Virus record (IMG/VR): IMGVR_UViG_3300024331_000007
Coordinates: 32,001 to 96,000 of that record
Source of the DNA: a virus
Taxonomy: Duplodnaviria; Caudoviricetes
DNA: 64,000 nt
Direction: 5' to 3' (one strand)
Both the position numbers and the translations under genes were made by a program. Numbering within the stretch: position 1 is the first letter of the stretch; the number at the start of each line of letters is the position of its first letter. The notes beneath the pieces were generated by a model. It had not been told where the DNA came from. It saw only the letters and a list, made by a program, of their open reading frames with translations, and did no database searches. Shown here in pieces: positions 1 to 64,000 of the stretch.

Positions 1-151
1 AATGAAACTCGGATCGTTACAAATAACTAACCCGTAATCTCCAGTTTTCATTGCATTTCCATCTTGAGTTGCTAGCACTAAAAAGAAATCAGGCAACACT
101 TCTTTGCCATCATTCATAAGAATTGCTTTTGCGCTGCATTGCTCACACATG

Positions 152-388
152 TTAGGACTCGTTTATACCTTTCATATACCATTCAATAAAATCCATGACG
201 AGTGAACCAATTCCACTGAATATTAGTGCAATCGAAGATACTAGCGTTGCCAATATCCACCAATACGGAACATGATGGCTGATTGGAATCTCCGCTTTTA
301 TCAATAGACAACACGCAACGCCGTAAAGTAAAAGTATAATCAATCCGCCCAAAGCGAATAAAAATCCGTTCTCAAACAACTTTCTCAT
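152..388 (-). CDS. Hypothetical membrane protein (2 TM)
   Basis: 78-aa ORF with two hydrophobic stretches, in a run of same-strand genes. Confidence 0.6.
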   Translation of the reverse strand: MRKLFENGFLFALGGLIILLLYGVACCLLIKAEIPISHHVPYWWILATLVSSIALIFSGIGSLVMDFIEWYMKGINES

Positions 389-391
389 ACT

Positions 392-781
392 TCACTTCCA
401 AAGACTTCGAATTGCAAAAACCATTTTCCAAAACTTTAATTGAATCTCGTCAATGAATGCGCCTTTGACTTTCGCATCGAAGTTTACGGCGCTTGGTACT
501 CTGCCGATTCCCGGCAATTGATCGAAACCCTTTTGTCCATCTTCGCGCTGTAGTAGACGCCATGCGCCATCTTTGATTCTAATAACTTGGCCCGTAAAAA
601 CTCCCTGAGTTGGATTCGTACTTTTCTTCCAACCATCACAAGTGCATTTGTATGGCGATACGCGACCATTACAAGGTTCGATACATCCACCAAACCACAC
701 AGAGCCTTGTTTGACTAATCGATTTGCTTCTGCACCTGATCGCGCCATCTTGAGCAATACTAATGCTTTTACAAGTCTCAT
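392..781 (-). CDS. S4-like RNA-binding domain protein
   Basis: N-terminal LVLLKMARSGAEANRLVKQGSVWFGG resembles the S4 motif (SxxEARRLIxQGxVxI) seen at the TyrRS C-terminus. Confidence 0.55.
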   Translation of the reverse strand: MRLVKALVLLKMARSGAEANRLVKQGSVWFGGCIEPCNGRVSPYKCTCDGWKKSTNPTQGVFTGQVIRIKDGAWRLLQREDGQKGFDQLPGIGRVPSAVNFDAKVKGAFIDEIQLKFWKMVFAIRSLWK

Positions 782-790
782 GATTTTCTT

Positions 791-1216
791 TCAATTAGCA
801 AGATAGTGAAGCGTGACAAAGTTTGGATCGGCATATGCTACTTGCTTGCTTGTTTTATAAACCAATTGAGCATTGAACTTTTTATCTTCAACTGTTTTGC
901 CTTCCGTGTAGGCATTTGTTCCGCGAACTCGTTGAAGAACAACATAATAATTGTCTTCAAAACGGGTTAATACAATTCCTTTATCTTTTGCGTTCGGTCC
1001 AATCTTTTTGGCTGATTCGTCGGACAATTGGCTGTAATCCATAAAATATTCAATTTTATGTTTTTCAAAGCCGACTATCTTAAAGAGAGTCAATTCTCCA
1101 TTCCCGAAAACAGCAGTTACAAAATCATTCTTTTGAAGTTCGCGATTTACGGCATCGGGCAATGAGGTTAGCTCAGTTTTTGTCGTTGTGTTAAAGTATA
1201 ACGATTTCTTAGCCAT
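791..1216 (-). CDS. Hypothetical protein (early, probably leaderless)
   Basis: 141-aa ORF; TTGACT-17-TATAAT lies 6 nt before the ATG. Confidence 0.75.
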   Translation of the reverse strand: MAKKSLYFNTTTKTELTSLPDAVNRELQKNDFVTAVFGNGELTLFKIVGFEKHKIEYFMDYSQLSDESAKKIGPNAKDKGIVLTRFEDNYYVVLQRVRGTNAYTEGKTVEDKKFNAQLVYKTSKQVAYADPNFVTLHYLAN

Positions 1217-1222
1217 ACATCC

Positions 1223-1251
1223 ATTATACCAAAAATCACAGCAGGAGTCAA
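1223..1251 (-). promoter_or_regulatory. Sigma70-type early promoter
   Basis: TTGACT-N17-TATAAT, with TGG just before the -10. Confidence 0.75.
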
Positions 1252-1356
1252 TTAAAAATAAGTCCTTTGTTTTGAGTTGGTTGGCCCTGACTGAATCGAA
1301 CAGTCATCTCACAGTAATCGGCTGTGGGTATTTTCCATTATACGAAGGGCCAATAA

Positions 1357-1602
1357 TCAATAGTGCAACATTCTCAAAAACTCTTTCATTACAAAGTTGT
1401 ATGCGTCAATCCATGCTTTGTTTTTGTTCGGGCTGCTCTCTTTATTTGTTTCCAGCCATAATCCATTTGTTTTGCCGTTTGACGGAACTAAAATTGAGAA
1501 CCGAGTGCCGATTGTCTCGCACCCGTACGTGTGTAAAATGGCATGGGGATACATTTCCAATACCTTTTTACGTGCATCAATCGCTTTTCTGCTCAGTTTC
1601 AT
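1357..1602 (-). CDS. Hypothetical protein
   Basis: 81-aa ORF in same-strand run. Confidence 0.6.
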   Translation of the reverse strand: MKLSRKAIDARKKVLEMYPHAILHTYGCETIGTRFSILVPSNGKTNGLWLETNKESSPNKNKAWIDAYNFVMKEFLRMLHY

Positions 1603-1765
1603 GGCTTATCTCTCGATAGAATTTCAGCAATCGTTGTAGTCTATTGCTGTCTGATTCTCTGTTGTAAGCATGCCTACAGCTATCAGAACAGAAGCCCCAA
1701 TGATCGGCAAGTTTCCGATTTCTAAAAAATCGTTTAAAACAATACAGGCATCGGTATTTGTACAT
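1577..1765 (-). CDS. Small Zn-finger protein (YRCLYC...FCSDSC)
   Basis: CxxC...FCxxxC pattern; TAAATA 5 nt before the ATG. Confidence 0.6.
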   Translation of the reverse strand: MYKYRCLYCFKRFFRNRKLADHWGFCSDSCRHAYNRESDSNRLQRLLKFYREISHETEQKSD

Positions 1766-1769
1766 ACTA

Positions 1770-1916
1770 CTATTTACAGTGGATGTTGTATTTCCAATGG
1801 TATAAATCTTGACAGTTCCTACAACAAAAACATAACCGAAAAGGAGAATTGATTTTATTCAATTCACTTTTAGGGCCGAGTTTTGTGTAACAGTACAGAC
1901 AACGATATATAGCCAT
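1770..1916 (-). CDS. 48-aa Zn-finger paralog of the downstream gene (not in ORF track)
   Basis: Translates as MAIYRCLYCYTKLGPKSELNKINSPFRLCFCCRNCQDLYHWKYNIHCK; shares YRCLYC and FCxxxC with 1577..1765. Confidence 0.55.
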   Translation of the reverse strand: MAIYRCLYCYTKLGPKSELNKINSPFRLCFCCRNCQDLYHWKYNIHCK

Positions 1917-1924
1917 AATGTTTT

Positions 1925-2004
1925 TGGTAGGCGCGGTTGGATTCGAACCAACGACCTGTTTCTTATCAGGAAACTGCTCTGAAACCGGGCTGAGCTACGC
2001 GCCT
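1925..2004 (-). tRNA. tRNA-Ile(GAU)
   Basis: AGGCGCG/CGCGCCT acceptor, CT-GAT-AA loop, GTTCGAATC, encoded CCA. Confidence 0.92.
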
Positions 2005-2010
2005 ATAAAT

Positions 2011-2085
2011 TGGCTGGGGGTGAAGGATTCGAACCCTCATAGACTGATTCAAAGTCAGTCGTCCTAGCCATTGAACGAACCCCCA
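2011..2085 (-). tRNA. tRNA-Gln(UUG)
   Basis: CTGA-CT-TTG-AA-TCAG arm, T-loop TTCGAAT, CCA. Confidence 0.92.
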
Positions 2086-2092
2086 TTAAATT

Positions 2093-2179
2093 TGGTGGAC
2101 AGTAGAGGATTTGAACCTCTAGTTTTGTTATTTACTACCCTTCAGAGGTAGTGCGTCTGCTCTATTCCGCCAACCGCCC
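2093..2179 (-). tRNA. Class II tRNA with Leu-like body; anticodon loop reads UC-UGA-AG
   Basis: GGGCGGT/ACTGTCC acceptor, A73, GCGGAA..AGACGC D-arm, CTACC/GGTAG stem, 14-nt variable region, CCA. Confidence 0.6.
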
Positions 2180-2193
2180 ATATGTTTCTAAAA

Positions 2194-2281
2194 TGGTACA
2201 CAGGGTAGGAGTTGAACCTACAGGATTTTGGTGTTTGCATCTTCTAAAAATGCTGCGTCTACCGACTTCCGCCACCTGTGT
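2194..2281 (-). tRNA. tRNA-Leu(UAG)
   Basis: ACACAGG/CCTGTGT acceptor, TT-TAG-AA loop, long variable region, A73-CCA. Confidence 0.88.
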
Positions 2282-2569
2282 ATAACCTTTCATTTTCAGA
2301 CTGTAGTACCAATTGTCAGCGCATAAAGATTCAAAGTCTTCTGCTTAATTGCCTGAACAACGAAATAAAAACTTTTTGAAGAAGCCAAACCCTCGAACCT
2401 TCTTCGTGCTGGATTCACCTTATACTACCTTCGCACTTTTGTTGTTTCAAGCGAAGCACCGCCATTCTCCAGTTTCCCTTAATATTTTGTCGATCCTGCT
2501 TTCTGATTTACATCAATGCCTATCTTTTTCAAGTGCCGCTGGTGTGCAGAGGAAACCTCGACAAAATTT

Positions 2570-2644
2570 TGGTAGCGCGTAAGGGAGTCGAACCCTTCTT
2601 CGCAGATTGAAAGTCTACTGTCCTAACCGATAGACGAACACGCC
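2570..2644 (-). tRNA. tRNA-Glu(UUC)
   Basis: CT-TTC-AA loop, TTCGACT T-loop, CCA. Confidence 0.9.
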
Positions 2645-2653
2645 ATATAAACT

Positions 2654-2737
2654 TGGTAACGTAGAAGGGGATCGAACCCTCTTGTCCGAAGACGCCAGAT
2701 TGAAAGTCTGGTGACCTGCCAATTAGTCATCTACGTC
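2654..2737 (-). tRNA. tRNA-Glu(UUC) with extra variable-arm hairpin
   Basis: CCAGA-CT-TTC-AA-TCTGG, variable region CGTCTTCGGACAA, CCA. Confidence 0.8.
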
Positions 2738-2746
2738 ACATAATCT

Positions 2747-2822
2747 TGGTAGTCCCAACGGGATTCGAACCCGTATTTCTTGTCTGAGAAACAAGCTGCC
2801 TAAACCATTAGCTGATAGGACC
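2747..2822 (-). tRNA. tRNA-Glu(CUC)
   Basis: CTTGT-TT-CTC-AG-ACAAG, TTCGAAT, CCA. Confidence 0.88.
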
Positions 2823-2841
2823 ATATTGCTCAATATTTATC

Positions 2842-2943
2842 GGCCCGTAGAAGGTATTGCACCTCCATCCTTCAAGTGGTCCGTAAAAACCAGTATGAAG
2901 GACAATCGCTCCGCAGTTTACGCTACGTTCAATATACGGGACA
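2842..2943 (-). ncRNA. tRNA-like RNA, no assignable anticodon
   Basis: CCCGTA/TACGGG acceptor-like stem, GGAGG-TGCAATA-CCTTC T-arm, extended central arm TCCTTCA/TGAAGGA. Confidence 0.4.
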
Positions 2944-2957
2944 TCTTGTTACTAAAG

Positions 2958-3030
2958 GCCGAGGGCTTGGGATTTCACAAGGTTCCGCGTGGGTCATGAC
3001 TCCCACAGTCGTCTATCCTTCCCTCTTGGC
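2958..3030 (-). ncRNA. Small structured, tRNA-like RNA
   Basis: GCC..GAGGG/CCCTCGGC closing stem, GTGGG/CCCAC and CTTG/CAAG hairpins, located between tRNA genes. Confidence 0.3.
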
Positions 3031-3037
3031 AATAATT

Positions 3038-3111
3038 CGGTAACGGCTGGACTCGAACCATGCGCTGCCCCCTTTAGCGGGGAGTGCTCAACCTGCTACA
3101 CCACAATTACT
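3038..3111 (-). pseudogene. Degenerate tRNA with CUA at the centre of the anticodon loop
   Basis: D-arm GTGT/GCAC, CTCCC-CG-CTA-AA-GGGGG, TGG-TTCGAGT-CCA; weak acceptor, no CCA end. Confidence 0.45.
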
Positions 3112-3217
3112 TACTTTATCGCCTCAACTTTCAAAACTAAACTTTGCTGGATGGTTTGTTCCATCTGTTAGTTGGATGGAGTCCTGACACTGGTTCCAGC
3201 GACCAGTTCAAATATGT

Positions 3218-3302
3218 TGGCAGGGGTGACAGGGATCGAACCTGCTATGAGTTTCCTCGCCAGTTTTGGAGACTGGTGTCGTACCATTACGACTACACCC
3301 CT
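3218..3302 (-). tRNA. tRNA-Trp(CCA) with extra variable-arm hairpin
   Basis: AGGGGTG/CACCCCT, G73, CCAGT-CT-CCA-AA-ACTGG, GAG-GAAA-CTC extra arm. Confidence 0.82.
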
Positions 3303-3312
3303 ATAAAATCTA

Positions 3313-3402
3313 TGGCGGGAGATGAAGGACTTGAACCTTCGGTGTGAGATTTATCTCATTCGGGTTTGGAGTCCGATGCTGTCGCCGCTGAGCCAATCTC
3401 CC
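3313..3402 (-). tRNA. Class II tRNA (Ser-like body) with CCA anticodon
   Basis: GGGAGAT/ATCTCCC, G73, CT-CCA-AA loop, 19-nt variable arm TGAGA-TAAA-TCTCA. Confidence 0.75.
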
Positions 3403-3405
3403 GTA

Positions 3406-3648
3406 TTAACCTTCAAACTTTTCCAGAATTTCCTCACCCATTCCAACTTTGATAAGTTCTTCTGCTCTTGCAATTCCTTTGACTTTTGCCTCTTCCTTGG
3501 TTACGTAACCTTCGGAAAGTATCGTCATTTGAAACCATGCTTTCGGTTTGGCTGTTTTGTAATGACCTCTCAATGCCCATCCCTTTTTGGTATCTGGCGC
3601 ATCGAATGTATAGATCAGGTTAGACCAAAACTCGTCAAACGATTCCAT
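3406..3648 (-). CDS. Hypothetical protein
   Basis: 80-aa ORF within the tRNA cluster. Confidence 0.6.
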   Translation of the reverse strand: MESFDEFWSNLIYTFDAPDTKKGWALRGHYKTAKPKAWFQMTILSEGYVTKEEAKVKGIARAEELIKVGMGEEILEKFEG

Positions 3649-3659
3649 GTGTTTCCTTT

Positions 3660-3791
3660 CTACTTGGTAAGATTATCAAAGAATATCTTCATTTTCTCAA
3701 AATGTTCTTTGCAAAGATTAAATCCTTGCAATTTGTGGTCGCCTGTCTTATTGCATTCTGGTAAATCACAAATCGCGTTCTTCTTTGACAT
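3660..3791 (-). CDS. 43-aa Cys/His protein (not in ORF track)
   Basis: MSKKNAICDLPECNKTGDHKLQGFNLCKEHFEKMKIFFDNLTK with GAGG RBS. Confidence 0.5.
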   Translation of the reverse strand: MSKKNAICDLPECNKTGDHKLQGFNLCKEHFEKMKIFFDNLTK

Positions 3792-3862
3792 AATACCTCT
3801 AAACTTATGGGATAAGGACAATGCGAGTGTCGTTATCCCTGCATCTGTTGAATCATCGCATA

Positions 3863-3934
3863 ACAGGTAAGCAGGAATTGAACCTACTTTTCTGGCTCCA
3901 ATCGCCAGTGTCCTAGCCGATAGACGATTACCCT
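3863..3934 (-). pseudogene. Degenerate Gln-like tRNA (loop GA-TTG-GA, no CCA)
   Basis: Intact D-arm, CTGGC/GCCAG stem and T-arm; A at position 33; 3' CCA absent. Confidence 0.5.
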
Positions 3935-3956
3935 AATTCAACAAACCTAAAACTTT

Positions 3957-3976
3957 TGGCGGTCCCGACGAGATTT
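3957..3976 (-). pseudogene. Orphan 3' fragment of a tRNA (T-stem, acceptor strand, CCA), Asp-like
   Basis: Reads AAAT-CTCGT-CGGGACC-G-CCA and breaks in the T-loop next to the endonuclease gene. Confidence 0.6.
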
Positions 3977-4001
3977 ATTTGGTATTTTGATAAATATTGA
4001 T

Positions 4002-4646
4002 ATGCCCAATACCGCCAATCTCGTTTGTGATTATTGCAATTCAACTTTTGTTAGAACATCTAAAGATATCGCATCATCCCGAATCGCTAATTCTAAATCA
4101 AAATTCTGTTCTCGAACATGTATGGGATTATCCAATATAACAACGAAAACGGTTACGTGTTTACAATGTAACAAACTCTTTCAAAAACAAGCACATCGAA
4201 TTAAAAAATCACCTAATCATTTTTGTGATCGTTCATGCTCAGCCAAATATCACAATGTTCATAAAACTATTGGAACTCGGCGTTCAAAACTTGAAATTTT
4301 TCTGGAATCTAAACTTCGTAAGTCATATCCAGAATTGAAACTCCTGTGCAATGATAAATCTGCCATTAATTCAGAACTCGATTTCTACTTCCCAGAGTTA
4401 CAACTTGCAATAGAATTAAACGGAATACTCCATTTTGAACCCATTTATGGTAATAGCAAACTGACTCAAATTCAATCGAATGATACTAAGAAATCCTTTT
4501 TATGTCATCAGCAGCATATCAATCTTGCTGTTATCGACTGCTCTACATATTCTCATCTAACTGAAAAAGTTAAAAACAAATATTGGAACATTGTTAATAA
4601 CCTTTTAGCAAATATGGCGGGGAATATGGGTAACGATCCCACCTGA
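4002..4646 (+). CDS. Free-standing endonuclease: Zn-finger repeats plus DUF559/Vsr-like PD-(D/E)xK domain
   Basis: Repeated CxxC...FCSRxC; ELDFYFPELQLAIELNGILH; likely start MPNT 5 nt after TAAATA. Confidence 0.75.
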   Translation: MPNTANLVCDYCNSTFVRTSKDIASSRIANSKSKFCSRTCMGLSNITTKTVTCLQCNKLFQKQAHRIKKSPNHFCDRSCSAKYHNVHKTIGTRRSKLEIFLESKLRKSYPELKLLCNDKSAINSELDFYFPELQLAIELNGILHFEPIYGNSKLTQIQSNDTKKSFLCHQQHINLAVIDCSTYSHLTEKVKNKYWNIVNNLLANMAGNMGNDPT

Positions 4647-4694
4647 TATTCCTGATCGACAGTCAGGCAACCACTCCATGCAGTTCCATTCCCC
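4615..4694 (-). tRNA. tRNA-Asp(GUC), divergent T-loop
   Basis: GGGGAAT/ATTCCCC, G73, CCTGA-CT-GTC-GA-TCAGG, T-loop ATCGTTA, CCA; overlaps the endonuclease 3' end. Confidence 0.75.
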
Positions 4695-4708
4695 GTAATT
4701 CTAAAATT

Positions 4709-4783
4709 TGGCTCACCCCCTCAGAGTCGAACTGAGAACCAATGCCTTAACAGGGCACCGCTCTGCCATTGAGCTAGAGGTGA
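4709..4783 (-). tRNA. tRNA-Asn(GUU)
   Basis: TGCC-CT-GTT-AA-GGCA, TTCGACT, GCCA. Confidence 0.9.
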
Positions 4784-4800
4784 ACATTTAAACCGTATTA

Positions 4801-5097
4801 CTAATCTCTATCATACTTTGTTTTCTTGTTGAATACAAAACCTTCTTTTGAAACATGCTCGTATTTACCATCAACTATCTTATACGATGCATCACTTTGA
4901 TCTTCATTCCAGTGTCTATTGCAAACTGGGCAATCAAACTCTATCCAATACGAATCGTCGTTGCGATCCCAATTTCCGCTATTGCCTTTGTACTCTCCAA
5001 CTAAACCTTCGTGTGGACAGTTGTCTTGGATGTGCGCTTCTAATTTTCTAAGTTCGGTAATACTCCATCTCAACTTTTGTAGTTCTTGTATTGTCAT
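4801..5097 (-). CDS. Hypothetical protein (CPH...CPVC)
   Basis: 98-aa ORF. Confidence 0.65.
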   Translation of the reverse strand: MTIQELQKLRWSITELRKLEAHIQDNCPHEGLVGEYKGNSGNWDRNDDSYWIEFDCPVCNRHWNEDQSDASYKIVDGKYEHVSKEGFVFNKKTKYDRD

Positions 5098-5099
5098 AT

Positions 5100-5519
5100 T
5101 TAATCTTTACAAGTAAATTCTAAGTAATCCTTTGCCCAACGAATATGCTTTTGTTGCTTACTTTTTGGTGCAATTAATCTTAATCGAGTTTCATATGTTG
5201 TTGCCTCGTTGACATCAACAAAATAAACTTGATTCAACTCTCTACAGTATACAGCAAATAATTCAATCTGTCCACGATAGTTTTGTTTTTTACCATTTGC
5301 TCTATGAACTGTTGAACTGCACGAATCAAAGCTAACAAATGATTGATCTTTTCCTAATCTACCCGTCTTACACTGAATACGAACAAATACACCATTATTG
5401 TCAACTACTAAATCATACCGGTTTTTATCTCCAAATGGAGTTAATACGGTTTTGCCTAGTTTTAGCAATTCAGCAACTACAACTGCTTGAGTTATATCGC
5501 CTATTTCCTTAGTATTCAT
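5100..5519 (-). CDS. PD-(D/E)xK endonuclease of the group-I-intron-associated type (PDDEXK_5 / I-Ssp6803I-like), free-standing
   Basis: KEIGDITQ...PFGDKNRYDLVVD...RIQCKT; start MNTKE with GGAAG RBS. Confidence 0.8.
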   Translation of the reverse strand: MNTKEIGDITQAVVVAELLKLGKTVLTPFGDKNRYDLVVDNNGVFVRIQCKTGRLGKDQSFVSFDSCSSTVHRANGKKQNYRGQIELFAVYCRELNQVYFVDVNEATTYETRLRLIAPKSKQQKHIRWAKDYLEFTCKD

Positions 5520-5534
5520 TTCTTCCTTTAAAAT

Positions 5535-5609
5535 TGGCTGAACAGGTGGGAGTCGAACCCACATCGTCTTGATTAACAGTCAAGCGTAATGCCGTTATAC
5601 TACCGTTCA
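5535..5609 (-). tRNA. tRNA-Asn(GUU), second copy
   Basis: CTTGA-CT-GTT-AA-TCAAG, TTCGACT, GCCA. Confidence 0.9.
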
Positions 5610-5622
5610 ATAAAACTAAACT

Positions 5623-5698
5623 TGGTGGGCAGCATGGGATTCGAACCCACGTCGATTTGCTTAAGAGGCAAACATAATAGCCGCTATACGAACTGCCC
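5623..5698 (-). tRNA. tRNA-Lys(CUU)
   Basis: TTTGC-CT-CTT-AA-GCAAA, TTCGAAT, ACCA. Confidence 0.9.
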
Positions 5699-5713
5699 AT
5701 TTGAAACTAAACT

Positions 5714-5789
5714 TGGTGCATTCGGAGGGATTTGAACCCCCATCAATTCGATTAAAAGTCGAGTATAATGTCCGTTATACGACGAATGC
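5714..5789 (-). tRNA. tRNA-Lys(UUU)
   Basis: TCGA-CT-TTT-AA-TCGA, TTCAAAT, ACCA. Confidence 0.9.
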
Positions 5790-6185
5790 ATTTTTTAAAT
5801 ACTTACTTGCCGCAACAAATAGTTTAGGATCATCATTAAATAATCCAAGAACTCTATTACAGGTATTACAGATTGCTCCTCTAAACTTTAATGTTTTGTG
5901 GTCGTGATCTAAAACCAATTTCTTTACTTTTCGATTACAAATCTTACAGACGCCATTGGCATCCTTTTTAATCTTTTCTATCGTTTCGTTTTTTGTACCT
6001 AATTTCTCTCGCCAACGATAGATTTCACGTTTTTCCTTTGTGCCGCTATAAAAACTTTGGGAAACTCGACAACACCAAACTTTCTTGTTCGATTTTAGAA
6101 CAATTGGTATGTATCCACAATGTTCGCATATCGCCATTTTATTTTGAACATCGATGTTTGTTAGTTTATGTACCCGTTTACCCAT
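5775..6185 (-). CDS. Endonuclease VII-like HNH nuclease
   Basis: CKIC...LVLDHDHKT..FRGAICNTCNRVLGLFNDDP; 3' end overlaps tRNA-Lys 5' end. Confidence 0.82.
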   Translation of the reverse strand: MGKRVHKLTNIDVQNKMAICEHCGYIPIVLKSNKKVWCCRVSQSFYSGTKEKREIYRWREKLGTKNETIEKIKKDANGVCKICNRKVKKLVLDHDHKTLKFRGAICNTCNRVLGLFNDDPKLFVAASKYLKNAFVV

Positions 6186-6202
6186 TTTCTTCCTAAAATG
6201 TA

Positions 6203-6226
6203 AAATCCTCGCCGTAGCGAGGATTT
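6203..6226. terminator. Hairpin, possible terminator or regulatory stem
   Basis: AAATCCTCGC-CGTA-GCGAGGATTT, perfect 10-bp stem. Confidence 0.45.
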
Positions 6227-6247
6227 GGAAAATACACAAATCCTCGC

Positions 6248-6340
6248 TTACAGCTTATCTTCCTGATTATTCCACACGGATGCGGAATCAATCTTGTTGA
6301 TCTGTTGTTTATTAATCGAGATGTTGCTAATGTTCTTCAT
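6248..6340 (-). CDS. 30-aa peptide, probably leaderless late gene
   Basis: MKNISNISINKQQINKIDSASVWNNQEDKL; TAAATA-N5-ATG. Confidence 0.4.
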   Translation of the reverse strand: MKNISNISINKQQINKIDSASVWNNQEDKL

Positions 6341-6429
6341 GACTGTATTTATCTTCTCACAATGCTTTCTTTTTGTCAAGCACAAAATTTATTTAATTTT
6401 TGCTGGACTGAACGCTGTCTGCATGATTA

Positions 6430-6458
6430 TTTATACAGCTAAGCAGTCTCTTTGTCAA
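6430..6458 (-). promoter_or_regulatory. Promoter facing the tRNA cluster (TTGACA-17-TATAAA; includes TATAAATA)
   Basis: Sigma70 consensus overlapping the T4 late consensus. Confidence 0.65.
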
Positions 6459-6509
6459 GCGTAAATGTATTTATCCTTGAAAAAAGTTTTTGGATCAGTT
6501 TTGGCAAAA

Positions 6510-7007
6510 TTATTTTTGGTCCTGTGCCGCCCTCTGATACGCCTTGTCAGCGATTCTCTGGAACAATGCCTTTGTTTTCTCGAAGATAGACTCAAATGCC
6601 CAACGAATTGGATCGTTCAGTAATGTCCATGCCGCATTCCACGGCCAAAAAACCATCCACCCAATGATTCGATCTGAATGTTCGTCAACCATTACGGTAG
6701 ACGGCTTCTTCGAGTATGCAAAATCTTTCTTTGCCTTTTTCTTGATAAAGACGGACCACTTGCCGATTGAATATACTACGCCAGCCAACAGATATAAAAA
6801 TAGAGAGAAAATAAATTCTTTGGGATTGTGGCGAAGCCATGTGAAGATCGGAACGTTTCCGAAAAATTGAAGAATCAATGCGGTTGCAATTGCCACTCCT
6901 GTTGCCCAACCGGGCGATGCTTCTTCAGAGAGGCAAACAAGTATGGTGAATGAAACGACTATCAACGCCCAAAACCAAAACGTACCTACGATGAATAATT
7001 CGAACAT
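6510..7007 (-). CDS. Hypothetical multi-pass membrane protein
   Basis: Several hydrophobic segments; W/P-rich WMVFWPWN. Confidence 0.75.
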   Translation of the reverse strand: MFELFIVGTFWFWALIVVSFTILVCLSEEASPGWATGVAIATALILQFFGNVPIFTWLRHNPKEFIFSLFLYLLAGVVYSIGKWSVFIKKKAKKDFAYSKKPSTVMVDEHSDRIIGWMVFWPWNAAWTLLNDPIRWAFESIFEKTKALFQRIADKAYQRAAQDQK

Positions 7008-7183
7008 GTCTTTTCCTTTTCTGTGTTATTTTTGTTTTCGATTACTTCCACTAGTTTCTTTGTGTTTTCGATTACTTCCACTAGTTTCTTTGTGTTTTCG
7101 ATTACTTCCACTAGTTTCTTTGTGTTTTCATCGAGACGCCAACCGATGATAATTGCAGCGATAATTATTGAAACTGGTATCAT
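6986..7183 (-). CDS. Small membrane-anchored coiled-coil protein with (ENTKKLVEVI)3
   Basis: ATGA overlap with the Nudix stop; N-terminal TM segment then three exact 10-aa repeats. Confidence 0.6.
   Translation of the reverse strand: MIPVSIIIAAIIIGWRLDENTKKLVEVIENTKKLVEVIENTKKLVEVIENKNNTEKEKTCSNYSS
7033..7129. repeat. 30-bp tandem repeat, 3.2 copies
   Basis: TGTTTTCGATTACTTCCACTAGTTTCTTTG x3 exact, no spacers. Confidence 0.95.
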
Positions 7184-7596
7184 AACCACCCCAACTTTCT
7201 GAATTTTTCGATACACGGCTTCCATATTTTTGGCTGTAAATTCTTCAATTCTGAAATTGGATACCACTTCCAGTTTCCAATTTTGTGCGGTTCATTTTCT
7301 TTTGGTTCGCCGCTGACATATTGCCCCACATAATAGACAGTGAGATAATGCTTGTCTTCGTCTGGGTGCAAATCTTCTGTGAATCCAATCAACTCAACTT
7401 TGCCAACTTTTAAGCCGCACTCTTCCAACGCCTCTCTACGTGCGCATTCTTCGGTGGTTTCGTACAGTTCAAGTTTTCCACCGGGTAAACTTAATTTGCC
7501 ATTCCCAAAATCTGATTCGCGGATTCCAAGCAAAATGGAATCATCTTTCTGAATGATCAATCCTACTCCGATTTGTGGTCGTTTGATTTTTGACAT
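7180..7596 (-). CDS. Nudix hydrolase
   Basis: Nudix box GGKLELYETTEECARREALEECGL. Confidence 0.92.
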   Translation of the reverse strand: MSKIKRPQIGVGLIIQKDDSILLGIRESDFGNGKLSLPGGKLELYETTEECARREALEECGLKVGKVELIGFTEDLHPDEDKHYLTVYYVGQYVSGEPKENEPHKIGNWKWYPISELKNLQPKIWKPCIEKFRKLGWL

Positions 7597-7610
7597 GATT
7601 GACTTTGTTT

Positions 7611-7700
7611 TGGGATAATCTGGAGAGGGACTCGAACCCTATGATTATTTGGGTAGTTAAAAGCTACCTTGGCTCCCCGCCAGCGCAACAGATTATCCCA
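7611..7700 (-). ncRNA. tRNA-Lys(UUU)-like RNA with 11-12-bp terminal helix
   Basis: TGGGATAATCTG/CAGATTATCCCA, GGTAG-CT-TTT-AA-CTACC, AGGG-TTCGAGT-CCCT. Confidence 0.65.
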
Positions 7701-7712
7701 AACTTGTTAAAT

Positions 7713-7874
7713 TTACTTTGATAACTTACCTATGATTCTATCAGCAATAATAACAATTACCAATCCGAAAAGAGCCGTCGCGCCAAAAAGATTTGGACTA
7801 TGAGATGCCACGCCTACGGCAATCGCCGTTAGGAACATACAAAATAGGCACAATAAAAAATCTCGAATGTCCAT
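7713..7874 (-). CDS. Small membrane protein
   Basis: Two TM segments from MDIRDF. Confidence 0.5.
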   Translation of the reverse strand: MDIRDFLLCLFCMFLTAIAVGVASHSPNLFGATALFGLVIVIIADRIIGKLSK

Positions 7875-7875
7875 G

Positions 7876-8088
7876 TTAGTATCCGCTTGGAATTGTGATT
7901 GGAAGGCCGAGGGTACGAATAACCTTTGCCATTCCACGAGCGCGTTCTCGGGCCATGTTAGCTCCGCTGGAATTGCCATCGAAAGAATTTTTGACAGTAT
8001 CGACCAAACGAGAGAACTCGGCTTGAACTTCAGTCACGGATTCAAGAGTTACTTTGACTGGCTGTGTTGCAATTGGATTTTTAGGCAT
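7876..8088 (-). CDS. Hypothetical protein
   Basis: 70-aa ORF with GAAAGGGAAATC RBS. Confidence 0.65.
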   Translation of the reverse strand: MPKNPIATQPVKVTLESVTEVQAEFSRLVDTVKNSFDGNSSGANMARERARGMAKVIRTLGLPITIPSGY

Positions 8089-8102
8089 GATTTCCCTTTC
8101 TG

Positions 8103-8399
8103 TTATACGTCAAGTTTTTGGGTATGCTTGTGTACAAACTCAAAATTACAGACTGTGCAGCGACCCTTGTAAAAACTGTAATATTCGCCGTTCTCAACGC
8201 CTTGACTGTAATCTTCGCGGAATGTTTGTGGTTCAGATTCGTCTACTTTTTTCGCCTCTGCAAGTTTTTCGATAAGAACATTGTATGCCTTAATCGAAAC
8301 TTTTCCATAGGCTTCATTTAACGCCGTTCTCGCGGCCTCGACTTTGTTTGTGTATGTCTGAGTACATTTTGGGCAAACTGTCCAATTATCGGCCCTCAT
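8103..8399 (-). CDS. Hypothetical Zn-ribbon protein
   Basis: CPKC...CTVC; GAAAGGGAATCG RBS. Confidence 0.7.
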   Translation of the reverse strand: MRADNWTVCPKCTQTYTNKVEAARTALNEAYGKVSIKAYNVLIEKLAEAKKVDESEPQTFREDYSQGVENGEYYSFYKGRCTVCNFEFVHKHTQKLDV

Positions 8400-8414
8400 C
8401 GATTCCCTTTCTGA

Positions 8415-8651
8415 TTATTTCGGCGGATAAATGTGAGGATGTTTCAGGATCGATTCAGCAGCATGAATCCATGCGGCTTCTGGTGTTTTGTCAGGCCATG
8501 CAAACCGAAGTCCTTTGGCCGCAAAAATTTCGTAGTTAAAAATACGAACAGGAACAGGACTCGGCGTTGAATACTCATCAAAAAATTGCTTCACAACTTT
8601 TGCTTTTGGAAAATGATTGCGAACAATTTTGATTGCTTCAATCTTTGTCAT
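8415..8651 (-). CDS. Hypothetical protein
   Basis: 78-aa ORF; same GAAAGGGAATCG RBS. Confidence 0.65.
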   Translation of the reverse strand: MTKIEAIKIVRNHFPKAKVVKQFFDEYSTPSPVPVRIFNYEIFAAKGLRFAWPDKTPEAAWIHAAESILKHPHIYPPK

Positions 8652-8965
8652 CGATTCCCTTTCAAAGTTTCAGCAATGAGTTGGATTGATTACCAACTTG
8701 ACTTGTACTGCAACGAATCCCGATAGCATAGCCCCTGATTGTTAGGGAAAATTTTTTAGGACCTTTTCGAACGATCCTACTATGTATCTAACCAGCCCAT
8801 CGTTGCCCCATAGATTGTATGCAAGCGGTATATATGCCAGCTTTGTTGGCTCCGCTGATATTTGCTAGATGCCCATTGTCGCCAATGGCAATATCAATAC
8901 AATTTCAGTCGTCCTATGAAACGGCAGTCCAACACTGCCAGTCATTGCGATACAAACCAAGTATA

Positions 8966-9154
8966 CTAAATATCCACTCGGATGTCAAATAAATACGGAC
9001 AATTTAGTAAAGGCTTTAGAATCACTGTCATATGGACACTTTGAATCCCATTTTCATTTATCTGAATGTAGTCCACCGTCTCAGGATCGATATTTGATTG
9101 CTTGAGATAATCTGTTACGGCTTTCGCCATCTCCTGCTCATTACGCATGTTCAT
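8966..9154 (-). CDS. Hypothetical protein (early, probably leaderless)
   Basis: TTGACT-17-TATCAT 6 nt before MNMRNE. Confidence 0.55.
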   Translation of the reverse strand: MNMRNEQEMAKAVTDYLKQSNIDPETVDYIQINENGIQSVHMTVILKPLLNCPYLFDIRVDI

Positions 9155-9216
9155 TGGCGAATGATAGCAACTTTCGCTGGAAAAGTCAATTGTCATAAAT
9201 ATCAGTGAGGATTGCT

Positions 9217-9888
9217 ATGCTTCTACACGAAATCGAAACAATCGACTTCATTTCAAAATCCAACCAAACCTTCAATACCCTCAAAAAAGATTGGGCGGAA
9301 TTGATAAAGAAGTTTCGTCCCTACCTTCTTGGTACTATTAGTGGAAAGTTTAGAATAGGTGCGGTGGATGGGTCATTGAAGGGGACCTCCTCGAATAAAC
9401 TTGTTGCTGTTTATGATCGACAGGCCAATAAATATGCAGCTTTTTTGCAGCTTGAGAAGTTTTCAGCCAGTGCATATGCTGAATCAGTTGTAGCAGCCGA
9501 CCCTGCCTATCGCGGAATCAATCTTCCTGTACAGTTGTATACATTTCTTGTTCAAGAAGAGGGAATGATTATCGTATCCGATGAAGTACAGACGTTGGGT
9601 GCTCGTTCGATATGGGAAAAGTTGGCCAAGACACCCGGTATTGGCGTGTACGGATATAATGACAAAACTGGAAAAGTTTTCCAAGTAGACATGGACGATC
9701 TATTCAATGAAGATGTGTATGACGAGGGTTTGAATCAGGAAATCGAACATCTTGAGAATGAAGAATACGAATTGCAAGACACAAGAGACGAACGATATTT
9801 TCAGATAAAGAAAGAACTTGAAAAGTTATACGATGCTCGTACCGAAACCAATCATCATATTCGCCTGTTCGCCGCGAGGGCAAAGTAA
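9217..9888 (+). CDS. GNAT-like fold protein, paralog 1
   Basis: VAADPAYRGINLPVQLY...SDEVQTLGARSIWEKL; late promoter TAAATA 9196-9201. Confidence 0.6.
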   Translation: MLLHEIETIDFISKSNQTFNTLKKDWAELIKKFRPYLLGTISGKFRIGAVDGSLKGTSSNKLVAVYDRQANKYAAFLQLEKFSASAYAESVVAADPAYRGINLPVQLYTFLVQEEGMIIVSDEVQTLGARSIWEKLAKTPGIGVYGYNDKTGKVFQVDMDDLFNEDVYDEGLNQEIEHLENEEYELQDTRDERYFQIKKELEKLYDARTETNHHIRLFAARAK

Positions 9889-10613
9889 TGTTGCTTACTG
9901 AGATTGGTCATGCGGGTCATGTAAGAAAAAACGGCGGAATGTTTGCCGAAATTATGCATGATTACATCTCTTTTAGCAACCGCCACAATAAAAAATATAA
10001 TGTGGAAGGAAAAATCGGTCGATTTGAAATTCGTAGCCTGCGAGTGAAACCATTTTCTTCTACTTATCTTTACTATACCTTATTTGACACTAAAAGAAAT
10101 TGTTATGCCGCCGCCGTTACACTGGATCAATTTGGTAGAAATGCTCGAAGTTGGCAGGTTGCTTCGTTGGGTGTCGAGACTGAATATCAGGGGATGAATT
10201 TATCAGTTATGATGTATTCGTGGATGATAACGAAAAATAATTTAATTTTAATAACTGGCATGGAACAATCTGCTGGAGGTAAATTGGTTTGGGAGAGGCT
10301 TGCACAAGTACCCGGAATTTTTATATTTGGTTACGATGTGGAGGATAAAAAGTCATTTCAAGTTGACCAAAATGATTTATTTAATGAAGATGTGTATGCT
10401 GACGAACTAATTAATGAAAGAGATTATTTAGAAAAAGAGTATAACCGAATAGAAAATCAGTTGGATAATTTAGACCCTGATGTTGTTCCAGAATCTAAAA
10501 TAAAAGCTCTGGAAAAAACAATGAACGATTTGTCCGCGCAGATAAACTCACTGGATACTGATATCACAAAAGTAGAAGATTATATTCGTCTTGTCGCAAT
10601 AAAAAAGCATTGA
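9888..10613 (+). CDS. GNAT-like fold protein, paralog 2
   Basis: GVETEYQGMNLSVMMY...EQSAGGKLVWERL; shares FQVDxxDLFNEDVY with paralog 1. Confidence 0.6.
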   Translation: MLLTEIGHAGHVRKNGGMFAEIMHDYISFSNRHNKKYNVEGKIGRFEIRSLRVKPFSSTYLYYTLFDTKRNCYAAAVTLDQFGRNARSWQVASLGVETEYQGMNLSVMMYSWMITKNNLILITGMEQSAGGKLVWERLAQVPGIFIFGYDVEDKKSFQVDQNDLFNEDVYADELINERDYLEKEYNRIENQLDNLDPDVVPESKIKALEKTMNDLSAQINSLDTDITKVEDYIRLVAIKKH

Positions 10614-10638
10614 CATCCTTTGTTTTCACTGCTATACT
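10610..10638 (+). promoter_or_regulatory. Sigma70-type promoter
   Basis: TTGACA-N17-TATACT. Confidence 0.75.
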
Positions 10639-10668
10639 TGGCTCACATATCAAATTTGGGCGTGTTTT

Positions 10669-10863
10669 ATGCTGCTTACGCAAGGTCGCTGGTCACAAAT
10701 TCTCAGTCTGGAGCCAATTGGCTTCCGCAAAGTAAAGTTTGGGTGGTACAGCGTGGCGTTAAAAGACGACCTTGCAATTTACACACTCATTTCACCAAAA
10801 TTTGAAACCAAATGGGACGCAAGACGTTGGTTCAAAGAAAACCGAAAAATTCAAACTAAATAA
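10669..10863 (+). CDS. Hypothetical protein
   Basis: 64-aa ORF after the promoter; start uncertain. Confidence 0.4.
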   Translation: MLLTQGRWSQILSLEPIGFRKVKFGWYSVALKDDLAIYTLISPKFETKWDARRWFKENRKIQTK

Positions 10864-10877
10864 CAATACAGATTTAT

Positions 10878-10953
10878 GGCGGATATAGTTCAATGGCAGA
10901 ACGCTTGCCTGTGGCGCAAGTTGTTGAGGGTTCGAGTCCCTCTATCCGCCCCA
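10878..10953 (+). tRNA. tRNA-His(GUG)
   Basis: G-1:C73, CTTGC-CT-GTG-GC-GCAAG, TTCGAGT, CCA. Confidence 0.92.
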
Positions 10954-10967
10954 ATTCAGGAGACACA

Positions 10968-11180
10968 ATGGGAATTAAGCAATACCGAATTACATCGCAA
11001 TGTATGGACGTTCTCCCACAAGAGAACGATTGCGTATTGCCTGACGACGATCCCATTCACGAAATTCGTGCCGCTCAATTCATGGGCGGAATCGGTAGTG
11101 GACAGAACGAAGATAGAGGTTTTATCAGAAAAATGTTCACAATCGGTGACGAAGAACAGGAGAGACATGGCAATGCTTAG
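10968..11180 (+). CDS. Hypothetical protein
   Basis: MGIKQYRITS..., GGAG RBS. Confidence 0.6.
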   Translation: MGIKQYRITSQCMDVLPQENDCVLPDDDPIHEIRAAQFMGGIGSGQNEDRGFIRKMFTIGDEEQERHGNA

Positions 11181-11218
11181 CGTCAATTAACACGCCGCAT
11201 AGAGAGGGCGGCAATGCC

Positions 11219-11575
11219 ATGTCTCATCCAAAAAACCGTGCCGAAAGAAGGAATCAACGCGAACGAGTCATCGCGGCTCGTCGCTTCGTGTATCTTCATA
11301 TCTGGTATCAGTGGCAAGATAAATACCAGTTCATGCGAGAAGTCTCTAATCCACTTATAAACATTGAGTATGTGTACGAAAAGTACAGGCTGACAAAAAT
11401 TCCGTTCAGTGGCGTTCAGGAATACCCAGATTGGGGGAAGTACGCTAAATGGAATCTTGCATGTACCTGTCGTCATTGTCGTAGGCAAAAGAAGTGGAGT
11501 AGACAGACAGCTAAAAATAGACACAAACTTAAAACTACCGATGCCGATTGGGAATTGCAATACTCAGATGATTAA
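11219..11575 (+). CDS. Hypothetical basic protein
   Basis: 118 aa, Arg-rich, CTCRHC. Confidence 0.6.
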   Translation: MSHPKNRAERRNQRERVIAARRFVYLHIWYQWQDKYQFMREVSNPLINIEYVYEKYRLTKIPFSGVQEYPDWGKYAKWNLACTCRHCRRQKKWSRQTAKNRHKLKTTDADWELQYSDD

Positions 11576-11748
11576 ATGTTGTGTTTCTCTGGAACCGTAG
11601 AAATAAAAACCAAAGCAACTGCCGTAACGGTTCTCACGTTGATGAACAACTCCTGTGGAGACTACTTAAATGCGAGTTTGAAACAGGAGAATTGGATCAA
11701 CTAGTTAGGTATTGATTAAGACAATATCGGCGGCAAACAATAATAGAA

Positions 11749-11776
11749 GGCTCAGCGTTCGCGCTGAGTCTTTTTT
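11749..11776 (+). terminator. Rho-independent terminator
   Basis: GGCTCAGCG-TTCG-CGCTGAGTC followed by a T-run. Confidence 0.8.
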
Positions 11777-11819
11777 ATTGCTCTTTGGTCAGAACACACC
11801 GAAAAACCTAAATACAGGC

Positions 11820-12509
11820 ATGAAAGACCTTCGTCTGTACCATAAAACCCTCATCGCACAGCATATAACGATCATTGCAGCTGTTATTTTCTTCTGTGTT
11901 GGTGCGTTTTTCGTAGGGAAGCAGCTTATTGCAACCCTTCAAACAGTTAATACCGCTGGAAATGATGTGCATGAGACATTCACGCTTGTAAACAGACCTC
12001 GAACAGGAACTCTTGCGGGGATCAACGAAGCGATTTTTGGTGCCAGTGCCTTAATGAAACACTCCAATGGCATTTTGGATCACGAAGAGAAGCAATTAAG
12101 CACTCTGGATAAGCAGGAAGCAGTTCTTTTTGAAGATTTACACAAGATTGCTGTTAACGCGAACGGAGGAATAACCAACCTCAATACAGCAACCACAACA
12201 TTGAACACGCTTTTGGGAAATATTAATAAAGCAGCACTGGAAGCTCCTCAACTTGTCGATAATATTTCAGAGTTGGCAGATAATCTATCCAAAACAACCG
12301 TGGATGCTGATAATACCCTGAATAGCAAAGACGTGAAAACGTTATTGGGATCGTTGGCTGGAACTTCAGTACAGGTTGAAGTAATTACCTCGAACGCGGC
12401 AAAAGTCACTACGCATCTTGAAAAAACGATAGATGCGCCACCAAGTATAAAGCAAAAGATCGAAGGAGCATTTGATCTACTTTGGAAGATTGGAATGTTA
12501 GTTCGTTGA
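11820..12509 (+). CDS. Membrane-anchored coiled-coil protein
   Basis: N-terminal TM segment, heptad-rich body; TAAATA-N5-ATG. Confidence 0.7.
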   Translation: MKDLRLYHKTLIAQHITIIAAVIFFCVGAFFVGKQLIATLQTVNTAGNDVHETFTLVNRPRTGTLAGINEAIFGASALMKHSNGILDHEEKQLSTLDKQEAVLFEDLHKIAVNANGGITNLNTATTTLNTLLGNINKAALEAPQLVDNISELADNLSKTTVDADNTLNSKDVKTLLGSLAGTSVQVEVITSNAAKVTTHLEKTIDAPPSIKQKIEGAFDLLWKIGMLVR

Positions 12510-12534
12510 AATTTTGTATAAACACGGAGAAAAT

Positions 12535-13299
12535 ATGAGCACACCAGCAGCAACAATTCAGCCAGTATGTTTAGGACGAAAAGCAGTTATAACCGACTCT
12601 CGAACTCTCAAAATGGGAGCTTATATTGGCCCTGATCTACCTCCACCTCCTGCATCTGTAGATTGGTCAAATGGTCAATCTTCTGGCTGGGGGATGATGC
12701 TAAACAATAAGTTGGGATGCTGTACTATATGCGGTTGTGCTCATGCCATTCAACTTTGGAGTAAAAGTTTGGGAACAGAAATTACAGTTCCAGATAGCTC
12801 AGTGTTAGCAATGTATGAACTGTGGGATGGATACAATCCTTCCGATCCAAACACTGATCAAGGCGGAATTGAACTTAATGTACTCAATCAGTGGAAAAAA
12901 TCTGGCTTTGCTGGACATAATTTGTTAGCATTCGGTACTGTAAATTATCACAATGTACTTCAGGTGCAGCAATGTATTAATTTATTTGGCGGTTTGTACA
13001 TTGGGCTGGGATTGCCTATCTCGGCTCAACGACAGGATGTGTGGGATGTTGTTTCTGATCCTGTTTCGTCTGAACCTAATAGTTGGGGCGGTCATTGTGT
13101 TTATGTATGTGGCTACGATAAGTATGGAATCAGTTGCATTACGTGGGGTGCTGTTAAAAAGATGTCAGTTGCATTCTTTCTGAAGTATTGTGATGAAGCC
13201 TACGCCCTTATTGGTCAGGATTTCTTCAATGCTCAGGGGAAAAATGTTGCGGGTTTTGATTCTGCGTTACTTTTGGACGATCTATCGCAGATTCGTTAA
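12535..13299 (+). CDS. Papain-like cysteine peptidase
   Basis: GCCTICGCAH (Cys), WGGHCVYVCGYD (His), ITWG. Confidence 0.7.
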   Translation: MSTPAATIQPVCLGRKAVITDSRTLKMGAYIGPDLPPPPASVDWSNGQSSGWGMMLNNKLGCCTICGCAHAIQLWSKSLGTEITVPDSSVLAMYELWDGYNPSDPNTDQGGIELNVLNQWKKSGFAGHNLLAFGTVNYHNVLQVQQCINLFGGLYIGLGLPISAQRQDVWDVVSDPVSSEPNSWGGHCVYVCGYDKYGISCITWGAVKKMSVAFFLKYCDEAYALIGQDFFNAQGKNVAGFDSALLLDDLSQIR

Positions 13300-13313
13300 G
13301 GAGTTTGGTAAAT

Positions 13314-13373
13314 GGGCGCGTCGTCTAATGGATAAGGCACTCCTCTTCCGAAGGAGTAGATAGCAGTTCGACT
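13314..13373 (+). pseudogene. 5'-part tRNA truncated after the T-loop (loop CT-TCC-GA; Arg-like D-loop)
   Basis: GGGCGCG-TC-GTCTAATGGATAAGGC-A-CTCCT/AGGAG-AGCAG-TTCGACT, then no 3' T-stem or acceptor strand. Confidence 0.65.
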
Positions 13374-13424
13374 TTATAGGTCAAACAACAGCTATTTTTC
13401 GCTAAATATAGGCAGAAAGGATAC

Positions 13425-13865
13425 ATGAACATGACCAGAAAAGAATATCTGCGTCAATACAGAGAAGATAACCAAAAACGTATTTCTAAACAGAACAAGA
13501 AATACTATCAAGACAACAAGAAACGTATTGATGCTCGTATCAAACTATACGAACAGAATAATAAAGAACAAAAAATTTTGCGCAGAGCTAAAAAACGAGC
13601 AATCGCTGATAACATTCCATTTGATATTGACGTTACGGATATTGTGATACCATCGCATTGTCCTATCCTTCAAATACCTCTTGTAAAAAGTAGTAAACAT
13701 GCTTCTGATAATTCTCCTTCGTTGGACAAAATTATTCCTTCATTTGGATATGTAAAGGGCAATGTACAAATAATTTCTAACAAGGCAAACAGGTTAAAGA
13801 GTAACGCATCATTAGAAGATTTGGTTCAGTTAGGAAATTGGGCCAAACGGCATTTAGAGGTATGA
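13425..13865 (+). CDS. HNH homing endonuclease
   Basis: CPILQIPL...SPSLDKIIPSFGYVKGNVQIISNKANRLK. Confidence 0.85.
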   Translation: MNMTRKEYLRQYREDNQKRISKQNKKYYQDNKKRIDARIKLYEQNNKEQKILRRAKKRAIADNIPFDIDVTDIVIPSHCPILQIPLVKSSKHASDNSPSLDKIIPSFGYVKGNVQIISNKANRLKSNASLEDLVQLGNWAKRHLEV

Positions 13866-13866
13866 T

Positions 13867-14388
13867 ATGGCTTTTGAAGACGCATTTGAATTTATGATGG
13901 ACAATGAGGATTACCCTCGTCAATATAAAACCGTGCCCGACTCTCCACCGGGAGCCTTTGCAATCAGTGGGATCAACAGCGCATCGTATCCGACACAGTT
14001 CAATACGATTAATGCTATTCCGCAAGCACAAAGAGGGCCAGCAATCGAATCATTCTATCAGACAACATTCTGGAATCATTGGCTTGACCAGTTAACATCA
14101 GTAGAATTGGCAAAGAGGGTATTTGACAGTGCGGTAAATATGGGTCCTCATATGGCTGTTCGGTTATTACAGACCGCAATCAATTCTATTGTTCCATCTG
14201 CTGTTATTGTTGACGGAACATGGGGTCCAAACACTGTAATACATGCAAATGCTATTCCAGCACAAGGACCGATTAATATTGTTGACGCTTTTCGGGAAGT
14301 TAGGGAACAACATTACAAGGATATTGTTGCTAATAATCCAGATGATCAAAAATATTTGAAAGGATGGCTTGCCAGAGCAGGAAAATAA
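13867..14388 (+). CDS. Endolysin, glycoside hydrolase family 108 with PG-binding C-terminus
   Basis: ISGIN, VFDSAVNMGP..AVRLLQ, DGTWGPNT, KYLKGWLAR. Confidence 0.85.
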   Translation: MAFEDAFEFMMDNEDYPRQYKTVPDSPPGAFAISGINSASYPTQFNTINAIPQAQRGPAIESFYQTTFWNHWLDQLTSVELAKRVFDSAVNMGPHMAVRLLQTAINSIVPSAVIVDGTWGPNTVIHANAIPAQGPINIVDAFREVREQHYKDIVANNPDDQKYLKGWLARAGK

Positions 14389-14390
14389 AG

Positions 14391-14414
14391 AAGGCCGCTT
14401 AGCGGCCTTTCTTT
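14391..14414. terminator. Bidirectional terminator
   Basis: AAGGCCGC-TTA-GCGGCCTT between convergent genes. Confidence 0.8.
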
Positions 14415-15673
14415 TGCTTTGTAATTTCTGCTTTCTCAGGTAGGAAGACTTCCAGATGATCTGATGAGTATGTTGGGAATCCTTGTTCTGCTGGATTCGC
14501 TTTTACACCAAAGGCTTTATAAGAATCAAATGCTACCATGCTTTTATTCGCTGCTTTGGCCCACGCTTTCAAGTCCGTCCATAGATACCAACCGCTACCA
14601 AGATCATTTTCACCTTCATGTGGAGAAATGTGGCTGTAGATCGGCCCGTCCCACCAAAATGTTTTTGGTCGCATCTTGTCCTTCAATTTTTCCGATGCTT
14701 TTTCACGCAAATCCCAAAGATGTTGATATGCTTCTCTGAAATCTTCGTCTTTGTCTCTGCCTTCTGCTTGTGCTTTATCATATGTGGCTCGTATTGCATC
14801 ACTTCTTAAGTCAGCAGGTAGCAATGGTTCAATCTTATGATGCGCAAAGAACATATCGAACGCTGGATATGGAAATGCCCACATGCCGCGATTTACAGGA
14901 GGCTTTCGAATGATTATGTTTTGCTTTTGAGCATTAATAGGGCCGATGCGCTGCATAAGTAATGCCCCTTTCTTGAATCGGAAGTCTGTTTTCTTTGTGA
15001 ACTTGTTAGTTGATTCCTTCATATTATTTTTTGGTCTTAAATCTAACCAATATTGACCACCTCTATATTTGACTGGGTATCTCTGGCTTAATCTATCCCA
15101 CGCTTTTTCAGCATCAGGCGATACTCTGTGCCTAAAATCAGATGTTAAATATTTTCGGTTTCGTTTACGGGCCTCGGTAATTGCCCTCTCATATAGTAAT
15201 TGTCCAAGTCCAGTTCCTCGCCACGCATCATCAATATGAATACGTCGGATTTGTAAACTGTCCCATTTATCAACGTTATCAGGGTTTGTATCTCCAGTAG
15301 ATGAAAAGGTAGAGGCGTCTAACCAACCGGGTGATTTATTTGGATCAAATCTGTCCGTCTGATCGAAGTAGGTCATTATTTCTAAGCTAAAGTCTCCGCT
15401 TCTGACCTTCCAACTGAGTTTGGAAAGTTCCTCTTCGCGATTATTGTATCTTGAGTAATTAAAATCTGGAGATTCAGTTATCTTTCCATTTGAACGCAGA
15501 AAAGGCGGGCGTCCACCCTTGCCAAGTTTGAAGTTGAATTTTGCAGCGTGTTTTACGTCTTCACCGGGATGTATATCACAGGTAATAGCCATCATGAAGC
15601 GAGGATCGTGTGCCTCTTCTTCCGTTTGGGGGATGTAACCTCCCCCTTCCGTAATAAATTCAGATGCTCTCAT
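14399..15673 (-). CDS. Multi-domain late protein with central GNAT acetyltransferase-like domain
   Basis: N-terminal MRASEFITE; IHIDDAWRGTGLGQLLYERAI...SPDAEKAW. Confidence 0.7.
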   Translation of the reverse strand: MRASEFITEGGGYIPQTEEEAHDPRFMMAITCDIHPGEDVKHAAKFNFKLGKGGRPPFLRSNGKITESPDFNYSRYNNREEELSKLSWKVRSGDFSLEIMTYFDQTDRFDPNKSPGWLDASTFSSTGDTNPDNVDKWDSLQIRRIHIDDAWRGTGLGQLLYERAITEARKRNRKYLTSDFRHRVSPDAEKAWDRLSQRYPVKYRGGQYWLDLRPKNNMKESTNKFTKKTDFRFKKGALLMQRIGPINAQKQNIIIRKPPVNRGMWAFPYPAFDMFFAHHKIEPLLPADLRSDAIRATYDKAQAEGRDKDEDFREAYQHLWDLREKASEKLKDKMRPKTFWWDGPIYSHISPHEGENDLGSGWYLWTDLKAWAKAANKSMVAFDSYKAFGVKANPAEQGFPTYSSDHLEVFLPEKAEITKQKKGR

Positions 15674-15939
15674 TAGAATGGCATATCTTCGTTGTCGGGA
15701 ATTTTGTTTGGCTCAGGTTTGTGAAGCCAGTAATCACGCACGAGGGTATTGAACTCAGCAAACGACATGTTGCCAGAATGTATCCAGCCCCAAATAAGTT
15801 TCATGGCTTCAGTGTTGCCCATGCCCTTGATTTTATTGAAGCGGCGTTCATAGTCTGGATCGCCAACAAACGGTCTTGCCTTATCAACACCATATGCTTC
15901 GTTGATACCGCTCAGTTTCTTTAATTCATCTAGGTTCAT
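15673..15939 (-). CDS. Hypothetical late protein
   Basis: MNLDELKKLSGINE...; TAATG overlap with the next gene. Confidence 0.7.
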   Translation of the reverse strand: MNLDELKKLSGINEAYGVDKARPFVGDPDYERRFNKIKGMGNTEAMKLIWGWIHSGNMSFAEFNTLVRDYWLHKPEPNKIPDNEDMPF

Positions 15940-15949
15940 AGTAAATTCC

Positions 15950-16744
15950 TTATGCGCGATGGAAATCTTTTTTGGCGGCAACGTCATCAATTTGTCCATT
16001 TAGTTTGAAATTGATGTAGCTGTCTGTTATGAAATGATCAACAGCGGCCTTAATCTGTTGTTGATCGAATTGAGGTACGATTCTATCCTTATAGATGCCC
16101 ATTGCAATGACATCGCGCAAAGCATTGCCAATTCGGTTGTCAAATTCAACCACACCATGCTGTTTGCCATATTTCTTTGCATATCTGTCCAGAACGGCAT
16201 CAGTGTAGCTGGTGAGAGTTTGCTTTGGGGTTTCCTCTTGCTTCTTTGAAAACCACGCTTCGTTTATTGTCACTTCATTAATCTTCATAAGTTCTTGAAC
16301 CTCATTCTCATTTAGTCGTCTAGTTAGGCTTCTTGCTATTTCCGAAGTAAACGGATACGTCTTGATAATTTGTGCTGGCGAAACAGGCTGATCCATCTTT
16401 AACCACATACCCTTTCTACCAAACTGAGTAAGTGGATCGTTGTTGTCCTGTTCCCATTTCTGATTACTTCTAAAAAATTCAACTACGGATATTTTACCGC
16501 TTCCCATCTCACTATTGAAGCCCCAGTCCATTCTTGCCGCGCCACGTAAGGCATCTAATTCATGATCGTAACAATAAATTTCACCAGAACCATACCGTTT
16601 CTTGCTTCCCGATTGAACCCAATTCGTTGTATTCATCAATGTGATTCCCTTCTTTTTAATTGAAGGAATCTTTGATGTATGGGTTACGTGATACAGAACA
16701 TCAGTTGGTTTTGCATCCTCACAAATAATCTCGCGTAGTCTCAT
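15950..16744 (-). CDS. ADP-ribosyltransferase-fold (Tpt1/DarT-like) domain protein
   Basis: MRLREIICE start; LYHVTHTSKIPSIKKKGI, GEIYC, VSPAQI. Confidence 0.55.
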   Translation of the reverse strand: MRLREIICEDAKPTDVLYHVTHTSKIPSIKKKGITLMNTTNWVQSGSKKRYGSGEIYCYDHELDALRGAARMDWGFNSEMGSGKISVVEFFRSNQKWEQDNNDPLTQFGRKGMWLKMDQPVSPAQIIKTYPFTSEIARSLTRRLNENEVQELMKINEVTINEAWFSKKQEETPKQTLTSYTDAVLDRYAKKYGKQHGVVEFDNRIGNALRDVIAMGIYKDRIVPQFDQQQIKAAVDHFITDSYINFKLNGQIDDVAAKKDFHRA

Positions 16745-16820
16745 GCCAGCTTCCTTAACCAATGAATGCACTGTTTCAGAAAAACCATAGCTAAAAGTAA
16801 TAGCTTTGTCATATTAAGCC

Positions 16821-18077
16821 TTAGTGGAACATCAAATACGTTCCGATAACGGATGGGTCTGTCGCACTGATATCGCCTTCACCGGGGAATACTGTTACAT
16901 TCCAACGTGGTTTGTCGCCTAGTGTCTTTGCCATCTTTTTCTGCATAAATTCATCGTATGAAATGATAGAATCCATTGGAATTGCAAAATGCTTCGCAAG
17001 ACGCTCCTTCAAAATGTCAAAGGAATGTGCATCTTTAACTTGTGTAGCTCCCGAAGGACTCTTAACTAGCTTTCCGCCCTGCTTAAGAACCAAATCATCA
17101 AACATGGACTTTGGAACAACTTGGATGTGCTTACGGGCTTCTGGTCCCTTAATATTAACCAGCCTGCTCTGTGTTGACAATGCGCCAGCACTGAAGTTAA
17201 GAATGAAGTTTTCTGGCTTGTTTGGATCGTTGGCTACGCTGGCAACCTTTGTATAAGCGTAGAACAGATTGTCTGGAAATTCTCTTGCAACTGCCCATGC
17301 CATGTTCATATATTCAGGACTGAAAAAGTCTCCTGAATCGTGGAAACGAATGGCAACCTTGACATCGATTGGACCTTCTTCAGTCTTACCTGTCTTGCTT
17401 TTTGCTGAGAACTTATCCCAATATGCAATGGCCTTCGAAATTTCGTTGGATAATTCAGCCGCAAAACCCTGTGGATCGTTCAATAGATAATTCAAAGTTT
17501 GGGTCTGCTTCATGAAAACGTCTGGATATTGAATGTAACTGCCCTTCATAGCGTAACAGAATGTTTTGCAAGCGCCAGCACCGGGACAAGTATCAACAAT
17601 TACAAACTCGCCAGTTTGCTCATTCACAGCCAAACCTTTCAAAGCAGGTAGACCAACGTTGTAATATTGATCAGCGGTTCCGTTGCTGTGCTTCATTTTC
17701 TCGTTCTTCTTCAACAAGCTGCTTGGGCGCTTCATGATTTCTTTCTTGAGAGCTTCCAAGTCATAATCCTGACCATTTTGATTCTTAATCTTGATCTTCT
17801 TGTCATGGATGTATGGCATTGTATATGGATCAAGTTTGGTTTTGTTCTTGGTTCGAATGCGATTGAGATAATCCTGCATTTCTGGATCACTGGCAACTCT
17901 CGTTCTTGCACCAGAGGCAAAATCAGCTTCGTCGAGGATGCTTTCGTCCAGACCTTCGTCGCTAATTTCATCGGCTTCTTTGTTATCTTTTGGATAGCCT
18001 TTTTCGACAAAACGGTCAATATCAATAATAGTGAGGCCGTTCAGCTTGTTTTCAACGATAAACTCTTCAAAACGCAT
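16821..18077 (-). CDS. GP88-like (radical-SAM-like Cys motif) protein
   Basis: CPGAGACKTFCYAMKG, RFHDSGDFFS, FYAYTK; MRFEEFIVE start. Confidence 0.7.
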   Translation of the reverse strand: MRFEEFIVENKLNGLTIIDIDRFVEKGYPKDNKEADEISDEGLDESILDEADFASGARTRVASDPEMQDYLNRIRTKNKTKLDPYTMPYIHDKKIKIKNQNGQDYDLEALKKEIMKRPSSLLKKNEKMKHSNGTADQYYNVGLPALKGLAVNEQTGEFVIVDTCPGAGACKTFCYAMKGSYIQYPDVFMKQTQTLNYLLNDPQGFAAELSNEISKAIAYWDKFSAKSKTGKTEEGPIDVKVAIRFHDSGDFFSPEYMNMAWAVAREFPDNLFYAYTKVASVANDPNKPENFILNFSAGALSTQSRLVNIKGPEARKHIQVVPKSMFDDLVLKQGGKLVKSPSGATQVKDAHSFDILKERLAKHFAIPMDSIISYDEFMQKKMAKTLGDKPRWNVTVFPGEGDISATDPSVIGTYLMFH

Positions 18078-18106
18078 GGTTGTATCCTTAGTTTGAACTG
18101 TGCCAG

Positions 18107-18112
18107 TATTTA
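18107..18112 (-). promoter_or_regulatory. T4-like late promoter (TAAATA) for the 14.4-18.1 kb operon
   Basis: CATAAATA upstream of the operon; divergent TAAATA near 18141. Confidence 0.65.
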
Positions 18113-18165
18113 TGCAGTTACATAAAAGTAAGGCATTGTTATAAATACGGTATCGAGGAAATCAT

Positions 18166-18564
18166 ATGTATGCAATCTATCAACAAATTATACTAGCAAT
18201 TCTGGCACATTTGCAGGCAATTTGGGTTGCCACGAGTTTGTTTATATATGTTGCAGCCGCTAACATGCCAAAACCGGGTGTAAAATGGGACAAGTCGGCT
18301 ATGTATTCGTGGTTTTACGATACAATCCAGACCGTGCTTCCAATGAATCGAGGAAGTCACCAATTGATTCAAACACCTCAGTTGCTCGTTTCTTCCCAAT
18401 CGGATGGAGAGCAACCAAAAGCAGGAACGCCAAAGCAAATTATTAAAACGCCACAGATGACGGTTTCGTTGGAGGCAAATTCATCGGAGCCAGAAACATC
18501 TAAAAAAGAAGGATCGCCAACACAGGCCGATATTCCAATGCCACCTCGTTATGGGGTAAAATAA
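18166..18564 (+). CDS. Hypothetical protein with N-terminal hydrophobic segment
   Basis: 132 aa; late promoter plus GAGG RBS. Confidence 0.7.
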   Translation: MYAIYQQIILAILAHLQAIWVATSLFIYVAAANMPKPGVKWDKSAMYSWFYDTIQTVLPMNRGSHQLIQTPQLLVSSQSDGEQPKAGTPKQIIKTPQMTVSLEANSSEPETSKKEGSPTQADIPMPPRYGVK

Positions 18565-18578
18565 AGGCAAATATTCCA

Positions 18579-18649
18579 TAAATACAGAGTGCGATTCGCG
18601 GTGCTACAACACCCAATCGCCCTAACACTGATGTGGAGTGTCAGCTATG
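18579..18649 (+). promoter_or_regulatory. Conserved structured leader of homing endonuclease gene (copy A)
   Basis: TAAATA, two hairpins, RBS in the second; covaries with copies at 52.7 and 59.3 kb. Confidence 0.75.
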
Positions 18650-19294
18650 TCTATTTACATATCTAAGTTTTCTCACGACAAGAAGTTCTATGTCTATGAA
18701 TATCTGCGTCTTAATAAATCAATGCATGGTAATGTCGGAACTCCATACTATGTCGGAAAGGGCACAAGAAAGCGACTTTACGAAAAACACCAAAAAGGAA
18801 TTTCAGTTCCAAACGAAACCGAAAGAATACTAATCGTGGCAAATAATATGAATGAGGCAGATGCATTTCAACTTGAAATGTTGTTAATTTATTTGTATGG
18901 GAGAATTGATCTCGGAACTGGGTGTTTACGAAATAAAACTTTTGGTGGTGATGGCACTTTTGGTTTACTTGTAACACAAGAAGCAAAAAGAAAACAATCA
19001 TTAGCTAAATTGGGAACTAAACATTCCGAAGCAACTAAAAAGAAGATGGCAGATACGCGGAAAGGAGAAAAGAACACCTTTTTCGGTAAATCACATTCAG
19101 ATCAAAGTAAAAAGATGATTTCCAAAAATAATGGAAAAGGTCAAGCAAAAGTAACTCCAGATCAAGTAAGGGAAATACGTCGATTATATGCTGAAACAGA
19201 TATGACACAACGCCAAATCGGACAAATTTTTCACATTGCAGAATCAACCACCAATCAAATAATCGTCAAAAGATGGTGGAAAGACATAGATTAA
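18647..19294 (+). CDS. GIY-YIG homing endonuclease with NUMOD3 repeats and C-terminal HTH
   Basis: FYVYEY...PYYVGKG, YGRIDLGTGCLRNKTFGGDG, KHSEATKKKM. Confidence 0.88.
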   Translation: MSIYISKFSHDKKFYVYEYLRLNKSMHGNVGTPYYVGKGTRKRLYEKHQKGISVPNETERILIVANNMNEADAFQLEMLLIYLYGRIDLGTGCLRNKTFGGDGTFGLLVTQEAKRKQSLAKLGTKHSEATKKKMADTRKGEKNTFFGKSHSDQSKKMISKNNGKGQAKVTPDQVREIRRLYAETDMTQRQIGQIFHIAESTTNQIIVKRWWKDID

Positions 19295-19383
19295 GCGTTG
19301 CTTGCTAAATAATATTGTCCGTCAGACAGATGGATTTATGAATTTAGATTCGTAGTCGGTTAGAACCGACAGAGGTGATTATT

Positions 19384-20259
19384 TTGGGTAGACCGATAAA
19401 TGCACAAAGATTTCTTGGAGCAACTGCTCCTCATCAAATTCAGGCAACTGTTTGGGGTACTGCCGATTCTGGCTCAACGGCTGGTTATCTAGCACAACAA
19501 AATAGCCCTCGCCGTTTCCGCACAACCACAATCAATGGATCAAGCATTACAACTTTTGTTAACGGTCCCGGTAATCTTGTCGCTGGAACATCGTTTGTTA
19601 AGGTATTTCCACTTAGCGGTTCTGCTCCTACTGTCGATGCAACAGGTTCAGCAAAGCTAAAGGCTGTCAGTTTGGCAGTTGCTAATGGCGGTGCGAACTA
19701 TCAGGTTGGTGACACAGTTACCCTAGTCGGCGGAGCATTTACAGCAGCCGCTCACACAACAGTTGCAACTCTTGGCTCTGGTAACTCCATCGCGACCCTG
19801 AACGCAATTGCTGGTGGTACAGAAGGTTATACTGCGCTTCCAGCTAATGTTTTGGCAATCGCAACAAGCACAAACAGTGCAAATGGACACGGTGCAATTC
19901 TCAGCGCAAACTTCGGTGTTGAATCCGCATCAGTTCTAACAGGTGGTGCTGGTTATACAACTGCTCAGTTCCTTGTTAACGGTGCAACAACTGCTCCAAC
20001 ATTTACTCAGCCAACAGTTACAAACGGTGTTGTTGCCACAGGCGCAGTTACCGTTCTAACTCCGGGTGTTGTAAACGTCAATCCAACTGTTACAATCGAA
20101 GAAGCGACAGGTGCAACAGAATACGTTAGCACTCTTACATCCATGAATTATCTGAACACCTTCCAAGGTAATCAGTATCGTTGGTTGTACAGAGGTCAGG
20201 CCGTTCCTTCTGATTACGCTGCTCTTGGTGTTAAGTTGGCTTACCTAGATACATTGTAA
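19384..20259 (+). CDS. Probable virion structural protein
   Basis: TTG start (GRPIN) after GAGG; A/G/T/V-rich; late promoter before and strong terminator after. Confidence 0.65.
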   Translation: MGRPINAQRFLGATAPHQIQATVWGTADSGSTAGYLAQQNSPRRFRTTTINGSSITTFVNGPGNLVAGTSFVKVFPLSGSAPTVDATGSAKLKAVSLAVANGGANYQVGDTVTLVGGAFTAAAHTTVATLGSGNSIATLNAIAGGTEGYTALPANVLAIATSTNSANGHGAILSANFGVESASVLTGGAGYTTAQFLVNGATTAPTFTQPTVTNGVVATGAVTVLTPGVVNVNPTVTIEEATGATEYVSTLTSMNYLNTFQGNQYRWLYRGQAVPSDYAALGVKLAYLDTL

Positions 20260-20272
20260 TTTTGTCCTAAAC

Positions 20273-20306
20273 AAAAAGAGAGGCGAGATGATCGCCTCTC
20301 TTTTTT
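20273..20306 (+). terminator. Rho-independent terminator
   Basis: AAAAAGAGAGGCGA-GATGA-TCGCCTCTCTTTTT. Confidence 0.88.
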
Positions 20307-20344
20307 GTGACCAAATTTAATAAATAACTATGTGAGGTCACACC

Positions 20345-20674
20345 ATGCCATTGAAGACCAAAGATTTAACAGTTATCGATAAAAATAAAGTTGTGGAGCT
20401 AGAAACCACATCGAACACAGAACCCCAACATTGGAATAAACCTTTTTGGCGTGGAGTGGCATCTTCTGAATTTGGTGTCGGCAGTACATCCAGAATATCT
20501 ACATTGGCTATTATTGCAACTACCTTAGGGACCTTGATTTACCTAGTGTCAAAGAATGATAGAATACCAGATAATTTAATCCAATTGGGGTGGTTTTCAT
20601 CATTGCTAATTACTGCTGTGTATTCTCCAGCTAAACTTGCAGGGATATTCAAATCGTTTGCGTCTAGGAAATAA
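20345..20674 (+). CDS. Small 2-TM protein, holin candidate
   Basis: Two TM segments, basic C-terminus, late promoter. Confidence 0.45.
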   Translation: MPLKTKDLTVIDKNKVVELETTSNTEPQHWNKPFWRGVASSEFGVGSTSRISTLAIIATTLGTLIYLVSKNDRIPDNLIQLGWFSSLLITAVYSPAKLAGIFKSFASRK

Positions 20675-21080
20675 TCTCGCCAACAAGTTTGATCTTGTCC
20701 AGAATCACATCAATATTGATTGTGTTCCAAACACCGGGATGCAACGGTTTTGGATATTTGTCTAACTCTGCCCAAGCATATCCGCTATGTTCTGAGTTTA
20801 AGATAGGTATGAACTCATTTCGAATCACGAAAATGAAAGAATGGTATGTGAACTCTTCATCCATGCTGGTAAAGGTTTCCAGAGGAATATGTTTCAGGAT
20901 AGTCGGATATGATCCTAATTCTTCAGACAATTCTCTGTGAAGCCCAGTCATAGTGTTCTCGTCTGAATGCAGTTTTCCACCGGGCATCCCCCATGTTTCT
21001 TTTGTGCGTGTGTTATTACGCAATAGAAATAGGAATCGTCTGGTGGTTAAACTGTAGAATAGAACACCCGCTGCAATCAT
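20664..21080 (-). CDS. Nudix hydrolase
   Basis: WGMPGGKLHSDENTMTGLHRELSEELG; TAATG coupling. Confidence 0.88.
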   Translation of the reverse strand: MIAAGVLFYSLTTRRFLFLLRNNTRTKETWGMPGGKLHSDENTMTGLHRELSEELGSYPTILKHIPLETFTSMDEEFTYHSFIFVIRNEFIPILNSEHSGYAWAELDKYPKPLHPGVWNTINIDVILDKIKLVGEIIS

Positions 21081-21553
21081 TAGTATGCAATCTTCTTTTG
21101 CGATTTTGACCATTCCTGAAAACTGGCTCTCGCTTCTCGTCCAAGCAACTTAACAGTTGGTAACGTTCTTGCTTCTGGCTTCTTTCTGAACTCTTTGTAG
21201 ATGAACTCATCATCAAAACCAATTAACGCTGCTTCTGCCGCGCTACATCCATAGTAAATCTTATCCAATCTAGCCCAATAACAAGCAGCCAAACACATCG
21301 GGCACGGTTCACAGCTTGTATAAATCTCACAACCCTTCAGAGAAAAGTCACCAAGAATCTGGCAGGCCATACGGATAGCTACAATTTCTGCATGGGCAGT
21401 TGGATCAAATCTTGATGTGACTGAGTTTGATCCATAGGCAATGATTTCGCCGTCCTTCACAATAACTGCTCCGAAAGGACCACCTTGATTTGAAAGTACA
21501 TTGCGAGTAGCCAGAGCAATTGCTTTACGCATGTAGTCTGATTTGTTCTGCAT
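21080..21553 (-). CDS. Nucleoside/guanine deaminase (GuaD/TadA-like CDA fold)
   Basis: GGPFGAVIV, HAEIVAIR, SCEPCPMCLAACYWAR. Confidence 0.88.
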   Translation of the reverse strand: MQNKSDYMRKAIALATRNVLSNQGGPFGAVIVKDGEIIAYGSNSVTSRFDPTAHAEIVAIRMACQILGDFSLKGCEIYTSCEPCPMCLAACYWARLDKIYYGCSAAEAALIGFDDEFIYKEFRKKPEARTLPTVKLLGREARASFQEWSKSQKKIAY

Positions 21554-21554
21554 A

Positions 21555-22469
21555 TTACACCTCTGAGGTTATAAGATCAGGATGGTTTGGTTGAAAGTTT
21601 GTGACGTATTCTCCGTCAAGCATGTGACGATACGCCTTCCATCCAGTATACTTTCCATATCTCACGTTGTCACCTGTTGCCTGACATACATGCTCAAATG
21701 GTGAAGCATGTAGTGGAGTGTGATAACGAAGTCTATCATGTAACTTGATATCTTCACCAAAATCTCTGGTTCCTTCCTGCGTTAGATAGGAAGTTCTGGC
21801 ACAGCGACCAGTTGAAATTTGCACCATCGTATTATATAACAATGTTGGTGATGGTGCCCATCCATCTGCTTGTTCGCCCAGCCATCGTCCAATATCACCA
21901 AATTCCTCTTCGCGAATGTATGGAGTATGCCATTCTCCAATCTTGAGAGTTTTAGGTGTTGATGTGAAATATTCCTTCTGCGCCATGTATGCTTGCTTCT
22001 GAATATCTGGCTGTGCATCTGGATGGCAGCGCAGCGCAAAGTAGTTTGACCATGCGGCAGCATCGCCAGTTACACAAACAGTAATCCAAGACCAAGGCTC
22101 AATCAATCGGTTCACAATCTGCTTGTGAACGTTTAGATCGTCGGACGCTGCCATTTCAGAGGCAATACGAACGGCTTCGTCTCTGGCTTCCAACCACTTT
22201 GCAATGGCGTGTTCGCGCTTTTCACCTGTAAGTTCTTCGGCGGCTTGCATACCGGACTGATTAATACCCCAATGTTCAGGAATGAATGGGTCTTCCATTA
22301 CCTTCTGAACAGTTTTTTTGAATGGGATAGCGCGACTGCTGGATGCGTTACGAGCGAAAGCACAATGAGTCATCATCTCCGCATGGATGATACGCGGGTG
22401 GGTTACTTGAATAGTAGTTAACCGCTGCTCATTACAAATAGAATCAAGAATCATTTTTGCTTCATACAT
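21555..22469 (-). CDS. thyX: FAD-dependent thymidylate synthase (ThyX-like)
   Basis: HAEMMTH..ARNASSSRAIP, CARTSY, HASPFEH. Confidence 0.8.
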   Translation of the reverse strand: MYEAKMILDSICNEQRLTTIQVTHPRIIHAEMMTHCAFARNASSSRAIPFKKTVQKVMEDPFIPEHWGINQSGMQAAEELTGEKREHAIAKWLEARDEAVRIASEMAASDDLNVHKQIVNRLIEPWSWITVCVTGDAAAWSNYFALRCHPDAQPDIQKQAYMAQKEYFTSTPKTLKIGEWHTPYIREEEFGDIGRWLGEQADGWAPSPTLLYNTMVQISTGRCARTSYLTQEGTRDFGEDIKLHDRLRYHTPLHASPFEHVCQATGDNVRYGKYTGWKAYRHMLDGEYVTNFQPNHPDLITSEV

Positions 22470-22480
22470 AGTTATACCTT

Positions 22481-22669
22481 CTAATTCTTTATTTGTATCT
22501 CTAATTGTTTGGATGGGTCTAATTTATAGAATCCAGTTTTGGAGAAGTTTTCAATATCGGTAAATGTCTCATTACAACATTCACAGACCCATTTTCCAGT
22601 GTTAGTTTGGGAGAATAATAATTTGATGTATCTCCCTCGTTCTAAAGGAATGACCAAATATTTTTTCAT
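22481..22669 (-). CDS. Hypothetical small Zn-ribbon protein
   Basis: CECC; overlaps the deaminase stop. Confidence 0.45.
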   Translation of the reverse strand: MKKYLVIPLERGRYIKLLFSQTNTGKWVCECCNETFTDIENFSKTGFYKLDPSKQLEIQIKN

Positions 22670-23136
22670 TGTTCGTTCAAACCTCTCCATGTAACGCCAG
22701 CTTCAGTCAGCATCATTCGAGAAATCAAAATAGACTCTTCCCAACGTTTAACTCTCGGATCGTTTGGATCAGCTAGGTAACCAACGACTTCCTTGACTCC
22801 TCGATTAATTGCAAACTTGGCACACTCATTACAAATCGGCGGCAAAGAGAAGCTTGGATATACATAAAGAGTTGACCCTATAGAATAATCGCCTGCTTTA
22901 CTGATGGCGTTTACTTCGGCATGTGCAACTAGTTTATACTTCAACTCTCTATCGTTGTATCGTTCGGGATCATCGTCAACACCTTCTGGAAAACCGTTAT
23001 ATCCGATGAACTCCTTCTTAAAATCATAATTGACAAGAATTGCTCCAACCTGAGTGCTCGGGTCTTTGCTCCAACTTGTTGCTACATACTTTGCCAATTC
23101 TAGGTATCTTCGATCCCATCTTTCGTTACATTTCAT
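22666..23136 (-). CDS. dCMP deaminase
   Basis: WSKDPSTQVGA, GYNGFP, HAEVNAI, PPICNEC. Confidence 0.9.
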   Translation of the reverse strand: MKCNERWDRRYLELAKYVATSWSKDPSTQVGAILVNYDFKKEFIGYNGFPEGVDDDPERYNDRELKYKLVAHAEVNAISKAGDYSIGSTLYVYPSFSLPPICNECAKFAINRGVKEVVGYLADPNDPRVKRWEESILISRMMLTEAGVTWRGLNEQ

Positions 23137-23148
23137 TTAATTATTCCT

Positions 23149-23346
23149 TTAGGCGTCAGTGCCATCAACCCACCAACAAGCACCACAACTCATACATGTA
23201 TATTTGTAATCTGTGTATGCTCCGTCTGATGAATCCCATTCTTGATATTTGACTTGATCGCTTCCGCAAGAACGGCAGGGGTTTTCACTCATTCCGCTTG
23301 TTTCGAATGTGCCATCAACATCATGATACTGTTTGTTGGTTGTCAT
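23149..23346 (-). CDS. Zn-ribbon protein
   Basis: CRSC...CMSC. Confidence 0.65.
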   Translation of the reverse strand: MTTNKQYHDVDGTFETSGMSENPCRSCGSDQVKYQEWDSSDGAYTDYKYTCMSCGACWWVDGTDA

Positions 23347-23362
23347 AATATAATTGTTACCT

Positions 23363-23929
23363 TTATTGTGTTTCTTCTAATAATGCCATATGAAGAGTTA
23401 CCAAAATTGAATAAGACAAGGCGTGAGATTTACGAAATGTATAACCTTCACTGGAATCTCTGTCCCATACTGACTTTGAAACAATCGACCACGGTAAGCC
23501 TTGCAAATGTTTCTTACCGGGACGGATGATAGCAAGAAACATCGCCAGATGCTCAATGCTCTTGATAGGTTCAGGCAGATGTCGAATCATATCTGCGTAG
23601 TTGCTGATGTGAACCAACTTGTTGACAAATTCCTTATCGAGTAACTTTGACCAATTAACTTCTTTGGCTAGAAGTTGTTCAAGATGTTTCGGAGATTTCA
23701 CTAACTTATATACTGACTGATTCAGAATATCTAATTTAAAGTAGCCCAAGGTTTCCGCTGTTTTATAATCAATGCTGGCAAAACCAGAAATAGGATTCTG
23801 CGGGATTGCCGTCACATAAATTCCGCTGTTGTGCTTTACCCTGTCTTCAAGTATAGCAGGAGTGCAATCAATATGTGAAAGAATTTCGTTGCGATCCGAA
23901 AAATCTAAATCTACGTCTGCTTTTATCAT
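23363..23929 (-). CDS. Miniature DNA polymerase III alpha (DnaE)-like protein
   Basis: DVDLDF, HNSGIYV, KLDILN, LAIIRPG, YTFRKSHALSY in 188 aa. Confidence 0.75.
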   Translation of the reverse strand: MIKADVDLDFSDRNEILSHIDCTPAILEDRVKHNSGIYVTAIPQNPISGFASIDYKTAETLGYFKLDILNQSVYKLVKSPKHLEQLLAKEVNWSKLLDKEFVNKLVHISNYADMIRHLPEPIKSIEHLAMFLAIIRPGKKHLQGLPWSIVSKSVWDRDSSEGYTFRKSHALSYSILVTLHMALLEETQ

Positions 23930-24702
23930 AGTCCTGATTTATTACATATCATCGAAATGTCTTCAGTTTCGTTTTTCATTCGTTCAAGTCTGATCTTCCA
24001 ACGTGACGGATCGAGCCACAACCACACTAATTCTAAATCACCCTGCGATAAATTACTAAGCCATTCTCTACCGCTTTTGCAATTAAATACTGCCCATCCA
24101 CTAATCCATCCTTTACGAACATCCGTTAGGATTCGCGCTGTTGCGGCCTCTTTAAAATAGTTTTCATAAGGCTTTCCAACTTCATCGGCCCAAACTGCCA
24201 TCTTCTGTACACTGCGTTCAAATGCATCCCACGGGTCTTCGATGAATACATAATATTGCAACCAGCAATCGTAAACTTCATCTTTATCCCATTTATCAAT
24301 CTCAACATTGAGCTTTAGAAGCCACGACAAATATTGTCTGGGATTCATGGCATGAATGTCAATAACAAAATGGCCCCAACGCATACATGCCAAATAGAAA
24401 TCGCTTCTGCGAAAATCTTCTTCTGTATTCTTGTTGTGTTTACCAAAAAACATTTGTTGAATGGACAGAAACGCTTCCAAACCAAGACGAGCAAATGGAG
24501 CATCTTTTTGTTGGTATCGTCTACGCTGTTCACAAAGATGGCTCGTGACTCTTTTTTCAGATGAGAATACTCGCGTACAATATTGGCACGGAAACTCGCC
24601 TCTCTTGCCAAGAACGATTGGTTCTTTCGTCTTTACATAACGAGGCTTTCGTTTCACAGTGCCTTTAGTTCTTTTTCTTGTTTCCCGCACTGCCTCAACC
24701 AT
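23926..24702 (-). CDS. Hypothetical protein with C2H2-like finger
   Basis: FPCQYCTRVF..HLC. Confidence 0.75.
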   Translation of the reverse strand: MVEAVRETRKRTKGTVKRKPRYVKTKEPIVLGKRGEFPCQYCTRVFSSEKRVTSHLCEQRRRYQQKDAPFARLGLEAFLSIQQMFFGKHNKNTEEDFRRSDFYLACMRWGHFVIDIHAMNPRQYLSWLLKLNVEIDKWDKDEVYDCWLQYYVFIEDPWDAFERSVQKMAVWADEVGKPYENYFKEAATARILTDVRKGWISGWAVFNCKSGREWLSNLSQGDLELVWLWLDPSRWKIRLERMKNETEDISMICNKSGL

Positions 24703-25136
24703 TCCTTTATTTCCTCTTTAGTATTGAGTTGAATCATCAAGTCAATATCACTTTCTTTTTCGTTTGGTAGCAACTCCAGCAATATGTTTTTAAGTGCCGA
24801 CGAGCCTTTGCCTTTATTTGCCCCCAACCAATAATGTCGTTGCTTACCAATTCCCGGTGAAACTGTGCAACATGAAAGCCATTGTAGCTTCTTGTGTTTA
24901 TTCAGGGACCATAGATGGGCATTAACAAATTCGTTTGTGGCAACAGCGTAATATTTTGAAATATCGTTGTTACCTTCTACTGTCGAACCCCATCTCATTA
25001 GAATGTAAGGAGAGAATACTTTTTTCTGGTCGTCAGTTAACCGATCATAGTAGTCGTAATCCTTACGGTCAAACGCGGCCATTTCGTTGTGAATTGCCAA
25101 CGGATCGCTGTAATCTTTTTTTGATTTAGTTCCCAT
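24654..25136 (-). CDS. Clamp loader small subunit-like (T4 gp62 family)
   Basis: FSPYILMRW...NEFVN...KKLQW...RHYWL parallels gp62 motifs of T4-like phages. Confidence 0.5.
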   Translation of the reverse strand: MGTKSKKDYSDPLAIHNEMAAFDRKDYDYYDRLTDDQKKVFSPYILMRWGSTVEGNNDISKYYAVATNEFVNAHLWSLNKHKKLQWLSCCTVSPGIGKQRHYWLGANKGKGSSALKNILLELLPNEKESDIDLMIQLNTKEEIKEWLRQCGKQEKELKAL

Positions 25137-25450
25137 CAGTATAGGTTTCCGTCTTCATCAATTTCTAAACAAGCGCATGCCAGAACTCCAGCCAGTTTGT
25201 AGACTTTTTGATGGCACAGAGGACATTCATCACCCTCTTCCATGATTTTCATCTTAACAGGTTGTGAGTGTTTATACAATTCATTCATGACATTCCTGAA
25301 AATTGCTGTTACGTGATTTCCTGTTGCCCCTGAATAACCTGAGTATTCTTCAGGAACACCCAAATCCCACCCTTTAATTGCATCCCAAATTGCGTTCCAA
25401 ACTACATCTTCGAGCATGTCTTTGGTAGGGTCTTCGTAAAATGAACTCAT
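25136..25450 (-). CDS. Hypothetical protein
   Basis: 104 aa, coupled overlaps at both ends. Confidence 0.65.
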   Translation of the reverse strand: MSSFYEDPTKDMLEDVVWNAIWDAIKGWDLGVPEEYSGYSGATGNHVTAIFRNVMNELYKHSQPVKMKIMEEGDECPLCHQKVYKLAGVLACACLEIDEDGNLY

Positions 25451-25971
25451 TAACCTGCCTCGCTGAGTGGCACAACCTCAAGAGACTTCGGCATATCACG
25501 AACAATGTAGATGCAATTTGGTTTGTTGATCGGCATCAACGGAACACACAAAAGTTGACCAGTCTTCATCTTTGGCATAAACCATTTGATAGAAGGCAGA
25601 ACATCTTCAACTTCTATGTGCAAATATTCTGGTCGGAAGCTGCTGACTGGATTCATTGAGAATGCTTTGAAATGTCTGCCACTGAGACTAGTTACTGGAT
25701 TGATTTCTAAATCGCCGTGAGATGGCTCCCCGATCAAAATTTGGTAATCCGCTGGCACGTTGATAAAGTAGCTCGTTGGATTGCGACGGGAATTATCAAT
25801 GGTCAAACGAAGTTTGATCGTCGGCGCGTAGAAACTTTCGAGCATGATTAACGGCACACAGAAGTAATCCTTCGCTCCTGTGGCGTTATCGAAAACCCAA
25901 AAATAGAAATCGCATTGATCAGGGATTAAATTTAAATCCACTGGATGATTGTCTTCGTTGAGAATGAGCAT
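25450..25971 (-). CDS. Hypothetical protein (early, probably leaderless)
   Basis: 173 aa; TTGACT-18-TATACT 6 nt before the ATG. Confidence 0.75.
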   Translation of the reverse strand: MLILNEDNHPVDLNLIPDQCDFYFWVFDNATGAKDYFCVPLIMLESFYAPTIKLRLTIDNSRRNPTSYFINVPADYQILIGEPSHGDLEINPVTSLSGRHFKAFSMNPVSSFRPEYLHIEVEDVLPSIKWFMPKMKTGQLLCVPLMPINKPNCIYIVRDMPKSLEVVPLSEAG

Positions 25972-26035
25972 TAATTAAGTATAGGCTCCAAGCCTTGTTG
26001 CAGTCAATGTATTTATTCATCAACAATTTCAAATG

Positions 26036-27502
26036 TTAACCTTGCCAATCAACTTTTGAAATTGTGAATGGAAATTGTTGTTCAGCATAAAATTTTTTTC
26101 GGTTCGTAAGATGGCGCTTCGAGAATCTGCAAGAAGAACAAATATCCCAAATGGTTGCGTGATTTTTGTCAAAACTTGTTCTAAGGGCGCGTCCCACAGA
26201 TTGGATTGTACGAACAAAACTCTTCCCCGGTTCAAACAAGAACAAATGATTCAATCTTGGAATGTCAATACCGACTGCCGCAATACCAGAAGTTGCAATG
26301 ATAACCTTTTTATTGCTCACAGCAACCTCATCATAGTGTTCTCTTCGTGTTGTTGATTTTGTAGCACCTGACAGAAATATGCTGTCTGGTATCATCCCTT
26401 CCAACACCTTTCCAGTTTCTTTTCTACCGACAAGCACCAAAACATTTCCAGAATTGGCGGCAGTCATAACCAAATCAGCAACGAACTCTAAACGTCCCCG
26501 TTCTGTAACCAAATAATCATATTCAGCGGCATAGTTTGTGAACTCGCGAGTATCGATCATTTGTAGAATTTTCACATCACAATTACTCAGGATTCCTTTC
26601 TCCTGTAATTCTGATGTTGCAAGTCGATGAATGACCTCTCCAATGGCAATTGTTAAGTTAACTACTTGATGCGGTTCTTTTGGTACAGTTCCAGTGACAG
26701 CCCACCGAATAGGCACTTTGGCAAATTCACGACTTAGCATGCTGCTCAGTTTTTCAGCAGCAATTCCGTGGCATTCATCAACAATAATCGCAACAACTCC
26801 CTGTGTGAACTGTTGGAAAGTAATGGGATCACCATAACCAATATCAATTGCTGACTGGCGTAGCTTTTCCAGACTTTGCCATGTGCAAATCGTATGAGTT
26901 TTGAAAAAATCCTTTCGTTCTCCGTAATAAACACCGACATCCAAACCCAAAATATTATAATAGACTTCTGTTTGAGTAATCAAATCCTTGTTAGGTACAA
27001 TAATGATGCTTCGACCATACTTTTCGATCTTTTTGGACAAAACAGCAGTAACTAAACTCTTTCCACTTGCTGTTGGCAAGCAGGCAATGCCTTGCAGGTC
27101 TTTTAGAAAAACATTAACAGCTTCGGTCTGGTGATCCCGCATGATAATTGGTTGACCGGCCATAGGATGTCCAGTTGGCCACATATGATTGGATAAGTAG
27201 TTATTATCAATGGAATCGAATTGAAAGTCTCGATTATAAATTCGTTGGTCATCTAACTCAATTTCATAATCCTGCGATGCCAGATACTCAATAATTGGAC
27301 CCAAAAGATTAATATAAGTGTCTCCGCCCATTGCGAAGTAAGCAGTTTTTCCATCCCATCGGCCAAGTCTTACTGCTGGAGTGAAACGAAGTGCTGGATT
27401 GAAAATTTTGCTTCTATTGTATAGGTTTCTTCTGATTTCTGGCGGAAGACCAATAAATTTGCAATTTACTTCATCTAGTATTTGTAATTTAGCAGTGTTC
27501 AT
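26036..27502 (-). CDS. uvsW: SF2 DNA helicase, UvsW-like
   Basis: MRDHQ, PTASGKS, IVDECH, TGT, GIDIP, QSVGRALR. Confidence 0.88.
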   Translation of the reverse strand: MNTAKLQILDEVNCKFIGLPPEIRRNLYNRSKIFNPALRFTPAVRLGRWDGKTAYFAMGGDTYINLLGPIIEYLASQDYEIELDDQRIYNRDFQFDSIDNNYLSNHMWPTGHPMAGQPIIMRDHQTEAVNVFLKDLQGIACLPTASGKSLVTAVLSKKIEKYGRSIIIVPNKDLITQTEVYYNILGLDVGVYYGERKDFFKTHTICTWQSLEKLRQSAIDIGYGDPITFQQFTQGVVAIIVDECHGIAAEKLSSMLSREFAKVPIRWAVTGTVPKEPHQVVNLTIAIGEVIHRLATSELQEKGILSNCDVKILQMIDTREFTNYAAEYDYLVTERGRLEFVADLVMTAANSGNVLVLVGRKETGKVLEGMIPDSIFLSGATKSTTRREHYDEVAVSNKKVIIATSGIAAVGIDIPRLNHLFLFEPGKSFVRTIQSVGRALRTSFDKNHATIWDICSSCRFSKRHLTNRKKFYAEQQFPFTISKVDWQG

Positions 27503-27586
27503 AGGTTCTAACGATTATAACTGAGGCTAGTGTGCGATGCAACACAAAAAGATAAATACATAAGATTAGTGTACGGAGATTCTGGT

Positions 27587-27913
27587 ATGGATACAGCAAA
27601 CTTTTTACGAGCACTGGCGAACGTAATTGACGCGGCCCAAAATATAAGCTCAGAAAAATCGGACGGTGCTGCTGTTCAGTCATCAGAAACAGATGTAATG
27701 GTTCCGCCTCTGCAACAAGAACTAGAATTAATGAAGAAGATAGCTAATGTTGAATCAGTTTACGATGGCTGTGAGTGTGGTCAAGAAAACTGTGAATGTG
27801 AAAAAGCTGCGGTCGAATCTGACTCTTCGGAAAATGTCGATGATGAACTAACCGTCCTAAAAAAGAACGCGGGACTGGGATTGGGTCTGTCTGACGACAA
27901 ACTCGAAGGGTAA
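27587..27913 (+). CDS. Hypothetical late protein
   Basis: GGAG RBS, TAAATA upstream; ELELMKKIA and ELTVLKKNAG repeats. Confidence 0.65.
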   Translation: MDTANFLRALANVIDAAQNISSEKSDGAAVQSSETDVMVPPLQQELELMKKIANVESVYDGCECGQENCECEKAAVESDSSENVDDELTVLKKNAGLGLGLSDDKLEG

Positions 27914-27919
27914 GGATGA

Positions 27920-28267
27920 ATGTCTTCGGAAGTATATCTTCAGAAAATCTGGTCTAGCCGCGTAAATGGCGCTAACGCCAACGTATTTGTTGGTGAAGCT
28001 GGACGGCTATTTTATGACCAAAACACCCCTCTTATTAGATTATCCGATGGTGTAACTCCCGGTGGAATTATTGTCGCAGGCGGCAATGCAAACGTATCTG
28101 CGGGACCGCAGGGTTATCAAGGTGTGGCGGGTGCCCAAGGACCTCAGGGTGTAATAGGTGTAGCTGGACCACAAGGAACACAAGGTAATCAAGGAAATCA
28201 AGGAGCTTCAAGCGCAGTAATACCATCCGTTGATTACTCACAAGTATTTTTATTGATGGGAGCATAA
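27920..28267 (+). CDS. Fibre-associated protein (Mtd-N-like head plus short collagen)
   Basis: FVGEAGRLFYD...IRLSDGVTPGG followed by GxQ repeats. Confidence 0.65.
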   Translation: MSSEVYLQKIWSSRVNGANANVFVGEAGRLFYDQNTPLIRLSDGVTPGGIIVAGGNANVSAGPQGYQGVAGAQGPQGVIGVAGPQGTQGNQGNQGASSAVIPSVDYSQVFLLMGA

Positions 28268-28268
28268 T

Positions 28269-28595
28269 ATGGCCTCAATACTTCGAGTTCTCGGACAGGC
28301 ATATCCTACAGCTAATGTTGAAACGACTTTTTATACTTGTGCAACCAACTCAGTCGTAATCTCTACTTTTTTCATATGTAATTCGGGCCCATCTCAAGAC
28401 CTAGTATCTGCAAGAATTTGTGTCGGTGGAGCGTCGTCGGATAACAAGCAACTATTATGTTCAAATTTGGTAATTGGTGGAAGTAGCATTTTAGAAATAA
28501 CCGCTGGCTTAACTCTTGCAAATACGGATGTTATAAAGGTTACATCCCAAACTGGAACAACTACATTCCAGCTTTTCGGGCAGGAGAATATGTAA
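28269..28595 (+). CDS. Probable virion/fibre assembly protein
   Basis: 108-aa beta-rich ORF between fibre genes. Confidence 0.6.
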   Translation: MASILRVLGQAYPTANVETTFYTCATNSVVISTFFICNSGPSQDLVSARICVGGASSDNKQLLCSNLVIGGSSILEITAGLTLANTDVIKVTSQTGTTTFQLFGQENM

Positions 28596-30385
28596 TGGCA
28601 ATAAACAGCTATCCACCCAATGAACTACAAGGGCCACAAGGACAGCAAGGACCACAGGGACAAAATTCTGGACAAATTTATTACCTAGACCCAACCACTA
28701 ACTCAGATATAGTTGGTTTCTTTGTTGCCAGTCCAACCCCTGTTGCAGATCATCCCGATGCAACTTTGTCAGTATCCTCTACTGGCAATTCAATTGTTCT
28801 TCTTGGACAATTTGCTACTCCTTTGGGTTTTCCCGGTATTTTTACGAATCCTGCTGGAACAGCAACCAGAAATTTTTGGGTTTCGACTGGAGATATAACA
28901 CAAGAAGCACAATTAATTGTTGAAGGTTATGTGTGTGATATCGATGGCAGTAGTCCAGTGTTATTGCTAACTAATCATTCTTCAATTTTTAGCGGCATCG
29001 CTCCTCAAATGATTAATTGGCCCGTTGTAATTTCAACATCATTTCCAATGGTAGTGACCGATAGAATAGAATGGAAAGTATACGCTCAACGCATGGGCGG
29101 TCCAGACCCATGCAATGTCACTGTTTATTTTAATGGTATAGAAGATCAAAGTTTTATTCAAACAACCATTACTTCAGGAAGAGTGGGGCCACAAGGAACA
29201 CAGGGAACCCAAGGAAATCAAGGCGAACCTTCCACTGTGCAAGGACCGCAAGGATCAACTGGCTCGACTGGTTCACAAGGAAACCAAGGCAACCAAGGCA
29301 ACCAAGGAACACAGGGATCACAGGGCAACCAAGGAAACCAAGGCAACCAAGGCAACCAAGGAACACAGGGATCACAGGGCAACCAAGGAAACCAAGGAAG
29401 CACTGGCTCGACTGGTTCGCAAGGAAACCAAGGCAACCAAGGCAACCAAGGAACACAGGGATCACAGGGCAACCAAGGAAACCAAGGCAACCAAGGCAAC
29501 AAAGGAACACAAGGAACACAGGGATCACAGGGCAACCAAGGCAACCAAGGAAGCACTGGCTCGACTGGTTCGCAAGGAAACCAAGGCAACCAAGGCAACC
29601 AAGGAACACAGGGATCACAGGGCAACCAAGGAAACCAAGGCAACCAAGGCAACCAAGGAACACAAGGAACACAGGGATCACAGGGCAACCAAGGCAACCA
29701 AGGAAGCACTGGCTCGACTGGTTCGCAAGGAAACCAAGGCAACCAAGGAACACAAGGAACACAGGGATCACAGGGCAACCAAGGAACACAGGGAACACAG
29801 GGCAACCAAGGAACACAAGGAACACAGGGATCACAGGGCAACCAAGGAAACCAAGGAACACAGGGATCACAGGGCAACCAAGGAACACAGGGAACACAGG
29901 GATCACAGGGCAACCAAGGAACACAGGACTCATTTTTCATTCAGGGAACACAATTCTCTTTAGGTGGGTCTGGAACTGGTATTCAAAATGTTCTAGGTTT
30001 ACAGACGGGAACGTTAGTAAATTCTGCAACTTATGAAGTCACTGCAATTATTGGTTCGCAACTTACCGCTGGAACTCAGGGTCTTCAGCTTGCATTACAA
30101 TGTTCCGTGGCTGGTGCAACTGTCGCTGCGTCTTTTGTTGGAAGTCAGGGCGCTCTTGCTACGACTGGAACAGCGAGTGCATCTCTAGGCTATCTAACAG
30201 GACAAGGTGTTCAAGGACCGCAATTTAACGAAGTTGCAGGATTGGGTATGGCAGAAATAAAAGGAATCGTCATTACCCCAAGTACAGGATCGCCTGTTAT
30301 AGGAATCCAAGCAAAAGGCGTTCAAGCAACTGCGCTTGGATGGATAAAGGCAAACTCGTATTTGAAGGTTACAAGAATCTCATAA
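28595..30385 (+). CDS. Collagen-like tail fibre protein
   Basis: About 80 G-X-Y triplets (QGN/QGT/QGS) between globular domains. Confidence 0.85.
   Translation: MAINSYPPNELQGPQGQQGPQGQNSGQIYYLDPTTNSDIVGFFVASPTPVADHPDATLSVSSTGNSIVLLGQFATPLGFPGIFTNPAGTATRNFWVSTGDITQEAQLIVEGYVCDIDGSSPVLLLTNHSSIFSGIAPQMINWPVVISTSFPMVVTDRIEWKVYAQRMGGPDPCNVTVYFNGIEDQSFIQTTITSGRVGPQGTQGTQGNQGEPSTVQGPQGSTGSTGSQGNQGNQGNQGTQGSQGNQGNQGNQGNQGTQGSQGNQGNQGSTGSTGSQGNQGNQGNQGTQGSQGNQGNQGNQGNKGTQGTQGSQGNQGNQGSTGSTGSQGNQGNQGNQGTQGSQGNQGNQGNQGNQGTQGTQGSQGNQGNQGSTGSTGSQGNQGNQGTQGTQGSQGNQGTQGTQGNQGTQGTQGSQGNQGNQGTQGSQGNQGTQGTQGSQGNQGTQDSFFIQGTQFSLGGSGTGIQNVLGLQTGTLVNSATYEVTAIIGSQLTAGTQGLQLALQCSVAGATVAASFVGSQGALATTGTASASLGYLTGQGVQGPQFNEVAGLGMAEIKGIVITPSTGSPVIGIQAKGVQATALGWIKANSYLKVTRIS
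29185..29926. repeat. 9-bp collagen repeats with 144-153-bp higher-order period
   Basis: ACTGGCTCGACTGGTTC recurs at ~29257, 29401, 29554, 29707. Confidence 0.9.
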
Positions 30386-30936
30386 TGAAAATCGCAGTAA
30401 TCACGCCGACTATTTCACATCGATCCTATCTTTTGGATCAGTGTAAACAGTCGGTGTGTAACCAAACAACCAAAGTTCCTGTATTGCATGTTTGGGGCGA
30501 GGACGTTGCTCGCGTTGGATGTGGACAAATGCGCAATAAACTCATTGCATCTTTGGATTCATCATATGATTGGGTTTCATTTCTGGATGACGACGATGTA
30601 TTGCTGCCGCAGCATCTGGATGTTCTTTCACAACGATGCGATTCCGCTGATATTATCTATTCGGATTGTGAAACAGTGGGCTGGCAGAAGAGTTGGGAAA
30701 TAACTTCATTCAATCAGCAAAGATTGTTTGAACGCAACTATATTCCAGTTACGGTGTTGATGCGCAGAAGCACCTTTGAAGCTGCGAATGGGTTTGCCAG
30801 AATTTTTGCTGAGGATTGGGACTTGTGGAAGAGATGCTCACTCGCTGGAGCAAGATTCGCATTCGTCCCTCAAGTTACTTGGCAGTACAGAAGATTTGGC
30901 GATAGTATGCTTACCACAGGTCAGATTACCTTTTAA
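30385..30936 (+). CDS. Glycosyltransferase family 2
   Basis: AVITPT, RNKLI, FLDDDD, EDWDLW; TAATG coupling to the fibre gene. Confidence 0.88.
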   Translation: MKIAVITPTISHRSYLLDQCKQSVCNQTTKVPVLHVWGEDVARVGCGQMRNKLIASLDSSYDWVSFLDDDDVLLPQHLDVLSQRCDSADIIYSDCETVGWQKSWEITSFNQQRLFERNYIPVTVLMRRSTFEAANGFARIFAEDWDLWKRCSLAGARFAFVPQVTWQYRRFGDSMLTTGQITF

Positions 30937-32147
30937 ATAGCAATCCATCCACACGGTCTATAACCATCTTTCAAGGACAGAAGATGAGCCTTAGTCCAAA
31001 TCACACCTTCTTCGTTTTTATCCGTATCATATAAACGTAATGCTTGAAATCGAACTGGTGTATCAATATATTTGGCTAGACGATCTTCTGTGTAATACTT
31101 GAAAGAGTTAATGTTCCAGAACGAAACATGTGTTGGATCTTGGTAGGCACCGCGCCCATCTGTTGAAGGAACTTGTATAAAAGCAAATCCACCGGGGGCT
31201 AACACACGATACAATTCCTTCATTGTGAATAAATTGTCCCTGAGATGTTCAAACACATCGTAGGATCGAATTACTCCAACTGAACTATCATCAAAAGGCC
31301 ACGGCTTATTCAGGTCAGCGATAATATCAGCATCCTTCAAATCAAGCGTTGTGAAGTTTCTTTTAGCGGCCATTCTTCCGCCCAATTCTACTTTCAGCAA
31401 ACCAGAACGATCAGCCCAAGCCTCAGTCAAACGTTCAATGTATTGATCGTAGATTCTGTAGACGTTGTTCTGAATTTCGTCGTTGTTCTTCAGCCACGTA
31501 TTGTTTCCGTGAACGCGATAAACATAGAGTCCACGATTGATGTGATGGAATTTTGTCACTTCATACATACGGCACATCAAATCAAGGTCATCAAGGATGC
31601 GCATGTCCTTATTGTAGCCACCGATGGCATTATAAACACTCGCCCTAAAAGCACGAAGATGGTTGGGTGCGAACCATATTCTACTGATGGATTCAGGGGT
31701 TGGCTCAAAGGAAATGTGCTCATCAAGCACATGTCCCTTATAGTTAACTTCTCTGAATTTCCATCCGTAACGCTCATCGAAGCGTTGAATCTTCTGGAAA
31801 TCGCCAGTGGCATGAATTGTGTTTGAATATACGAATCCTACTTCTGGATCGATGAACGCTTTGAAAACCTCTTCAAGAGCATTTTCAACTAGCAAATCGT
31901 CGTGGTCAAACTCCAGAAGAATTTCTCCCTTTGCCAAAGAACAACATTCGCCCTTTAATGGTCCGACCCAAGGAGGAGAAAATGGAGACTCAAAAACTTT
32001 TACTCGGGGGTCATTAAATGATACTGGAGGACAGCCGTTATTGCGAAGGATGATCCATTCCCAATCAGTGTATGCTTGATCCAGTAACGATTGATAGGCT
32101 TCTTTCAGAAAGACATCAGTGTGGGCGGGTGTAAAAACTGAAATCAT
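30933..32147 (-). CDS. GT2 glycosyltransferase fused to SAM-methyltransferase
   Basis: SVFTPAH, FDHDD, DDLDL; ELGG, DLNKPWPF, FEHL, ELYRVLAPGG, DPTH. Confidence 0.85.
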   Translation of the reverse strand: MISVFTPAHTDVFLKEAYQSLLDQAYTDWEWIILRNNGCPPVSFNDPRVKVFESPFSPPWVGPLKGECCSLAKGEILLEFDHDDLLVENALEEVFKAFIDPEVGFVYSNTIHATGDFQKIQRFDERYGWKFREVNYKGHVLDEHISFEPTPESISRIWFAPNHLRAFRASVYNAIGGYNKDMRILDDLDLMCRMYEVTKFHHINRGLYVYRVHGNNTWLKNNDEIQNNVYRIYDQYIERLTEAWADRSGLLKVELGGRMAAKRNFTTLDLKDADIIADLNKPWPFDDSSVGVIRSYDVFEHLRDNLFTMKELYRVLAPGGFAFIQVPSTDGRGAYQDPTHVSFWNINSFKYYTEDRLAKYIDTPVRFQALRLYDTDKNEEGVIWTKAHLLSLKDGYRPCGWIAI

Positions 32148-32214
32148 TAACGTACTCCTTGCGTAGTCTACGATTATATATAAACATCAAAGACTACGCA
32201 AGAAGAATGTTTGG

Positions 32215-33126
32215 TTATCCAATTATGCTTAGACTTGTTCCACAATCGCTGCAAAACTTATTTGTGGCTTTGTTAACACGACCACAAGTTACGCACTTTG
32301 GCTTCACATCAACTGTGATTGGTTTTACAACTTTGGTTTCGCCGATTGCACCGATCAACTTCAGAACAATCACTTCAGATGATTCGCAAGCAAAATCCGA
32401 GGCACGATAGAAAGTTTGGTTGCTTTCGCTACCCGGTACAGTAATTCCAGCTTTGTTTTCAGGCATTGAACACTGTGCGAGCATAACGCTCTGGTTCATC
32501 TGAGCAGGAGCCGCGCTTTTTGTAAACTCTCCCATACTACGAGTTTGAGCACAGTTTACGGCTCCGAATATTTGGCCTGATTGAGCACCGCCCAACGATC
32601 CAGACGAGGTAGTAGATGAAACCAATCCGCCTTGAATATTCGAATTATAGAATGTCCACTCGCTGCTCCACGATGGTGCTGGTGTGGTTGTGATTATAAC
32701 AGGAGGATTGTACCACGGATGGTTGTGCCAGTAATCATAATGGTACTGATGAATGACAGTTTGTGGAGCTTTGTATATTTTTTCAAATTTATATTCAACA
32801 CGAACCAAACCATCTTCTGCTTCAATGCCACGATGCTTTTCAATATTTGCTGTGCGTTCGATGAACTTGAACTTGTTTCCCTTTGAGAGATTGCCGTTCT
32901 TGATCCAGCGTTCAAGGTCCAGCTTGCCGTTTGGTTGAAGGATCAACCATCCATCAGTGGCTTCCACACCATCAATAGACACACGTACTTGTGCTCTGAC
33001 GCTGTTCATATTTTTGAGTAGGATTGAATATTCTGATCCGAATGGAACTGCTACTTCTCCATCATTCTCACGAAGAACTTTTCCATTGGCTTTTATAGAC
33101 GTGACAAATTTACGATGATACATCAT
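32215..33126 (-). CDS. Hypothetical protein with C-terminal Zn ribbon
   Basis: 303 aa; KCVTCG...KFCSDCG; AAGGAG RBS. Confidence 0.8.
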   Translation of the reverse strand: MMYHRKFVTSIKANGKVLRENDGEVAVPFGSEYSILLKNMNSVRAQVRVSIDGVEATDGWLILQPNGKLDLERWIKNGNLSKGNKFKFIERTANIEKHRGIEAEDGLVRVEYKFEKIYKAPQTVIHQYHYDYWHNHPWYNPPVIITTTPAPSWSSEWTFYNSNIQGGLVSSTTSSGSLGGAQSGQIFGAVNCAQTRSMGEFTKSAAPAQMNQSVMLAQCSMPENKAGITVPGSESNQTFYRASDFACESSEVIVLKLIGAIGETKVVKPITVDVKPKCVTCGRVNKATNKFCSDCGTSLSIIG

Positions 33127-33218
33127 TGTATTTCTCCTTTAACCGCCCACAGACTAAGAGCGCGAACAAATTTACAGCAAGCCTGTTTGGATATGATGGG
33201 TATTCCCATCAATGTTAT

Positions 33219-33725
33219 TTATGCTTGAAAATCTATGATTGGAGTAATTTTAGGAGCTTTATTTTTACCATATAATCTTTTGTTTTCTTTTTGCTGCGCT
33301 ATTGCCGCTACTTTCCGTGCTTCTCTTTCTTCGGATGTAAACTCTCCTCTTAGTTTTTGAACACGAACACCAATTATTCGTTGTCCCTTACGTCGATCTT
33401 CATAAACGTTAGAAAACGATGATAAAACCGAATCTAAGTTACCTTTTGGATACACTCGTGCTGATTCTGGTAAAAATCTAAAAAGTTTTTCAGCTTCATT
33501 ATCAATAAAACTAAACCATTCCCCGTTTACTTGGCAATATCTATACTTGTCGTGCAATTCCTTCTCTAGGGTATTATGATCTACCGCTCGCCAAACGCCG
33601 ATAATTTCTATTTTGAATGGAAGTAGAATACCGAGGTCTTTGATCCGAATTTCAGGTGTTCTTGACTTACCGATTTTGTACCATCTAAAAACTTTTGTTC
33701 CAATTAGATAAACGTAACCAGCCAT
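33219..33725 (-). CDS. T5orf172/MUG113-like GIY-YIG domain protein
   Basis: GYVYLI..YKIGKS..RIKDL..LEKELH..GEWF. Confidence 0.85.
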   Translation of the reverse strand: MAGYVYLIGTKVFRWYKIGKSRTPEIRIKDLGILLPFKIEIIGVWRAVDHNTLEKELHDKYRYCQVNGEWFSFIDNEAEKLFRFLPESARVYPKGNLDSVLSSFSNVYEDRRKGQRIIGVRVQKLRGEFTSEEREARKVAAIAQQKENKRLYGKNKAPKITPIIDFQA

Positions 33726-33780
33726 ATTTCCTCTTTAAAGTAATTTTTATAGATTAACATATACAACACACCTAGTCAAT

Positions 33781-33809
33781 AAAAAACGCATCCCGAAGGA
33801 TGCGTCTTT
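33781..33809 (-). terminator. Rho-independent terminator
   Basis: AACGCATCC-CGAA-GGATGCGTC flanked by A/T runs. Confidence 0.75.
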
Positions 33810-33982
33810 GGATAAAATGAATTTTGGTTAGACGTGAATGGCGTTTCTGAACACAATTGCAAATACACATAACCAAATAAATGTTTGATAATATTACACC
33901 AAAGCAGACCACTTTTGCCACAAAGAATAGAAATGATAGCTACAACAAGATAGGTCATTGCAAATCCTTTCAAATCTTGAAA

Positions 33983-34273
33983 TTAGTCGCAGAGACTAAC
34001 TGAGCAGTTAATGATGAGCTTTTTAGCTGTGGTATCAACGTGGCTTACACGATCAGAATTAGAGGCACGAAGACGAGACTGTAGACTTTGGCTTTTGGTG
34101 CAGTGCTTACTGGCGTAAAAAGCCGCAATAATGGCCTCAGACACGGCAGGAGTAATATCGCCAGCATAGGCAATGTCAATGCTGTCCTGCCAATCATCTG
34201 TCCAAGCATGCTGCCTGTAAGAGCCTTCAACTTGCGTCCTAGTTGCCGTCAGGAGTTTTCCACCGAATGCCAT
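33983..34273 (-). CDS. Hypothetical early protein
   Basis: MAFGGKLL, GAGAGG RBS, sigma70 promoter upstream. Confidence 0.7.
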   Translation of the reverse strand: MAFGGKLLTATRTQVEGSYRQHAWTDDWQDSIDIAYAGDITPAVSEAIIAAFYASKHCTKSQSLQSRLRASNSDRVSHVDTTAKKLIINCSVSLCD

Positions 34274-34298
34274 ATTGTTTCCTCTCACCAACAAATCT

Positions 34299-34327
34299 AG
34301 TATACCAAACTTCCGAATAAGAGTCAA
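34299..34327 (-). promoter_or_regulatory. Sigma70-type early promoter
   Basis: TTGACT-17-TATACT (TTTGG before the -10). Confidence 0.8.
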
Positions 34328-34526
34328 GCAGAAAACGAAAATAGTTAGGTTAGACTCGAAAAATGGCTTCTGCAAGTTGTTGATTCCATTGGTTGAAAAA
34401 ATCTGTTTTGACTATTTTTTGATGGTTAAGGGTTTTTGACGTATCCTTGCTTGCTCAGCGTAATTATAAATTTGATAAATCCTTTAAAATGATGGAGTTG
34501 CAGGCAAAAATAACCAAAAATAGTTG

Positions 34527-34555
34527 TTGACGGCAACACGAAAATTTGGTATACT
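34527..34555 (+). promoter_or_regulatory. Sigma70-type early promoter for the LENA-array operon
   Basis: TTGACG-17-TATACT (TTTGG before the -10), 6 nt before the ATG. Confidence 0.8.
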
Positions 34556-34561
34556 TATTAC

Positions 34562-34903
34562 ATGGTTGAGAAAGACAAAACGACTGTGAAGCGCAAAAAG
34601 CGCACCGACCGTACTCACATCATCTATCGCCTTGCTGTTGCGAATATGGAGTACATTGGAATCACCGCCAAAACTCAATCGACGGTTTTGAAGTCTGTCC
34701 GTCTTCGTTTCGCGAAGCATGCAGAACGTGCCAGAAACGAAAACAAGCCGTGGCCTCTTTACAAGGCAATTAGGAAGTTTGGAATTGACCAGTTTGAACT
34801 GGAAATCGTTGAAATTCTCCGTGGCAAGGCTGCTGCTCATGCTCGCGAAGTTGAGCTAATCAAGGTTCGCAATCCCAAACTTAATCTGGCGAGTGCAAAA
34901 TGA
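34562..34903 (+). CDS. GIY-YIG nuclease domain protein
   Basis: HIIYRL..EYIGIT..RFAKH..LYKAIRKFG..E. Confidence 0.8.
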   Translation: MVEKDKTTVKRKKRTDRTHIIYRLAVANMEYIGITAKTQSTVLKSVRLRFAKHAERARNENKPWPLYKAIRKFGIDQFELEIVEILRGKAAAHAREVELIKVRNPKLNLASAK

Positions 34904-35115
34904 AAGTTGGCGATTGTGGTTGGGTAAAAATTCATGCTGACATGACTCAGAAATCTTTTGGTCAGATTGTCACTATTGTAACGGGTGGTGCTGTTACTGT
35001 TTTTCTTGTTCGATCTTCTTACCATCACGGCGCAATTGCTCCTTATTTTGAGGACGAGTTTGAATTGATAGAAAATGAAGGCGAAGCAATGGCTTTACTT
35101 TTGGAGTATGCATGA
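34900..35115 (+). CDS. LENA-tail family member 1
   Basis: MKVGD...EAMALLLEYA. Confidence 0.8.
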   Translation: MKVGDCGWVKIHADMTQKSFGQIVTIVTGGAVTVFLVRSSYHHGAIAPYFEDEFELIENEGEAMALLLEYA

Positions 35116-35366
35116 TAGATAAAAATGGTCATGCGCTATCTATCGGTGATTGGGTAAAGTTCCGTCCCTCCGAAAAATTCCAAATCTATTTTGGAGAAAT
35201 TGTCGGAACGTGGCAGGGTCAAGAGTTCAATAAAGTTGGCGTGTGCGTTCGTGTTATTAATTATCCTCACCCACCTCAAAAAGATGGAACTTGGCATATG
35301 TATGATGCTTCCATGACATTCTTGACCAAAGAGCAATTATTGTTGGAACTTTTGGAGAACGCATGA
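35112..35366 (+). CDS. LENA-tail family member 2
   Basis: IGDWVKF...LLELLENA. Confidence 0.8.
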   Translation: MIDKNGHALSIGDWVKFRPSEKFQIYFGEIVGTWQGQEFNKVGVCVRVINYPHPPQKDGTWHMYDASMTFLTKEQLLLELLENA

Positions 35367-35587
35367 CTGAGTGGCAGGGTTTTGAACTTCCAGATGGATC
35401 ATTGATTCGGTATCGTGACAATGGCGACGAACGTATTGGATCGATATTCACTAATATGTATCACCAGAAACAATTTTTAGACATAAACCCAAAAGCCAAA
35501 ATGTCAAATTGGAACATATCGCAATGGGAAATGTATTCAATAGCAACAGAAGCCGACGCAATGCTTTATTTGTTGGAGAACGTATGA
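35363..35587 (+). CDS. LENA-tail family member 3
   Basis: LPDGS...DAMLYLLENV. Confidence 0.8.
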   Translation: MTEWQGFELPDGSLIRYRDNGDERIGSIFTNMYHQKQFLDINPKAKMSNWNISQWEMYSIATEADAMLYLLENV

Positions 35588-35814
35588 CGAGCGCAGAATT
35601 TAAATCGCTGAAGCCGAATATGATTGTCTATCATGTTGAGGGAGGCAAAAAGGTTTTCGGTCATGTGTCTGCGATATATCGCGCCTATCCAAACCTTTTA
35701 GGTTTCAGTAGATTTAAAGATGCGTGGGCATCTTGGATTCCAATAGACGATCCAAAAGATTTTCATATGGCATCAGAAGCCGAATCTTTTTTGTGGAAGC
35801 TGGAGAACGCATGA
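35584..35814 (+). CDS. LENA-tail family member 4
   Basis: MTSAEF...SFLWKLENA. Confidence 0.8.
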   Translation: MTSAEFKSLKPNMIVYHVEGGKKVFGHVSAIYRAYPNLLGFSRFKDAWASWIPIDDPKDFHMASEAESFLWKLENA

Positions 35815-36047
35815 GCACATTGATTGGTCAAGATCGTAACGGACAATTGGTTGAGGTTGGCGATATTGTTCTGGTCATAGATCAGGAGATTCCAATTGAA
35901 TTGGCAGTCATTCTTGATTTTCAGTATCCATTTACGGACCCGATTGTTCTAAAATTTGCAGATGGTTCTGAAGTTCATAGGCAATCGGCAGAAATTGAGA
36001 AGGTTTCAAATGAAAAAGCTGTGTTGTGGAAGCTGGAGAATCTATGA
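35811..36047 (+). CDS. LENA-tail family member 5
   Basis: VEVGDIVLV...AVLWKLENL. Confidence 0.8.
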   Translation: MSTLIGQDRNGQLVEVGDIVLVIDQEIPIELAVILDFQYPFTDPIVLKFADGSEVHRQSAEIEKVSNEKAVLWKLENL

Positions 36048-36262
36048 TTAACCTTAATATGCTCCCAGATGGAACACTCCTTTGGTACGAACAAAACGAA
36101 GACAAGATTTTGGGAACATATTCCAAGAACACTGGCGAGTTTGTTGTTAGAGGGGTAGTTGATTCTCGTACAAATGATGCGTGGCCTATCAGGAATTTAT
36201 CAATGTATCGTATTGCGACTGAATCAGAAGAGATGATGTTGTACATGTTGGAGAACGCATGA
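36044..36262 (+). CDS. LENA-tail family member 6
   Basis: LPDGT...MMLYMLENA. Confidence 0.8.
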   Translation: MINLNMLPDGTLLWYEQNEDKILGTYSKNTGEFVVRGVVDSRTNDAWPIRNLSMYRIATESEEMMLYMLENA

Positions 36263-36438
36263 ATCTACTTGGACGAATCGTACTGGACATTTTCGTGTTT
36301 GGGTTTCCTGTGCTTGCCATCGTTGGATTTGCCGCAGGCTGGAGAATTGTGAAAGTCGGCGGGCCAAAATTTGATCGTGAAGTGAAAGACTTTTTCACGT
36401 CCAAGGAAAAGTTGATGCTCAGAAAGTTGGAGTCATGA
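36259..36438 (+). CDS. LENA-tail family member 7, 59-aa membrane protein (not in ORF track)
   Basis: MNLLGRIVLDIFVFGFPVLAIVGFAAGW...SKEKLMLRKLES; ATGA overlaps at both ends. Confidence 0.75.
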   Translation: MNLLGRIVLDIFVFGFPVLAIVGFAAGWRIVKVGGPKFDREVKDFFTSKEKLMLRKLES

Positions 36439-36641
36439 ATATTGGTGATTACGTTAGGGTGCATTTGGAAACCGAGGCGAGGATTCGTGTTGGACGTATA
36501 GAAGAAATTGAAAAATACAGTGAATGCGCGTTTCCATATTACGTTCGATTCTCCGCCAGCAGAACTTGCTCTTGCTCGCGGAATGAACTAGAGATAATGT
36601 CTGAAGCTGAAGCAATGCTATACATGTTGGAGAACGTATGA
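36435..36641 (+). CDS. LENA-tail family member 8
   Basis: MNIGDYVRV...EAMLYMLENV. Confidence 0.8.
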   Translation: MNIGDYVRVHLETEARIRVGRIEEIEKYSECAFPYYVRFSASRTCSCSRNELEIMSEAEAMLYMLENV

Positions 36642-36829
36642 AGATCGGTGATTTGGTTTACGTATTGTTAGACCACAAACATCCAGTTGTGGGGGAAATT
36701 ATTTCCCTTGAGCCTGAGATTCGACTGAGGAATCTGTATGGACGAGAAGCTCCGTTGTTCTCTACAAGAGATACAATTAGGTTATTGACAGACGGCGAAG
36801 CGATGCTCTACAAACTGGAGAACGCATGA
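36638..36829 (+). CDS. LENA-tail family member 9
   Basis: MKIGDLVYV...EAMLYKLENA. Confidence 0.8.
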   Translation: MKIGDLVYVLLDHKHPVVGEIISLEPEIRLRNLYGREAPLFSTRDTIRLLTDGEAMLYKLENA

Positions 36830-37020
36830 ATCCGAAGATTGGAGATTTTGTTCGAATTAAACAAACTGGAGAAGTTGGGCTTATTGTTAATTTGTTTCCA
36901 AAGGCCCGATACCCATTTTTGATTAATACTCAATCTATTGGTAATAACATGTATATGGAACGTGAGTTTCAATTTGCCACAAACGAAGAGGCCATGTTAT
37001 ACAAACTGGAGAACGCATGA
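36826..37020 (+). CDS. LENA-tail family member 10
   Basis: KIGDFVRI...EEAMLYKLENA. Confidence 0.8.
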   Translation: MNPKIGDFVRIKQTGEVGLIVNLFPKARYPFLINTQSIGNNMYMEREFQFATNEEAMLYKLENA

Positions 37021-37241
37021 AAAGAAAAACAAAGGTCGGTGACATAATTAGATTGTCATTCGCAGATTCGTCCATACTGCCAAGAATCGGACAGGTTGTT
37101 GATAAGAGAAAAACATTTTTCATCGTTGAAATTAATAAATGGAGATGGCTTGTAAAGCATACCGCTTATGGAGGGAAAAGATATTACATTACTCATTTGA
37201 CGGACGAAGAGGCGATGTTGTACAAGTTGGAGGATGCATAA
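37017..37241 (+). CDS. LENA-tail family member 11
   Basis: KVGDIIRL...EEAMLYKLEDA. Confidence 0.8.
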   Translation: MKRKTKVGDIIRLSFADSSILPRIGQVVDKRKTFFIVEINKWRWLVKHTAYGGKRYYITHLTDEEAMLYKLEDA

Positions 37242-37417
37242 TGTTTAAGGTCGGTGATTACGTTCGAATTTTGACGGGGCCGCGAAAAGGTATGATCGGT
37301 GAAATAACATCCACATATGGAAGTGGTATGTATGTTCATCCATTCTACATGTATCCATTCGAAGTCGAATACGTTTCACCCGAAGAAGCAATGGTCTACA
37401 AACTGGAGAACGCATGA
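37241..37417 (+). CDS. LENA-tail family member 12 (KOW-like)
   Basis: FKVGDYVRILTGPRKGMIGEI...EEAMVYKLENA. Confidence 0.8.
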   Translation: MFKVGDYVRILTGPRKGMIGEITSTYGSGMYVHPFYMYPFEVEYVSPEEAMVYKLENA

Positions 37418-37653
37418 GGAAAGAAGACGGACTTGCGTTGCCAGAGGGAACGTTTTTATTTTACGATAATCCTCGTCTTGGAAGAAGTTGGTACGGTACT
37501 CTTCGTTTTGAGAGAGATCAGTATGGACAGATTGAGCCTTCGTTCGAATGGACGAGGAACGGTGATAAAAAATTCTGGCCGTTGAGGGCATGGAAATTAT
37601 ATCGTCTCGCCACTGATGAAGAAGTTATGCTATACCTTTTGGAGAACGCATGA
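37414..37653 (+). CDS. LENA-tail family member 13
   Basis: LPEGT...EEVMLYLLENA. Confidence 0.8.
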   Translation: MRKEDGLALPEGTFLFYDNPRLGRSWYGTLRFERDQYGQIEPSFEWTRNGDKKFWPLRAWKLYRLATDEEVMLYLLENA

Positions 37654-37859
37654 AGATTGGTGATTACGTCAAAGTCAAGCTGGAAATTTCCAAGCAGGTT
37701 CGAGTTGGCCGCATTGACTGTATTTTGAATAGTGGACTCTTTCATGAATATCCGATTCGTGTTGCATTTCCAGATGCAAAATTTTGTTCATGTACTCGGA
37801 ATGAAGTGAAGATTATCTCAAATGAAGAAGCAATGCTTTGGATGTTGGAGAACGCATGA
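37650..37859 (+). CDS. LENA-tail family member 14 (close paralog of member 8)
   Basis: MKIGDYVKV..RVGRI..CSCTRNE..EEAMLWMLENA. Confidence 0.8.
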   Translation: MKIGDYVKVKLEISKQVRVGRIDCILNSGLFHEYPIRVAFPDAKFCSCTRNEVKIISNEEAMLWMLENA

Positions 37860-38089
37860 AAGAAATAGATGCCAAGCAGCTTCCAAAAGATGCTACAATT
37901 TTTTATAATCAGGGTGGTCGTAGCAGAGCTTTTGGTTATATAGAGAAAAAAGATGGAGTATTCTATTTCATTCCAGCGTATTTTAGAGATAGCGATGTCG
38001 ATTTAAATCGATGGCGCATTTCTGCATGGTATGCCTACGAAGTAATGTCCACAGAAGAATTTGTTCTTTGGAGATTGGAGAACGCATGA
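37856..38089 (+). CDS. LENA-tail family member 15
   Basis: LPKDA...EEFVLWRLENA. Confidence 0.8.
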   Translation: MKEIDAKQLPKDATIFYNQGGRSRAFGYIEKKDGVFYFIPAYFRDSDVDLNRWRISAWYAYEVMSTEEFVLWRLENA

Positions 38090-38295
38090 CATTCGATGAT
38101 ATGTGTGAACTCGAAGAAGGCACTGTTTTGTGGTGTGAAAATACTAATTGCCCTATACTTGGAAAATTGCATTTTCATAACGGCAACGAGCCGATGTTTC
38201 AACACAATTCAGTGGGATGGCTGATCAGAGATGCACATTTATATTCAGTTGCCACCGACGAAGAGGCCATGTTATACACATTGGAGAACGCATGA
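38086..38295 (+). CDS. LENA-tail family member 16
   Basis: LEEGT...EEAMLYTLENA. Confidence 0.8.
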   Translation: MTFDDMCELEEGTVLWCENTNCPILGKLHFHNGNEPMFQHNSVGWLIRDAHLYSVATDEEAMLYTLENA

Positions 38296-38513
38296 CAAAG
38301 GAAGAAATTTGGAGTCTCCCCTCAGGATCATATCTCTGTTGTACAAATATGTTTGGTGATGCAAGGTTTGGACGGATTCGAAAGAGAAAAGATGCAAGAA
38401 TCTTTCATACTTTGACAGGGGATAGCAAGCCATTGTCATTTAAAATTAGCAGATTTGATTATTATCGCGTAGCTTCAAAAGAAGAATACGTTCTGTGGAG
38501 ACTTGAACGATGA
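38292..38513 (+). CDS. LENA-tail family member 17
   Basis: LPSGS...EEYVLWRLER. Confidence 0.8.
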   Translation: MTKEEIWSLPSGSYLCCTNMFGDARFGRIRKRKDARIFHTLTGDSKPLSFKISRFDYYRVASKEEYVLWRLER

Positions 38514-38959
38514 CTAAATCTCCGCTGGATTTTGAAACCATCGAGGAAGCCGAAGAGTTTATTCGAGGAGTTGAGGATTTAAATTTTCTTCCTGAAGATT
38601 TACAAATCATAGCTGTACTCGGCGATCATCATAGTTATGAAAAAATCGTTAATCCAACCGAAAAGGTTAAGTTGGCTGCTGTAATGGGGTTTGGTCGGAA
38701 TATTTTCTTCATGAAAGACCCCAGCGAAGAAATTTGTCAAACAGCGGTTTCAAATGATGGAGATGTAATCAAGTACATCAAGAATCCATCGCTGGAAACG
38801 CAACTCATCGCTGTTGCTAAAAGACCGTTGGCAATTGCATGGCTCAAAAATCCATGTGAGGAAGTTCAACTTGCGGCTATACACAAAGACAGCCGCGTGA
38901 TTGCTCACATAAATAATCCAACCGAAAATGCATTGATGTTGGCCAAACTAATAAACTAA
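38510..38959 (+). CDS. Helical repeat protein (NPxEEVQLxAV repeats, DUF4116-like)
   Basis: Five ~23-aa repeats; last gene before the terminator. Confidence 0.75.
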   Translation: MTKSPLDFETIEEAEEFIRGVEDLNFLPEDLQIIAVLGDHHSYEKIVNPTEKVKLAAVMGFGRNIFFMKDPSEEICQTAVSNDGDVIKYIKNPSLETQLIAVAKRPLAIAWLKNPCEEVQLAAIHKDSRVIAHINNPTENALMLAKLIN

Positions 38960-38997
38960 AAATGCTCCCTAAACTCAATCAGTTTAGGGAGCATTTT
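38958..38997. terminator. Bidirectional terminator
   Basis: AAAATGCTCCCTAAACT-CAATC-AGTTTAGGGAGCATTTT. Confidence 0.9.
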
Positions 38998-39012
38998 CGG
39001 TTTATGTGCTAG

Positions 39013-39558
39013 TTACTTGTTTCTAACAAATCTAGTAATTCCTAACTTGGAAAGAGCTTCCTGAACCATTTTAGTTTGACGAATGCAATCCTCAATGGAA
39101 TCGTGTGTGGCTTCTGGCGCTTCGATGTAAACCAAATCCAGTAATGTGCGGCTATCTCTTACCGCTCCATAACCCCAAGGAACTCCCTTACCGTATTCTG
39201 CAAAGATGTGAGTCAGTAGGGTAATATCCAGCGTCGGGCCTTGGCACCAAATTCTATTCTTCTGCCAGCAAAATTTAATGAGACTATCCAATGCTTCTGG
39301 TACTGGAACACGTCCTACATCATTGAAAATTTTCGCTTGTACTTCTGGCGAGCGCATAGTCCACCACCAACACGTATCGTCATCCTGACTTCTATGAGCC
39401 TGTTCGTCAAGGGACAGAAGCAAATCCAATTTTGGGTTTGTTGTAAAATCAGTAGTGATTTCAAATGGGTTGAACGCAATCGCAGAAATGCTCAAAATCT
39501 GGGCGTCGGGTTTTACGCCCATTGTTTCTATATCAATAGTTATATCAGTGAAGTTCAT
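39013..39558 (-). CDS. DEDDh 3'-5' exonuclease (DexA/DUF5051-like)
   Basis: IDIETMG, WCQGPTLD, RDSRT, HDSIEDC; TTGACA-17-CATAAT 6 nt before the ATG. Confidence 0.85.
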   Translation of the reverse strand: MNFTDITIDIETMGVKPDAQILSISAIAFNPFEITTDFTTNPKLDLLLSLDEQAHRSQDDDTCWWWTMRSPEVQAKIFNDVGRVPVPEALDSLIKFCWQKNRIWCQGPTLDITLLTHIFAEYGKGVPWGYGAVRDSRTLLDLVYIEAPEATHDSIEDCIRQTKMVQEALSKLGITRFVRNK

Positions 39559-39572
39559 ATAACGATTATGAA

Positions 39573-40514
39573 TCAAACAAAGTTTGTTGTCAATTGATAA
39601 TATAGAAATTTCTCAAGTAGAACTGGAATGGTTTTATGGTCCCAATACGGAATGATAAGCAGAGGAATATTATTTTTAATACAATATGTTTCTTTGATTT
39701 TATCGCGCTCCTGAATTTGGCGAAACATTTCATCATCAGAAACAGATTTGCTGCCAAAATTGAATTTATCATAATGCTGTTTGCCATGAAATTCAATCAT
39801 CCCGCACAACTTTCCATTGCGAAATAATCCGAAATCGAATGGTAGTGTATTGACATTACGGCAATTCTTTATTCGATACTGTGGCTGAAACGAAATGCCT
39901 AATCTTTCTAGTTCTCTCCTAATTGATCGTTCGCCTTTAGATTCTCTACACGTAGGGCATCCTTGCCCATTTAGATGCGCGGATGGTTCTTGTTTGAAGT
40001 CTCCGTGCTTAGGACATACAATTAGAACTTTAGTATGCATATCAACGTAGACGCATTTTTCATATGAAAATTTTGAATTGTGTTTTTTATTACCTCTATC
40101 GATGAATATCGGCAGTGTCAATTTATCGTCGCGTCTTGCGCAAATCAGACACCCATATCCTTGTAAATGCGCCGTTGCTTCTTGCTTGAAATCTCCGTGA
40201 TCTGGGCAAGTTATGATTACAGAATTATTAGAGCCTGTGTAAGATGTTCTTTCGTAAGTAAATTTATAATGATGAGTTTTTCTTGCCTTCTCTATAAATT
40301 CTTGATTACTCATCTTTGAAGTTCCGCCGCATTTTGGACAACCTTGACCATTGATATGATTCTTTGGAAGTTGCCAGAAATCTCCGTGGGTCGGACAACC
40401 AATACAAATTTTGGTGTGATTATTGAGATAGACTACTTTATCGTAATTGTGTTTGTTCCGATGGGTAGGTTCTATCGACCCAATAAATTTTTGTAAGTTT
40501 GATCTACTAATCAT
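39573..40514 (-). CDS. Homing endonuclease: DUF723-like repeats plus PD-(D/E)xK domain
   Basis: Three CPxHGDFxQ...HL.G.GC repeats; LPFDFG..IEFHGKQH. Confidence 0.8.
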   Translation of the reverse strand: MISRSNLQKFIGSIEPTHRNKHNYDKVVYLNNHTKICIGCPTHGDFWQLPKNHINGQGCPKCGGTSKMSNQEFIEKARKTHHYKFTYERTSYTGSNNSVIITCPDHGDFKQEATAHLQGYGCLICARRDDKLTLPIFIDRGNKKHNSKFSYEKCVYVDMHTKVLIVCPKHGDFKQEPSAHLNGQGCPTCRESKGERSIRRELERLGISFQPQYRIKNCRNVNTLPFDFGLFRNGKLCGMIEFHGKQHYDKFNFGSKSVSDDEMFRQIQERDKIKETYCIKNNIPLLIIPYWDHKTIPVLLEKFLYYQLTTNFV

Positions 40515-40516
40515 AT

Positions 40517-41665
40517 CTATGAGTTTTGGTTTCCGCCTTCATCAATACGAAGCAATGTTGACAAGTTTTGAATAATCGGTTCAATGTTACCTGAGCTATT
40601 CGTAAAGGAATTTGCATTATTTACATACTTATCTCGCAAAGTTTGACCAGTGCCCGGTGTCAACGGAGTTCGTTGTTCAGTGCTTACATATTGCCAGATT
40701 GATCCAGAAAATCGGTATAATCTAGCCGGGAAATAGTCTTGTCTAAGTATATACTGGCCCACTGTGGGAGTCAATGGAAATTCATTAGCGACAGTGACCG
40801 GATAGCCATTTGCTGCTTCGCCGTTGTTCACCAAATGTCCTGTAAAACGTTGCTGAGGGCTTGATCCTACTGGCAATGTTCCCTTCTTTGGATTACCATC
40901 AACAAATAATGGTGCGTACAATGCATCCGTATTGTATCCGCTTTCTGGCACTTCAAATTCCGCCTGTTTTACAATCGCATCGTTCATTCCCTGATAAACC
41001 TGTCCTGAACTTGTGATATTGCCATATGTCGTTGTGTTTCCATTAACAATGATCGGGTTACCGTCAACTCCAATAACGGGTTGATTAAGAATGTCTTGAT
41101 ATTCTTGAGCATCGATCAATGGCGTACATTTCAAACGCCATAAATGACTCCACCAAGTAGGACTGAAACCCGCCGCTGGACGAGTTCCTTCCTGCACGAC
41201 ATAATAACGCTTCAATGCAACTGGAATAGTTTCATCCAGACTGAAAAACTCCTTCAAATTTGGAAGTTCCAGAACATCTCCGCTCATTAGCTTTCTGCCA
41301 AATGTATCAACCATGTTCTTTGTGTGCATGGTAATATAGAGCGTTCCTGCTGCAATCATTAAACCAAATTGGGTCAAATCCAAGTCCAAATCCTGAACAT
41401 TGTAATGGCAACGCAATCTATAAATGTCTTTGGCATACTTTCTATCGCGATTTTCCTGAAATAGCAAGTCTTGGATGTTCATTGCGCTCAAGTTTGGATA
41501 GATCGGTTGAGTGGCGTCATCCACGATGTTTGGATTTTCCGCTCCCAGATATTTGTGGACGTAGGTATCCACTCCCCCGACTGTGAACTGTTCGTAAACC
41601 AGTCTGTCGAACCAAATATAATCCAGCGCGGTTTTTTCATTCTTCCAAAGACTAATTCGTGGCAT
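40517..41665 (-). CDS. gp14: Neck protein, T4 gp14-like
   Basis: DLLFQENRDRKY, DVLELP, YYVVQEG; divergent from gp13. Confidence 0.75.
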   Translation of the reverse strand: MPRISLWKNEKTALDYIWFDRLVYEQFTVGGVDTYVHKYLGAENPNIVDDATQPIYPNLSAMNIQDLLFQENRDRKYAKDIYRLRCHYNVQDLDLDLTQFGLMIAAGTLYITMHTKNMVDTFGRKLMSGDVLELPNLKEFFSLDETIPVALKRYYVVQEGTRPAAGFSPTWWSHLWRLKCTPLIDAQEYQDILNQPVIGVDGNPIIVNGNTTTYGNITSSGQVYQGMNDAIVKQAEFEVPESGYNTDALYAPLFVDGNPKKGTLPVGSSPQQRFTGHLVNNGEAANGYPVTVANEFPLTPTVGQYILRQDYFPARLYRFSGSIWQYVSTEQRTPLTPGTGQTLRDKYVNNANSFTNSSGNIEPIIQNLSTLLRIDEGGNQNS

Positions 41666-41713
41666 ACCTGTATTTATCGATGGCTAATAAATACAAAGAC
41701 ACATGGAGATACG

Positions 41714-42490
41714 ATGCCAGAAGAAATCAAAGGAAACGTTGTAGACCTTAATAAGCTCAAAAACAACCTATTCGACTATATCAAGCTGCGTTTGGGCGAC
41801 AAAATGGTTGAGGTTGAATTGGACCCTGAGCATTATGAGAATGCATTGACTCGTGCGGTTGAAGTGTTCCAAACTCGTAGTTCTGCGGCAGTTGAGGAGA
41901 GTTTTGCCTTTCTAAAAACCCAAAAAGATGTGCAGGTTTATACCCTTCCAGAAGAAATTCAGTATGTTCGTCAACTTTGGCGTCGTAATTTGGGTGATAT
42001 CGGAAACGCTGGCTCCCAGATTGATCCATTCAGCCAAGGATATTTGAATGTCTACATTTTGAATAGTGGACGTTCGGGTGGATTGCTCAACTATGAATTG
42101 TTCAAAGACTACGAATTTCAGGTTGATCGTATGTTTGGGGGTCAGATTGATTTCAACTTCAATTCGATTACTAAGAAACTTACTTTGATTCGTAAGACAT
42201 ATGGCAACGGTGAAACTATTCTGATGCAGACATACAACTTGAAACCATTGGTTCAGTTGCTTGTTGACTATCGTTCTCTCACTTTTATCAAAGAATATGC
42301 ATACTGCCTCGCAAAGCACTCTTTGGGAGAGGCTCGTGAGAAGTTTGGATCAATACCGGGACCGGGAGGCGGAACGACTCTCAATGGTGCTGCGCTCAAG
42401 GCAGAAGCAATGGCTGAAATGGATAAATTACACGAAGATATTTCGAATTTCCGATTTGGCGAAACTCCAACTGCATTTATTATTGGATAA
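41714..42490 (+). CDS. gp13: Neck protein, T4 gp13-like
   Basis: YIKLRLGDKMVEVEL, KF.SIPGPGGGTTLNG..LK.EA. Confidence 0.85.
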   Translation: MPEEIKGNVVDLNKLKNNLFDYIKLRLGDKMVEVELDPEHYENALTRAVEVFQTRSSAAVEESFAFLKTQKDVQVYTLPEEIQYVRQLWRRNLGDIGNAGSQIDPFSQGYLNVYILNSGRSGGLLNYELFKDYEFQVDRMFGGQIDFNFNSITKKLTLIRKTYGNGETILMQTYNLKPLVQLLVDYRSLTFIKEYAYCLAKHSLGEAREKFGSIPGPGGGTTLNGAALKAEAMAEMDKLHEDISNFRFGETPTAFIIG

Positions 42491-42534
42491 TGCTTGCAAT
42501 CAATTTCGTCTCATAGTAGACTAGGAACATATTC

Positions 42535-43119
42535 ATGAAAGTTGCAGAACTATTTGAGGGTGTGAACACCAATATTCTCGTTGTTGATGTTCAACCGGGA
42601 TACCGCCATCATTGTAATCGTATTGCTGGAAAGGTTTGCAATCTGCTAAACCAGCAATCAGGCAAGAAAGTTGTAATGTTCAACAGCGAAGAATTGACCA
42701 ACGACACGCTTGAGGATGTTCAGCAATACTACATGGATTATGACTTGGACCCTGAGTTGATTGAAGACGGTTCCATCAAGTTTGTGGAGAAGGAATATGC
42801 ATTTTTTCGAGATTGGATGGATAATGGTATTAGCGACCATATAATCATTAAAGTAGTCCGAGCAATGGTAATGCAAAGGGTTAATAGTAGTGAAGATTTA
42901 GATTTATCAGACATATTATATGAAGATGAACTTGAACAAGTTGATGATTTGGAAGGCGGCGCTATTTATTTACCATATTGGGCCAATATTGCCGAATTGA
43001 AACAACTGAGTCCGTTTTACATGTGTGGCGGTGGTCGTAAAGAGTGTCTGCGAGAAATCGAGCTAATCTGCAACGCATTCAACATTAGATACAAACGAAT
43101 AGATTCACTTATATATTAA
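42535..43119 (+). CDS. Isochorismatase/cysteine-hydrolase-like fold protein
   Basis: ILVVDVQP near the N-terminus, CGGGRKECL near the C-terminus. Confidence 0.5.
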   Translation: MKVAELFEGVNTNILVVDVQPGYRHHCNRIAGKVCNLLNQQSGKKVVMFNSEELTNDTLEDVQQYYMDYDLDPELIEDGSIKFVEKEYAFFRDWMDNGISDHIIIKVVRAMVMQRVNSSEDLDLSDILYEDELEQVDDLEGGAIYLPYWANIAELKQLSPFYMCGGGRKECLREIELICNAFNIRYKRIDSLIY

Positions 43120-43128
43120 AAGGAACAA

Positions 43129-43782
43129 ATGATTATTGGTTTGAATGGCCTCATTGGGTCTGGAAAGGGCGCGGCATCGGATTATCTGCAAACAAAACAT
43201 AACTTCCAACATCTTAGTTTTGCAGATTCGTTAAAACATGCAGTTTCGGCGATTTTTGGTTGGTCGTTTGAAATGTTAAAGGGAGCGACACCTGAAAGTC
43301 GCGCATGGCGTGAGCAAATTGATCCGTGGTGGGCCAATAGGCTTAACATTCCTGACCTTACACCTCGTTGGATTCTACAACAATGGGGAACAGAAGTGGG
43401 CCGTCGCAGTTTTCATCCTGATATTTGGGTAGCAGCCCTCGAAAACAAGATTGTAAATTCGATAGGCGATTTTGTTATTGACGATTGCCGTTTTGCCAAC
43501 GAAATGGATATTATCCGTAAAAATAACGGAGCACTAGTTCGTATCAATCGCGGAGCATTGCCAGAGTGGTATGGAACTGCACTCAGTCAGTTGTCTCTTC
43601 AGAACGTTTATGGCAATGATCCAGATTATGTTGATGTGATGGCAACAAAATACCCCGATGTTCACGTAAGCGAATGGGGATGGGTTAACCAGCCTTTTAA
43701 CTATGAAGTGGAAAACAACGGAACACTGAAAGAATTACACGCCAAACTGGATGAAATCGTCGAAACCGAAGCGACCAAATAA
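43129..43782 (+). CDS. Deoxynucleoside monophosphate kinase (T4 gp1-like)
   Basis: IIGLNGLIGSGK, SFADSLK, LQQWGTEVGR, VIDDCRFANE. Confidence 0.92.
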   Translation: MIIGLNGLIGSGKGAASDYLQTKHNFQHLSFADSLKHAVSAIFGWSFEMLKGATPESRAWREQIDPWWANRLNIPDLTPRWILQQWGTEVGRRSFHPDIWVAALENKIVNSIGDFVIDDCRFANEMDIIRKNNGALVRINRGALPEWYGTALSQLSLQNVYGNDPDYVDVMATKYPDVHVSEWGWVNQPFNYEVENNGTLKELHAKLDEIVETEATK

Positions 43783-43798
43783 GGTCGCTTTTGTTTTT
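43768..43798 (+). terminator. Rho-independent terminator
   Basis: AAGCGACC-AAATAA-GGTCGCTT plus T-run. Confidence 0.75.
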
Positions 43799-43952
43799 GA
43801 CCTCTATTTATCGAAAACCCCCAAAAATCAAAAATGACCTTTCAATCAATACCTCGTTAAACAGCCCTGTTTGATAGTAGATTGCTAAATATCTTCAGAC
43901 GCAGCATATAGTCCTGCATAAGGGACACATGTAAGTTTAACGAGGAGAATCC

Positions 43953-46900
43953 ATGAGCACACAGCAAATCTCACCGGGAGTTCAAGTAACCATTGTAGAC
44001 CAGACACAGTTCACGTCTGCTCCAGCGGGTACAGTCCCATTTATTCTTGTTGCAACTGCCGAGAATAAGCTAAATCAAAGCAACACTCTTGCTCAATTCA
44101 CAACTGCTAACACAGCAGGACAAATCTTTCTTGAAACAAGCCAACGTAGTTTGGTTAATGATTTCGGCGCACCAATTTTCGAGAATGTGCAGGGTACTCC
44201 AGTTAATGCCAGCGAACAGAATGAATATGGCTTGATGACAGCATATTCCTCTCTTGGTGTTAGCGATGCTGCATACATCATGCGAGCACCAATTGACTTG
44301 AACGTTCTTTCAGGTTCATTGACTGCTCCAGTTGGCAACCCACCAAACGGAACACTATGGCTTGATACAACAGCCACAAGCTGGGGACTATTCCAGTTTG
44401 ATGCTGCAACATTGACATTCCAGCCAATCGTTCCAACAAATGTTTCGGGTCAGGCAAAGTTGTTCGTTATCGATAACCCTGCTCAAACAACTGGAAACAT
44501 CAGCAGCCTACTTTCATTCTTGGGAGCAAACTGCCAGCCTCTTTCCTCAATCGGAAAGCCGGGGGACTATGCAATTGTTCCAGCAAACGACAGCAATCCA
44601 GTTTGGTTCCAGAATAGTTCTGGAGTTTGGGTTCTTGTTGGATCAAAGGCATGGCAGGATTCAGTTCCCGCCGTTGTTGGAACTGTTGCAAACCCAACAG
44701 CCGTCACAGGTAACTTGGTTATCAACGGGACAAACGTTGTGTTCTCATCTGCAAGTCTTTCATCAATTGTTGCGAACATTAATGCAGCGGCAATCGCAGG
44801 TGTAAATGCAGTTGCAGTTTCAAACCGCGTAGCTTTAACAGTTGATCTTCTTGCAAACGGAACTGGAAACGCAGTTGTTTCTGGTAACGTCACAGCTAAT
44901 ATTGGAATCACATCGGCTACTTACTTTGCTCCAGCCTATGAAGCAAGCCCATTCACACAGATTCCTCATTGGAATCCAACTGATCCAACACCAGAACCAA
45001 CAGGATCGGTTTGGTTCAACACAACGCCACAGCAGGAAGGCGCAAACATTATTGTTCGCGAATACGTGAGCAGCAGCAATTCATTTGTTGTCGAGAGCGT
45101 AACAATTGCAGATAATGATGCCGCCGTAAACCTAGTACTCGATCCAATTGGTGGAGGAATCAATATTCCAACTGGTTCGTTGTATCTTGAAACTGGCGCA
45201 TTCGGCTCAAATGCAGCATCTTTATTGCTTGAACGTATTGCAGGTGCCACAATCGTTACAGGAACAGTTGCAAATGCAGCCATTCTGAACGCTTCAACAC
45301 TCCAGATCAACACTGCTGAAGCGGGTGTCGGTTCCTTCTTGGGTAACGTCACAGTTACTGTTACAGGAACAGGCGCATCCAACCTTGTTGCCGCAATCAA
45401 CGCAGCATCAATCGTTGGAATCGGTGCAGGTTTGACAACAGATGGCAGAGTATTCATCGAAAATACAACAGGTGCAACATTCTTCCTATATGATGGAACC
45501 AATACTCCTTTGGCAACCGCTGGAATTACAGCACCTGCCAAGGTAAGTAACTGGGTAGCACCAGCTTATGTTGTGAGTGCAACCGCACCTACTGCTGATC
45601 CAGCAAATGGTTCAATTTGGTACTATGACGATCCAACTGTTGCTGATATTTTGGTTAACATTGGAAATGCATGGGCCAGCTATCGCACAGTTTCGGCTGA
45701 TGTTCGTGGTTTCAATTTGACCTTGACTGACGTAAACGGACCAATTGTTGCCTCCAGCGCACCATTGACACAAAGCAATGGTAATGCTCTTGCTTTCGGT
45801 GATCTTTGGATCAATACCTCTGATTTGAGCAATCTCCCAAGCATCTATCGATTCAGCACAGGTAATGTTTGGACTCAGATCAATAACACAGATCATACAG
45901 GCGCAAATGGAATTATCTTTGCTGATGCTCGTTGGTCTGCTTTCGGAAACGTCGATCCCGGTTTGGGAATTTTAACACCAATCAGCACATTGCTGACTGT
46001 TGCCCCTGCCGTTCTCGATCCAGATGCGCCAAGCTATGCTTTGTATCCTCGCGGTACATTGCTATTCAATACTCGTCGCAGCGGTTTCAACGTAAAGGAA
46101 TTTGAAACCAACTACTTTGCACCATCTAGCGGAGCGCAGTTCCTTGACACATGGGTAACTCTAAGTGGAAACAACGAAAGCGGAGTTGCTTTCCAAGGTG
46201 CTTCAGCACAACGCAATGTGGTTGTTAAGGCAATGATTTCAGCATTGGAGAATAGCTCACAGCTTCTTGATGAGTTTTACAACTTCAATCTTATGGCTGC
46301 ACCGGGCTATCCAGAATTGTTGCCAGCATTGGTTTCTATCAATGAAGCTCGTGGTGAAACAGCGTTCGTGGTAGCAGACAGTCCATTAACATTGGCTGCT
46401 AATGCAAATACCTTGAACACATGGGCCAACAATCTCAATCAGGCAACAACTGATGGAGTCGATGGCTTGACAACATTCTATGATTACGCTGCCGTTTACT
46501 ATCCAGCAGGTTTGACAACAGACTTGAGCGGCAACAACATCGTAGTTCCAAGCAGCTTCATGGCATTGCCAACAATTATCCAGAGCGATGCGGTTTCCTT
46601 CCCTTGGTTTGCACCAGCGGGAGCAAGACGCGGAGTTGTAACTAATGTTTCCTCTATCGGATATGTAGATGAGCAAACTGGGTCCTTTGTTACAAACAGC
46701 ATTTCGAAGGCATTGCGCGATATTCTATATCCTGCATTTGTAAATCCAATTACCAACTTTAATGCTGGTGGTGGAATCCAGATTTACGGACAGAAGACTC
46801 GCAGCGGTCAGAATACTGAACTAAGCCGCATCAACGTGGCTCGTTTGGTTATCTATCTCCGTCAGGCTTTGACTCAGATTGGTGGTCAGTATGTTTTCGA

Positions 46901-47156
46901 ACAGAATGATTCCATAACTCGTCACGGTATTGCTTTCCAGATTGGTGAGTTTCTAAAGAGCATTCAAGCTAAGCGTGGCATCACTGACTACGCAGTTGTT
47001 TGCGACTTGACGAACAACACTCCAGCGACAATCGACGCCAACGAACTATTCGTGGACGTTGCAATCGCACCAACCACAACAGCGGAATTTATCTATATTC
47101 CAGTAACTTTGGTTGGACAGGGTGTAATTACAACAAGCACAGTAACTGCTGGCTAA
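43953..47156 (+). CDS. gp18: Contractile tail sheath protein (gp18-like, with insertion domains)
   Basis: SPGVQV, PWFAPAG..RG, YG.KT, RINVARL, AEFIYIP. Confidence 0.93.
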   Translation: MSTQQISPGVQVTIVDQTQFTSAPAGTVPFILVATAENKLNQSNTLAQFTTANTAGQIFLETSQRSLVNDFGAPIFENVQGTPVNASEQNEYGLMTAYSSLGVSDAAYIMRAPIDLNVLSGSLTAPVGNPPNGTLWLDTTATSWGLFQFDAATLTFQPIVPTNVSGQAKLFVIDNPAQTTGNISSLLSFLGANCQPLSSIGKPGDYAIVPANDSNPVWFQNSSGVWVLVGSKAWQDSVPAVVGTVANPTAVTGNLVINGTNVVFSSASLSSIVANINAAAIAGVNAVAVSNRVALTVDLLANGTGNAVVSGNVTANIGITSATYFAPAYEASPFTQIPHWNPTDPTPEPTGSVWFNTTPQQEGANIIVREYVSSSNSFVVESVTIADNDAAVNLVLDPIGGGINIPTGSLYLETGAFGSNAASLLLERIAGATIVTGTVANAAILNASTLQINTAEAGVGSFLGNVTVTVTGTGASNLVAAINAASIVGIGAGLTTDGRVFIENTTGATFFLYDGTNTPLATAGITAPAKVSNWVAPAYVVSATAPTADPANGSIWYYDDPTVADILVNIGNAWASYRTVSADVRGFNLTLTDVNGPIVASSAPLTQSNGNALAFGDLWINTSDLSNLPSIYRFSTGNVWTQINNTDHTGANGIIFADARWSAFGNVDPGLGILTPISTLLTVAPAVLDPDAPSYALYPRGTLLFNTRRSGFNVKEFETNYFAPSSGAQFLDTWVTLSGNNESGVAFQGASAQRNVVVKAMISALENSSQLLDEFYNFNLMAAPGYPELLPALVSINEARGETAFVVADSPLTLAANANTLNTWANNLNQATTDGVDGLTTFYDYAAVYYPAGLTTDLSGNNIVVPSSFMALPTIIQSDAVSFPWFAPAGARRGVVTNVSSIGYVDEQTGSFVTNSISKALRDILYPAFVNPITNFNAGGGIQIYGQKTRSGQNTELSRINVARLVIYLRQALTQIGGQYVFEQNDSITRHGIAFQIGEFLKSIQAKRGITDYAVVCDLTNNTPATIDANELFVDVAIAPTTTAEFIYIPVTLVGQGVITTSTVTAG

Positions 47157-47174
47157 ATCCTAAGGTTACGATAG

Positions 47175-47203
47175 AAGAGAGGCTGAATTTCAGCCTCTTT
47201 TTT
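47175..47203 (+). terminator. Rho-independent terminator
   Basis: AGAGGCTGAA-T-TTCAGCCTCT plus T-run. Confidence 0.8.
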
Positions 47204-47273
47204 ATGCTCATTTTCGAAATTTATGGTGATTGACTAAATACATGCAGAAGAAAATCTTCTGGAGAATAGAAAA

Positions 47274-47885
47274 ATGGCTACTGCATCGCTACTTAATTTC
47301 ACCGTTCCTCTCTCGGATATTGGAGAGGCAGCTAGTGGACAGGGCTTGATCATGCCAAAACTCAAGTACAGATTTCGTATTCTGTTCATTGGGTTTGGTG
47401 TTTCAACTGACACTACAGAATTGACTAAGCAGGTTATCGACTTCAAACGTCCTTCCGTAAAGTTCGATGAACAGGTCATTGATGTTTATAACTCCAAAGT
47501 ACACTATGCTGGAAAGCCAGCTTGGGACCCAACAACTGTAACCCTCCGTGATGATATGCTGGGAAACATTCAGTCGTTGGTTGGTCAACAGATGCAGCGC
47601 CAGTTCGATTTCTTGAATCAGGCTTCAGCTTCCTCGGCGTCTGATTACAAGTTCGAAATGCTCTGCCAGATGCTTGATGGTGGAAATGGACTCAGCGAAC
47701 CAACAATCCTCGAAACATGGGACTTGGTTGGTTGCTATGTTAGCAATGCTGATTATGATTCGCTTGATTACAAGACTTCAGACCCGGTAACAGTCAAGTT
47801 GAACATCGTATTCGATAACGCAATCCAGACTCAGTTTGGTATTGGTACTGCTGTTCCTCGTACCCTCGGCGTCCTAGCAACCTAA
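47274..47885 (+). CDS. gp19: Tail tube protein (gp19-like)
   Basis: PKLKYRFR, YAGKPAWDP.TVTLRDD, LETW.L.GC, follows the sheath. Confidence 0.9.
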   Translation: MATASLLNFTVPLSDIGEAASGQGLIMPKLKYRFRILFIGFGVSTDTTELTKQVIDFKRPSVKFDEQVIDVYNSKVHYAGKPAWDPTTVTLRDDMLGNIQSLVGQQMQRQFDFLNQASASSASDYKFEMLCQMLDGGNGLSEPTILETWDLVGCYVSNADYDSLDYKTSDPVTVKLNIVFDNAIQTQFGIGTAVPRTLGVLAT

Positions 47886-47898
47886 TAGGAACGTTTTG

Positions 47899-47933
47899 AA
47901 AAGGCCCGTCTTTGTGATGGGCCTTTTTCTTTT
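47899..47933 (+). terminator. Rho-independent terminator
   Basis: AAAAGGCCC-N-GGGCCTTTT plus T-run. Confidence 0.8.
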
Positions 47934-47948
47934 GGGCTAAATAATAAT

Positions 47949-49178
47949 ATGGGAACTCTTGGATCAATTTTAAGCACAGGAATTAATGCTGTGAAGCGTC
48001 AGTCGTCTGACCACTTCACTACCTTGCGCGATTATCAACACGCAAGCAAGATTTTTCGACCAAATAACAGTTCTCTACTACCAAAAAGCAAAAATTGGTT
48101 TCATATTTTCTTTGAATTGGACCCAGCAGCAATTACAGCAGTAAATACTGCTCTTGCTGGAGCCGATGCTAACTTCAGAATCAATTGGGACCCAGATAAT
48201 TTGCCGATTCTCGGCATTCTGGCGAAAACAGTTAAACTACCCGGTTTTAAATTTGACGTTAAGAAAAACAACCAGTACAACCGATGGAGTCTGACAACGA
48301 CAAAGGTCAATTACGACCCCGTTGAGATAAGTTTCTGGGACGATACAGTCGATACGATTCGCGGATTTTGGTATGCGTACTATCAATACATGGTACAAGA
48401 CCCTAATTACGTCAGCTTCCAAGCCGCTCAGAGTCAGGGTATCGCAATTCCCTTTCAATGGATGCCAAGCATTCCTAATTTGGAGACTCTATATAGTACT
48501 CCATCAAATTGGGGAGTAAATTATGGCTTGGATACTGTCTCGTCTTCGGCAAACGTTAATGCTGTAGTGAGTTCTGCGCTGAACAGAACCAATCCATTCT
48601 TCAGAAGCATAAGAATTTACCAATTCAACCGTCAAACAAACGCCGATCCTTCGATTGGCCCACAATATTCAGAATATGTACTTGTAAATCCTGTAATTTC
48701 AAGTTTTGCCCATGATACTGTTGATTTTTCGTCTTCGGAATACATGCAAAACAAGATGACTGTAGAATTTGAAACGGTTCTTTACAATGCAGGCTTGGTT
48801 AATGATGATGAAATCGCAAGTTGGGATGCAGTGTTACAACGATTCTTTGATAACACGCCAAGTCCTCTGGCAGGAACAAATCCAAACCTTAACGAAGCAA
48901 ATCAATTGGGTTCTGTACTCGCATCTTCATTTGTTCTTGGAACGGAAGCAGTTCAATTGGGCAGGAATACAGGCCAAGCAACTACTGCAACAGTTTTGAC
49001 CGCAGCTATTGGCACGGCAACCACGATTGAATCAGCAATTAGCGGCCCTTCAAATCTTCAACTACAGGTTCCAACAGTTGTAGATGGTTATGGAACATCT
49101 GGTCAGCCGCCAAGTCTTCCAACACAGCTTATTCAGTCTGGAATTGTGCCGCTCATCGCTACAAAGGCAGGTGTGTAA
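47949..49178 (+). CDS. Tube-like baseplate/tube initiator protein (gp54/gp48-like)
   Basis: VKLPGFKFD, VNYDPVEISFWDD, LVNPVIS...TVEFETV (tube-fold pattern). Confidence 0.6.
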   Translation: MGTLGSILSTGINAVKRQSSDHFTTLRDYQHASKIFRPNNSSLLPKSKNWFHIFFELDPAAITAVNTALAGADANFRINWDPDNLPILGILAKTVKLPGFKFDVKKNNQYNRWSLTTTKVNYDPVEISFWDDTVDTIRGFWYAYYQYMVQDPNYVSFQAAQSQGIAIPFQWMPSIPNLETLYSTPSNWGVNYGLDTVSSSANVNAVVSSALNRTNPFFRSIRIYQFNRQTNADPSIGPQYSEYVLVNPVISSFAHDTVDFSSSEYMQNKMTVEFETVLYNAGLVNDDEIASWDAVLQRFFDNTPSPLAGTNPNLNEANQLGSVLASSFVLGTEAVQLGRNTGQATTATVLTAAIGTATTIESAISGPSNLQLQVPTVVDGYGTSGQPPSLPTQLIQSGIVPLIATKAGV

Positions 49179-49181
49179 ACT

Positions 49182-49493
49182 ATGGCAACCCTACAAACCA
49201 ACAATAATGCTATAGAACGCAACAGTTTTGATTATGCTCGGGCGTTCGCCGAGACTCAAAGTACCAATCCAACTATTGTAACTGAGTTGGAACAATCGTA
49301 TGTCCTTATTTCGCAGAATTTGGGGATCAGTGTATTCGACTTTATTCGGCTTTTAGAGAGTAAAGGCGATACGGCTCAGCAAGCAGTGTTTCTGGCTGCT
49401 CAATTAAACAGTGTTCGTCCTCGTAATGCTCTGTTGGGAGTGTCACCAACTAACAATACTCCAGCTTTTGTCTCGCGGGAGATAGCAGCATAG
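49182..49493 (+). CDS. Hypothetical virion-module protein
   Basis: 103-aa ORF in the structural operon. Confidence 0.7.
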   Translation: MATLQTNNNAIERNSFDYARAFAETQSTNPTIVTELEQSYVLISQNLGISVFDFIRLLESKGDTAQQAVFLAAQLNSVRPRNALLGVSPTNNTPAFVSREIAA

Positions 49494-49500
49494 GAGTAAC

Positions 49501-49935
49501 ATGGCAAACAAATTCCACAAATCGTTCTACATCATTAAGAACAAAGCTAAGTACATCGGGCGCAGACAGCCAATTTGCAGAAGCAGTTGGGAAAGCACCT
49601 TCTGTATCTTTTTGGATAACCATCCATCTGTCTTGCAGTGGGCAAGTGAGAGCGTTGCTATTCCCTATCGCGATCCATTGACCAATAAAGAGAAGCGTTA
49701 TTATCCAGATTTCTTTATGGTTTATGTGGATGCTATGGGCCAGAAGCATGCTGAGTTAATTGAAATCAAACCAGCTTCTCAAACGGGCCAAAAAAAGACA
49801 AAGAGCAAGCTGAACAATGCTCAGATTATTAAGAATCACGCAAAATGGAATGCCGCGCTACAGTATTGCGCGAAAAATGGAATACAGTTTAGGCTTTTGA
49901 CCGAAAACGAGATATTCAAAGCAGGTAAAAAGTAG
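49501..49935 (+). CDS. gp4: Head completion nuclease, T4 gp4-like (TnsA-N fold)
   Basis: RSSWE, WASE.VAIPY, YYPDF, IEIKP, KW.AA. Confidence 0.88.
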   Translation: MANKFHKSFYIIKNKAKYIGRRQPICRSSWESTFCIFLDNHPSVLQWASESVAIPYRDPLTNKEKRYYPDFFMVYVDAMGQKHAELIEIKPASQTGQKKTKSKLNNAQIIKNHAKWNAALQYCAKNGIQFRLLTENEIFKAGKK

Positions 49936-49948
49936 GTATAATATAAGA

Positions 49949-50926
49949 ATGAGACGATTGTCAACAGAAGAGTTTATTCAAAAAGCAACAGCTATTCATA
50001 AGGATAGGTATGACTATAGTGCTGTTGTTTATACTCAATCAAAGGAAAAAGTAAATATAAAATGTAGCATACATGGAATGTTTCAGCAAACTCCAAATCG
50101 TCATTTGAACGGAGACGGATGTATCAAATGTGGGTTTTCCGCAATGAAAACAGCAAGGCGCATGACGACAGAGAATTTTATCAGAAACGCGAAAAAACGT
50201 CATAAGAATCAATACGATTACAGAGAAACCAAATATGTTAACAGTAGAACTAAAGTTTGGATTACGTGTAAGAAACACGGAAGATTTCAACAATTAGCTT
50301 CTGCTCATTTGTTGGGTATAGGATGTTTTGAATGTGGTAGAAAACGGGCTAACGACTCACTTTTGTTAGATACTTCCCATTTTATCAAAAAAGCGCAGTC
50401 TGTGCATGGAAATAGATTTTCATATAAAAAGTCTAAGTATAAGAACATCACAACAAATATTTGTATAACTTGTAAAATACATGGAGATTTTTTACAAAAA
50501 CCAAACACTCATTATGCTGGGGCTGGCTGTCAAAAATGTCAGGAATCAAGAGGGGAAAGCGCAATTAGACGTGTTTTAGAATCTAAAGGCATTATGTTTG
50601 CTAAAGAGCATCGTATGCGCGGTTGCATTCTTAAACGAGAGTTACCATTTGACTTTGCAATTTTTGAAAATCAAAAACTAAAAGGGCTTGTTGAGTATCA
50701 GGGGAAACAACATTACCTGCTTGGAAGTTTTGGTTCTAAATCGGATTCTATAGAAACACAGAAGAAGAATTTGCAATTGGTAAAGCGCAGAGATAGCGCA
50801 AAAGTTAGATTTTGTCAAAAGCGTAATTTACCGCTACTTACTATACCGTACTGGGAATTAAAAAATGTTACCAGTATTTTGGGTCAATTTATAAGTAACA
50901 TATTGACACAGAAGGAAGACTTATGA
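49949..50926 (+). CDS. Homing endonuclease: DUF723-like repeats plus PD-(D/E)xK domain (paralog of 39573..40514)
   Basis: CxxHG.F.Q...H..G.GC x3; LPFDFA..VEYQGKQH. Confidence 0.8.
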   Translation: MRRLSTEEFIQKATAIHKDRYDYSAVVYTQSKEKVNIKCSIHGMFQQTPNRHLNGDGCIKCGFSAMKTARRMTTENFIRNAKKRHKNQYDYRETKYVNSRTKVWITCKKHGRFQQLASAHLLGIGCFECGRKRANDSLLLDTSHFIKKAQSVHGNRFSYKKSKYKNITTNICITCKIHGDFLQKPNTHYAGAGCQKCQESRGESAIRRVLESKGIMFAKEHRMRGCILKRELPFDFAIFENQKLKGLVEYQGKQHYLLGSFGSKSDSIETQKKNLQLVKRRDSAKVRFCQKRNLPLLTIPYWELKNVTSILGQFISNILTQKEDL

Positions 50927-51438
50927 AAATCAATACGAATCTTGAAGATGAGTTCAATCTGTCACCTATGTCATTGGACGAGTCAGAAGTAAACGAAGAA
51001 GCAGAAGAAACAGCCATTGAGCTACAAAATGAACCGACTACCATTGCTCATTATAAGGAACTTGACAAAATTGAGGCCGCTTTGCCACAAGTATTTGGTT
51101 TGGATGCTTCAGATAAGGAATTTGACGAATTGGCAGAATATGGCATTCAGGCTCATAAGGATTTGATGGAGCTTTCAAACAATATTGAACAGAGATTCGC
51201 CGCAGATGTGGCGTCGGCTGCTGGAAACATGCTTGGACACGCCATCAATGCCAGAACCAACAAGATCAAGAAAAAGCTGGATATGATTACACTCCAGCTA
51301 AAGAAGCAACTGGCCGATCACAAGACCAAAACCCTTGCAGAACCAGAAGAATTAGAGGGCGAGGGACAACTTTTGGATCGAAATGACATCCTCGCTCATC
51401 TTTTGGGGAAACCCGTTCAAAACAATGGAAAATCATAA
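50923..51438 (+). CDS. Putative terminase small subunit
   Basis: Helical pattern and C-terminal LDRNDIL reminiscent of gp16; position in the packaging region. Confidence 0.4.
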   Translation: MKINTNLEDEFNLSPMSLDESEVNEEAEETAIELQNEPTTIAHYKELDKIEAALPQVFGLDASDKEFDELAEYGIQAHKDLMELSNNIEQRFAADVASAAGNMLGHAINARTNKIKKKLDMITLQLKKQLADHKTKTLAEPEELEGEGQLLDRNDILAHLLGKPVQNNGKS

Positions 51439-51457
51439 ATACAGCAGAGGTAATGCG

Positions 51458-52069
51458 ATGAAAAAGTTCAGCGAATTTTTGGCGGAAAGTGTCCGTAATT
51501 ACGAGTATAATGTCAAGTTGGCTTTCAAGCCTGACAATGAAATGATGGGTGCAATCGAAAACGCATTGCAGAAGTACAGCCTTGTGTCGATTACCGCACC
51601 AAAAAGTCTCCCAATCCAGCGCGTTGACAAGGACTTTCCCGGCTTCAAAGCTCCAGAAACCTATGTGTTCACCGTTGAACTTGCATACCCTTCCAGCGCA
51701 AACATGATTCGCCACACCATCGCCTCGGTTGGTTTCCAGTTTGAACAGGTTGCCGTTAGCTCACCTCAGCATGACGCCAGCATGGATAAGGAAGATAATG
51801 ATGTTGCTGCAAATACCAGCGACAAAGCATTACTTGATCGCCCATATGATCCACAGAACAACGAAGAAATCAGCGGTGAGAATTTCGGCGATAATTATAA
51901 TGATCGTCTAGTTAAGAACAGCATCGGCAGCACAGATCAGATGATACCTCGCGAATTTAAGCGCACAAATGGCAAAACTTTGAACGATAAAGAATTTAAA
52001 ATTGGCAAGGAGTCTGCTGTGGGGTCTAAACAGAATAAGATTCCTCCTGTGAAGTCTTTTGCTCGTTAA
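51458..52069 (+). CDS. Late protein with T4 CTS-like N-terminus (MKKFSEFLAE)
   Basis: TAAATA plus GAGG RBS; start matches the MKTYQEFIAE pattern. Confidence 0.7.
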   Translation: MKKFSEFLAESVRNYEYNVKLAFKPDNEMMGAIENALQKYSLVSITAPKSLPIQRVDKDFPGFKAPETYVFTVELAYPSSANMIRHTIASVGFQFEQVAVSSPQHDASMDKEDNDVAANTSDKALLDRPYDPQNNEEISGENFGDNYNDRLVKNSIGSTDQMIPREFKRTNGKTLNDKEFKIGKESAVGSKQNKIPPVKSFAR

Positions 52070-52712
52070 ATTTTTGCAAGCGAATTGCGCGGTTTCTTTT
52101 TGAATTAGGATTATTTTCGCCTATAAAATTAGCACGAAGTCGAGCTTTGTATTCATCCGAATGAGTTTTGCCGAACATTGGATTTTTATGGCCAATTTTA
52201 CTGTCGGATATTTTCTTTTTGGCTGCATCCGTTCGTTTTTGTCCAGTTCTCGATTTGGACATTTTCTTACGAGTTCCTTCAGAAAATTTCATTCCTTTTG
52301 TTGTGGCAATTGGTTTCTTTCCTTTCTTAACATCTGACATCTTTTTCTTAGCCACCGCGCTCATGGTTTTTCCTATAGCCGATTCTCGCATTTTTCTTTT
52401 AGTTTCTTCAGAATGTTTCCATCCACTTATTCCTTGACCGCCATTTGTTCTATTTCTTAGACAGCCAGTTCCTAAATCAAGTCTACCAAAAATTCTAATA
52501 AGGGCTATTTCTAGCGAACAGGCTTCTTTATTTGATAAACCATCAAAAATCTTGAGTATAAATTTTTTGTCTTTTGGTGGTTTAGCTCCACAATTGGTAT
52601 GTGGATGATGTGTTCTATATTTCTTTCCTTTACCAATATAATAAGGTGTTCCTGCCTCTCCGTTTGGTGAAGAGTGCTCTCTTAGGTAAGCATACACATA
52701 ATAAATAGACAT
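52026..52712 (-). CDS. GIY-YIG homing endonuclease with NUMOD3 repeats
   Basis: YYVYAY..PYYIGKG, FGRLDLGTGCLRNRTNGG, KHSEETKRKM. Confidence 0.9.
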   Translation of the reverse strand: MSIYYVYAYLREHSSPNGEAGTPYYIGKGKKYRTHHPHTNCGAKPPKDKKFILKIFDGLSNKEACSLEIALIRIFGRLDLGTGCLRNRTNGGQGISGWKHSEETKRKMRESAIGKTMSAVAKKKMSDVKKGKKPIATTKGMKFSEGTRKKMSKSRTGQKRTDAAKKKISDSKIGHKNPMFGKTHSDEYKARLRANFIGENNPNSKRNRAIRLQKFNEQKTSQEESYSV

Positions 52713-52777
52713 GGCTGATACTCCACTTTAGTATTAGAGCGATTGGGCCTGCCAGCCGCGAACCGCATAAGTATTTA
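52710..52777 (-). promoter_or_regulatory. Conserved structured leader of homing endonuclease gene (copy B)
   Basis: TAAATA-GCGGTTCGCGG..CCCAATCGC-CTAATACT..GGAGTATCAG-ATG. Confidence 0.75.
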
Positions 52778-52819
52778 TCTCAAAATCCACAGGTTACGCT
52801 AAATATTACTGAGGTTTCT

Positions 52820-53134
52820 ATGAACAATGATGATCTAAAGAAGTTGCGAGACATTTGTACAGAAGGGGCTACGGACAATGGTTCTCATCAGTTTATTTTT
52901 GGCGATTCATTAGAAAAAGCAGCGCAGCATATTAGTAATCAGGCATATCAAGGGAAAACAAGAGAATCTTTTCTGAAAGGCGCAGAAAAATTACAAGGTA
53001 TCAAGACACTACTGATTTTTATGCGAGGAGAAAATGCCCCTCAGCATTTGTTTTTAACTGCATTGGTTGCATTGGGGAATGAAATAAACAGGCTGTATAC
53101 CGCAGCAGATTCGGTTTCTAATAAGGAAATATAA
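52820..53134 (+). CDS. Hypothetical late protein
   Basis: TAAATA plus GAGG. Confidence 0.7.
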   Translation: MNNDDLKKLRDICTEGATDNGSHQFIFGDSLEKAAQHISNQAYQGKTRESFLKGAEKLQGIKTLLIFMRGENAPQHLFLTALVALGNEINRLYTAADSVSNKEI

Positions 53135-53135
53135 A

Positions 53136-56100
53136 ATGATTGGCATGGACATGGGCCGCATACTTACGATTTTCAACAGCATGAAGAATGTTAACATGAG
53201 CGGCACCCCTGCGGCTGAAGAACCCGTCGAAGAAATCGAAACTAAGCCTTGTGCTGAATGCGTGAATTGCAGCGGTACGGGCCATCTCGATTTGGGATGG
53301 GGAGAAACTGTTCCCTGTTTGGAATGTCAAACAACGGGAAAGATTCTGGAATACAGTGATGGAGTTGATTCAGGTCCAATCGGTGACAGTGGAGCGGAAG
53401 ACGAAGGTCCAGCAGGTAAGTATGGCGCTGGAGAAATGTGGCAGAAAGATGAAATGGACTTTCCTCCTGAGAGTTTTTTCAAGACAAAAATTGCTGGCGA
53501 AAAGAAATCCGATCAGGATGTTAATGATCACGACTTAACTGTGGACGATCAACTTATACAGGATCATTTGGAAGAAGGCACCGATAAGTTGGATGAAGAA
53601 CGCGAAATGTGCCGCAGATGCGGAAATCCTACAACTGCACCGGGTATAGGGTTGTGTGACGATTGCTACAAAACTTCATATGAACATTCAATGGATAGAG
53701 TGAATCAAGTAACTCAAAAAAGACGCGCTGGAGATAGAGTTGTTGAGACAGCACCTCCAGATCAGGAAGATTGGGTTAAGAAAAACAAGTCTCGATTCAA
53801 GAAAGAATATGGCGACAAGAAGGGCGAAGAAGTTCTTTACGCTACGGCTTGGAAGAACCACAATAAGAAAAAGACCAACGAAGGTGAAAACACCGTGAAG
53901 AAGACAGTCGATGAATGTAATGGTTGTTCCGCTGGCGCTCCTGCCCAAGATCGTGATGCCGTTTCCGTCAATGCATCTTACAATAGTGACATGGACGAAA
54001 AGAGTGTTACTGTTACTGCTCGTAATGGTAGTGCTGATGAATTGATGCACATTCTCAAGCTGAGTGGCATTATGCCCGGTGAAGAGAAGACTGAGATTGC
54101 TCCTGAGCCACAGCCAGCCGCTGTTACTGGATTGTCGGCAGTAGTTGTTGGTGAAGGCAAAGAAGAAGTAGCAGCATCAATTGAAAACAAAAAGAAATAT
54201 GAACACAAATTTAAGCCGGGTAAGAGTGGCCGTATCTGCGTCCATGCTGGCTCCCATTCTCATTGTGGAAAGGTAGCAGATAATTATTTGCATGTTGGCT
54301 CACCTAAATGGAAAGCGGATAACGATAGACTACAGAGTAAATTGAACGAAGAGTTCCACCCAGACTTGCACGACAGTGACGCCGAAAGAGATTCGATGTT
54401 CTGCGACAGATGTTTTGGTTATCATGACGGTCCGTGCAAGGAAGAAACAAATTTCGAAGGATTGTGCGATCATTGTGGCGATAATGAAGCAATTGACGGC
54501 ACGAAATTCTGCCGTGATTGCCACGAATTAGGATTTGGTGAGGATTGGTATCAGGAACAGCTTGAAAAAGAAATGGCTGAACGCGATCCGTTTGCTATTC
54601 ACGAAGGACACATTTACGAATTGGATACACCTATTTGTTCCAATTGTGGATCGCCAAGAGAAGCAGGTATTCACAGCGGAGCAGATGAAGAAAAGCTCTG
54701 CGCTGATTGCTACAAGTATGCTCACATGGATGAATTGACCAATCCAGCCGACGAAGGTGCATACGATTTTGATAGAGACACAAATTGGGAACCAGATGAT
54801 TTCGAAGAAATGAATCGAAATGAAGCCAATGATTATACAAACGAATCAAAATTGAACGAAACTTCTGGTTATTATGTCACTGGATACACTCTAAAATCCA
54901 GTCAAGATAACAAATTTCGCCAGTGTTTTGTTAAATTAAATTTAGAAAGAGAACACTCTCTTAGCCCAAATTATATTCTTGTATTCGGTAAACAATTTGC
55001 AACTATTTTTGATGATTTAAACGAAGCAAAAAAAGCTGCTGCAAATGCTAAATCAATTTATAAATTACATAGCGTTTCAGTAAAGCCACAAATGGCAGAT
55101 ATTATTGAATTTCCTAAAAAAGTTCAAGAGAAGGTAACTAAAATGAATGAATCACTATCACCAAAAAGAGAAAACACTGGTTTGAACGGTGCTCCTAAGA
55201 CATGGCAGAATGAACCAAACGAACAGATGGCAGGTTGGAAGGCTCTCGTTCAGGATACCGAAGGATTGAGTCAGCCTCATGATATGTTCAATGCCGTGAA
55301 GGGTAGCGACAACATCATGACTGTTGCCTCAAAGAAGAGAGAAACAGAAAAGCCATCGGGTGATTTCGCCGCCAATGCTGTAATTGTTAGTGCAATTGCC
55401 GAAAAATTACAGAAGAAGTTCGATGTGCTGGAAGAATCAGATGATTCAGTTGAACGTATGACATGCTGCAAATGTGGCAAGAATACTTCGCGTTTCAATT
55501 GCAAGTGCGGTCACAAGATATGCTCAAGCTGCAAGGAAGCTCCAGCAAATAAGAAAAAGACTGTTAAGGAAGGTACACTAACAGAAGACCGTTGCATTTC
55601 GTGCGATGCCCGTATACCATCTGGCAGCGACATTGACCAGTGCAAGAAATGCTACAAAAAAGATCACCCAGAAGAAGGCAAGTCTAAAAAAAAGGTAACT
55701 GAAGCTAATTCCAGTAAAGCCGTAAACTGCTGTTCCTGCGGTAAAAACGGAATTGCCAAAAAATCCGAGAAATTTTCCAAATCTCATTGGACTAAGGCTC
55801 CAATGGAATGCAAGTCGTGTGGTCATAAGATTTGTACTCGCTGTAAAACACCTAAAAAGAAGGTAACTGAAGATGAATCTCTTTCGATTCGTTATTCAAA
55901 GAATCTTCCTGAGAAAAATACAGCACCATATACTCTATTGTTTACTGCAACTGATAAAAGCGGAGTAAAGAAAGGACATTTGGGTATTTGGGCTGACTCT
56001 GATCAGGAAGCTATTCAGAAAGGAATTGCAAAGATTGATCAGGAAAATAATTACGTCGGCAAAAAATATCAATTTGCTATTATTGGAATCGAAGACAATT

Positions 56101-57527
56101 TTGGTAGTCCTCGACGTAAACAAATTTATCCCGACAACAAGGTTGAGGAATCAACTGCTTCTAAAGTAGCCAAGCAGAAAGAAGACCATCCAGAAAAGTA
56201 TTGCAAGACAAAGAAGTGCCTCTATCGCACTGATGCTGACTATTGTCCAAAACATAAGCCAACAAAAAAGGTAAATGAATCTGGAAACTTCTCACAATAT
56301 TCAGATGAGTTCTATAATAAGGTTGCTGAACAAGAAAAACCAATGGAAGAGTTTTTGCGCAATGCTGGTTGGGAAAGCAAGGAAATTGTCGCACCTAACC
56401 AGAGAAAGCAATTGATGTGGTTACAACCCGGAAAGCCTTGGAGAGAATATAGTACTTTGAATGCTTATCATACCGCAAAAGGCATGACTGAATCTAAGAA
56501 TACTAAAGAACCAAAAAAGAAAAAGGTATGTTCTGATTGTGGTGGTTGCCCTCCAACTAAGGGTAGCAATTATTGCAAAAAATGCGCAGGTATGAACGAA
56601 TCCAAACTTGGCGATCTTTCTTGGCAGGGGAAGAATCCAAAAAAATTCTGGACCAAAATAACATACAATCTGGATAAGATACTATTCAAATTGTTTTGGG
56701 GTGAAACCTTTCCAAAGGATAGACCTCACTATGATACCAAGACAATTACAAAATATCTGAAGGACTATAACTTATCGGATGAGCAGATCAAGAACATTCG
56801 TCTCTGCGCCATTACAGCAATGAAATCTGCCATTAAGGATGCAGGTATCCCAGACGATAAAGTCTACAAGCTTCAGGATAGTTTTACAATTTACAATTTC
56901 ATCCCATCTTTCAATCGCGATGAAGAAAGACAGATGAGGGACGATATTGATACAGCCGCTCGACACAAATTTGAATTGCTTTTGAAGAAATATGGTCACG
57001 AATTAACGGAGTCTACAATGAAACCAATTGAAGTAACAGAAGAAGTATCCAAGTCGTCAGCAAAGAAGCTACAGGCAGCATTAGATAACCTTGAACAGAA
57101 GGTAAAGAAGTTGGGCGCACCTCCTTCTCCACAGACAAAGATCACGCAATCAATGGAACGCTTCACTGATAAGATTGCAGCTATCAAGGCAGCTTTGGCA
57201 AAGAGAAAAGGCGAAGACGAAGAGGAATCTTCTGAAGACGAAAAGCCAAAAGCCAAGAAGTCTGAAGGCGACGGCGAAAAGTCTGAAAAGAAACCTTTCG
57301 AAAAGAAGGAAAAGTCTGAGAAGTCTGAACCTGATGAAGAAGGCAAAGAAGCTGAGCCAAAGCCAAAGGAACAAAAAGAAACCGCCAGCAACAAGCCAAA
57401 TACAAACGGCGATGACAAGGCACCTGTTGGTAAGGTTAAGGATATTGGCAAAGGAATCTATGAGTCTGAAGTTGAAAAGATGCAGGGATTCCGCAGCATG
57501 CTTGTTGAAGGTTTTGAAAAAGAGTAA
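53136..57527 (+). CDS. 1463-aa modular protein, probable internal head/core polyprotein with ~10 Zn-ribbon modules
   Basis: More than 20 (V/L/M/I)-x-E-(S/G/A/D/E) motifs between small CxxC modules; acidic/basic C-terminus. Confidence 0.7.
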   Translation: MIGMDMGRILTIFNSMKNVNMSGTPAAEEPVEEIETKPCAECVNCSGTGHLDLGWGETVPCLECQTTGKILEYSDGVDSGPIGDSGAEDEGPAGKYGAGEMWQKDEMDFPPESFFKTKIAGEKKSDQDVNDHDLTVDDQLIQDHLEEGTDKLDEEREMCRRCGNPTTAPGIGLCDDCYKTSYEHSMDRVNQVTQKRRAGDRVVETAPPDQEDWVKKNKSRFKKEYGDKKGEEVLYATAWKNHNKKKTNEGENTVKKTVDECNGCSAGAPAQDRDAVSVNASYNSDMDEKSVTVTARNGSADELMHILKLSGIMPGEEKTEIAPEPQPAAVTGLSAVVVGEGKEEVAASIENKKKYEHKFKPGKSGRICVHAGSHSHCGKVADNYLHVGSPKWKADNDRLQSKLNEEFHPDLHDSDAERDSMFCDRCFGYHDGPCKEETNFEGLCDHCGDNEAIDGTKFCRDCHELGFGEDWYQEQLEKEMAERDPFAIHEGHIYELDTPICSNCGSPREAGIHSGADEEKLCADCYKYAHMDELTNPADEGAYDFDRDTNWEPDDFEEMNRNEANDYTNESKLNETSGYYVTGYTLKSSQDNKFRQCFVKLNLEREHSLSPNYILVFGKQFATIFDDLNEAKKAAANAKSIYKLHSVSVKPQMADIIEFPKKVQEKVTKMNESLSPKRENTGLNGAPKTWQNEPNEQMAGWKALVQDTEGLSQPHDMFNAVKGSDNIMTVASKKRETEKPSGDFAANAVIVSAIAEKLQKKFDVLEESDDSVERMTCCKCGKNTSRFNCKCGHKICSSCKEAPANKKKTVKEGTLTEDRCISCDARIPSGSDIDQCKKCYKKDHPEEGKSKKKVTEANSSKAVNCCSCGKNGIAKKSEKFSKSHWTKAPMECKSCGHKICTRCKTPKKKVTEDESLSIRYSKNLPEKNTAPYTLLFTATDKSGVKKGHLGIWADSDQEAIQKGIAKIDQENNYVGKKYQFAIIGIEDNFGSPRRKQIYPDNKVEESTASKVAKQKEDHPEKYCKTKKCLYRTDADYCPKHKPTKKVNESGNFSQYSDEFYNKVAEQEKPMEEFLRNAGWESKEIVAPNQRKQLMWLQPGKPWREYSTLNAYHTAKGMTESKNTKEPKKKKVCSDCGGCPPTKGSNYCKKCAGMNESKLGDLSWQGKNPKKFWTKITYNLDKILFKLFWGETFPKDRPHYDTKTITKYLKDYNLSDEQIKNIRLCAITAMKSAIKDAGIPDDKVYKLQDSFTIYNFIPSFNRDEERQMRDDIDTAARHKFELLLKKYGHELTESTMKPIEVTEEVSKSSAKKLQAALDNLEQKVKKLGAPPSPQTKITQSMERFTDKIAAIKAALAKRKGEDEEESSEDEKPKAKKSEGDGEKSEKKPFEKKEKSEKSEPDEEGKEAEPKPKEQKETASNKPNTNGDDKAPVGKVKDIGKGIYESEVEKMQGFRSMLVEGFEKE

Positions 57528-57539
57528 CGAGGGAACATC

Positions 57540-58205
57540 ATGAAGAGTTCTATTGATCTACTGAAGGAATATCGCGATCTTATCGAAGGGAGGGTATCTG
57601 TAAGCGAGGATGAAACCCCTCAAGAGATATCGCCCCGTGCCGATTTGGACAATTTCATGACCAAATGGGGATTTGTAAAGATCGACGATCCATTACATCA
57701 CAAGTTGCAATCCTATGTAAAGCGCAGCGTCTTTCTGAAGGTAATGATTGATGATGAAGATGATTTTTGGACAATTGAAGATGTAAATTCAGAGGGTGAA
57801 TACCTCGAAGATGGTATTGGTGTCGAATCATTAAAACAAACTGTCATGAAATTGATTCGTGCGGCAAAAGGTCTTCGTGAAAGCACCAACAACATTGTCA
57901 AGGGATCATGGATTCCTCGTCATGATGAAGGACAGTTAACTTGGAAGGACAGGGATGGAATTTATCTCGTTCTACCCGGTAGCAATTCGGCATATGGCAG
58001 CAATGATGGTGGATTCAGTTCAGTGGAAGACGCCGAAGAATTTAACCAAAAAGAACTCGGCGGAAAATGGAAGGTTCAAGTAAATGGAGAACCTCCACAG
58101 CATGGAAAGTTCAATACCTGTTCTGAGTGTGATGGAAAGGGCTGTCCAGAATGTGAGTTCACAGGTAAATACGATGTGGGTGTAAACTCGGAACATTACC
58201 TATAA
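57540..58205 (+). CDS. Probable internal head protein
   Basis: SSIDLLKEYRDLIE start; C-terminal CSEC...CPEC. Confidence 0.7.
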   Translation: MKSSIDLLKEYRDLIEGRVSVSEDETPQEISPRADLDNFMTKWGFVKIDDPLHHKLQSYVKRSVFLKVMIDDEDDFWTIEDVNSEGEYLEDGIGVESLKQTVMKLIRAAKGLRESTNNIVKGSWIPRHDEGQLTWKDRDGIYLVLPGSNSAYGSNDGGFSSVEDAEEFNQKELGGKWKVQVNGEPPQHGKFNTCSECDGKGCPECEFTGKYDVGVNSEHYL

Positions 58206-58215
58206 GGGAGATACA

Positions 58216-58599
58216 ATGCATAAGTCAAGCAGTGAAATTTTAAGAGAATATGCCAACATTATCGCTGAAGGTGATTTGGGCAATCCATATAATAATACCG
58301 CCGAAGATACAGAAGACTTCAACTATGGCGAAGAGGGCGGTCCTATGCGTGATGCTATCAATCAGAATGCCGATGACGAAGAAAATGGCGTTGATCTTCC
58401 AGATGAATCCTTGATGGAACCAGAATCTAAAGACGATTCTGAATTTCTGACATATGATCAAGTTCCAGAAAATGATCCTGTCATTAATCTATCCCGCGAT
58501 TTACAGGTTGATTCCGACAAGATCAGTAGATGGCTGAGCAAAAACAAATATGAATTAACTCCTGTTGGTGGTTTATCTAATAAGGAAGGAAATATCTAA
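58216..58599 (+). CDS. Acidic probable internal head protein
   Basis: SSEILREYANIIAE start. Confidence 0.7.
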   Translation: MHKSSSEILREYANIIAEGDLGNPYNNTAEDTEDFNYGEEGGPMRDAINQNADDEENGVDLPDESLMEPESKDDSEFLTYDQVPENDPVINLSRDLQVDSDKISRWLSKNKYELTPVGGLSNKEGNI

Positions 58600-58600
58600 T

Positions 58601-58909
58601 ATGGATCGTCGTCTTACTGATTTAGAAGGAACTAGCCTACCAAATGGTACTCCATTGAAGACTTGGCCTCGTCCAACTGGCTCTTTTCACGAGTGGCGTT
58701 ATGGAATCCTTGAACTCAGAAAAGGTCAGCCGTGGTTTCAATCCATTGCAGGTGCCGCATGGCCCATTCAATATTGGGATGACTTTGCTTTGGCATCGAA
58801 AGAAGAGTTTGTGATGAAGAAACTGGAACATGATAGAAGGAAATTGGAATCCTCCACGGACTTCTTCAGAAAATATTCAGATATTATCTCTGAAACTGAG
58901 AATAGCTAA
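58601..58909 (+). CDS. Orphan LENA-family domain fused to SSTDFFRKYSDIISE motif
   Basis: LPNGT...LASKEEFVMKKLE matches array members 3, 6, 13, 17. Confidence 0.65.
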   Translation: MDRRLTDLEGTSLPNGTPLKTWPRPTGSFHEWRYGILELRKGQPWFQSIAGAAWPIQYWDDFALASKEEFVMKKLEHDRRKLESSTDFFRKYSDIISETENS

Positions 58910-59307
58910 TGAGAGAAATTTCAAAACTAAGACCTCGACGCTTTCCTGTTAATGAGGCAAAACAGGATATGATGGTCGCTGATAACGAAATAACTAATGG
59001 GTTAGATAGCGATCAGTCTGCTGCTTTACCAAATGCAAGATGGTATGATGGCGGGACGCCATATTTTCATTATAGAGCAATGGTTATGGCTGCAAGTTTG
59101 CCAAATCCACCTAAAATCGGCGTCTCGTCGTTCTCCCAAGATATGCCGTTTTCTTCTGGTTATACTCAAGCCGATGATGACATAATTTCAGCAGCAGCAA
59201 AACTGTGTGGCTATCCGGGTAAACGGCTAAGTAATTCAAGAAGTATGGAAAGTGATGAAATACATAAGGTTTCGCCTAATAATCACAATTCTGGTAAGCA
59301 TAAATAA
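58909..59307 (+). CDS. Hypothetical late protein
   Basis: 132 aa, TAATG-coupled. Confidence 0.7.
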   Translation: MREISKLRPRRFPVNEAKQDMMVADNEITNGLDSDQSAALPNARWYDGGTPYFHYRAMVMAASLPNPPKIGVSSFSQDMPFSSGYTQADDDIISAAAKLCGYPGKRLSNSRSMESDEIHKVSPNNHNSGKHK

Positions 59308-59364
59308 TATCGGTCGCGGATCACTAGTCCCACCGATTCTAATGCATACGGAGCATCAGCTATG
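59301..59364 (+). promoter_or_regulatory. Conserved structured leader of homing endonuclease gene (copy C)
   Basis: TAAATA-ATCGGTCGCGG..CCCACCGAT-CTAATGC..GGAGCATCAG-ATG. Confidence 0.75.
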
Positions 59365-60048
59365 CCTATTTACTGCCAAGAATTTCTTGATCTAATCCAA
59401 TCTATTTCCTTTGATAACAAATATTTAAAATGGTATATAACTCTATGTGCCCAAGCGTCCTTGCGAGGATCAGATCGTTCTGTCATTAATCATAACATTG
59501 GATATGTCGAACAACATCACATTATTCCGAAATCTTTAAAAATTGTTAACGAAAAAGTTGATAAAAATTTAGTATACTTAACACCCAGAGAGCATTTTCT
59601 TTGTCATAGATTTTTAGCTAAGATGTTCAGTAATTCGTTATGGAAGAAGAAAATGAACGCTGCGGTTTTCATGATGTGTAATACTACTTACATGATTTCT
59701 AGTCGGCAATATGAATTTCTCAGATTCCAGCATTTCAAAACAAATATACCATCGATACATACTCGTAAGAAAATGGCAGCTAGTCTGAAAAACCTTATAT
59801 GGATTAAAAGAGAACAAACAAATGAATTTTTGCGAGTTTCATCGGAGAAAGCTCAGGAATTTTACAAACTAGGTTTTATTAAAGGCAGAAAACCTCGAAT
59901 CAATGCTCCAGTACATTCCATAGCAAATAGAAGAAAAATATCAATGTCCCATATACTACGAGTTAAAATTACTTGTGAATATTGTGGTTTGGTGTGTTCA
60001 AAACACATGCATACGAGATGGCATGGGAACAAATGTAAGGCTAAATAA
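59362..60048 (+). CDS. HNH-type homing endonuclease
   Basis: YVEQHHIIPKS..NLVYLTPREHFLCHRFL; C-terminal CEYC..WHG.KC. Confidence 0.82.
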   Translation: MPIYCQEFLDLIQSISFDNKYLKWYITLCAQASLRGSDRSVINHNIGYVEQHHIIPKSLKIVNEKVDKNLVYLTPREHFLCHRFLAKMFSNSLWKKKMNAAVFMMCNTTYMISSRQYEFLRFQHFKTNIPSIHTRKKMAASLKNLIWIKREQTNEFLRVSSEKAQEFYKLGFIKGRKPRINAPVHSIANRRKISMSHILRVKITCEYCGLVCSKHMHTRWHGNKCKAK

Positions 60049-60052
60049 CTAT

Positions 60053-61645
60053 ATGGGAAAAACGTTAGGCGAAACAGAACTAATTAAGCGTCCTCATAAA
60101 AAGACTGTTTACACAAAACAACAATTAGAAGAATTTCGTAAATGTGCAGACCCCGTAACTGGGCCATTTTACTTTTTAAGTAATTACTTCTATGTACAAC
60201 ATCCAAAACAGGGCAAGATGCTGTATAAGCCCTATTCCTATCAGATTCGTCTAATTGACGCTTATCACAACTTCAAAAGAATAGTGGCTATGATGCCCCG
60301 CCAGTGTGGGAAGACAGTTACCGCCGCTGGTTATCTTCTTTGGTCTTCCATGTTTAAAAGCGACCAAACTATTCTTATTGCTGCCCACAAGTTCTCAGGC
60401 GCATCAGAAATCATGAGCCGTATTAGATTTGGCTATGAAAATGTTCCTGATTTTATTCGTGCTGGTATCACAGAATACAATAAGCAAAGCATTGTATTTG
60501 ATAACGGGTCAAGAGTTATCGCACAAACCACAACAGAAACCACAGGTCGTGGTATGTCCATCTCCATCCTATATTCTGATGAGATGTCCTCAGTACGTCC
60601 AACGATTGCTCGTGAGTTCTGGACTTCCTGTTCTCTTACATTGAGCACAGGTGGTAAAGCAATTGTCACATCTACTCCAAACAATTCAGATGATCTTTTC
60701 GCAGACATCTGGCACAATGCCAACAAGACTGAGGATGAGTATGGAAATACTATTCCGAACGGACTTGGTTCTAATGGCTTTAAGGCCGTAACTGCAAAAT
60801 GGAGCGAACATCCCGAAAGAGATGATGCATGGGCAGATGAGCAGAGAGAATTGGTTGGAGATGAACGTTTCGCCAGAGAAATTCTGTGCGAGTTCATCAG
60901 CTTTGATGAAACTCTAATCAATCCATTCGTCCTGAATCAACTACAAGGAATTGATCCAATTGATAAGCAGGGGACTGTGCGCTGGTATGTTAAGCCCTCA
61001 AAGGGAAACATTTATCTGCTATCTCTTGATCCAAGTATCGGAACAGGCGGCGATCCCGCCGCAATTCAAGTATTTGAAGCCAAGAGCAATAGACAAGTTG
61101 CAGAATGGACTCATAACAAGACACCTATTGAAGCCCAAATAAAACTGCTCACCGATATTACCAAATATTTGGTTAGCGTCACTGAGAATAGTAGCAGTGT
61201 TTACTGGAGTATCGAAAACAATACCTTGGGCGAGGCTGCATTAGTTGAAATTCGACATGTTGGTGAAGAGAACATCCCCGGTATTTTCCTGAGCGAACCT
61301 ATAAAGATGGGTTCTGTTAGAAAATTTCGCAAGGGATTCAATACGACAAACTCCAACAAACTGAGTGCATGCGCCAAATTGAAGAATATGATTGAGCATA
61401 AGAAAATGCCAATCTACAGTCGAAAATTAATCAGCGAATTAAAGACCTTTGTCAGTGTTGAAAACACCTATCGCGCAAAGCCGGGTGAAACTGACGATTT
61501 GGTCACAGCCCTAATCACGTTGGTTCGTATGATGGAAGCTCTGAAGAACTACATCCCAGAATTGTCAGAAATTCGAGAGTTGAATGAGGATTCAAATATG
61601 CCTCTGCCGTTCAGCATGTCAACAAGCTCTAGCTCCTACTACTAA
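60053..61645 (+). CDS. gp17: Terminase large subunit (gp17-like)
   Basis: PRQCGKT, YSDE, TSTPN, DP..G.GGD, IENNTLG, DDLV.AL. Confidence 0.93.
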   Translation: MGKTLGETELIKRPHKKTVYTKQQLEEFRKCADPVTGPFYFLSNYFYVQHPKQGKMLYKPYSYQIRLIDAYHNFKRIVAMMPRQCGKTVTAAGYLLWSSMFKSDQTILIAAHKFSGASEIMSRIRFGYENVPDFIRAGITEYNKQSIVFDNGSRVIAQTTTETTGRGMSISILYSDEMSSVRPTIAREFWTSCSLTLSTGGKAIVTSTPNNSDDLFADIWHNANKTEDEYGNTIPNGLGSNGFKAVTAKWSEHPERDDAWADEQRELVGDERFAREILCEFISFDETLINPFVLNQLQGIDPIDKQGTVRWYVKPSKGNIYLLSLDPSIGTGGDPAAIQVFEAKSNRQVAEWTHNKTPIEAQIKLLTDITKYLVSVTENSSSVYWSIENNTLGEAALVEIRHVGEENIPGIFLSEPIKMGSVRKFRKGFNTTNSNKLSACAKLKNMIEHKKMPIYSRKLISELKTFVSVENTYRAKPGETDDLVTALITLVRMMEALKNYIPELSEIRELNEDSNMPLPFSMSTSSSSYY

Positions 61646-61653
61646 ATATAGAT

Positions 61654-63081
61654 ATGAGCCAACAATTCTTCTACGACGAAAATATTCGAAAATGGATGTA
61701 CCAAATTATCCGATTGTTTTCGGAGTTTACCGTACAATTCGGCCTTGATTCCAACGGAAACCAAATGTATAGCACCGTTCCTGTGATCTATGCCGATGCT
61801 ACTTTTTCTGCTGCCACTGTTGCCAAGTTGAATACAGAAAACACGATGGCAAATTTTCCAATGATCAGTATTTGGGTGTCGAATCTCAAATTTGAACGCG
61901 CCAATACATATACTCCAACCTTTGAAAATACGCTGGCAGTTCGTACCCGTCAATACGATGCTAATGTGGGAGCATATCTTCCTACACAGTCCAATGCTTA
62001 CACGGTAAAACGTTTTATCCCCGTCCCATACACCCTTCAGGTGAAAGTAGACATCGTAACCTCTAATACCCAACAAAAATGTCAAATTTTGGAACAGATT
62101 TTGCCTTTATTCAACCCCGCTTTGGAAATTCAGAAGGTTGATAATTATTTGGATTGGGAATCCCTCAGTTATTTGGAGTTGGATGACGTTACTTGGTCGA
62201 ATCGAAGCATTCCAGTTAATCAGGGAAGCGATAGCTCATACGATGTATGCACTCTCACATTCCATGCACCAATCTGGATGAGTTTGCCAGCCCGAGTAAG
62301 CAAGATGGGAGTTATTTTCAAGGTAATTGCAAATATCAACGGTGTTGCTGGACCAGATTTACAAGATATTATCTTCAATACGCGACAGGTTGTAACATAT
62401 AATAATTATGGTCTTCTTGTAAACAACGGCCAGATTCAGATTTATCAACAAACAAATTCAGTTAACGGATTAGCCCCAGACGTTCCTGATGCTTTTTGGG
62501 GTTTAACAACCGCCAACAGCACAGCAAATCTTGCGTCAGTATCCAGCAGTCCAGTATTTTATGGTCCTCCTTTGGAATGGACTGGAATCCTTGCGGCCTA
62601 TGGAAAGTTTAATAATGGCGTTTCAATGATTGGTTTATCGTATGATAACAGTCCAAATGAAATTTTGGGTACGATTACTGTAAATCCTATCGATCCGACA
62701 ATTTTGTTTTATAACGCCAATACTGCCACGCTGCCATCGAATACCCTTCCAGCCATTAACAGTGTTGTAAATCCGCAGGAAGTGGCACCCGGTATTGGTC
62801 TTGCAAATGCAACTATCGGTGATAGCTATTTGCTCACGGCAAACATAGGGACGATGTGGCCGTACAATAACGCCAACAGTAATGCATCGGCCAGTGTAAA
62901 TGACATCATTACCTATACTGGAAATTCTTGGGTAACTTCGTTTTCAGCATCCGAAAATGTCGGCAACATCGAGTTTGTCGAGGATAAGTCAACAAATCTT
63001 CAATACCAATGGAATGGAAATATTTGGATTAGAGGATGGAATGGACCGTATGATGCGGCTTCTTGGAGAATGATTATCTAA
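61654..63081 (+). CDS. gp15: Tail terminator/sheath stabiliser (gp15-like) with C-terminal extension
   Basis: FFYDENIRK, PVPYTL, QILEQILPLFNP. Confidence 0.82.
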   Translation: MSQQFFYDENIRKWMYQIIRLFSEFTVQFGLDSNGNQMYSTVPVIYADATFSAATVAKLNTENTMANFPMISIWVSNLKFERANTYTPTFENTLAVRTRQYDANVGAYLPTQSNAYTVKRFIPVPYTLQVKVDIVTSNTQQKCQILEQILPLFNPALEIQKVDNYLDWESLSYLELDDVTWSNRSIPVNQGSDSSYDVCTLTFHAPIWMSLPARVSKMGVIFKVIANINGVAGPDLQDIIFNTRQVVTYNNYGLLVNNGQIQIYQQTNSVNGLAPDVPDAFWGLTTANSTANLASVSSSPVFYGPPLEWTGILAAYGKFNNGVSMIGLSYDNSPNEILGTITVNPIDPTILFYNANTATLPSNTLPAINSVVNPQEVAPGIGLANATIGDSYLLTANIGTMWPYNNANSNASASVNDIITYTGNSWVTSFSASENVGNIEFVEDKSTNLQYQWNGNIWIRGWNGPYDAASWRMII

Positions 63082-63083
63082 AG

Positions 63084-63347
63084 TTATTCTGATTTTGGGT
63101 GGGATTTATCATCCAAAGATTTAGTGGCCCGAACAAACTTTCCACTATTTCTATTACGAATACTGCTTAGCAACCGCTTTTCAAGGTCTTCGGCGAGTTC
63201 CTGCCCATAATTTTCCTGTACGGTTTCAATCAGCTTGATTGCGCTTGCAATAATATGGGAGCCGCGAGCCTCAATAACGAGGGATGTGTCCTGCGAAGGG
63301 GCCAGTTCTACCAACTCTTCCAGCAATGTCTTTGTTTTGCTATTCAT
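63084..63347 (-). CDS. Hypothetical late protein (probably leaderless)
   Basis: TAAATA-N5-ATG; 87 aa. Confidence 0.7.
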   Translation of the reverse strand: MNSKTKTLLEELVELAPSQDTSLVIEARGSHIIASAIKLIETVQENYGQELAEDLEKRLLSSIRNRNSGKFVRATKSLDDKSHPKSE

Positions 63348-63358
63348 GCAGGTATTTA

Positions 63359-64000
63359 TCATTCTTTAGATAGATTTTGATAATATAGCCTGACAGCCTT
63401 GCTCAGCTTTCGTTTAGTTTCTTCAGTCTGAGCTATTCCTTTGTTCCAAGGAACTCTTCCTTTAGTAGCCTCGGAAATTTTAGTTTTAGTATCTGTTGAG
63501 TGAGATATGCCTAAATTCCAAGGAGTTGAACCTGTCTTTGAGGTAGAAATTTTTTGTTTTGTATTTTCTGACAGTATTCTACCAGCCAATGATTTTGCTA
63601 GTTTATTTCTAGTTTCGGCTGAAACCATCTTACCTTTATGAGTTTTGCTGATCTTTCTTCTACCCTGTTCTGTTATTGGTTTTCTATATTTCACCGACTC
63701 TTGTATTTTTCGTCTAGTTTCAATGGAGGGATTTTTTAGACCTTCACCGCCATCTGTTCTATTTTGCAAACAGCCAGTTCCCAAATCTACACGTCCGAAT
63801 TTTGCAATCTGTTTAATCTCCTCAGTTAGTGCGTCGTTTTCGTTTAAATTAGTAGACAGAAATACAATGTTGGACTTATCTGAAAGTGGAGATACTCTAT
63901 GTTGATTACTAAATGCTCTGTTGCCTTTTCCCTTGCCTATATAATATGGAGTTCCAATATTACCATTGTTGCTATTCTTAGTTCGTAGATAAGCGTATAC
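63359..64000 (-). CDS. GIY-YIG/NUMOD3 homing endonuclease (5' end outside window)
   Basis: VYAYLR..TPYYIGKG read in frame from the window edge; GTGCLQNRTDGG. Confidence 0.85.
   Translation of the reverse strand, partial: VYAYLRTKNSNNGNIGTPYYIGKGKGNRAFSNQHRVSPLSDKSNIVFLSTNLNENDALTEEIKQIAKFGRVDLGTGCLQNRTDGGEGLKNPSIETRRKIQESVKYRKPITEQGRRKISKTHKGKMVSAETRNKLAKSLAGRILSENTKQKISTSKTGSTPWNLGISHSTDTKTKISEATKGRVPWNKGIAQTEETKRKLSKAVRLYYQNLSKE

Follow-up and report, generated by a model that had tools for sequence, protein, structure and literature searches.

A portable cassette preceding homing endonuclease genes (HEGs) of unrelated families is present in 15 copies in a single phage genome, and its covarying fold is selected on the strand opposite to the nuclease mRNA. 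The strand of selection, the covariation, the motifs with their spacing, and the portability are established; judged from the sequence, the cassette probably combines two facing late promoters with a cis-antisense RNA of ca. 65 nucleotides that restrains the nuclease. At stake is how phages tolerate dozens of selfish nucleases, a question to which the T4 hairpin-plus-late-promoter device is the sole worked-out answer. An antisense cassette present on no fewer than ca. 100 uncultured phage contigs of IMG/VR would, if true, be a second, unreported solution, and cis-antisense control, known from transposons and temperate phages, would reach lytic phages and their homing endonucleases as well. Small size and modularity characterise the cassette.

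The DNA analysed (the window) is a stretch of 64,000 nucleotides corresponding to bases 32001–96000 of a 359,890-bp record with a G+C content of 41%; the best DNA match for this stretch is a soil metagenome run. The runs listed as matching the window, or a cassette from a 139-kb IMG/VR contig, include none of RNA. The large terminase of the phage is ca. 50% identical to its counterparts in PA5oct, Phosso, and Atu_ph07. The whole genome contains ca. 33 nuclease-like loci, 15 of which have the cassette.

Layout, occurrence, and gene partners of the cassette

Each copy comprises, in this order, TAAATA, a 6-bp stem 1, CGC, a stem 2 enclosed by GG and CC, C, the second arm of stem 1, a CTA...CAG hairpin with GGAG, C, 0 to 3 nucleotides, and ATG. 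The three repeats described in the window by an earlier note on this DNA are found where it had located them, with TAAATA at 18579–18584 (+), 52777–52772 (-), and 59301–59306 (+) and ATG at 18647, 52712, and 59362, respectively; the exact 15-mer GGAGNNTCAGCYATG occurs in the window at three sites only, which are the three copies (Table 1). The order of parts given there is also correct, while the end of the first copy was set too early, at 18655, as the conserved unit reaches TATTTA (18652–18657). A check for a fourth copy just past base 64000 had been proposed; the fourth GIY-YIG gene found there has a late promoter without the cassette.

Table 1. Features of the three cassette copies in the window
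Copy	Feature	Position	Strand	Basis
1	Sense late-promoter motif CATAAATA	18577..18584	+	TAAATA enrichment and T4 late-promoter positions
1	Predicted antisense RNA, ca. 67 nt	18579..18646	-	R1 67.9 bits, E 1.2e-16; wobble asymmetry
1	5' hairpin of the predicted antisense RNA, covering GGAG	18645-18622	-	
1	3' hairpin of the predicted antisense RNA, with two bulged G	18620-18591	-	
1	Tail of the predicted antisense RNA	18590-18579	-	
1	Antisense late-promoter motif GTAAATA (+ strand: TATTTAC; nuclease codons 2-4)	18652..18658	-	Sequence
1	Gene, Seg-like GIY-YIG-type homing endonuclease, 215 aa, NUMOD3	18647..19294	+	phrog_314, phrog_15526
2	Sense late-promoter motif GATAAATA	52772..52779	-	Sequence
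2	Predicted antisense RNA	52713..52778	+	R1 66.1 bits, E 4.3e-16; fold
2	Antisense late-promoter motif ATAAATA	52701..52707	+	Sequence
2	Gene, Seg-like GIY-YIG-type homing endonuclease, 228 aa, NUMOD3	52026..52712	-	NUMOD3, motifs, profile matches
3	Sense late-promoter motif CATAAATA; spacer to stem 1 of only 2 nt	59299..59306	+	Sequence
3	Predicted antisense RNA	59297..59361	-	R1 58.9 bits, E 5e-14
3	Antisense late-promoter motif GTAAATA	59367..59373	-	Sequence
3	Gene, HNH-type homing endonuclease, 228 aa, immediately preceding the gene for the large terminase	59362..60048	+	phrog_655, phrog_12434

A covariance model and a genome search, both proposed in the earlier note, yielded 15 copies in the whole record of this phage (model R1, E from 1e-12 to 1e-19); a loose regular expression finds 11 in the same genome. 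A degenerate pattern matches at least 118 IMG/VR stretches, and ca. 105 of the matches listed have every feature of the cassette. Applied to those IMG/VR loci, R1 gives 101 matches in 100 loci, seven of them outside the search pattern. The commonest variant of the cassette is also present on short contigs of three Bacteroidota metagenome bins. The other comparisons proposed, with Rfam and with phage genomes, returned no relative. In the window the Rfam gathering score is reached by tRNAs only, and at E up to 10 two chance-level matches fall on the element, no family being matched, RNA-OUT and the phage antisense RNAs included. R1 has no match in nine genomes of model phages or of relatives (PA5oct, Phosso, Atu_ph07, Vibrio phage 2.275.O, S-PM2, T4, S-CRM01, HTVC008M, and Aeh1), and neither megablast nor blastn finds the cassette in 50,697 cultured-phage records.

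The 15 cassette genes of this genome comprise ten of the Seg-like GIY-YIG type, two of another GIY type or unassigned, two of the HNH type, and one coding for a DUF723/DUF4379 zinc-finger nuclease. Two GIY-YIG genes and one HNH gene had been named for the window. The HNH gene is confirmed by the matches of the copy 3 protein to phrog_655 'homing endonuclease' (3e-30) and phrog_12434 'HNH endonuclease' (1e-7) together with HH..N..H-type residues; the protein has no match in Pfam or PDB sequences. The GIY-YIG assignment is based on motifs, NUMOD3, PHROG, and weak PDB profiles: NUMOD3 is clear in the genes of copies 1 and 2 (1e-10 to 3e-18), and their proteins have the invariant motifs YVY..Y / YY(I/V)GKG / R / E / N and match phrog_314 'homing endonuclease', miss the Pfam GIY-YIG threshold, and in PDB profiles match GIY-YIG proteins weakly (E 0.05–0.8). 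The IMG/VR copies head genes with SegE-type and classical GIY-YIG domains, and also NUMOD3-only remnants.

The similarity of cassettes is uncoupled from the family of the downstream protein (rank correlation rho 0.15): two cassettes that are 96% alike head proteins only 26% alike, and cassettes 82% alike are shared between an HNH and a GIY-YIG gene. The portability proposed in the earlier note, a unit travelling with unrelated HEG families, is thereby borne out, and the cassette is swapped freely among GIY-YIG, HNH, and zinc-finger nuclease genes. Single-linkage clustering of the downstream proteins by BLAST was left unused, as it merged unrelated nucleases via shared modules.

The strand under selection

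The description of the repeats as a covarying RNA element is upheld by a larger alignment. When 96 distinct copies are aligned by the model and taken as antisense RNA, pairing extends to 98.4% of cells, double changes occur in 15 of the 19 pairs, and double-change cells number 284, versus 61 in shuffles; slid controls reach a pairing of only 35–45%. Helix 1, the 5' hairpin over the ribosome site, is paired in 98.7% and has five pairs with double changes. Folding z-scores of single sequences are modest (-0.1 to -1.7), and the case therefore rests on the comparison between copies.

The attribution of the fold to the mRNA leader, by contrast, has to be abandoned. In 114 distinct copies, parsed with G.U and A.C treated alike in stem extension and scored for non-Watson–Crick pairs, the stems contain 3 G.U pairs when read as nuclease mRNA and 190 when read as the opposite strand, the latter being the 190 A.C pairs of the sense reading. 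Since 113 of the 190 fall at one position fixed by the search patterns (CTA...CAG), the fair wobble count is 77 antisense versus 3 sense. In alignment A3 the wobble pairs number 111 antisense versus 16 sense, and 95.2% of cells are paired in the antisense versus 86.3% in the sense reading. Moreover, the antisense fold is the more stable one in 105 of the 114 copies (mean -17.6 versus -13.4 kcal/mol; Wilcoxon p = 3e-19), and codons 2–4 of the gene contain a further late-promoter motif, pointing back upstream. Mutation bias cannot be the source of the 25-fold asymmetry, and deamination of the non-template strand would push it the opposite way. In the window, the antisense RNA has the lower folding energy in copy 1 (-22.6 versus -18.5 kcal/mol) and copy 3 (-18.7 versus -14.6 kcal/mol); copy 2, the sole window copy with a sense-strand G.U in stem 1, by which the 3' hairpin of its antisense RNA is weakened, folds slightly better as sense RNA.

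The A-C mismatch noted earlier is present in the sense reading, but it is not a mismatch on the other strand; given the strand-specific wobble counts, it is the conserved G.U of an RNA read off that strand. A 'leader' found by covariation can thus belong to the opposite strand, the clue here being the A-C mismatch. The CGC/C internal loop was called invariant, whereas the family includes CAC/C and CAC/T variants; a single base pair between two bulges describes it better. In the antisense reading this extra pair, absent from the model, is GC in 91 copies, GU in 4, and AU in 1, and is never unpaired; both variants fit a drawing with one pair between two bulged G.

These counts bear on the reading of the cassette as a sense-strand cis-regulatory leader, a variant of the T4 HEG hairpins in which mRNA hairpins would mask the ribosome site or serve as the target of a protein. 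Nuclease genes of T4 and Aeh1 are governed by hairpins hiding the ribosome site (PMC2988022), but the loss of one arm, on which T4 relies, is impossible here, since both arms are located downstream of the late promoter. GGAG is half within hairpin 2 in every copy and the sense RNA also adopts the mirror structure, yet its wobbles are nearly absent and its A.C mismatches abundant, hairpin 2 itself having one or two of them and being absent from the minimum-energy fold of all three window mRNAs taken with downstream sequence. Most sense transcripts would, by the T4 rule, begin where stem 1 begins and retain both hairpins; this reading nevertheless leaves TATTTA past the ATG without explanation, and it is improbable.

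It is very improbable that the cassette is a DNA signal with no RNA function, i.e. single-stranded DNA hairpins or a recombination hot-spot moving the cassette. The same strand-specific tolerance, of G.T type at the DNA level, fits an RNA, as do the promoter and tail motifs with their transcript-like spacing. The exchange of cassettes between unrelated genes, with a junction fixed a few codons past the gene start, would suit such a DNA signal, but recombination requires homology and not compensatory changes in stems, and the stems differ among copies while their pairing is kept.

Facing late-promoter motifs and the predicted antisense RNA

The T4-type late promoter motif reported on the element is present. 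As judged from its distribution, TAAATA behaves as a promoter motif of this genome: 55–67% of its occurrences lie between genes (26% baseline), a gene start follows within 120 nt in 42–50% of cases versus 9–13% for control hexamers, and the preceding base is A in 55% of the sites, C in 35%, and rarely G (8%). The phage also encodes a gp55-like late sigma factor (phrog_12791, 1e-55). T4 late promoters occupy positions -13 to -6, and Aeh1 uses CTAAATA (PMC1524935). In all 15 genome copies (A/C)TAAATA stands 2–6 nt before stem 1. By the T4 rule the sense transcript would start at the first base of stem 1 in copies with a 5-nt spacer (60 of 112) and inside stem 1 in those with a 2–3-nt spacer (29 of 112, including window copy 3). 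The earlier statement that the late mRNA retains both hairpins holds for copies 1 and 2 (5–6-nt spacer) and fails for copy 3, where a 2-nt spacer places the start inside stem 1.

In 98 of 112 copies the start codon is followed by TATTTA, which is TAAATA in reverse complement. The offset of TATTTA from this codon is 0, 1, and 2 nt in 11, 6, and 71 copies, respectively, and it thus falls in all three reading frames (the genome copy at 324,6xx has it in another frame), while its distance to the CAG at the hairpin base is 5–8 nt, and 6 nt in 66 of the 98 copies. From this placement TATTTA seems to act as a motif conserved at the nucleotide and not the protein level. On the opposite strand it reads, at the sequence level, as a TAAATA in codons 2–4 facing the gene's own promoter, the two motifs standing ca. 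75 bp apart. In 6 of the 15 copies of this phage the antisense motif is GTAAATA, and these promoters may be weak, since G is rare before TAAATA at promoter-like sites of the genome. The M-x-I-Y start shared by unrelated nucleases would thus be imposed by the predicted antisense promoter.

Several other roles for these sequences were considered and rejected. Pairing of TATTTA with TAAATA in read-through transcripts, in an I-TevI-like three-way junction, was dropped, as copies without the upstream TAAATA keep TATTTA; closure of a multiloop by the same pairing would depend on six A-U pairs, which are weak. Pseudoknots of CAGC with the stem-2 loop, or of the CGC loop with a GCG elsewhere, are not conserved, as judged by eye. 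Nor does the hairpin-1 loop repeat the ribosome site in the copies of this genome. As to a site for a RegA-type repressor, a search for a RegA homologue in the phage genome found none, which does not prove its absence.

With the T4 positions -13 to -6, the predicted antisense RNA starts at the G just before CUG, 0–3 nt upstream of the AUG, and covers GGAG with its spacer. It begins with one or two free bases followed by a perfect 8-bp hairpin with a loop of 6–7 nt; the loop starts with the CC of the anti-Shine-Dalgarno sequence CUCC, which is carried by stem and loop together, and 62% of the 5' hairpin loops contain a YUNR motif, versus 35% of shuffled loops. A one-base linker joins the 5' hairpin to the 3' hairpin with its bulged G. 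The 12 nt past the 3' hairpin are 56% U and contain the complement of the sense promoter, which in copy 1 forms part of the U-rich tail; copies without the sense TAAATA mostly retain the U run, e.g. AUUUUUGUUGAC. The tail is an interrupted U run, with four consecutive U in only 30 of 96 copies, and a simple terminator scan did not call that of copy 1; it would be an imperfect terminator. From this arrangement we infer that the antisense RNA is produced, ends at the tail, and represses the nuclease.

Facing motifs at a fixed distance, with an antisense tail overlapping the sense -10 motif, could also act by promoter interference only, through collision or occlusion between late promoters ca. 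75 bp apart, the antisense RNA then being a stable by-product with a terminator and no RNA–RNA pairing taking place. A precedent exists in coliphage 186, where interference between facing promoters 62 bp apart was reportedly described by Callen, Shearwin and Egan in 2004. A terminator, however, accounts for the 3' hairpin and not for the covarying, wobble-tolerant 5' hairpin over the ribosome site, and the enrichment of YUNR-type loops is left unexplained as well, so that interference as the only mechanism is unlikely.

The near-invariant CUG...UAG closing pairs, with their G.U, and the single pair between two bulged G exceed the needs of plain antisense pairing, and about a tenth of the cassettes keep a good score even though the reading frame they head is decayed or very short. 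The protein sensing suggested as possible in the earlier note may be compatible with the conserved bulged-G helix. These features, along with the 15 copies within one genome, would suit an antisense RNA that is made but acts mainly in trans, as a protein-bound decoy, scaffold, or specificity factor directed at other cassettes, co-infecting phages, or a host factor. Part of the apparent invariance is, however, an ascertainment effect of the search pattern, as copies outside it vary (CAC, T, GA..UC), bulges are common among ordinary antisense RNAs, and all copies examined head a nuclease gene or its remnant; a mainly trans-acting role is quite improbable.

Proposed control and its relation to known systems

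In the proposed cis-antisense mechanism, a portable 5' cassette of ca. 85–95 bp would equip HEGs with two late promoters. The first, (A/C)TAAATA, would drive the nuclease mRNA via the gp55-type sigma factor, giving a leader of ca. 55 nt that carries GGAG and the ATG. The second, of the same kind and located in codons 2–4 (TATTTA on the coding strand), would fire towards the first and yield an RNA of ca. 65 nt, which under the T4 start rule would begin 0–3 nt before the ATG. This RNA is predicted to fold into the perfect 8-bp 5' hairpin with CUCC, the 3' hairpin with one conserved pair between two bulged G, and the U-rich tail. Being fully complementary to the nuclease mRNA leader, it would pair with the leader, loop to loop first, and the pairing would mask the ribosome site and/or mark the duplex for cleavage, resulting in a low output of nuclease. 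Collision of the facing promoters may contribute to the repression. Since both promoters are of the late class, making the mRNA and the antisense RNA simultaneously may be a matter of dosage.

In function the cassette resembles IS10, whose 69-nt RNA originates at a promoter within the gene's 5' end; it pairs with the region of translation initiation, and its end overlaps the sense promoter (PMC5006887). As in the RNA-OUT/RNA-IN pair of IS10/Tn10, a selfish element would restrain its own enzyme by a highly structured antisense RNA of similar length, complementary to the translation initiation region and overlapping the sense promoter with its end, and the promoter of this RNA would lie within the gene's 5' end and face the gene promoter; a facing promoter motif, a structured RNA under selection, and complementarity to the initiation region are all found in the cassette sequence. 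By analogy with IS10, the RNA could act in trans, and repression could then rise with copy number. Nevertheless, there is no homology of sequence or structure, and the likeness is one of function, not of descent. The cassette has two hairpins instead of one, both its promoters are phage late promoters, and the overlap spans the whole leader of ca. 55 nt, probably ending just short of the AUG. It also differs in that its host gene is a lytic-phage homing endonuclease gene and in being common to unrelated nuclease families.

In the control of T4-type HEGs (I-TevI, I-TevII, I-TevIII, segB, and mobE of Aeh1) a late promoter lies inside a hairpin, and late transcripts lack one arm (PMC2988022); antisense RNA control of such genes is absent from that review. 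The cassette shares with these genes the free-standing GIY-YIG and HNH context, a late promoter resembling TATAAATA just before the nuclease gene, a ribosome site placed in RNA structure, and, presumably, the aim of low, late expression. Unlike in the T4 device, the promoter precedes the GGAG hairpin, whose two arms both lie more than 30 nt downstream of it in every copy, the fold is selected on the other strand, and there is a second, opposing promoter motif. Nor does the sense strand offer the very stable ribosome-site structure of the I-TevI class, hairpin 2 being interrupted by one or two A.C pairs.

Among antisense RNAs of phages, P22 sar RNA (68/69 nt), which hides a ribosome site, and lambda OOP RNA (77 nt), which drives cleavage of its target by RNase III (PMC12197685), resemble the predicted RNA as short cis-antisense RNAs; they differ from it in being single-copy RNAs of temperate phages, transcribed from host sigma-70 promoters, engaged in lysogeny decisions, and with no link to mobile nucleases. 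The sole antisense RNA found described at a homing endonuclease gene of a T4-like phage is CfrI of cyanophage S-PM2, an RNA of ca. 225 nt opposite F-CphI and psbA whose function is given as unknown (Millard et al. 2010, as cited in PMC2984593 and PMC12197685). It is longer, reaches into psbA, and is not a shared cassette. R1 gives no match in S-PM2 (NC_006820) at E <= 0.1, and CfrI thus belongs to a different family.

A more specific form of the proposal is offered tentatively, being possible but somewhat doubtful: the RNA would be a cognate, copy-number-dependent brake, with the bulged-G helix recruiting a phage or host factor, on the HEGs of uncultured T4-like and jumbo phages, each of them with a self-contained, exchangeable module of two opposed late promoters. 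This would be a multicopy inhibition of the IS10 type that arose independently in another class of selfish element, and the module would dictate the first four codons (M-x-I-Y) of unrelated nucleases. No claim of selected orthogonality is made for the 15 cassettes, since some of them share stems; all 15 of the 5' hairpins in this genome differ, those with common stems by one to three loop bases.

Late sigma factor and nuclease genes of the phage

About 33 nuclease-like loci were found in the 360-kb genome by tblastn, of which 15 carry the cassette. The genome also codes for a gp55-like late sigma factor, which displays 27% identity to T4 gp55 across 84 residues. A search of the 360-kb genome for a homologue of RegA gave no match.

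Late sigma factor gene and nuclease genes of the phage
Feature	Position	Strand	Remarks
gp55-like late sigma factor, 276 aa	genome 283758-284588 (stretch L144, 1429-2259)	-	phrog_12791, 1e-55
DUF723-type gene	window 39603-40502	-	
DUF723-type gene	window 49949-50893	+	
Fourth Seg-like GIY-YIG gene	window 63359-64000, continuing to genome base 96039 (stretch L011)	-	without cassette

Promoters adjoining the start codon

In the fourth Seg-like GIY-YIG gene, which is preceded by a clear hairpin-plus-T terminator, CATAAATA is located just 5 nt upstream of the likely ATG. Since in T4 the late promoter occupies positions -13 to -6 relative to the transcript start (PMC1524935), the late mRNA of this gene would be leaderless. 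A promoter adjoining the ATG is also present in two further nuclease genes without the cassette (genome starts 290135 and 205460). The plus-strand DUF723-type gene has a sigma-70-like GTATAAT directly upstream of its ATG, which hints at a distinct, early mode of expression; no such box was seen upstream of the minus-strand one.

Cassette variants and their occurrence

In a subgroup of cassettes (stretches L031, L045, L089, L129, L114, and L029) the sense TAAATA is replaced by GTCAAC-AAAAAT, and the antisense TATTTA is retained, together with a good U run 3' of the antisense 3' hairpin. Judging from this arrangement, these cassettes may be devoid of a sense promoter of their own. The commonest cassette variant is present on the short contigs L145, L146, and L147 (genome_contigs), binned into Bacteroidota MAGs (Mucilaginibacter, a Bacteroidetes bacterium, and Haliscomenobacter). 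These contigs are probably mis-binned phage DNA, and their bins give a weak hint as to the phage hosts.

Neighbourhood of the window copies

In the region 59362-61645 of the window, the HNH gene of copy 3 stops at 60048, exactly where the large terminase gene begins; such a position next to a conserved late gene is typical of a homing site. Copy 2 adjoins a 1463-aa reading frame (window 53136-57527, plus strand) whose product is rich in CxxC pairs and contains long stretches that are acidic or lysine-rich. An Rfam scan placed 14 clustered tRNA genes at window 1928-10950.

Follow-up and report, generated by a model that had tools for sequence, protein, structure and literature searches.

The locus and its neighbors

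The window analyzed here is a 64,000-nucleotide stretch of the 360-kb genome of an uncultured soil jumbo phage. It encodes, on the plus strand like every feature of the window described below, a candidate polyprotein of 1463 aa (P0001; 53136-57527) that ends in a TAA stop codon and is preceded, 8 nt upstream, by an AAGGAA Shine-Dalgarno sequence; the frame is open over its full length, in agreement with the sequence-only reading that called it. Its neighbors on either side include the tube gene and the terminase (TerL) gene; this slot between the two is kept in 10 further loci and is always directly upstream of the terminase gene.

Several neighboring genes begin with, or contain, an element that resembles the T4 capsid-targeting sequence (CTS; M-K-T-Y-Q-E-F-I-A-E, PMC8442874). 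The upstream gene (51455..52069; true start probably Met25 of ORF 51383-52069) has the N-terminus M-K-K-F-S-E-F-L-A-E↓S, where the arrow marks a candidate cut, and is homologous to PA5oct gp282, which mass spectrometry identified as part of the virion. Downstream, a 221-aa gene (57540..58205) has the N-terminus ...L-L-K-E-Y-R-D-L-I-E↓G and a C-terminal zinc module that forms the last polyprotein module in P0015, P0029, P0038, and P0049. It is followed by a 127-aa gene (58216..58599; N-terminus ...I-L-R-E-Y-A-N-I-I-A-E↓G), whose orthologues in L006 and L007 retain the targeting-like element, and by a 114-aa gene (58565..58909) that carries the element at its end (F-F-R-K-Y-S-D-I-I-S-E↓TENS); in L006, this last element is internal and links two modules. 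Overall, four neighboring genes and one gene next to that of the protease have CTS-like N-termini, and these are kept in L006 and L007. The polyprotein itself begins with a different conserved leader and bears a CTS-like element at its C-terminal tail; that its N-terminus does not resemble the T4 CTS counts against reading the chain as a precursor.

The phage also encodes a Peptidase_S77 (gp21) protease at G000:356927-357574 (PF03420 match of 85.5 bits, G000:356996-357439). This gene adjoins the portal, scaffold, and capsid genes, with the scaffold gene upstream of the capsid gene, and the capsid protein features L-R-E↓A at the start of its Gp23 domain.

Modules along the chain

The polyprotein contains 52 Cys residues (3.55%, where the genome averages 1.64%), along with 21 CxxC motifs where 1.8 are expected (maximum of 7 in 5000 shuffles). 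These residues group into 11 clusters. The sequence-only reading had counted about 10 modules of the CxxC...CxxC/H type, and ~10 clusters are indeed of this kind; the modules total ~20, however, and roughly half are non-zinc. They measure 36-140 aa, and the single chain features ~20-25 candidate cut sites. Profile searches assigned the protein to no Pfam or PHROG family: neither the whole chain nor ten sub-segments reached a Pfam cut-off in searches with E up to 1, and the Pfam search detected no enzyme or peptidase domain. None of the modules matched a fold or family with known function, none was found in any cultured phage, and a literature search found no paper describing such a polyprotein.

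Module A (aa 1-72; 53136..53351) consists of the conserved leader, M-D-M-G-R-I-L-x-I-F-N-S-M-K-N-x-N-M-S-G-T-P, and a CxxCxxC...CxxC zinc module ending in ILE↓Y. The leader is kept in P0002, P0006, P0018, P0022-24, P0026, P0029, and 7 of 8 IMG/VR loci, and more loosely in L015. The DnaJ CXXCXGXG zinc finger (PF00684) was rejected as an identity for this module, with 12.1 bits against a cut-off of 32.7 and only the CxxCxGxG spacing in common. Module B (aa 73-154; 53352..53597) is acidic (net -17), lacks Cys, ends in LDE↓E, and forms a homologous block with P0002, P0006, P0021, P0028, and P0091. Module C (aa 155-204; 53598..53747) is a four-Cys zinc ribbon ending in VVE↓T. Module D (aa 205-260; 53748..53915), recognized by 'APPDQEDW...LYATAWK' and ending in VDE↓C, takes different positions among P0003, P0007-10, P0018, P0021, P0026, P0028, and P0091; in 8 of 9 cases, a hydrophobic-x-E site comes just before it.

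The backbone module E (aa 261-340; 53916..54155), '...ILKLSG...AVVVGE↓', is present in most relatives. It is followed by the His/Cys-rich module F (aa 341-405; 54156..54350; LNE↓E), for which a search found no homologue. Module G (aa 406-490; 54351..54605; IHE↓G) has 7 Cys, two zinc sites, and a net charge of -18, and module H (aa 491-575; 54606..54860; LNE↓T) combines a zinc ribbon and an acidic tail; the G-H order is reversed in P0005 and P0006. Module I (aa 576-672; 54861..55151) pairs a folded alpha/beta domain with a Lys-rich linker ending in MNE↓S. Its AF2 model has a pLDDT of ~90 at aa 573-655 and of <50 in the linker (aa 659-676), and its fold matches are free-standing proteins of 69-104 aa. 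Module J (aa 673-767; 55152..55436; N-x-P-N-E-Q...W, ending in LEE↓S) is better conserved across the family than any other module (alignments A1 and A3), yet its AF2 confidence is low (~47), which counts against a precursor of folded units.

Modules K, L, and M (aa 768-817, 818-856, and 857-912; 55437..55871) are three zinc modules with 18 Cys, and their junctions, VKE↓G, LTE↓D, VTE↓A, and VTE↓D, sit in AF2 low-confidence linkers (aa 801-816, 846-862, and 901-929). Module N (aa 913-1005; 55872..56150; VEE↓S) is a beta-beta-alpha-beta domain (AF2 pLDDT 62-74) for which a homologue search found none. Module O (aa 1006-1048; 56151..56279), a Cys3-His zinc module with S-T-A-S-K-V-A at its start and VNE↓S at its end, is modeled with a pLDDT of ~96. 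It has ~45 free-standing homologues (44-106 aa) whose alignments start at aa 1006-1008; in 21 of these, residue 2 aligns to aa 1006, the first residue past the predicted VEE↓S cut. In P0063, module O is fused to a tyrosine recombinase.

Module P (aa 1049-1119; 56280..56492; MTE↓S) is an alpha+beta domain (AF2 pLDDT 91-97) with its sole homologue in P0005. Module Q (aa 1120-1155; 56493..56600; MNE↓S), a five-Cys zinc ribbon, stands after module T in P0006 and behind a targeting-like N-terminus in P0032. Module R (aa 1156-1292; LTE↓S), with a homologue in P0003 only, and the 10-aa spacer S (VTE↓E) together span 56601..57041. Module T (aa 1303-1443; 57042..57464) joins a conserved helical part to a Lys/Glu-rich low-complexity part ending in G-K-G-I-Y-E↓S. 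It lies near the C-terminus in all long relatives, with more modules following in P0003, P0004, P0006, and P0015. Finally, tail U (aa 1444-1463; 57465..57524), '...FRSMLVE↓GFEKE', resembles the targeting-type N-termini of the neighboring genes; the element also occurs in P0002, P0015, and P0016, and is internal in P0015.

Candidate cleavage sites and module shuffling

The motifs quoted in the sequence-only reading are all present (KKVTE twice, KKVNES, KVEES, TVKEG, MNES twice, MTES, LNEE, LTES, and IYES), and the enrichment against shuffled sequence that it called for was observed: [LIVM][NT]E occurs 12 times where 2.4 are expected (0 of 5000 shuffles). The broader [LIVM].E occurs 36 times compared to 22.8 expected (10 of 5000 shuffles), and [LIVM][NT]E[SGA] 7 times compared to 0.48, which ranks the polyprotein first of the 603 ORFs in the genome; the refined motif was set in part after the data had been viewed. 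The motif was also derived anew from 33 other family members, with P0001 left out. In these relatives, which are kin and whose motif and module-start counts are thus non-independent events, V/L/I/M-x-E-S occurs 158 times compared to ~30 expected (V.ES 60 vs 9; L.ES 43 vs 10; M.ES 22 vs 3.6; I.ES 33 vs 7.5). The site profile features Lys at P8-P4, V/L/I/M at P3, N/T at P2, E at P1, and S>A>G at P1'. SPN3US gp245, of the same protease family, prefers Ser at P1' (PMC10052503). The Val and Met at P3 depart from the classical T4 preference for Leu/Ile and count against the precursor reading.

An objection foreseen in the sequence-only reading was that x-E motifs might not gather at domain boundaries; they do. 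Hydrophobic-x-E lies at -9 to +4 of 72 of the 79 homologue module starts (26 expected; maximum of 39 in 1000 trials), and these sites persist though the upstream neighbors differ. Similarly, 54% of ungapped homology-block ends fall within 8 aa of [LIVM].E, compared to a null of 34% (null maximum 40%), and the block-end controls [SAG].E (0.237 vs 0.269), hydrophobic-x-D, and hydrophobic-x-K were not enriched. In the AF2 models, 8 junction sites across 7 linkers (aa 575, 672, 812/817, 856, 912, 1005, 1048, and 1119) are in or beside low-confidence stretches between confident units. Some hydrophobic-x-E sites occur within confidently folded helices (aa 630, 1065, and 1072), and not all of them can be used, a point against the precursor reading.

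Among relatives, which measure 346-1545 aa, the same modules recur in other numbers and orders, sometimes across two genes. For example, P0002 and P0004 contain zinc modules that were inserted whole between I and J together with flanking sites of their own, and other modules occur as separate genes elsewhere in the phage genome. Modules are permuted, gained, lost, and split among homologues, and this shuffling, together with the boundary coincidence, bears out the proposed architecture of short modules parted by recurrent x-E motifs. Where the gene is split into a pair, in L006 and L007, both the leader and a CTS are missing from the second member, an observation that counts against a precursor.

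A putative head-internal precursor

We consider it marginally better than even (probability of about 0.52) that the ORF encodes a prohead-interior precursor polyprotein of ~20 mini-domains that is cut by the gp21-type protease. The chain is probably a precursor because the motif of the phage's own head protease precedes each domain, and it would probably be cut into many mini-proteins within the capsid. The chain is laid out as a line of ~20 autonomous mini-domains, roughly half of them small Cys4/Cys3His zinc modules and the rest small alpha/beta or helical, parted by Lys-rich linkers. These finish with [V/L/I/M]-x-Glu, in most cases with Ser as the next residue, which is the type of site that prohead proteases of the T4 gp21 family cut. 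The precursor may join the prohead core through the N-terminal leader and/or backbone modules E, J, and T, together with the targeting-like C-terminal tail. The protease would then cut behind every exposed Glu; folded pieces would remain in the head and exit with the DNA, and acidic or unstructured pieces may be lost. Since each module has its own cut site, module order and the gene in which a module resides would be irrelevant, which would explain the shuffling, gain, loss, and gene fission among relatives. Prohead incorporation, cleavage, retention of the pieces, and whatever activity these might have, including DNA binding, are what we infer from these sequence features. Still more tentatively, the capsid may be loaded with ~20 ready-made mini-proteins, mostly zinc-ribbon binders, that are injected with the DNA as first-wave effectors. 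If true, modules could be exchanged freely between phages, each with its own cut site, and the chain would amount to a plug-and-play cargo system that evolves under an arms race with the hosts.

Alternatively, the chain could stay uncleaved as a multidomain protein, whether or not it belongs to the virion, with hydrophobic-x-Glu-Ser serving as a structural linker or domain-capping motif of one large beads-on-a-string binder. The sites within folded helices and the split second genes without a targeting leader agree with this, as does the frequent delivery of phage polyvalent proteins as large chains (PMC5512222). We nevertheless regard it as unlikely: unrelated folds hardly need one shared four-residue element upstream of 72 of 79 starts, the ORF is the one genome-wide outlier and its element fits, at P3, P1, and P1', the profile of the protease family that the phage encodes, and free permutation and fission at junctions would be unexpected if the overall architecture mattered.

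A somewhat more doubtful possibility is that the same sites are cut in a sacrificial core or scaffold filler, whose pieces have no later role and are degraded to free room for DNA. Such a filler would resemble T4 gp22 and the long propeptides carried by head proteins in SPN3US and phiKZ. Multi-site cutting that clears head propeptides is documented in SPN3US and phiKZ (PMC5694885, PMC9026906). Here, the N-terminal half of the polyprotein is strongly acidic, the helical and low-complexity composition of module T is scaffold-like and its low-complexity sequence weakly matches the acidic protein encoded next to the protease, and chain length varies freely among relatives. However, many modules are conserved, folded, and predicted zinc-binding units, and a dedicated scaffold gene is already present upstream of the capsid gene. 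The free-standing homologues of module O, its recombinase fusion, and the modules encoded as separate genes further argue for functions of their own.

It is very improbable that the junctions are DNA-level recombination linkers with the peptide motif as a by-product. Those at aa 856, 912, and 1048 share ~20 nt at 81% identity, but the remaining junctions have no common DNA word and their codons vary synonymously (Val GTT/GTC/GTA; Leu TTG/CTG/TTA/CTA; Ser TCA/TCT/TCC), so conservation is at the amino-acid level and selection acts on the junction peptide. Finally, a tail tape measure or other tail-length ruler, suggested by the position between tube and terminase genes and by a weak CIS_TMP Pfam match (aa 1274-1401; 14.2 bits), is barely credible for a Cys-rich, globular-modular protein that is not a long helix, given that the match is below the cut-off of 27.8 and in low-complexity sequence and that the varying lengths and split genes of the relatives are incompatible with a ruler.

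As a processed precursor, the polyprotein would be a variant of the T4-type head-internal proteins (IPI, IPII, IPIII, and Alt). Both phages encode a gp21-family protease, and common features include hydrophobic-x-Glu candidate sites, N-termini of the CTS kind (here close matches in neighboring genes), and non-conserved, fast-changing families. T4 IPs are single proteins with one cut behind a 10-residue leader (PMC8442874), whereas here one chain has many candidate sites and modules, another and longer leader, and Val and Met common at P3. The inner-body or ejection proteins of phiKZ, 201phi2-1, and SPN3US are likewise head-internal and receive several x-x-Glu cuts from the gp21-related gp175/gp245. 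These proteases use Ala/Ser/Gly at P3, however, and their substrates shed long propeptides to yield one mature protein, with no mini-domain strings or described shuffling. A protein of this type was rejected, with Ser/Ala/Gly-x-Glu found 25 times in the polyprotein compared to 29.9 expected in shuffles and unenriched at block ends.

Polyvalent proteins (Iyer et al. 2017, PMC5512222) also combine many unrelated domains per chain in variable architectures, and their presumed route is to travel with the DNA and be freed by proteolysis. They have recognizable enzyme domains and an embedded zincin-like peptidase (MPTase), whereas release from the polyprotein would need the separate head protease. 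As an analogy of mechanism only, retroviral Gag and adenovirus core precursors are targeted to assembly and cut by a viral protease in the immature particle. The pieces that they release are small, basic or of the zinc-knuckle kind, and bind nucleic acids; neither the viruses and their proteases nor the folds and module number are related, and there is no evolutionary link. The last comparison is with PA5oct gp281 (PQE65_gp281), which occupies the same slot, after gp283/gp282 homologues and with the large terminase gene immediately downstream. It is a virion protein by mass spectrometry, and the shared slot thus speaks for the precursor reading. A sequence comparison of the two found no homology; that the correspondence is purely positional, and that the motif enrichment of PA5oct gp281 is modest (8 vs 3.4), count against this reading. 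PA5oct gp281 also differs in its 498-aa length and few Cys; like the polyprotein, it is acidic with several V-x-E-[S/T/D/A] sites.

A cysteine-rich ORF in a jumbo phage genome

The source IMG/VR virus record spans 359,890 bp, and its large terminase shares 52% identity with Pseudomonas phage PA5oct and 48-49% identity with Sinorhizobium phage Phosso and Agrobacterium phage Atu_ph07, which places it in the T4-core group of jumbo phages. The ORF at window 53136-57527(+) is a single open frame of 1463 codons that closes with TAA and is preceded, at a distance of 8 nt, by an AAGGAA ribosome-binding site; the window shows no enrichment of the T4 late-promoter word TATAAATA, and no copy precedes this ORF. 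Lys, Glu and Asp are abundant in the encoded protein, which features 52 Cys in 11 clusters, including 21 CxxC motifs against 1.8 expected (maximum of 7 in 5000 shuffles). Its N-terminal half is strongly acidic, and the C-terminal zinc modules are basic, with net charges of +5 to +11.

We divided the protein at 20 junctions into modules A-U, from N- to C-terminus, and then located each module in relatives. No match above cut-off was obtained for the whole protein in Pfam and PHROGs or for ten segments in Pfam. Similarly, no cultured-phage match among 50,697 phage records was recovered when the whole protein, module J and module T were queried by tblastn, and an ESM Atlas feature search gave no usable match. 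In IMG/VR, single-sequence patterns found no close relatives, and a subsequent search with a module J profile recovered 8 loci.

Candidate cut-site motifs at module boundaries

The sequence-only reading had described the protein as looking like a protease-punctuated polyprotein with recurring short motifs. All of the motifs it named are present, and punctuation by hydrophobic-x-Glu motifs exceeds chance. In the comparison with shuffled sequence that it called for, the protein has 12 copies of [LIVM][NT]E where 2.4 are expected, a count matched by 0 of 5000 shuffles. The a-priori T4-like pattern [LIVM].E is also in excess (36 vs 22.8; 10 of 5000 shuffles), and no excess is seen for the phiKZ-type [SAG].E in shuffles of the same protein. 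Among 603 called genome ORFs, the 1463-aa ORF is the top outlier for [LIVM][NT]E[SGA] (7 vs 0.48).

To guard against circularity, the motif was re-derived from 33 other family members with the 1463-aa protein left out. Outside conserved modules, the commonest a-x-E-b excesses in these relatives are V.ES (60 vs 9) and L.ES (43 vs 10), followed by I.ES (33 vs 7.5) and M.ES (22 vs 3.6); the family members share ancestry, so these motif counts, like the module counts that follow, overstate independence. The resulting site profile comprises Lys at P8-P4, V/L/I/M at P3, Asn/Thr at P2, Glu at P1 (the residue before the predicted cut), and Ser, then Ala, then Gly at P1'. Val and Met at P3 are unlike the classical T4 preference, and several hydrophobic-x-Glu sites fall inside folded helices of the predicted models.

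Four independent lines show that the candidate cut-site motifs mark module boundaries; a lack of enrichment there had been named as one way to refute the polyprotein interpretation. First, across 34 family members, the occurrence of [LIVM].E within 8 residues of ungapped homology-block ends is 54%, relative to a null of 34% (null maximum 40%), and the control patterns [SAG].E, hydrophobic-x-D and hydrophobic-x-K are not enriched there. Second, a hydrophobic-x-Glu is located at positions -9 to +4 of 72 of the 79 module starts (26 expected, maximum 39 in 1000 trials), and the site is kept despite a differing upstream neighbour. Third, AlphaFold2 models covering aa 566-775 and aa 768-1155 feature confident units separated by low-confidence linkers, with pLDDT of about 90 for module I (aa 576-672), about 96 for O (aa 1006-1048), 91-97 for P (aa 1049-1119), and 62-78 for N (aa 913-1005) and Q (aa 1120-1155). 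Eight junction sites (575, 672, 812/817, 856, 912, 1005, 1048 and 1119) are predicted in or beside these linkers, and the sole other low-confidence stretch is a loop within module M. Finally, about 45 free-standing proteins of 44-106 aa are homologous to module O, and their alignments start at aa 1006-1008; in 21 cases, residue 2 of the homologue (M-S-T-A-S-K-V-A...) is where the alignment begins, paired with aa 1006, which directly follows VEE|S (the bar is the predicted cut point).

Module shuffling and mini-domain families

The leader, E, J and T form a loose backbone common to the relatives, around which module number varies to give chains of 346 to 1545 aa. A survey of homologues bore out the module shuffling for which the sequence-only reading had advised looking, as modules are permuted, inserted and split between genes. 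Module D precedes E in the 1463-aa protein, follows L in the related protein P0003, and is C-terminal in P0007. Likewise, the order G-H is reversed to H-G in P0005 and P0006; O either precedes or follows L, or comes after T in P0015 and P0040; and Q follows T in P0006. In P0002 and P0004, the interval between I and J has gained entire zinc modules that bring flanking sites of their own. In two loci of relatives, L006 and L007, the chain is split over two adjacent genes, the first encoding the leader and modules A, B and D and the second lacking a leader.

Modules also occur outside the chain. The zinc module ending a separate downstream gene of 221 aa (window 57540-58205) is the last chain module in P0015, P0029, P0038 and P0049. 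Beyond the window, separate genes at 125106-125648 (-) and 212469-213374 (-) of the source record are homologous to modules inside the predicted polyproteins of other phages (P0003/P0004 and P0040/P0055, respectively). Such homology indicates that modules move between stand-alone genes and the chain.

Several unannotated mini-domain families are defined here, such as module O with its dozens of free-standing homologues. Module O (window 56151-56279; P0035-P0089) features the pattern S-T-A-S-K-V-A...H-P-E-x-Y-C...C-L-x-R-T...C-P-x-H and, on this signature, defines an unannotated family of predicted free-standing zinc mini-proteins in metagenomes. In one metagenomic protein (P0063), it forms the N-terminal domain of a tyrosine recombinase; this fusion and the basic charge of the C-terminal zinc modules hint at nucleic-acid binding. 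Neither AlphaFold2 model had a significant named fold match in pdb_via_wide, afdb_clusters, pdb or BFVD, and the best matches were a topoisomerase subdomain (Z 6.0 over 49 residues) and unnamed small proteins (TM about 0.6); neither these fold searches nor the family searches assigned a function to any module. Conservation across the whole family peaks in module J (window 55152-55436), where 12 columns are invariant among 19 sequences, although AlphaFold confidence for it is low. Module J may bind a partner, for example the core, capsid interior or DNA, and fold upon it.

Head protease, targeting-like peptides and a predicted prohead precursor

The genome encodes a Peptidase_S77 (T4 gp21) protease beside the portal, a scaffold-like gene and a gp23-type capsid gene. 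The capsid protein has L-R-E|A directly before the start of its Pfam Gp23 domain, a site that corresponds to the propeptide site of T4 gp23. In the protease itself (356927-357574 of the record), I-S-E|S occurs close to the N-terminus and L-T-E|Y close to the C-terminus. The head-morphogenesis cluster lies beyond the window (352087-359013 and 748-3035 of the record) in the order portal, acidic 299-aa protein, gp21-like protease, endonuclease-like gene, 239-aa protein with an N-terminus like a capsid-targeting sequence, scaffold and capsid protein. It spans both ends of the linear record, which is therefore circularly permuted.

The products of genes flanking the 1463-aa ORF have N-termini that closely resemble the capsid-targeting sequence of T4, M-K-T-Y-Q-E-F-I-A-E (PMC8442874). 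The upstream gene (window 51455) begins with a near copy, M-K-K-F-S-E-F-L-A-E|S, and the N-termini of the downstream genes include ...L-L-K-E-Y-R-D-L-I-E|G (window 57540) and ...I-L-R-E-Y-A-N-I-I-A-E|G (window 58216). A targeting-like element also ends the ORF at 58565, the last 20 residues of the 1463-aa protein are similar, and a further copy heads a gene beside the protease. These peptides are retained in the L006 and L007 orthologues.

PA5oct gp283 and gp282 have their homologues in the genes at window 50923 and 51455, so the 1463-aa ORF occupies the slot of PA5oct gp281, directly upstream of the terminase gene. PA5oct gp281 is a virion protein by mass spectrometry; BLASTP found no homology between it and the 1463-aa protein, and the PA5oct paper contains no cleavage data. 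The family gene is 1.5-5 kb upstream of the terminase gene in each of the 10 other loci with sufficient reach, and in most of them it begins with the shared leader.

The simplest reading of these sequence data is that the ORF encodes a prohead-internal precursor, which the gp21-type protease would cut at about 20-25 sites into mini-proteins. Proteases of the gp21 family recognise short motifs that contain little more than the Glu after which they cleave, and head-internal proteins are targeted by short cleavable peptides and are poorly conserved as cargo (PMC9026906, PMC5694885, PMC10052503); this established knowledge supports the logic of a prohead precursor. Free permutation, with gene fission and fusion at junctions, is expected if the products act separately. 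The chain could instead be a sacrificial core filler or an uncleaved beads-on-a-string protein. A third explanation, that junctions are DNA-level recombination linkers, is countered by a DNA word common to just three of them; together with junction codons that differ synonymously between sites, this places the constraint on the peptide. A tape measure is the remaining, improbable rival. Internal translation starts at the M/V/L of P3 were also considered and rejected, as none of the Val codons is GTG and AAGG-like words are not followed by a start codon.

The polyprotein strategy is known from RNA viruses and retroviruses; to our knowledge, phage precedents are only single-cut internal proteins or self-processing polyvalent proteins. 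The predicted mechanism of the prohead precursor resembles T4 IP/Alt processing and phiKZ/SPN3US inner-body processing, from both of which it would differ by yielding many products from one chain. The polyvalent proteins of Iyer et al. (PMC5512222) contain an embedded peptidase and enzymatic domains, both missing from this chain. Literature searched for phage polyproteins cut by a prohead protease yielded just the T4, phiKZ and SPN3US work and the polyvalent-protein paper, none of which describes such a chain. If cut as predicted, the family would represent true polyproteins with about 20 products in tailed phages and a natural modular design for packing many small proteins into T4-type capsids, and the capsid cargo of uncultured jumbo phages would be readable from sequence via the site grammar of the head protease.

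Finally, the ORF listed at window 51383-52069 is probably 24 codons too long at its start; the L006 and L007 orthologues and PA5oct gp282 all begin at the Met that corresponds to window 51455. The structural operon is interrupted by three homing-endonuclease-like genes: a GIY-YIG-like ORF at window 52026-52712 (-) and genes at window 49949-50926 (+) and 59362-60048 (+), one HNH by PHROG and one H-N-H-like and overlapping the annotated terminase start. L006 and L007 either lack these genes or carry others elsewhere.
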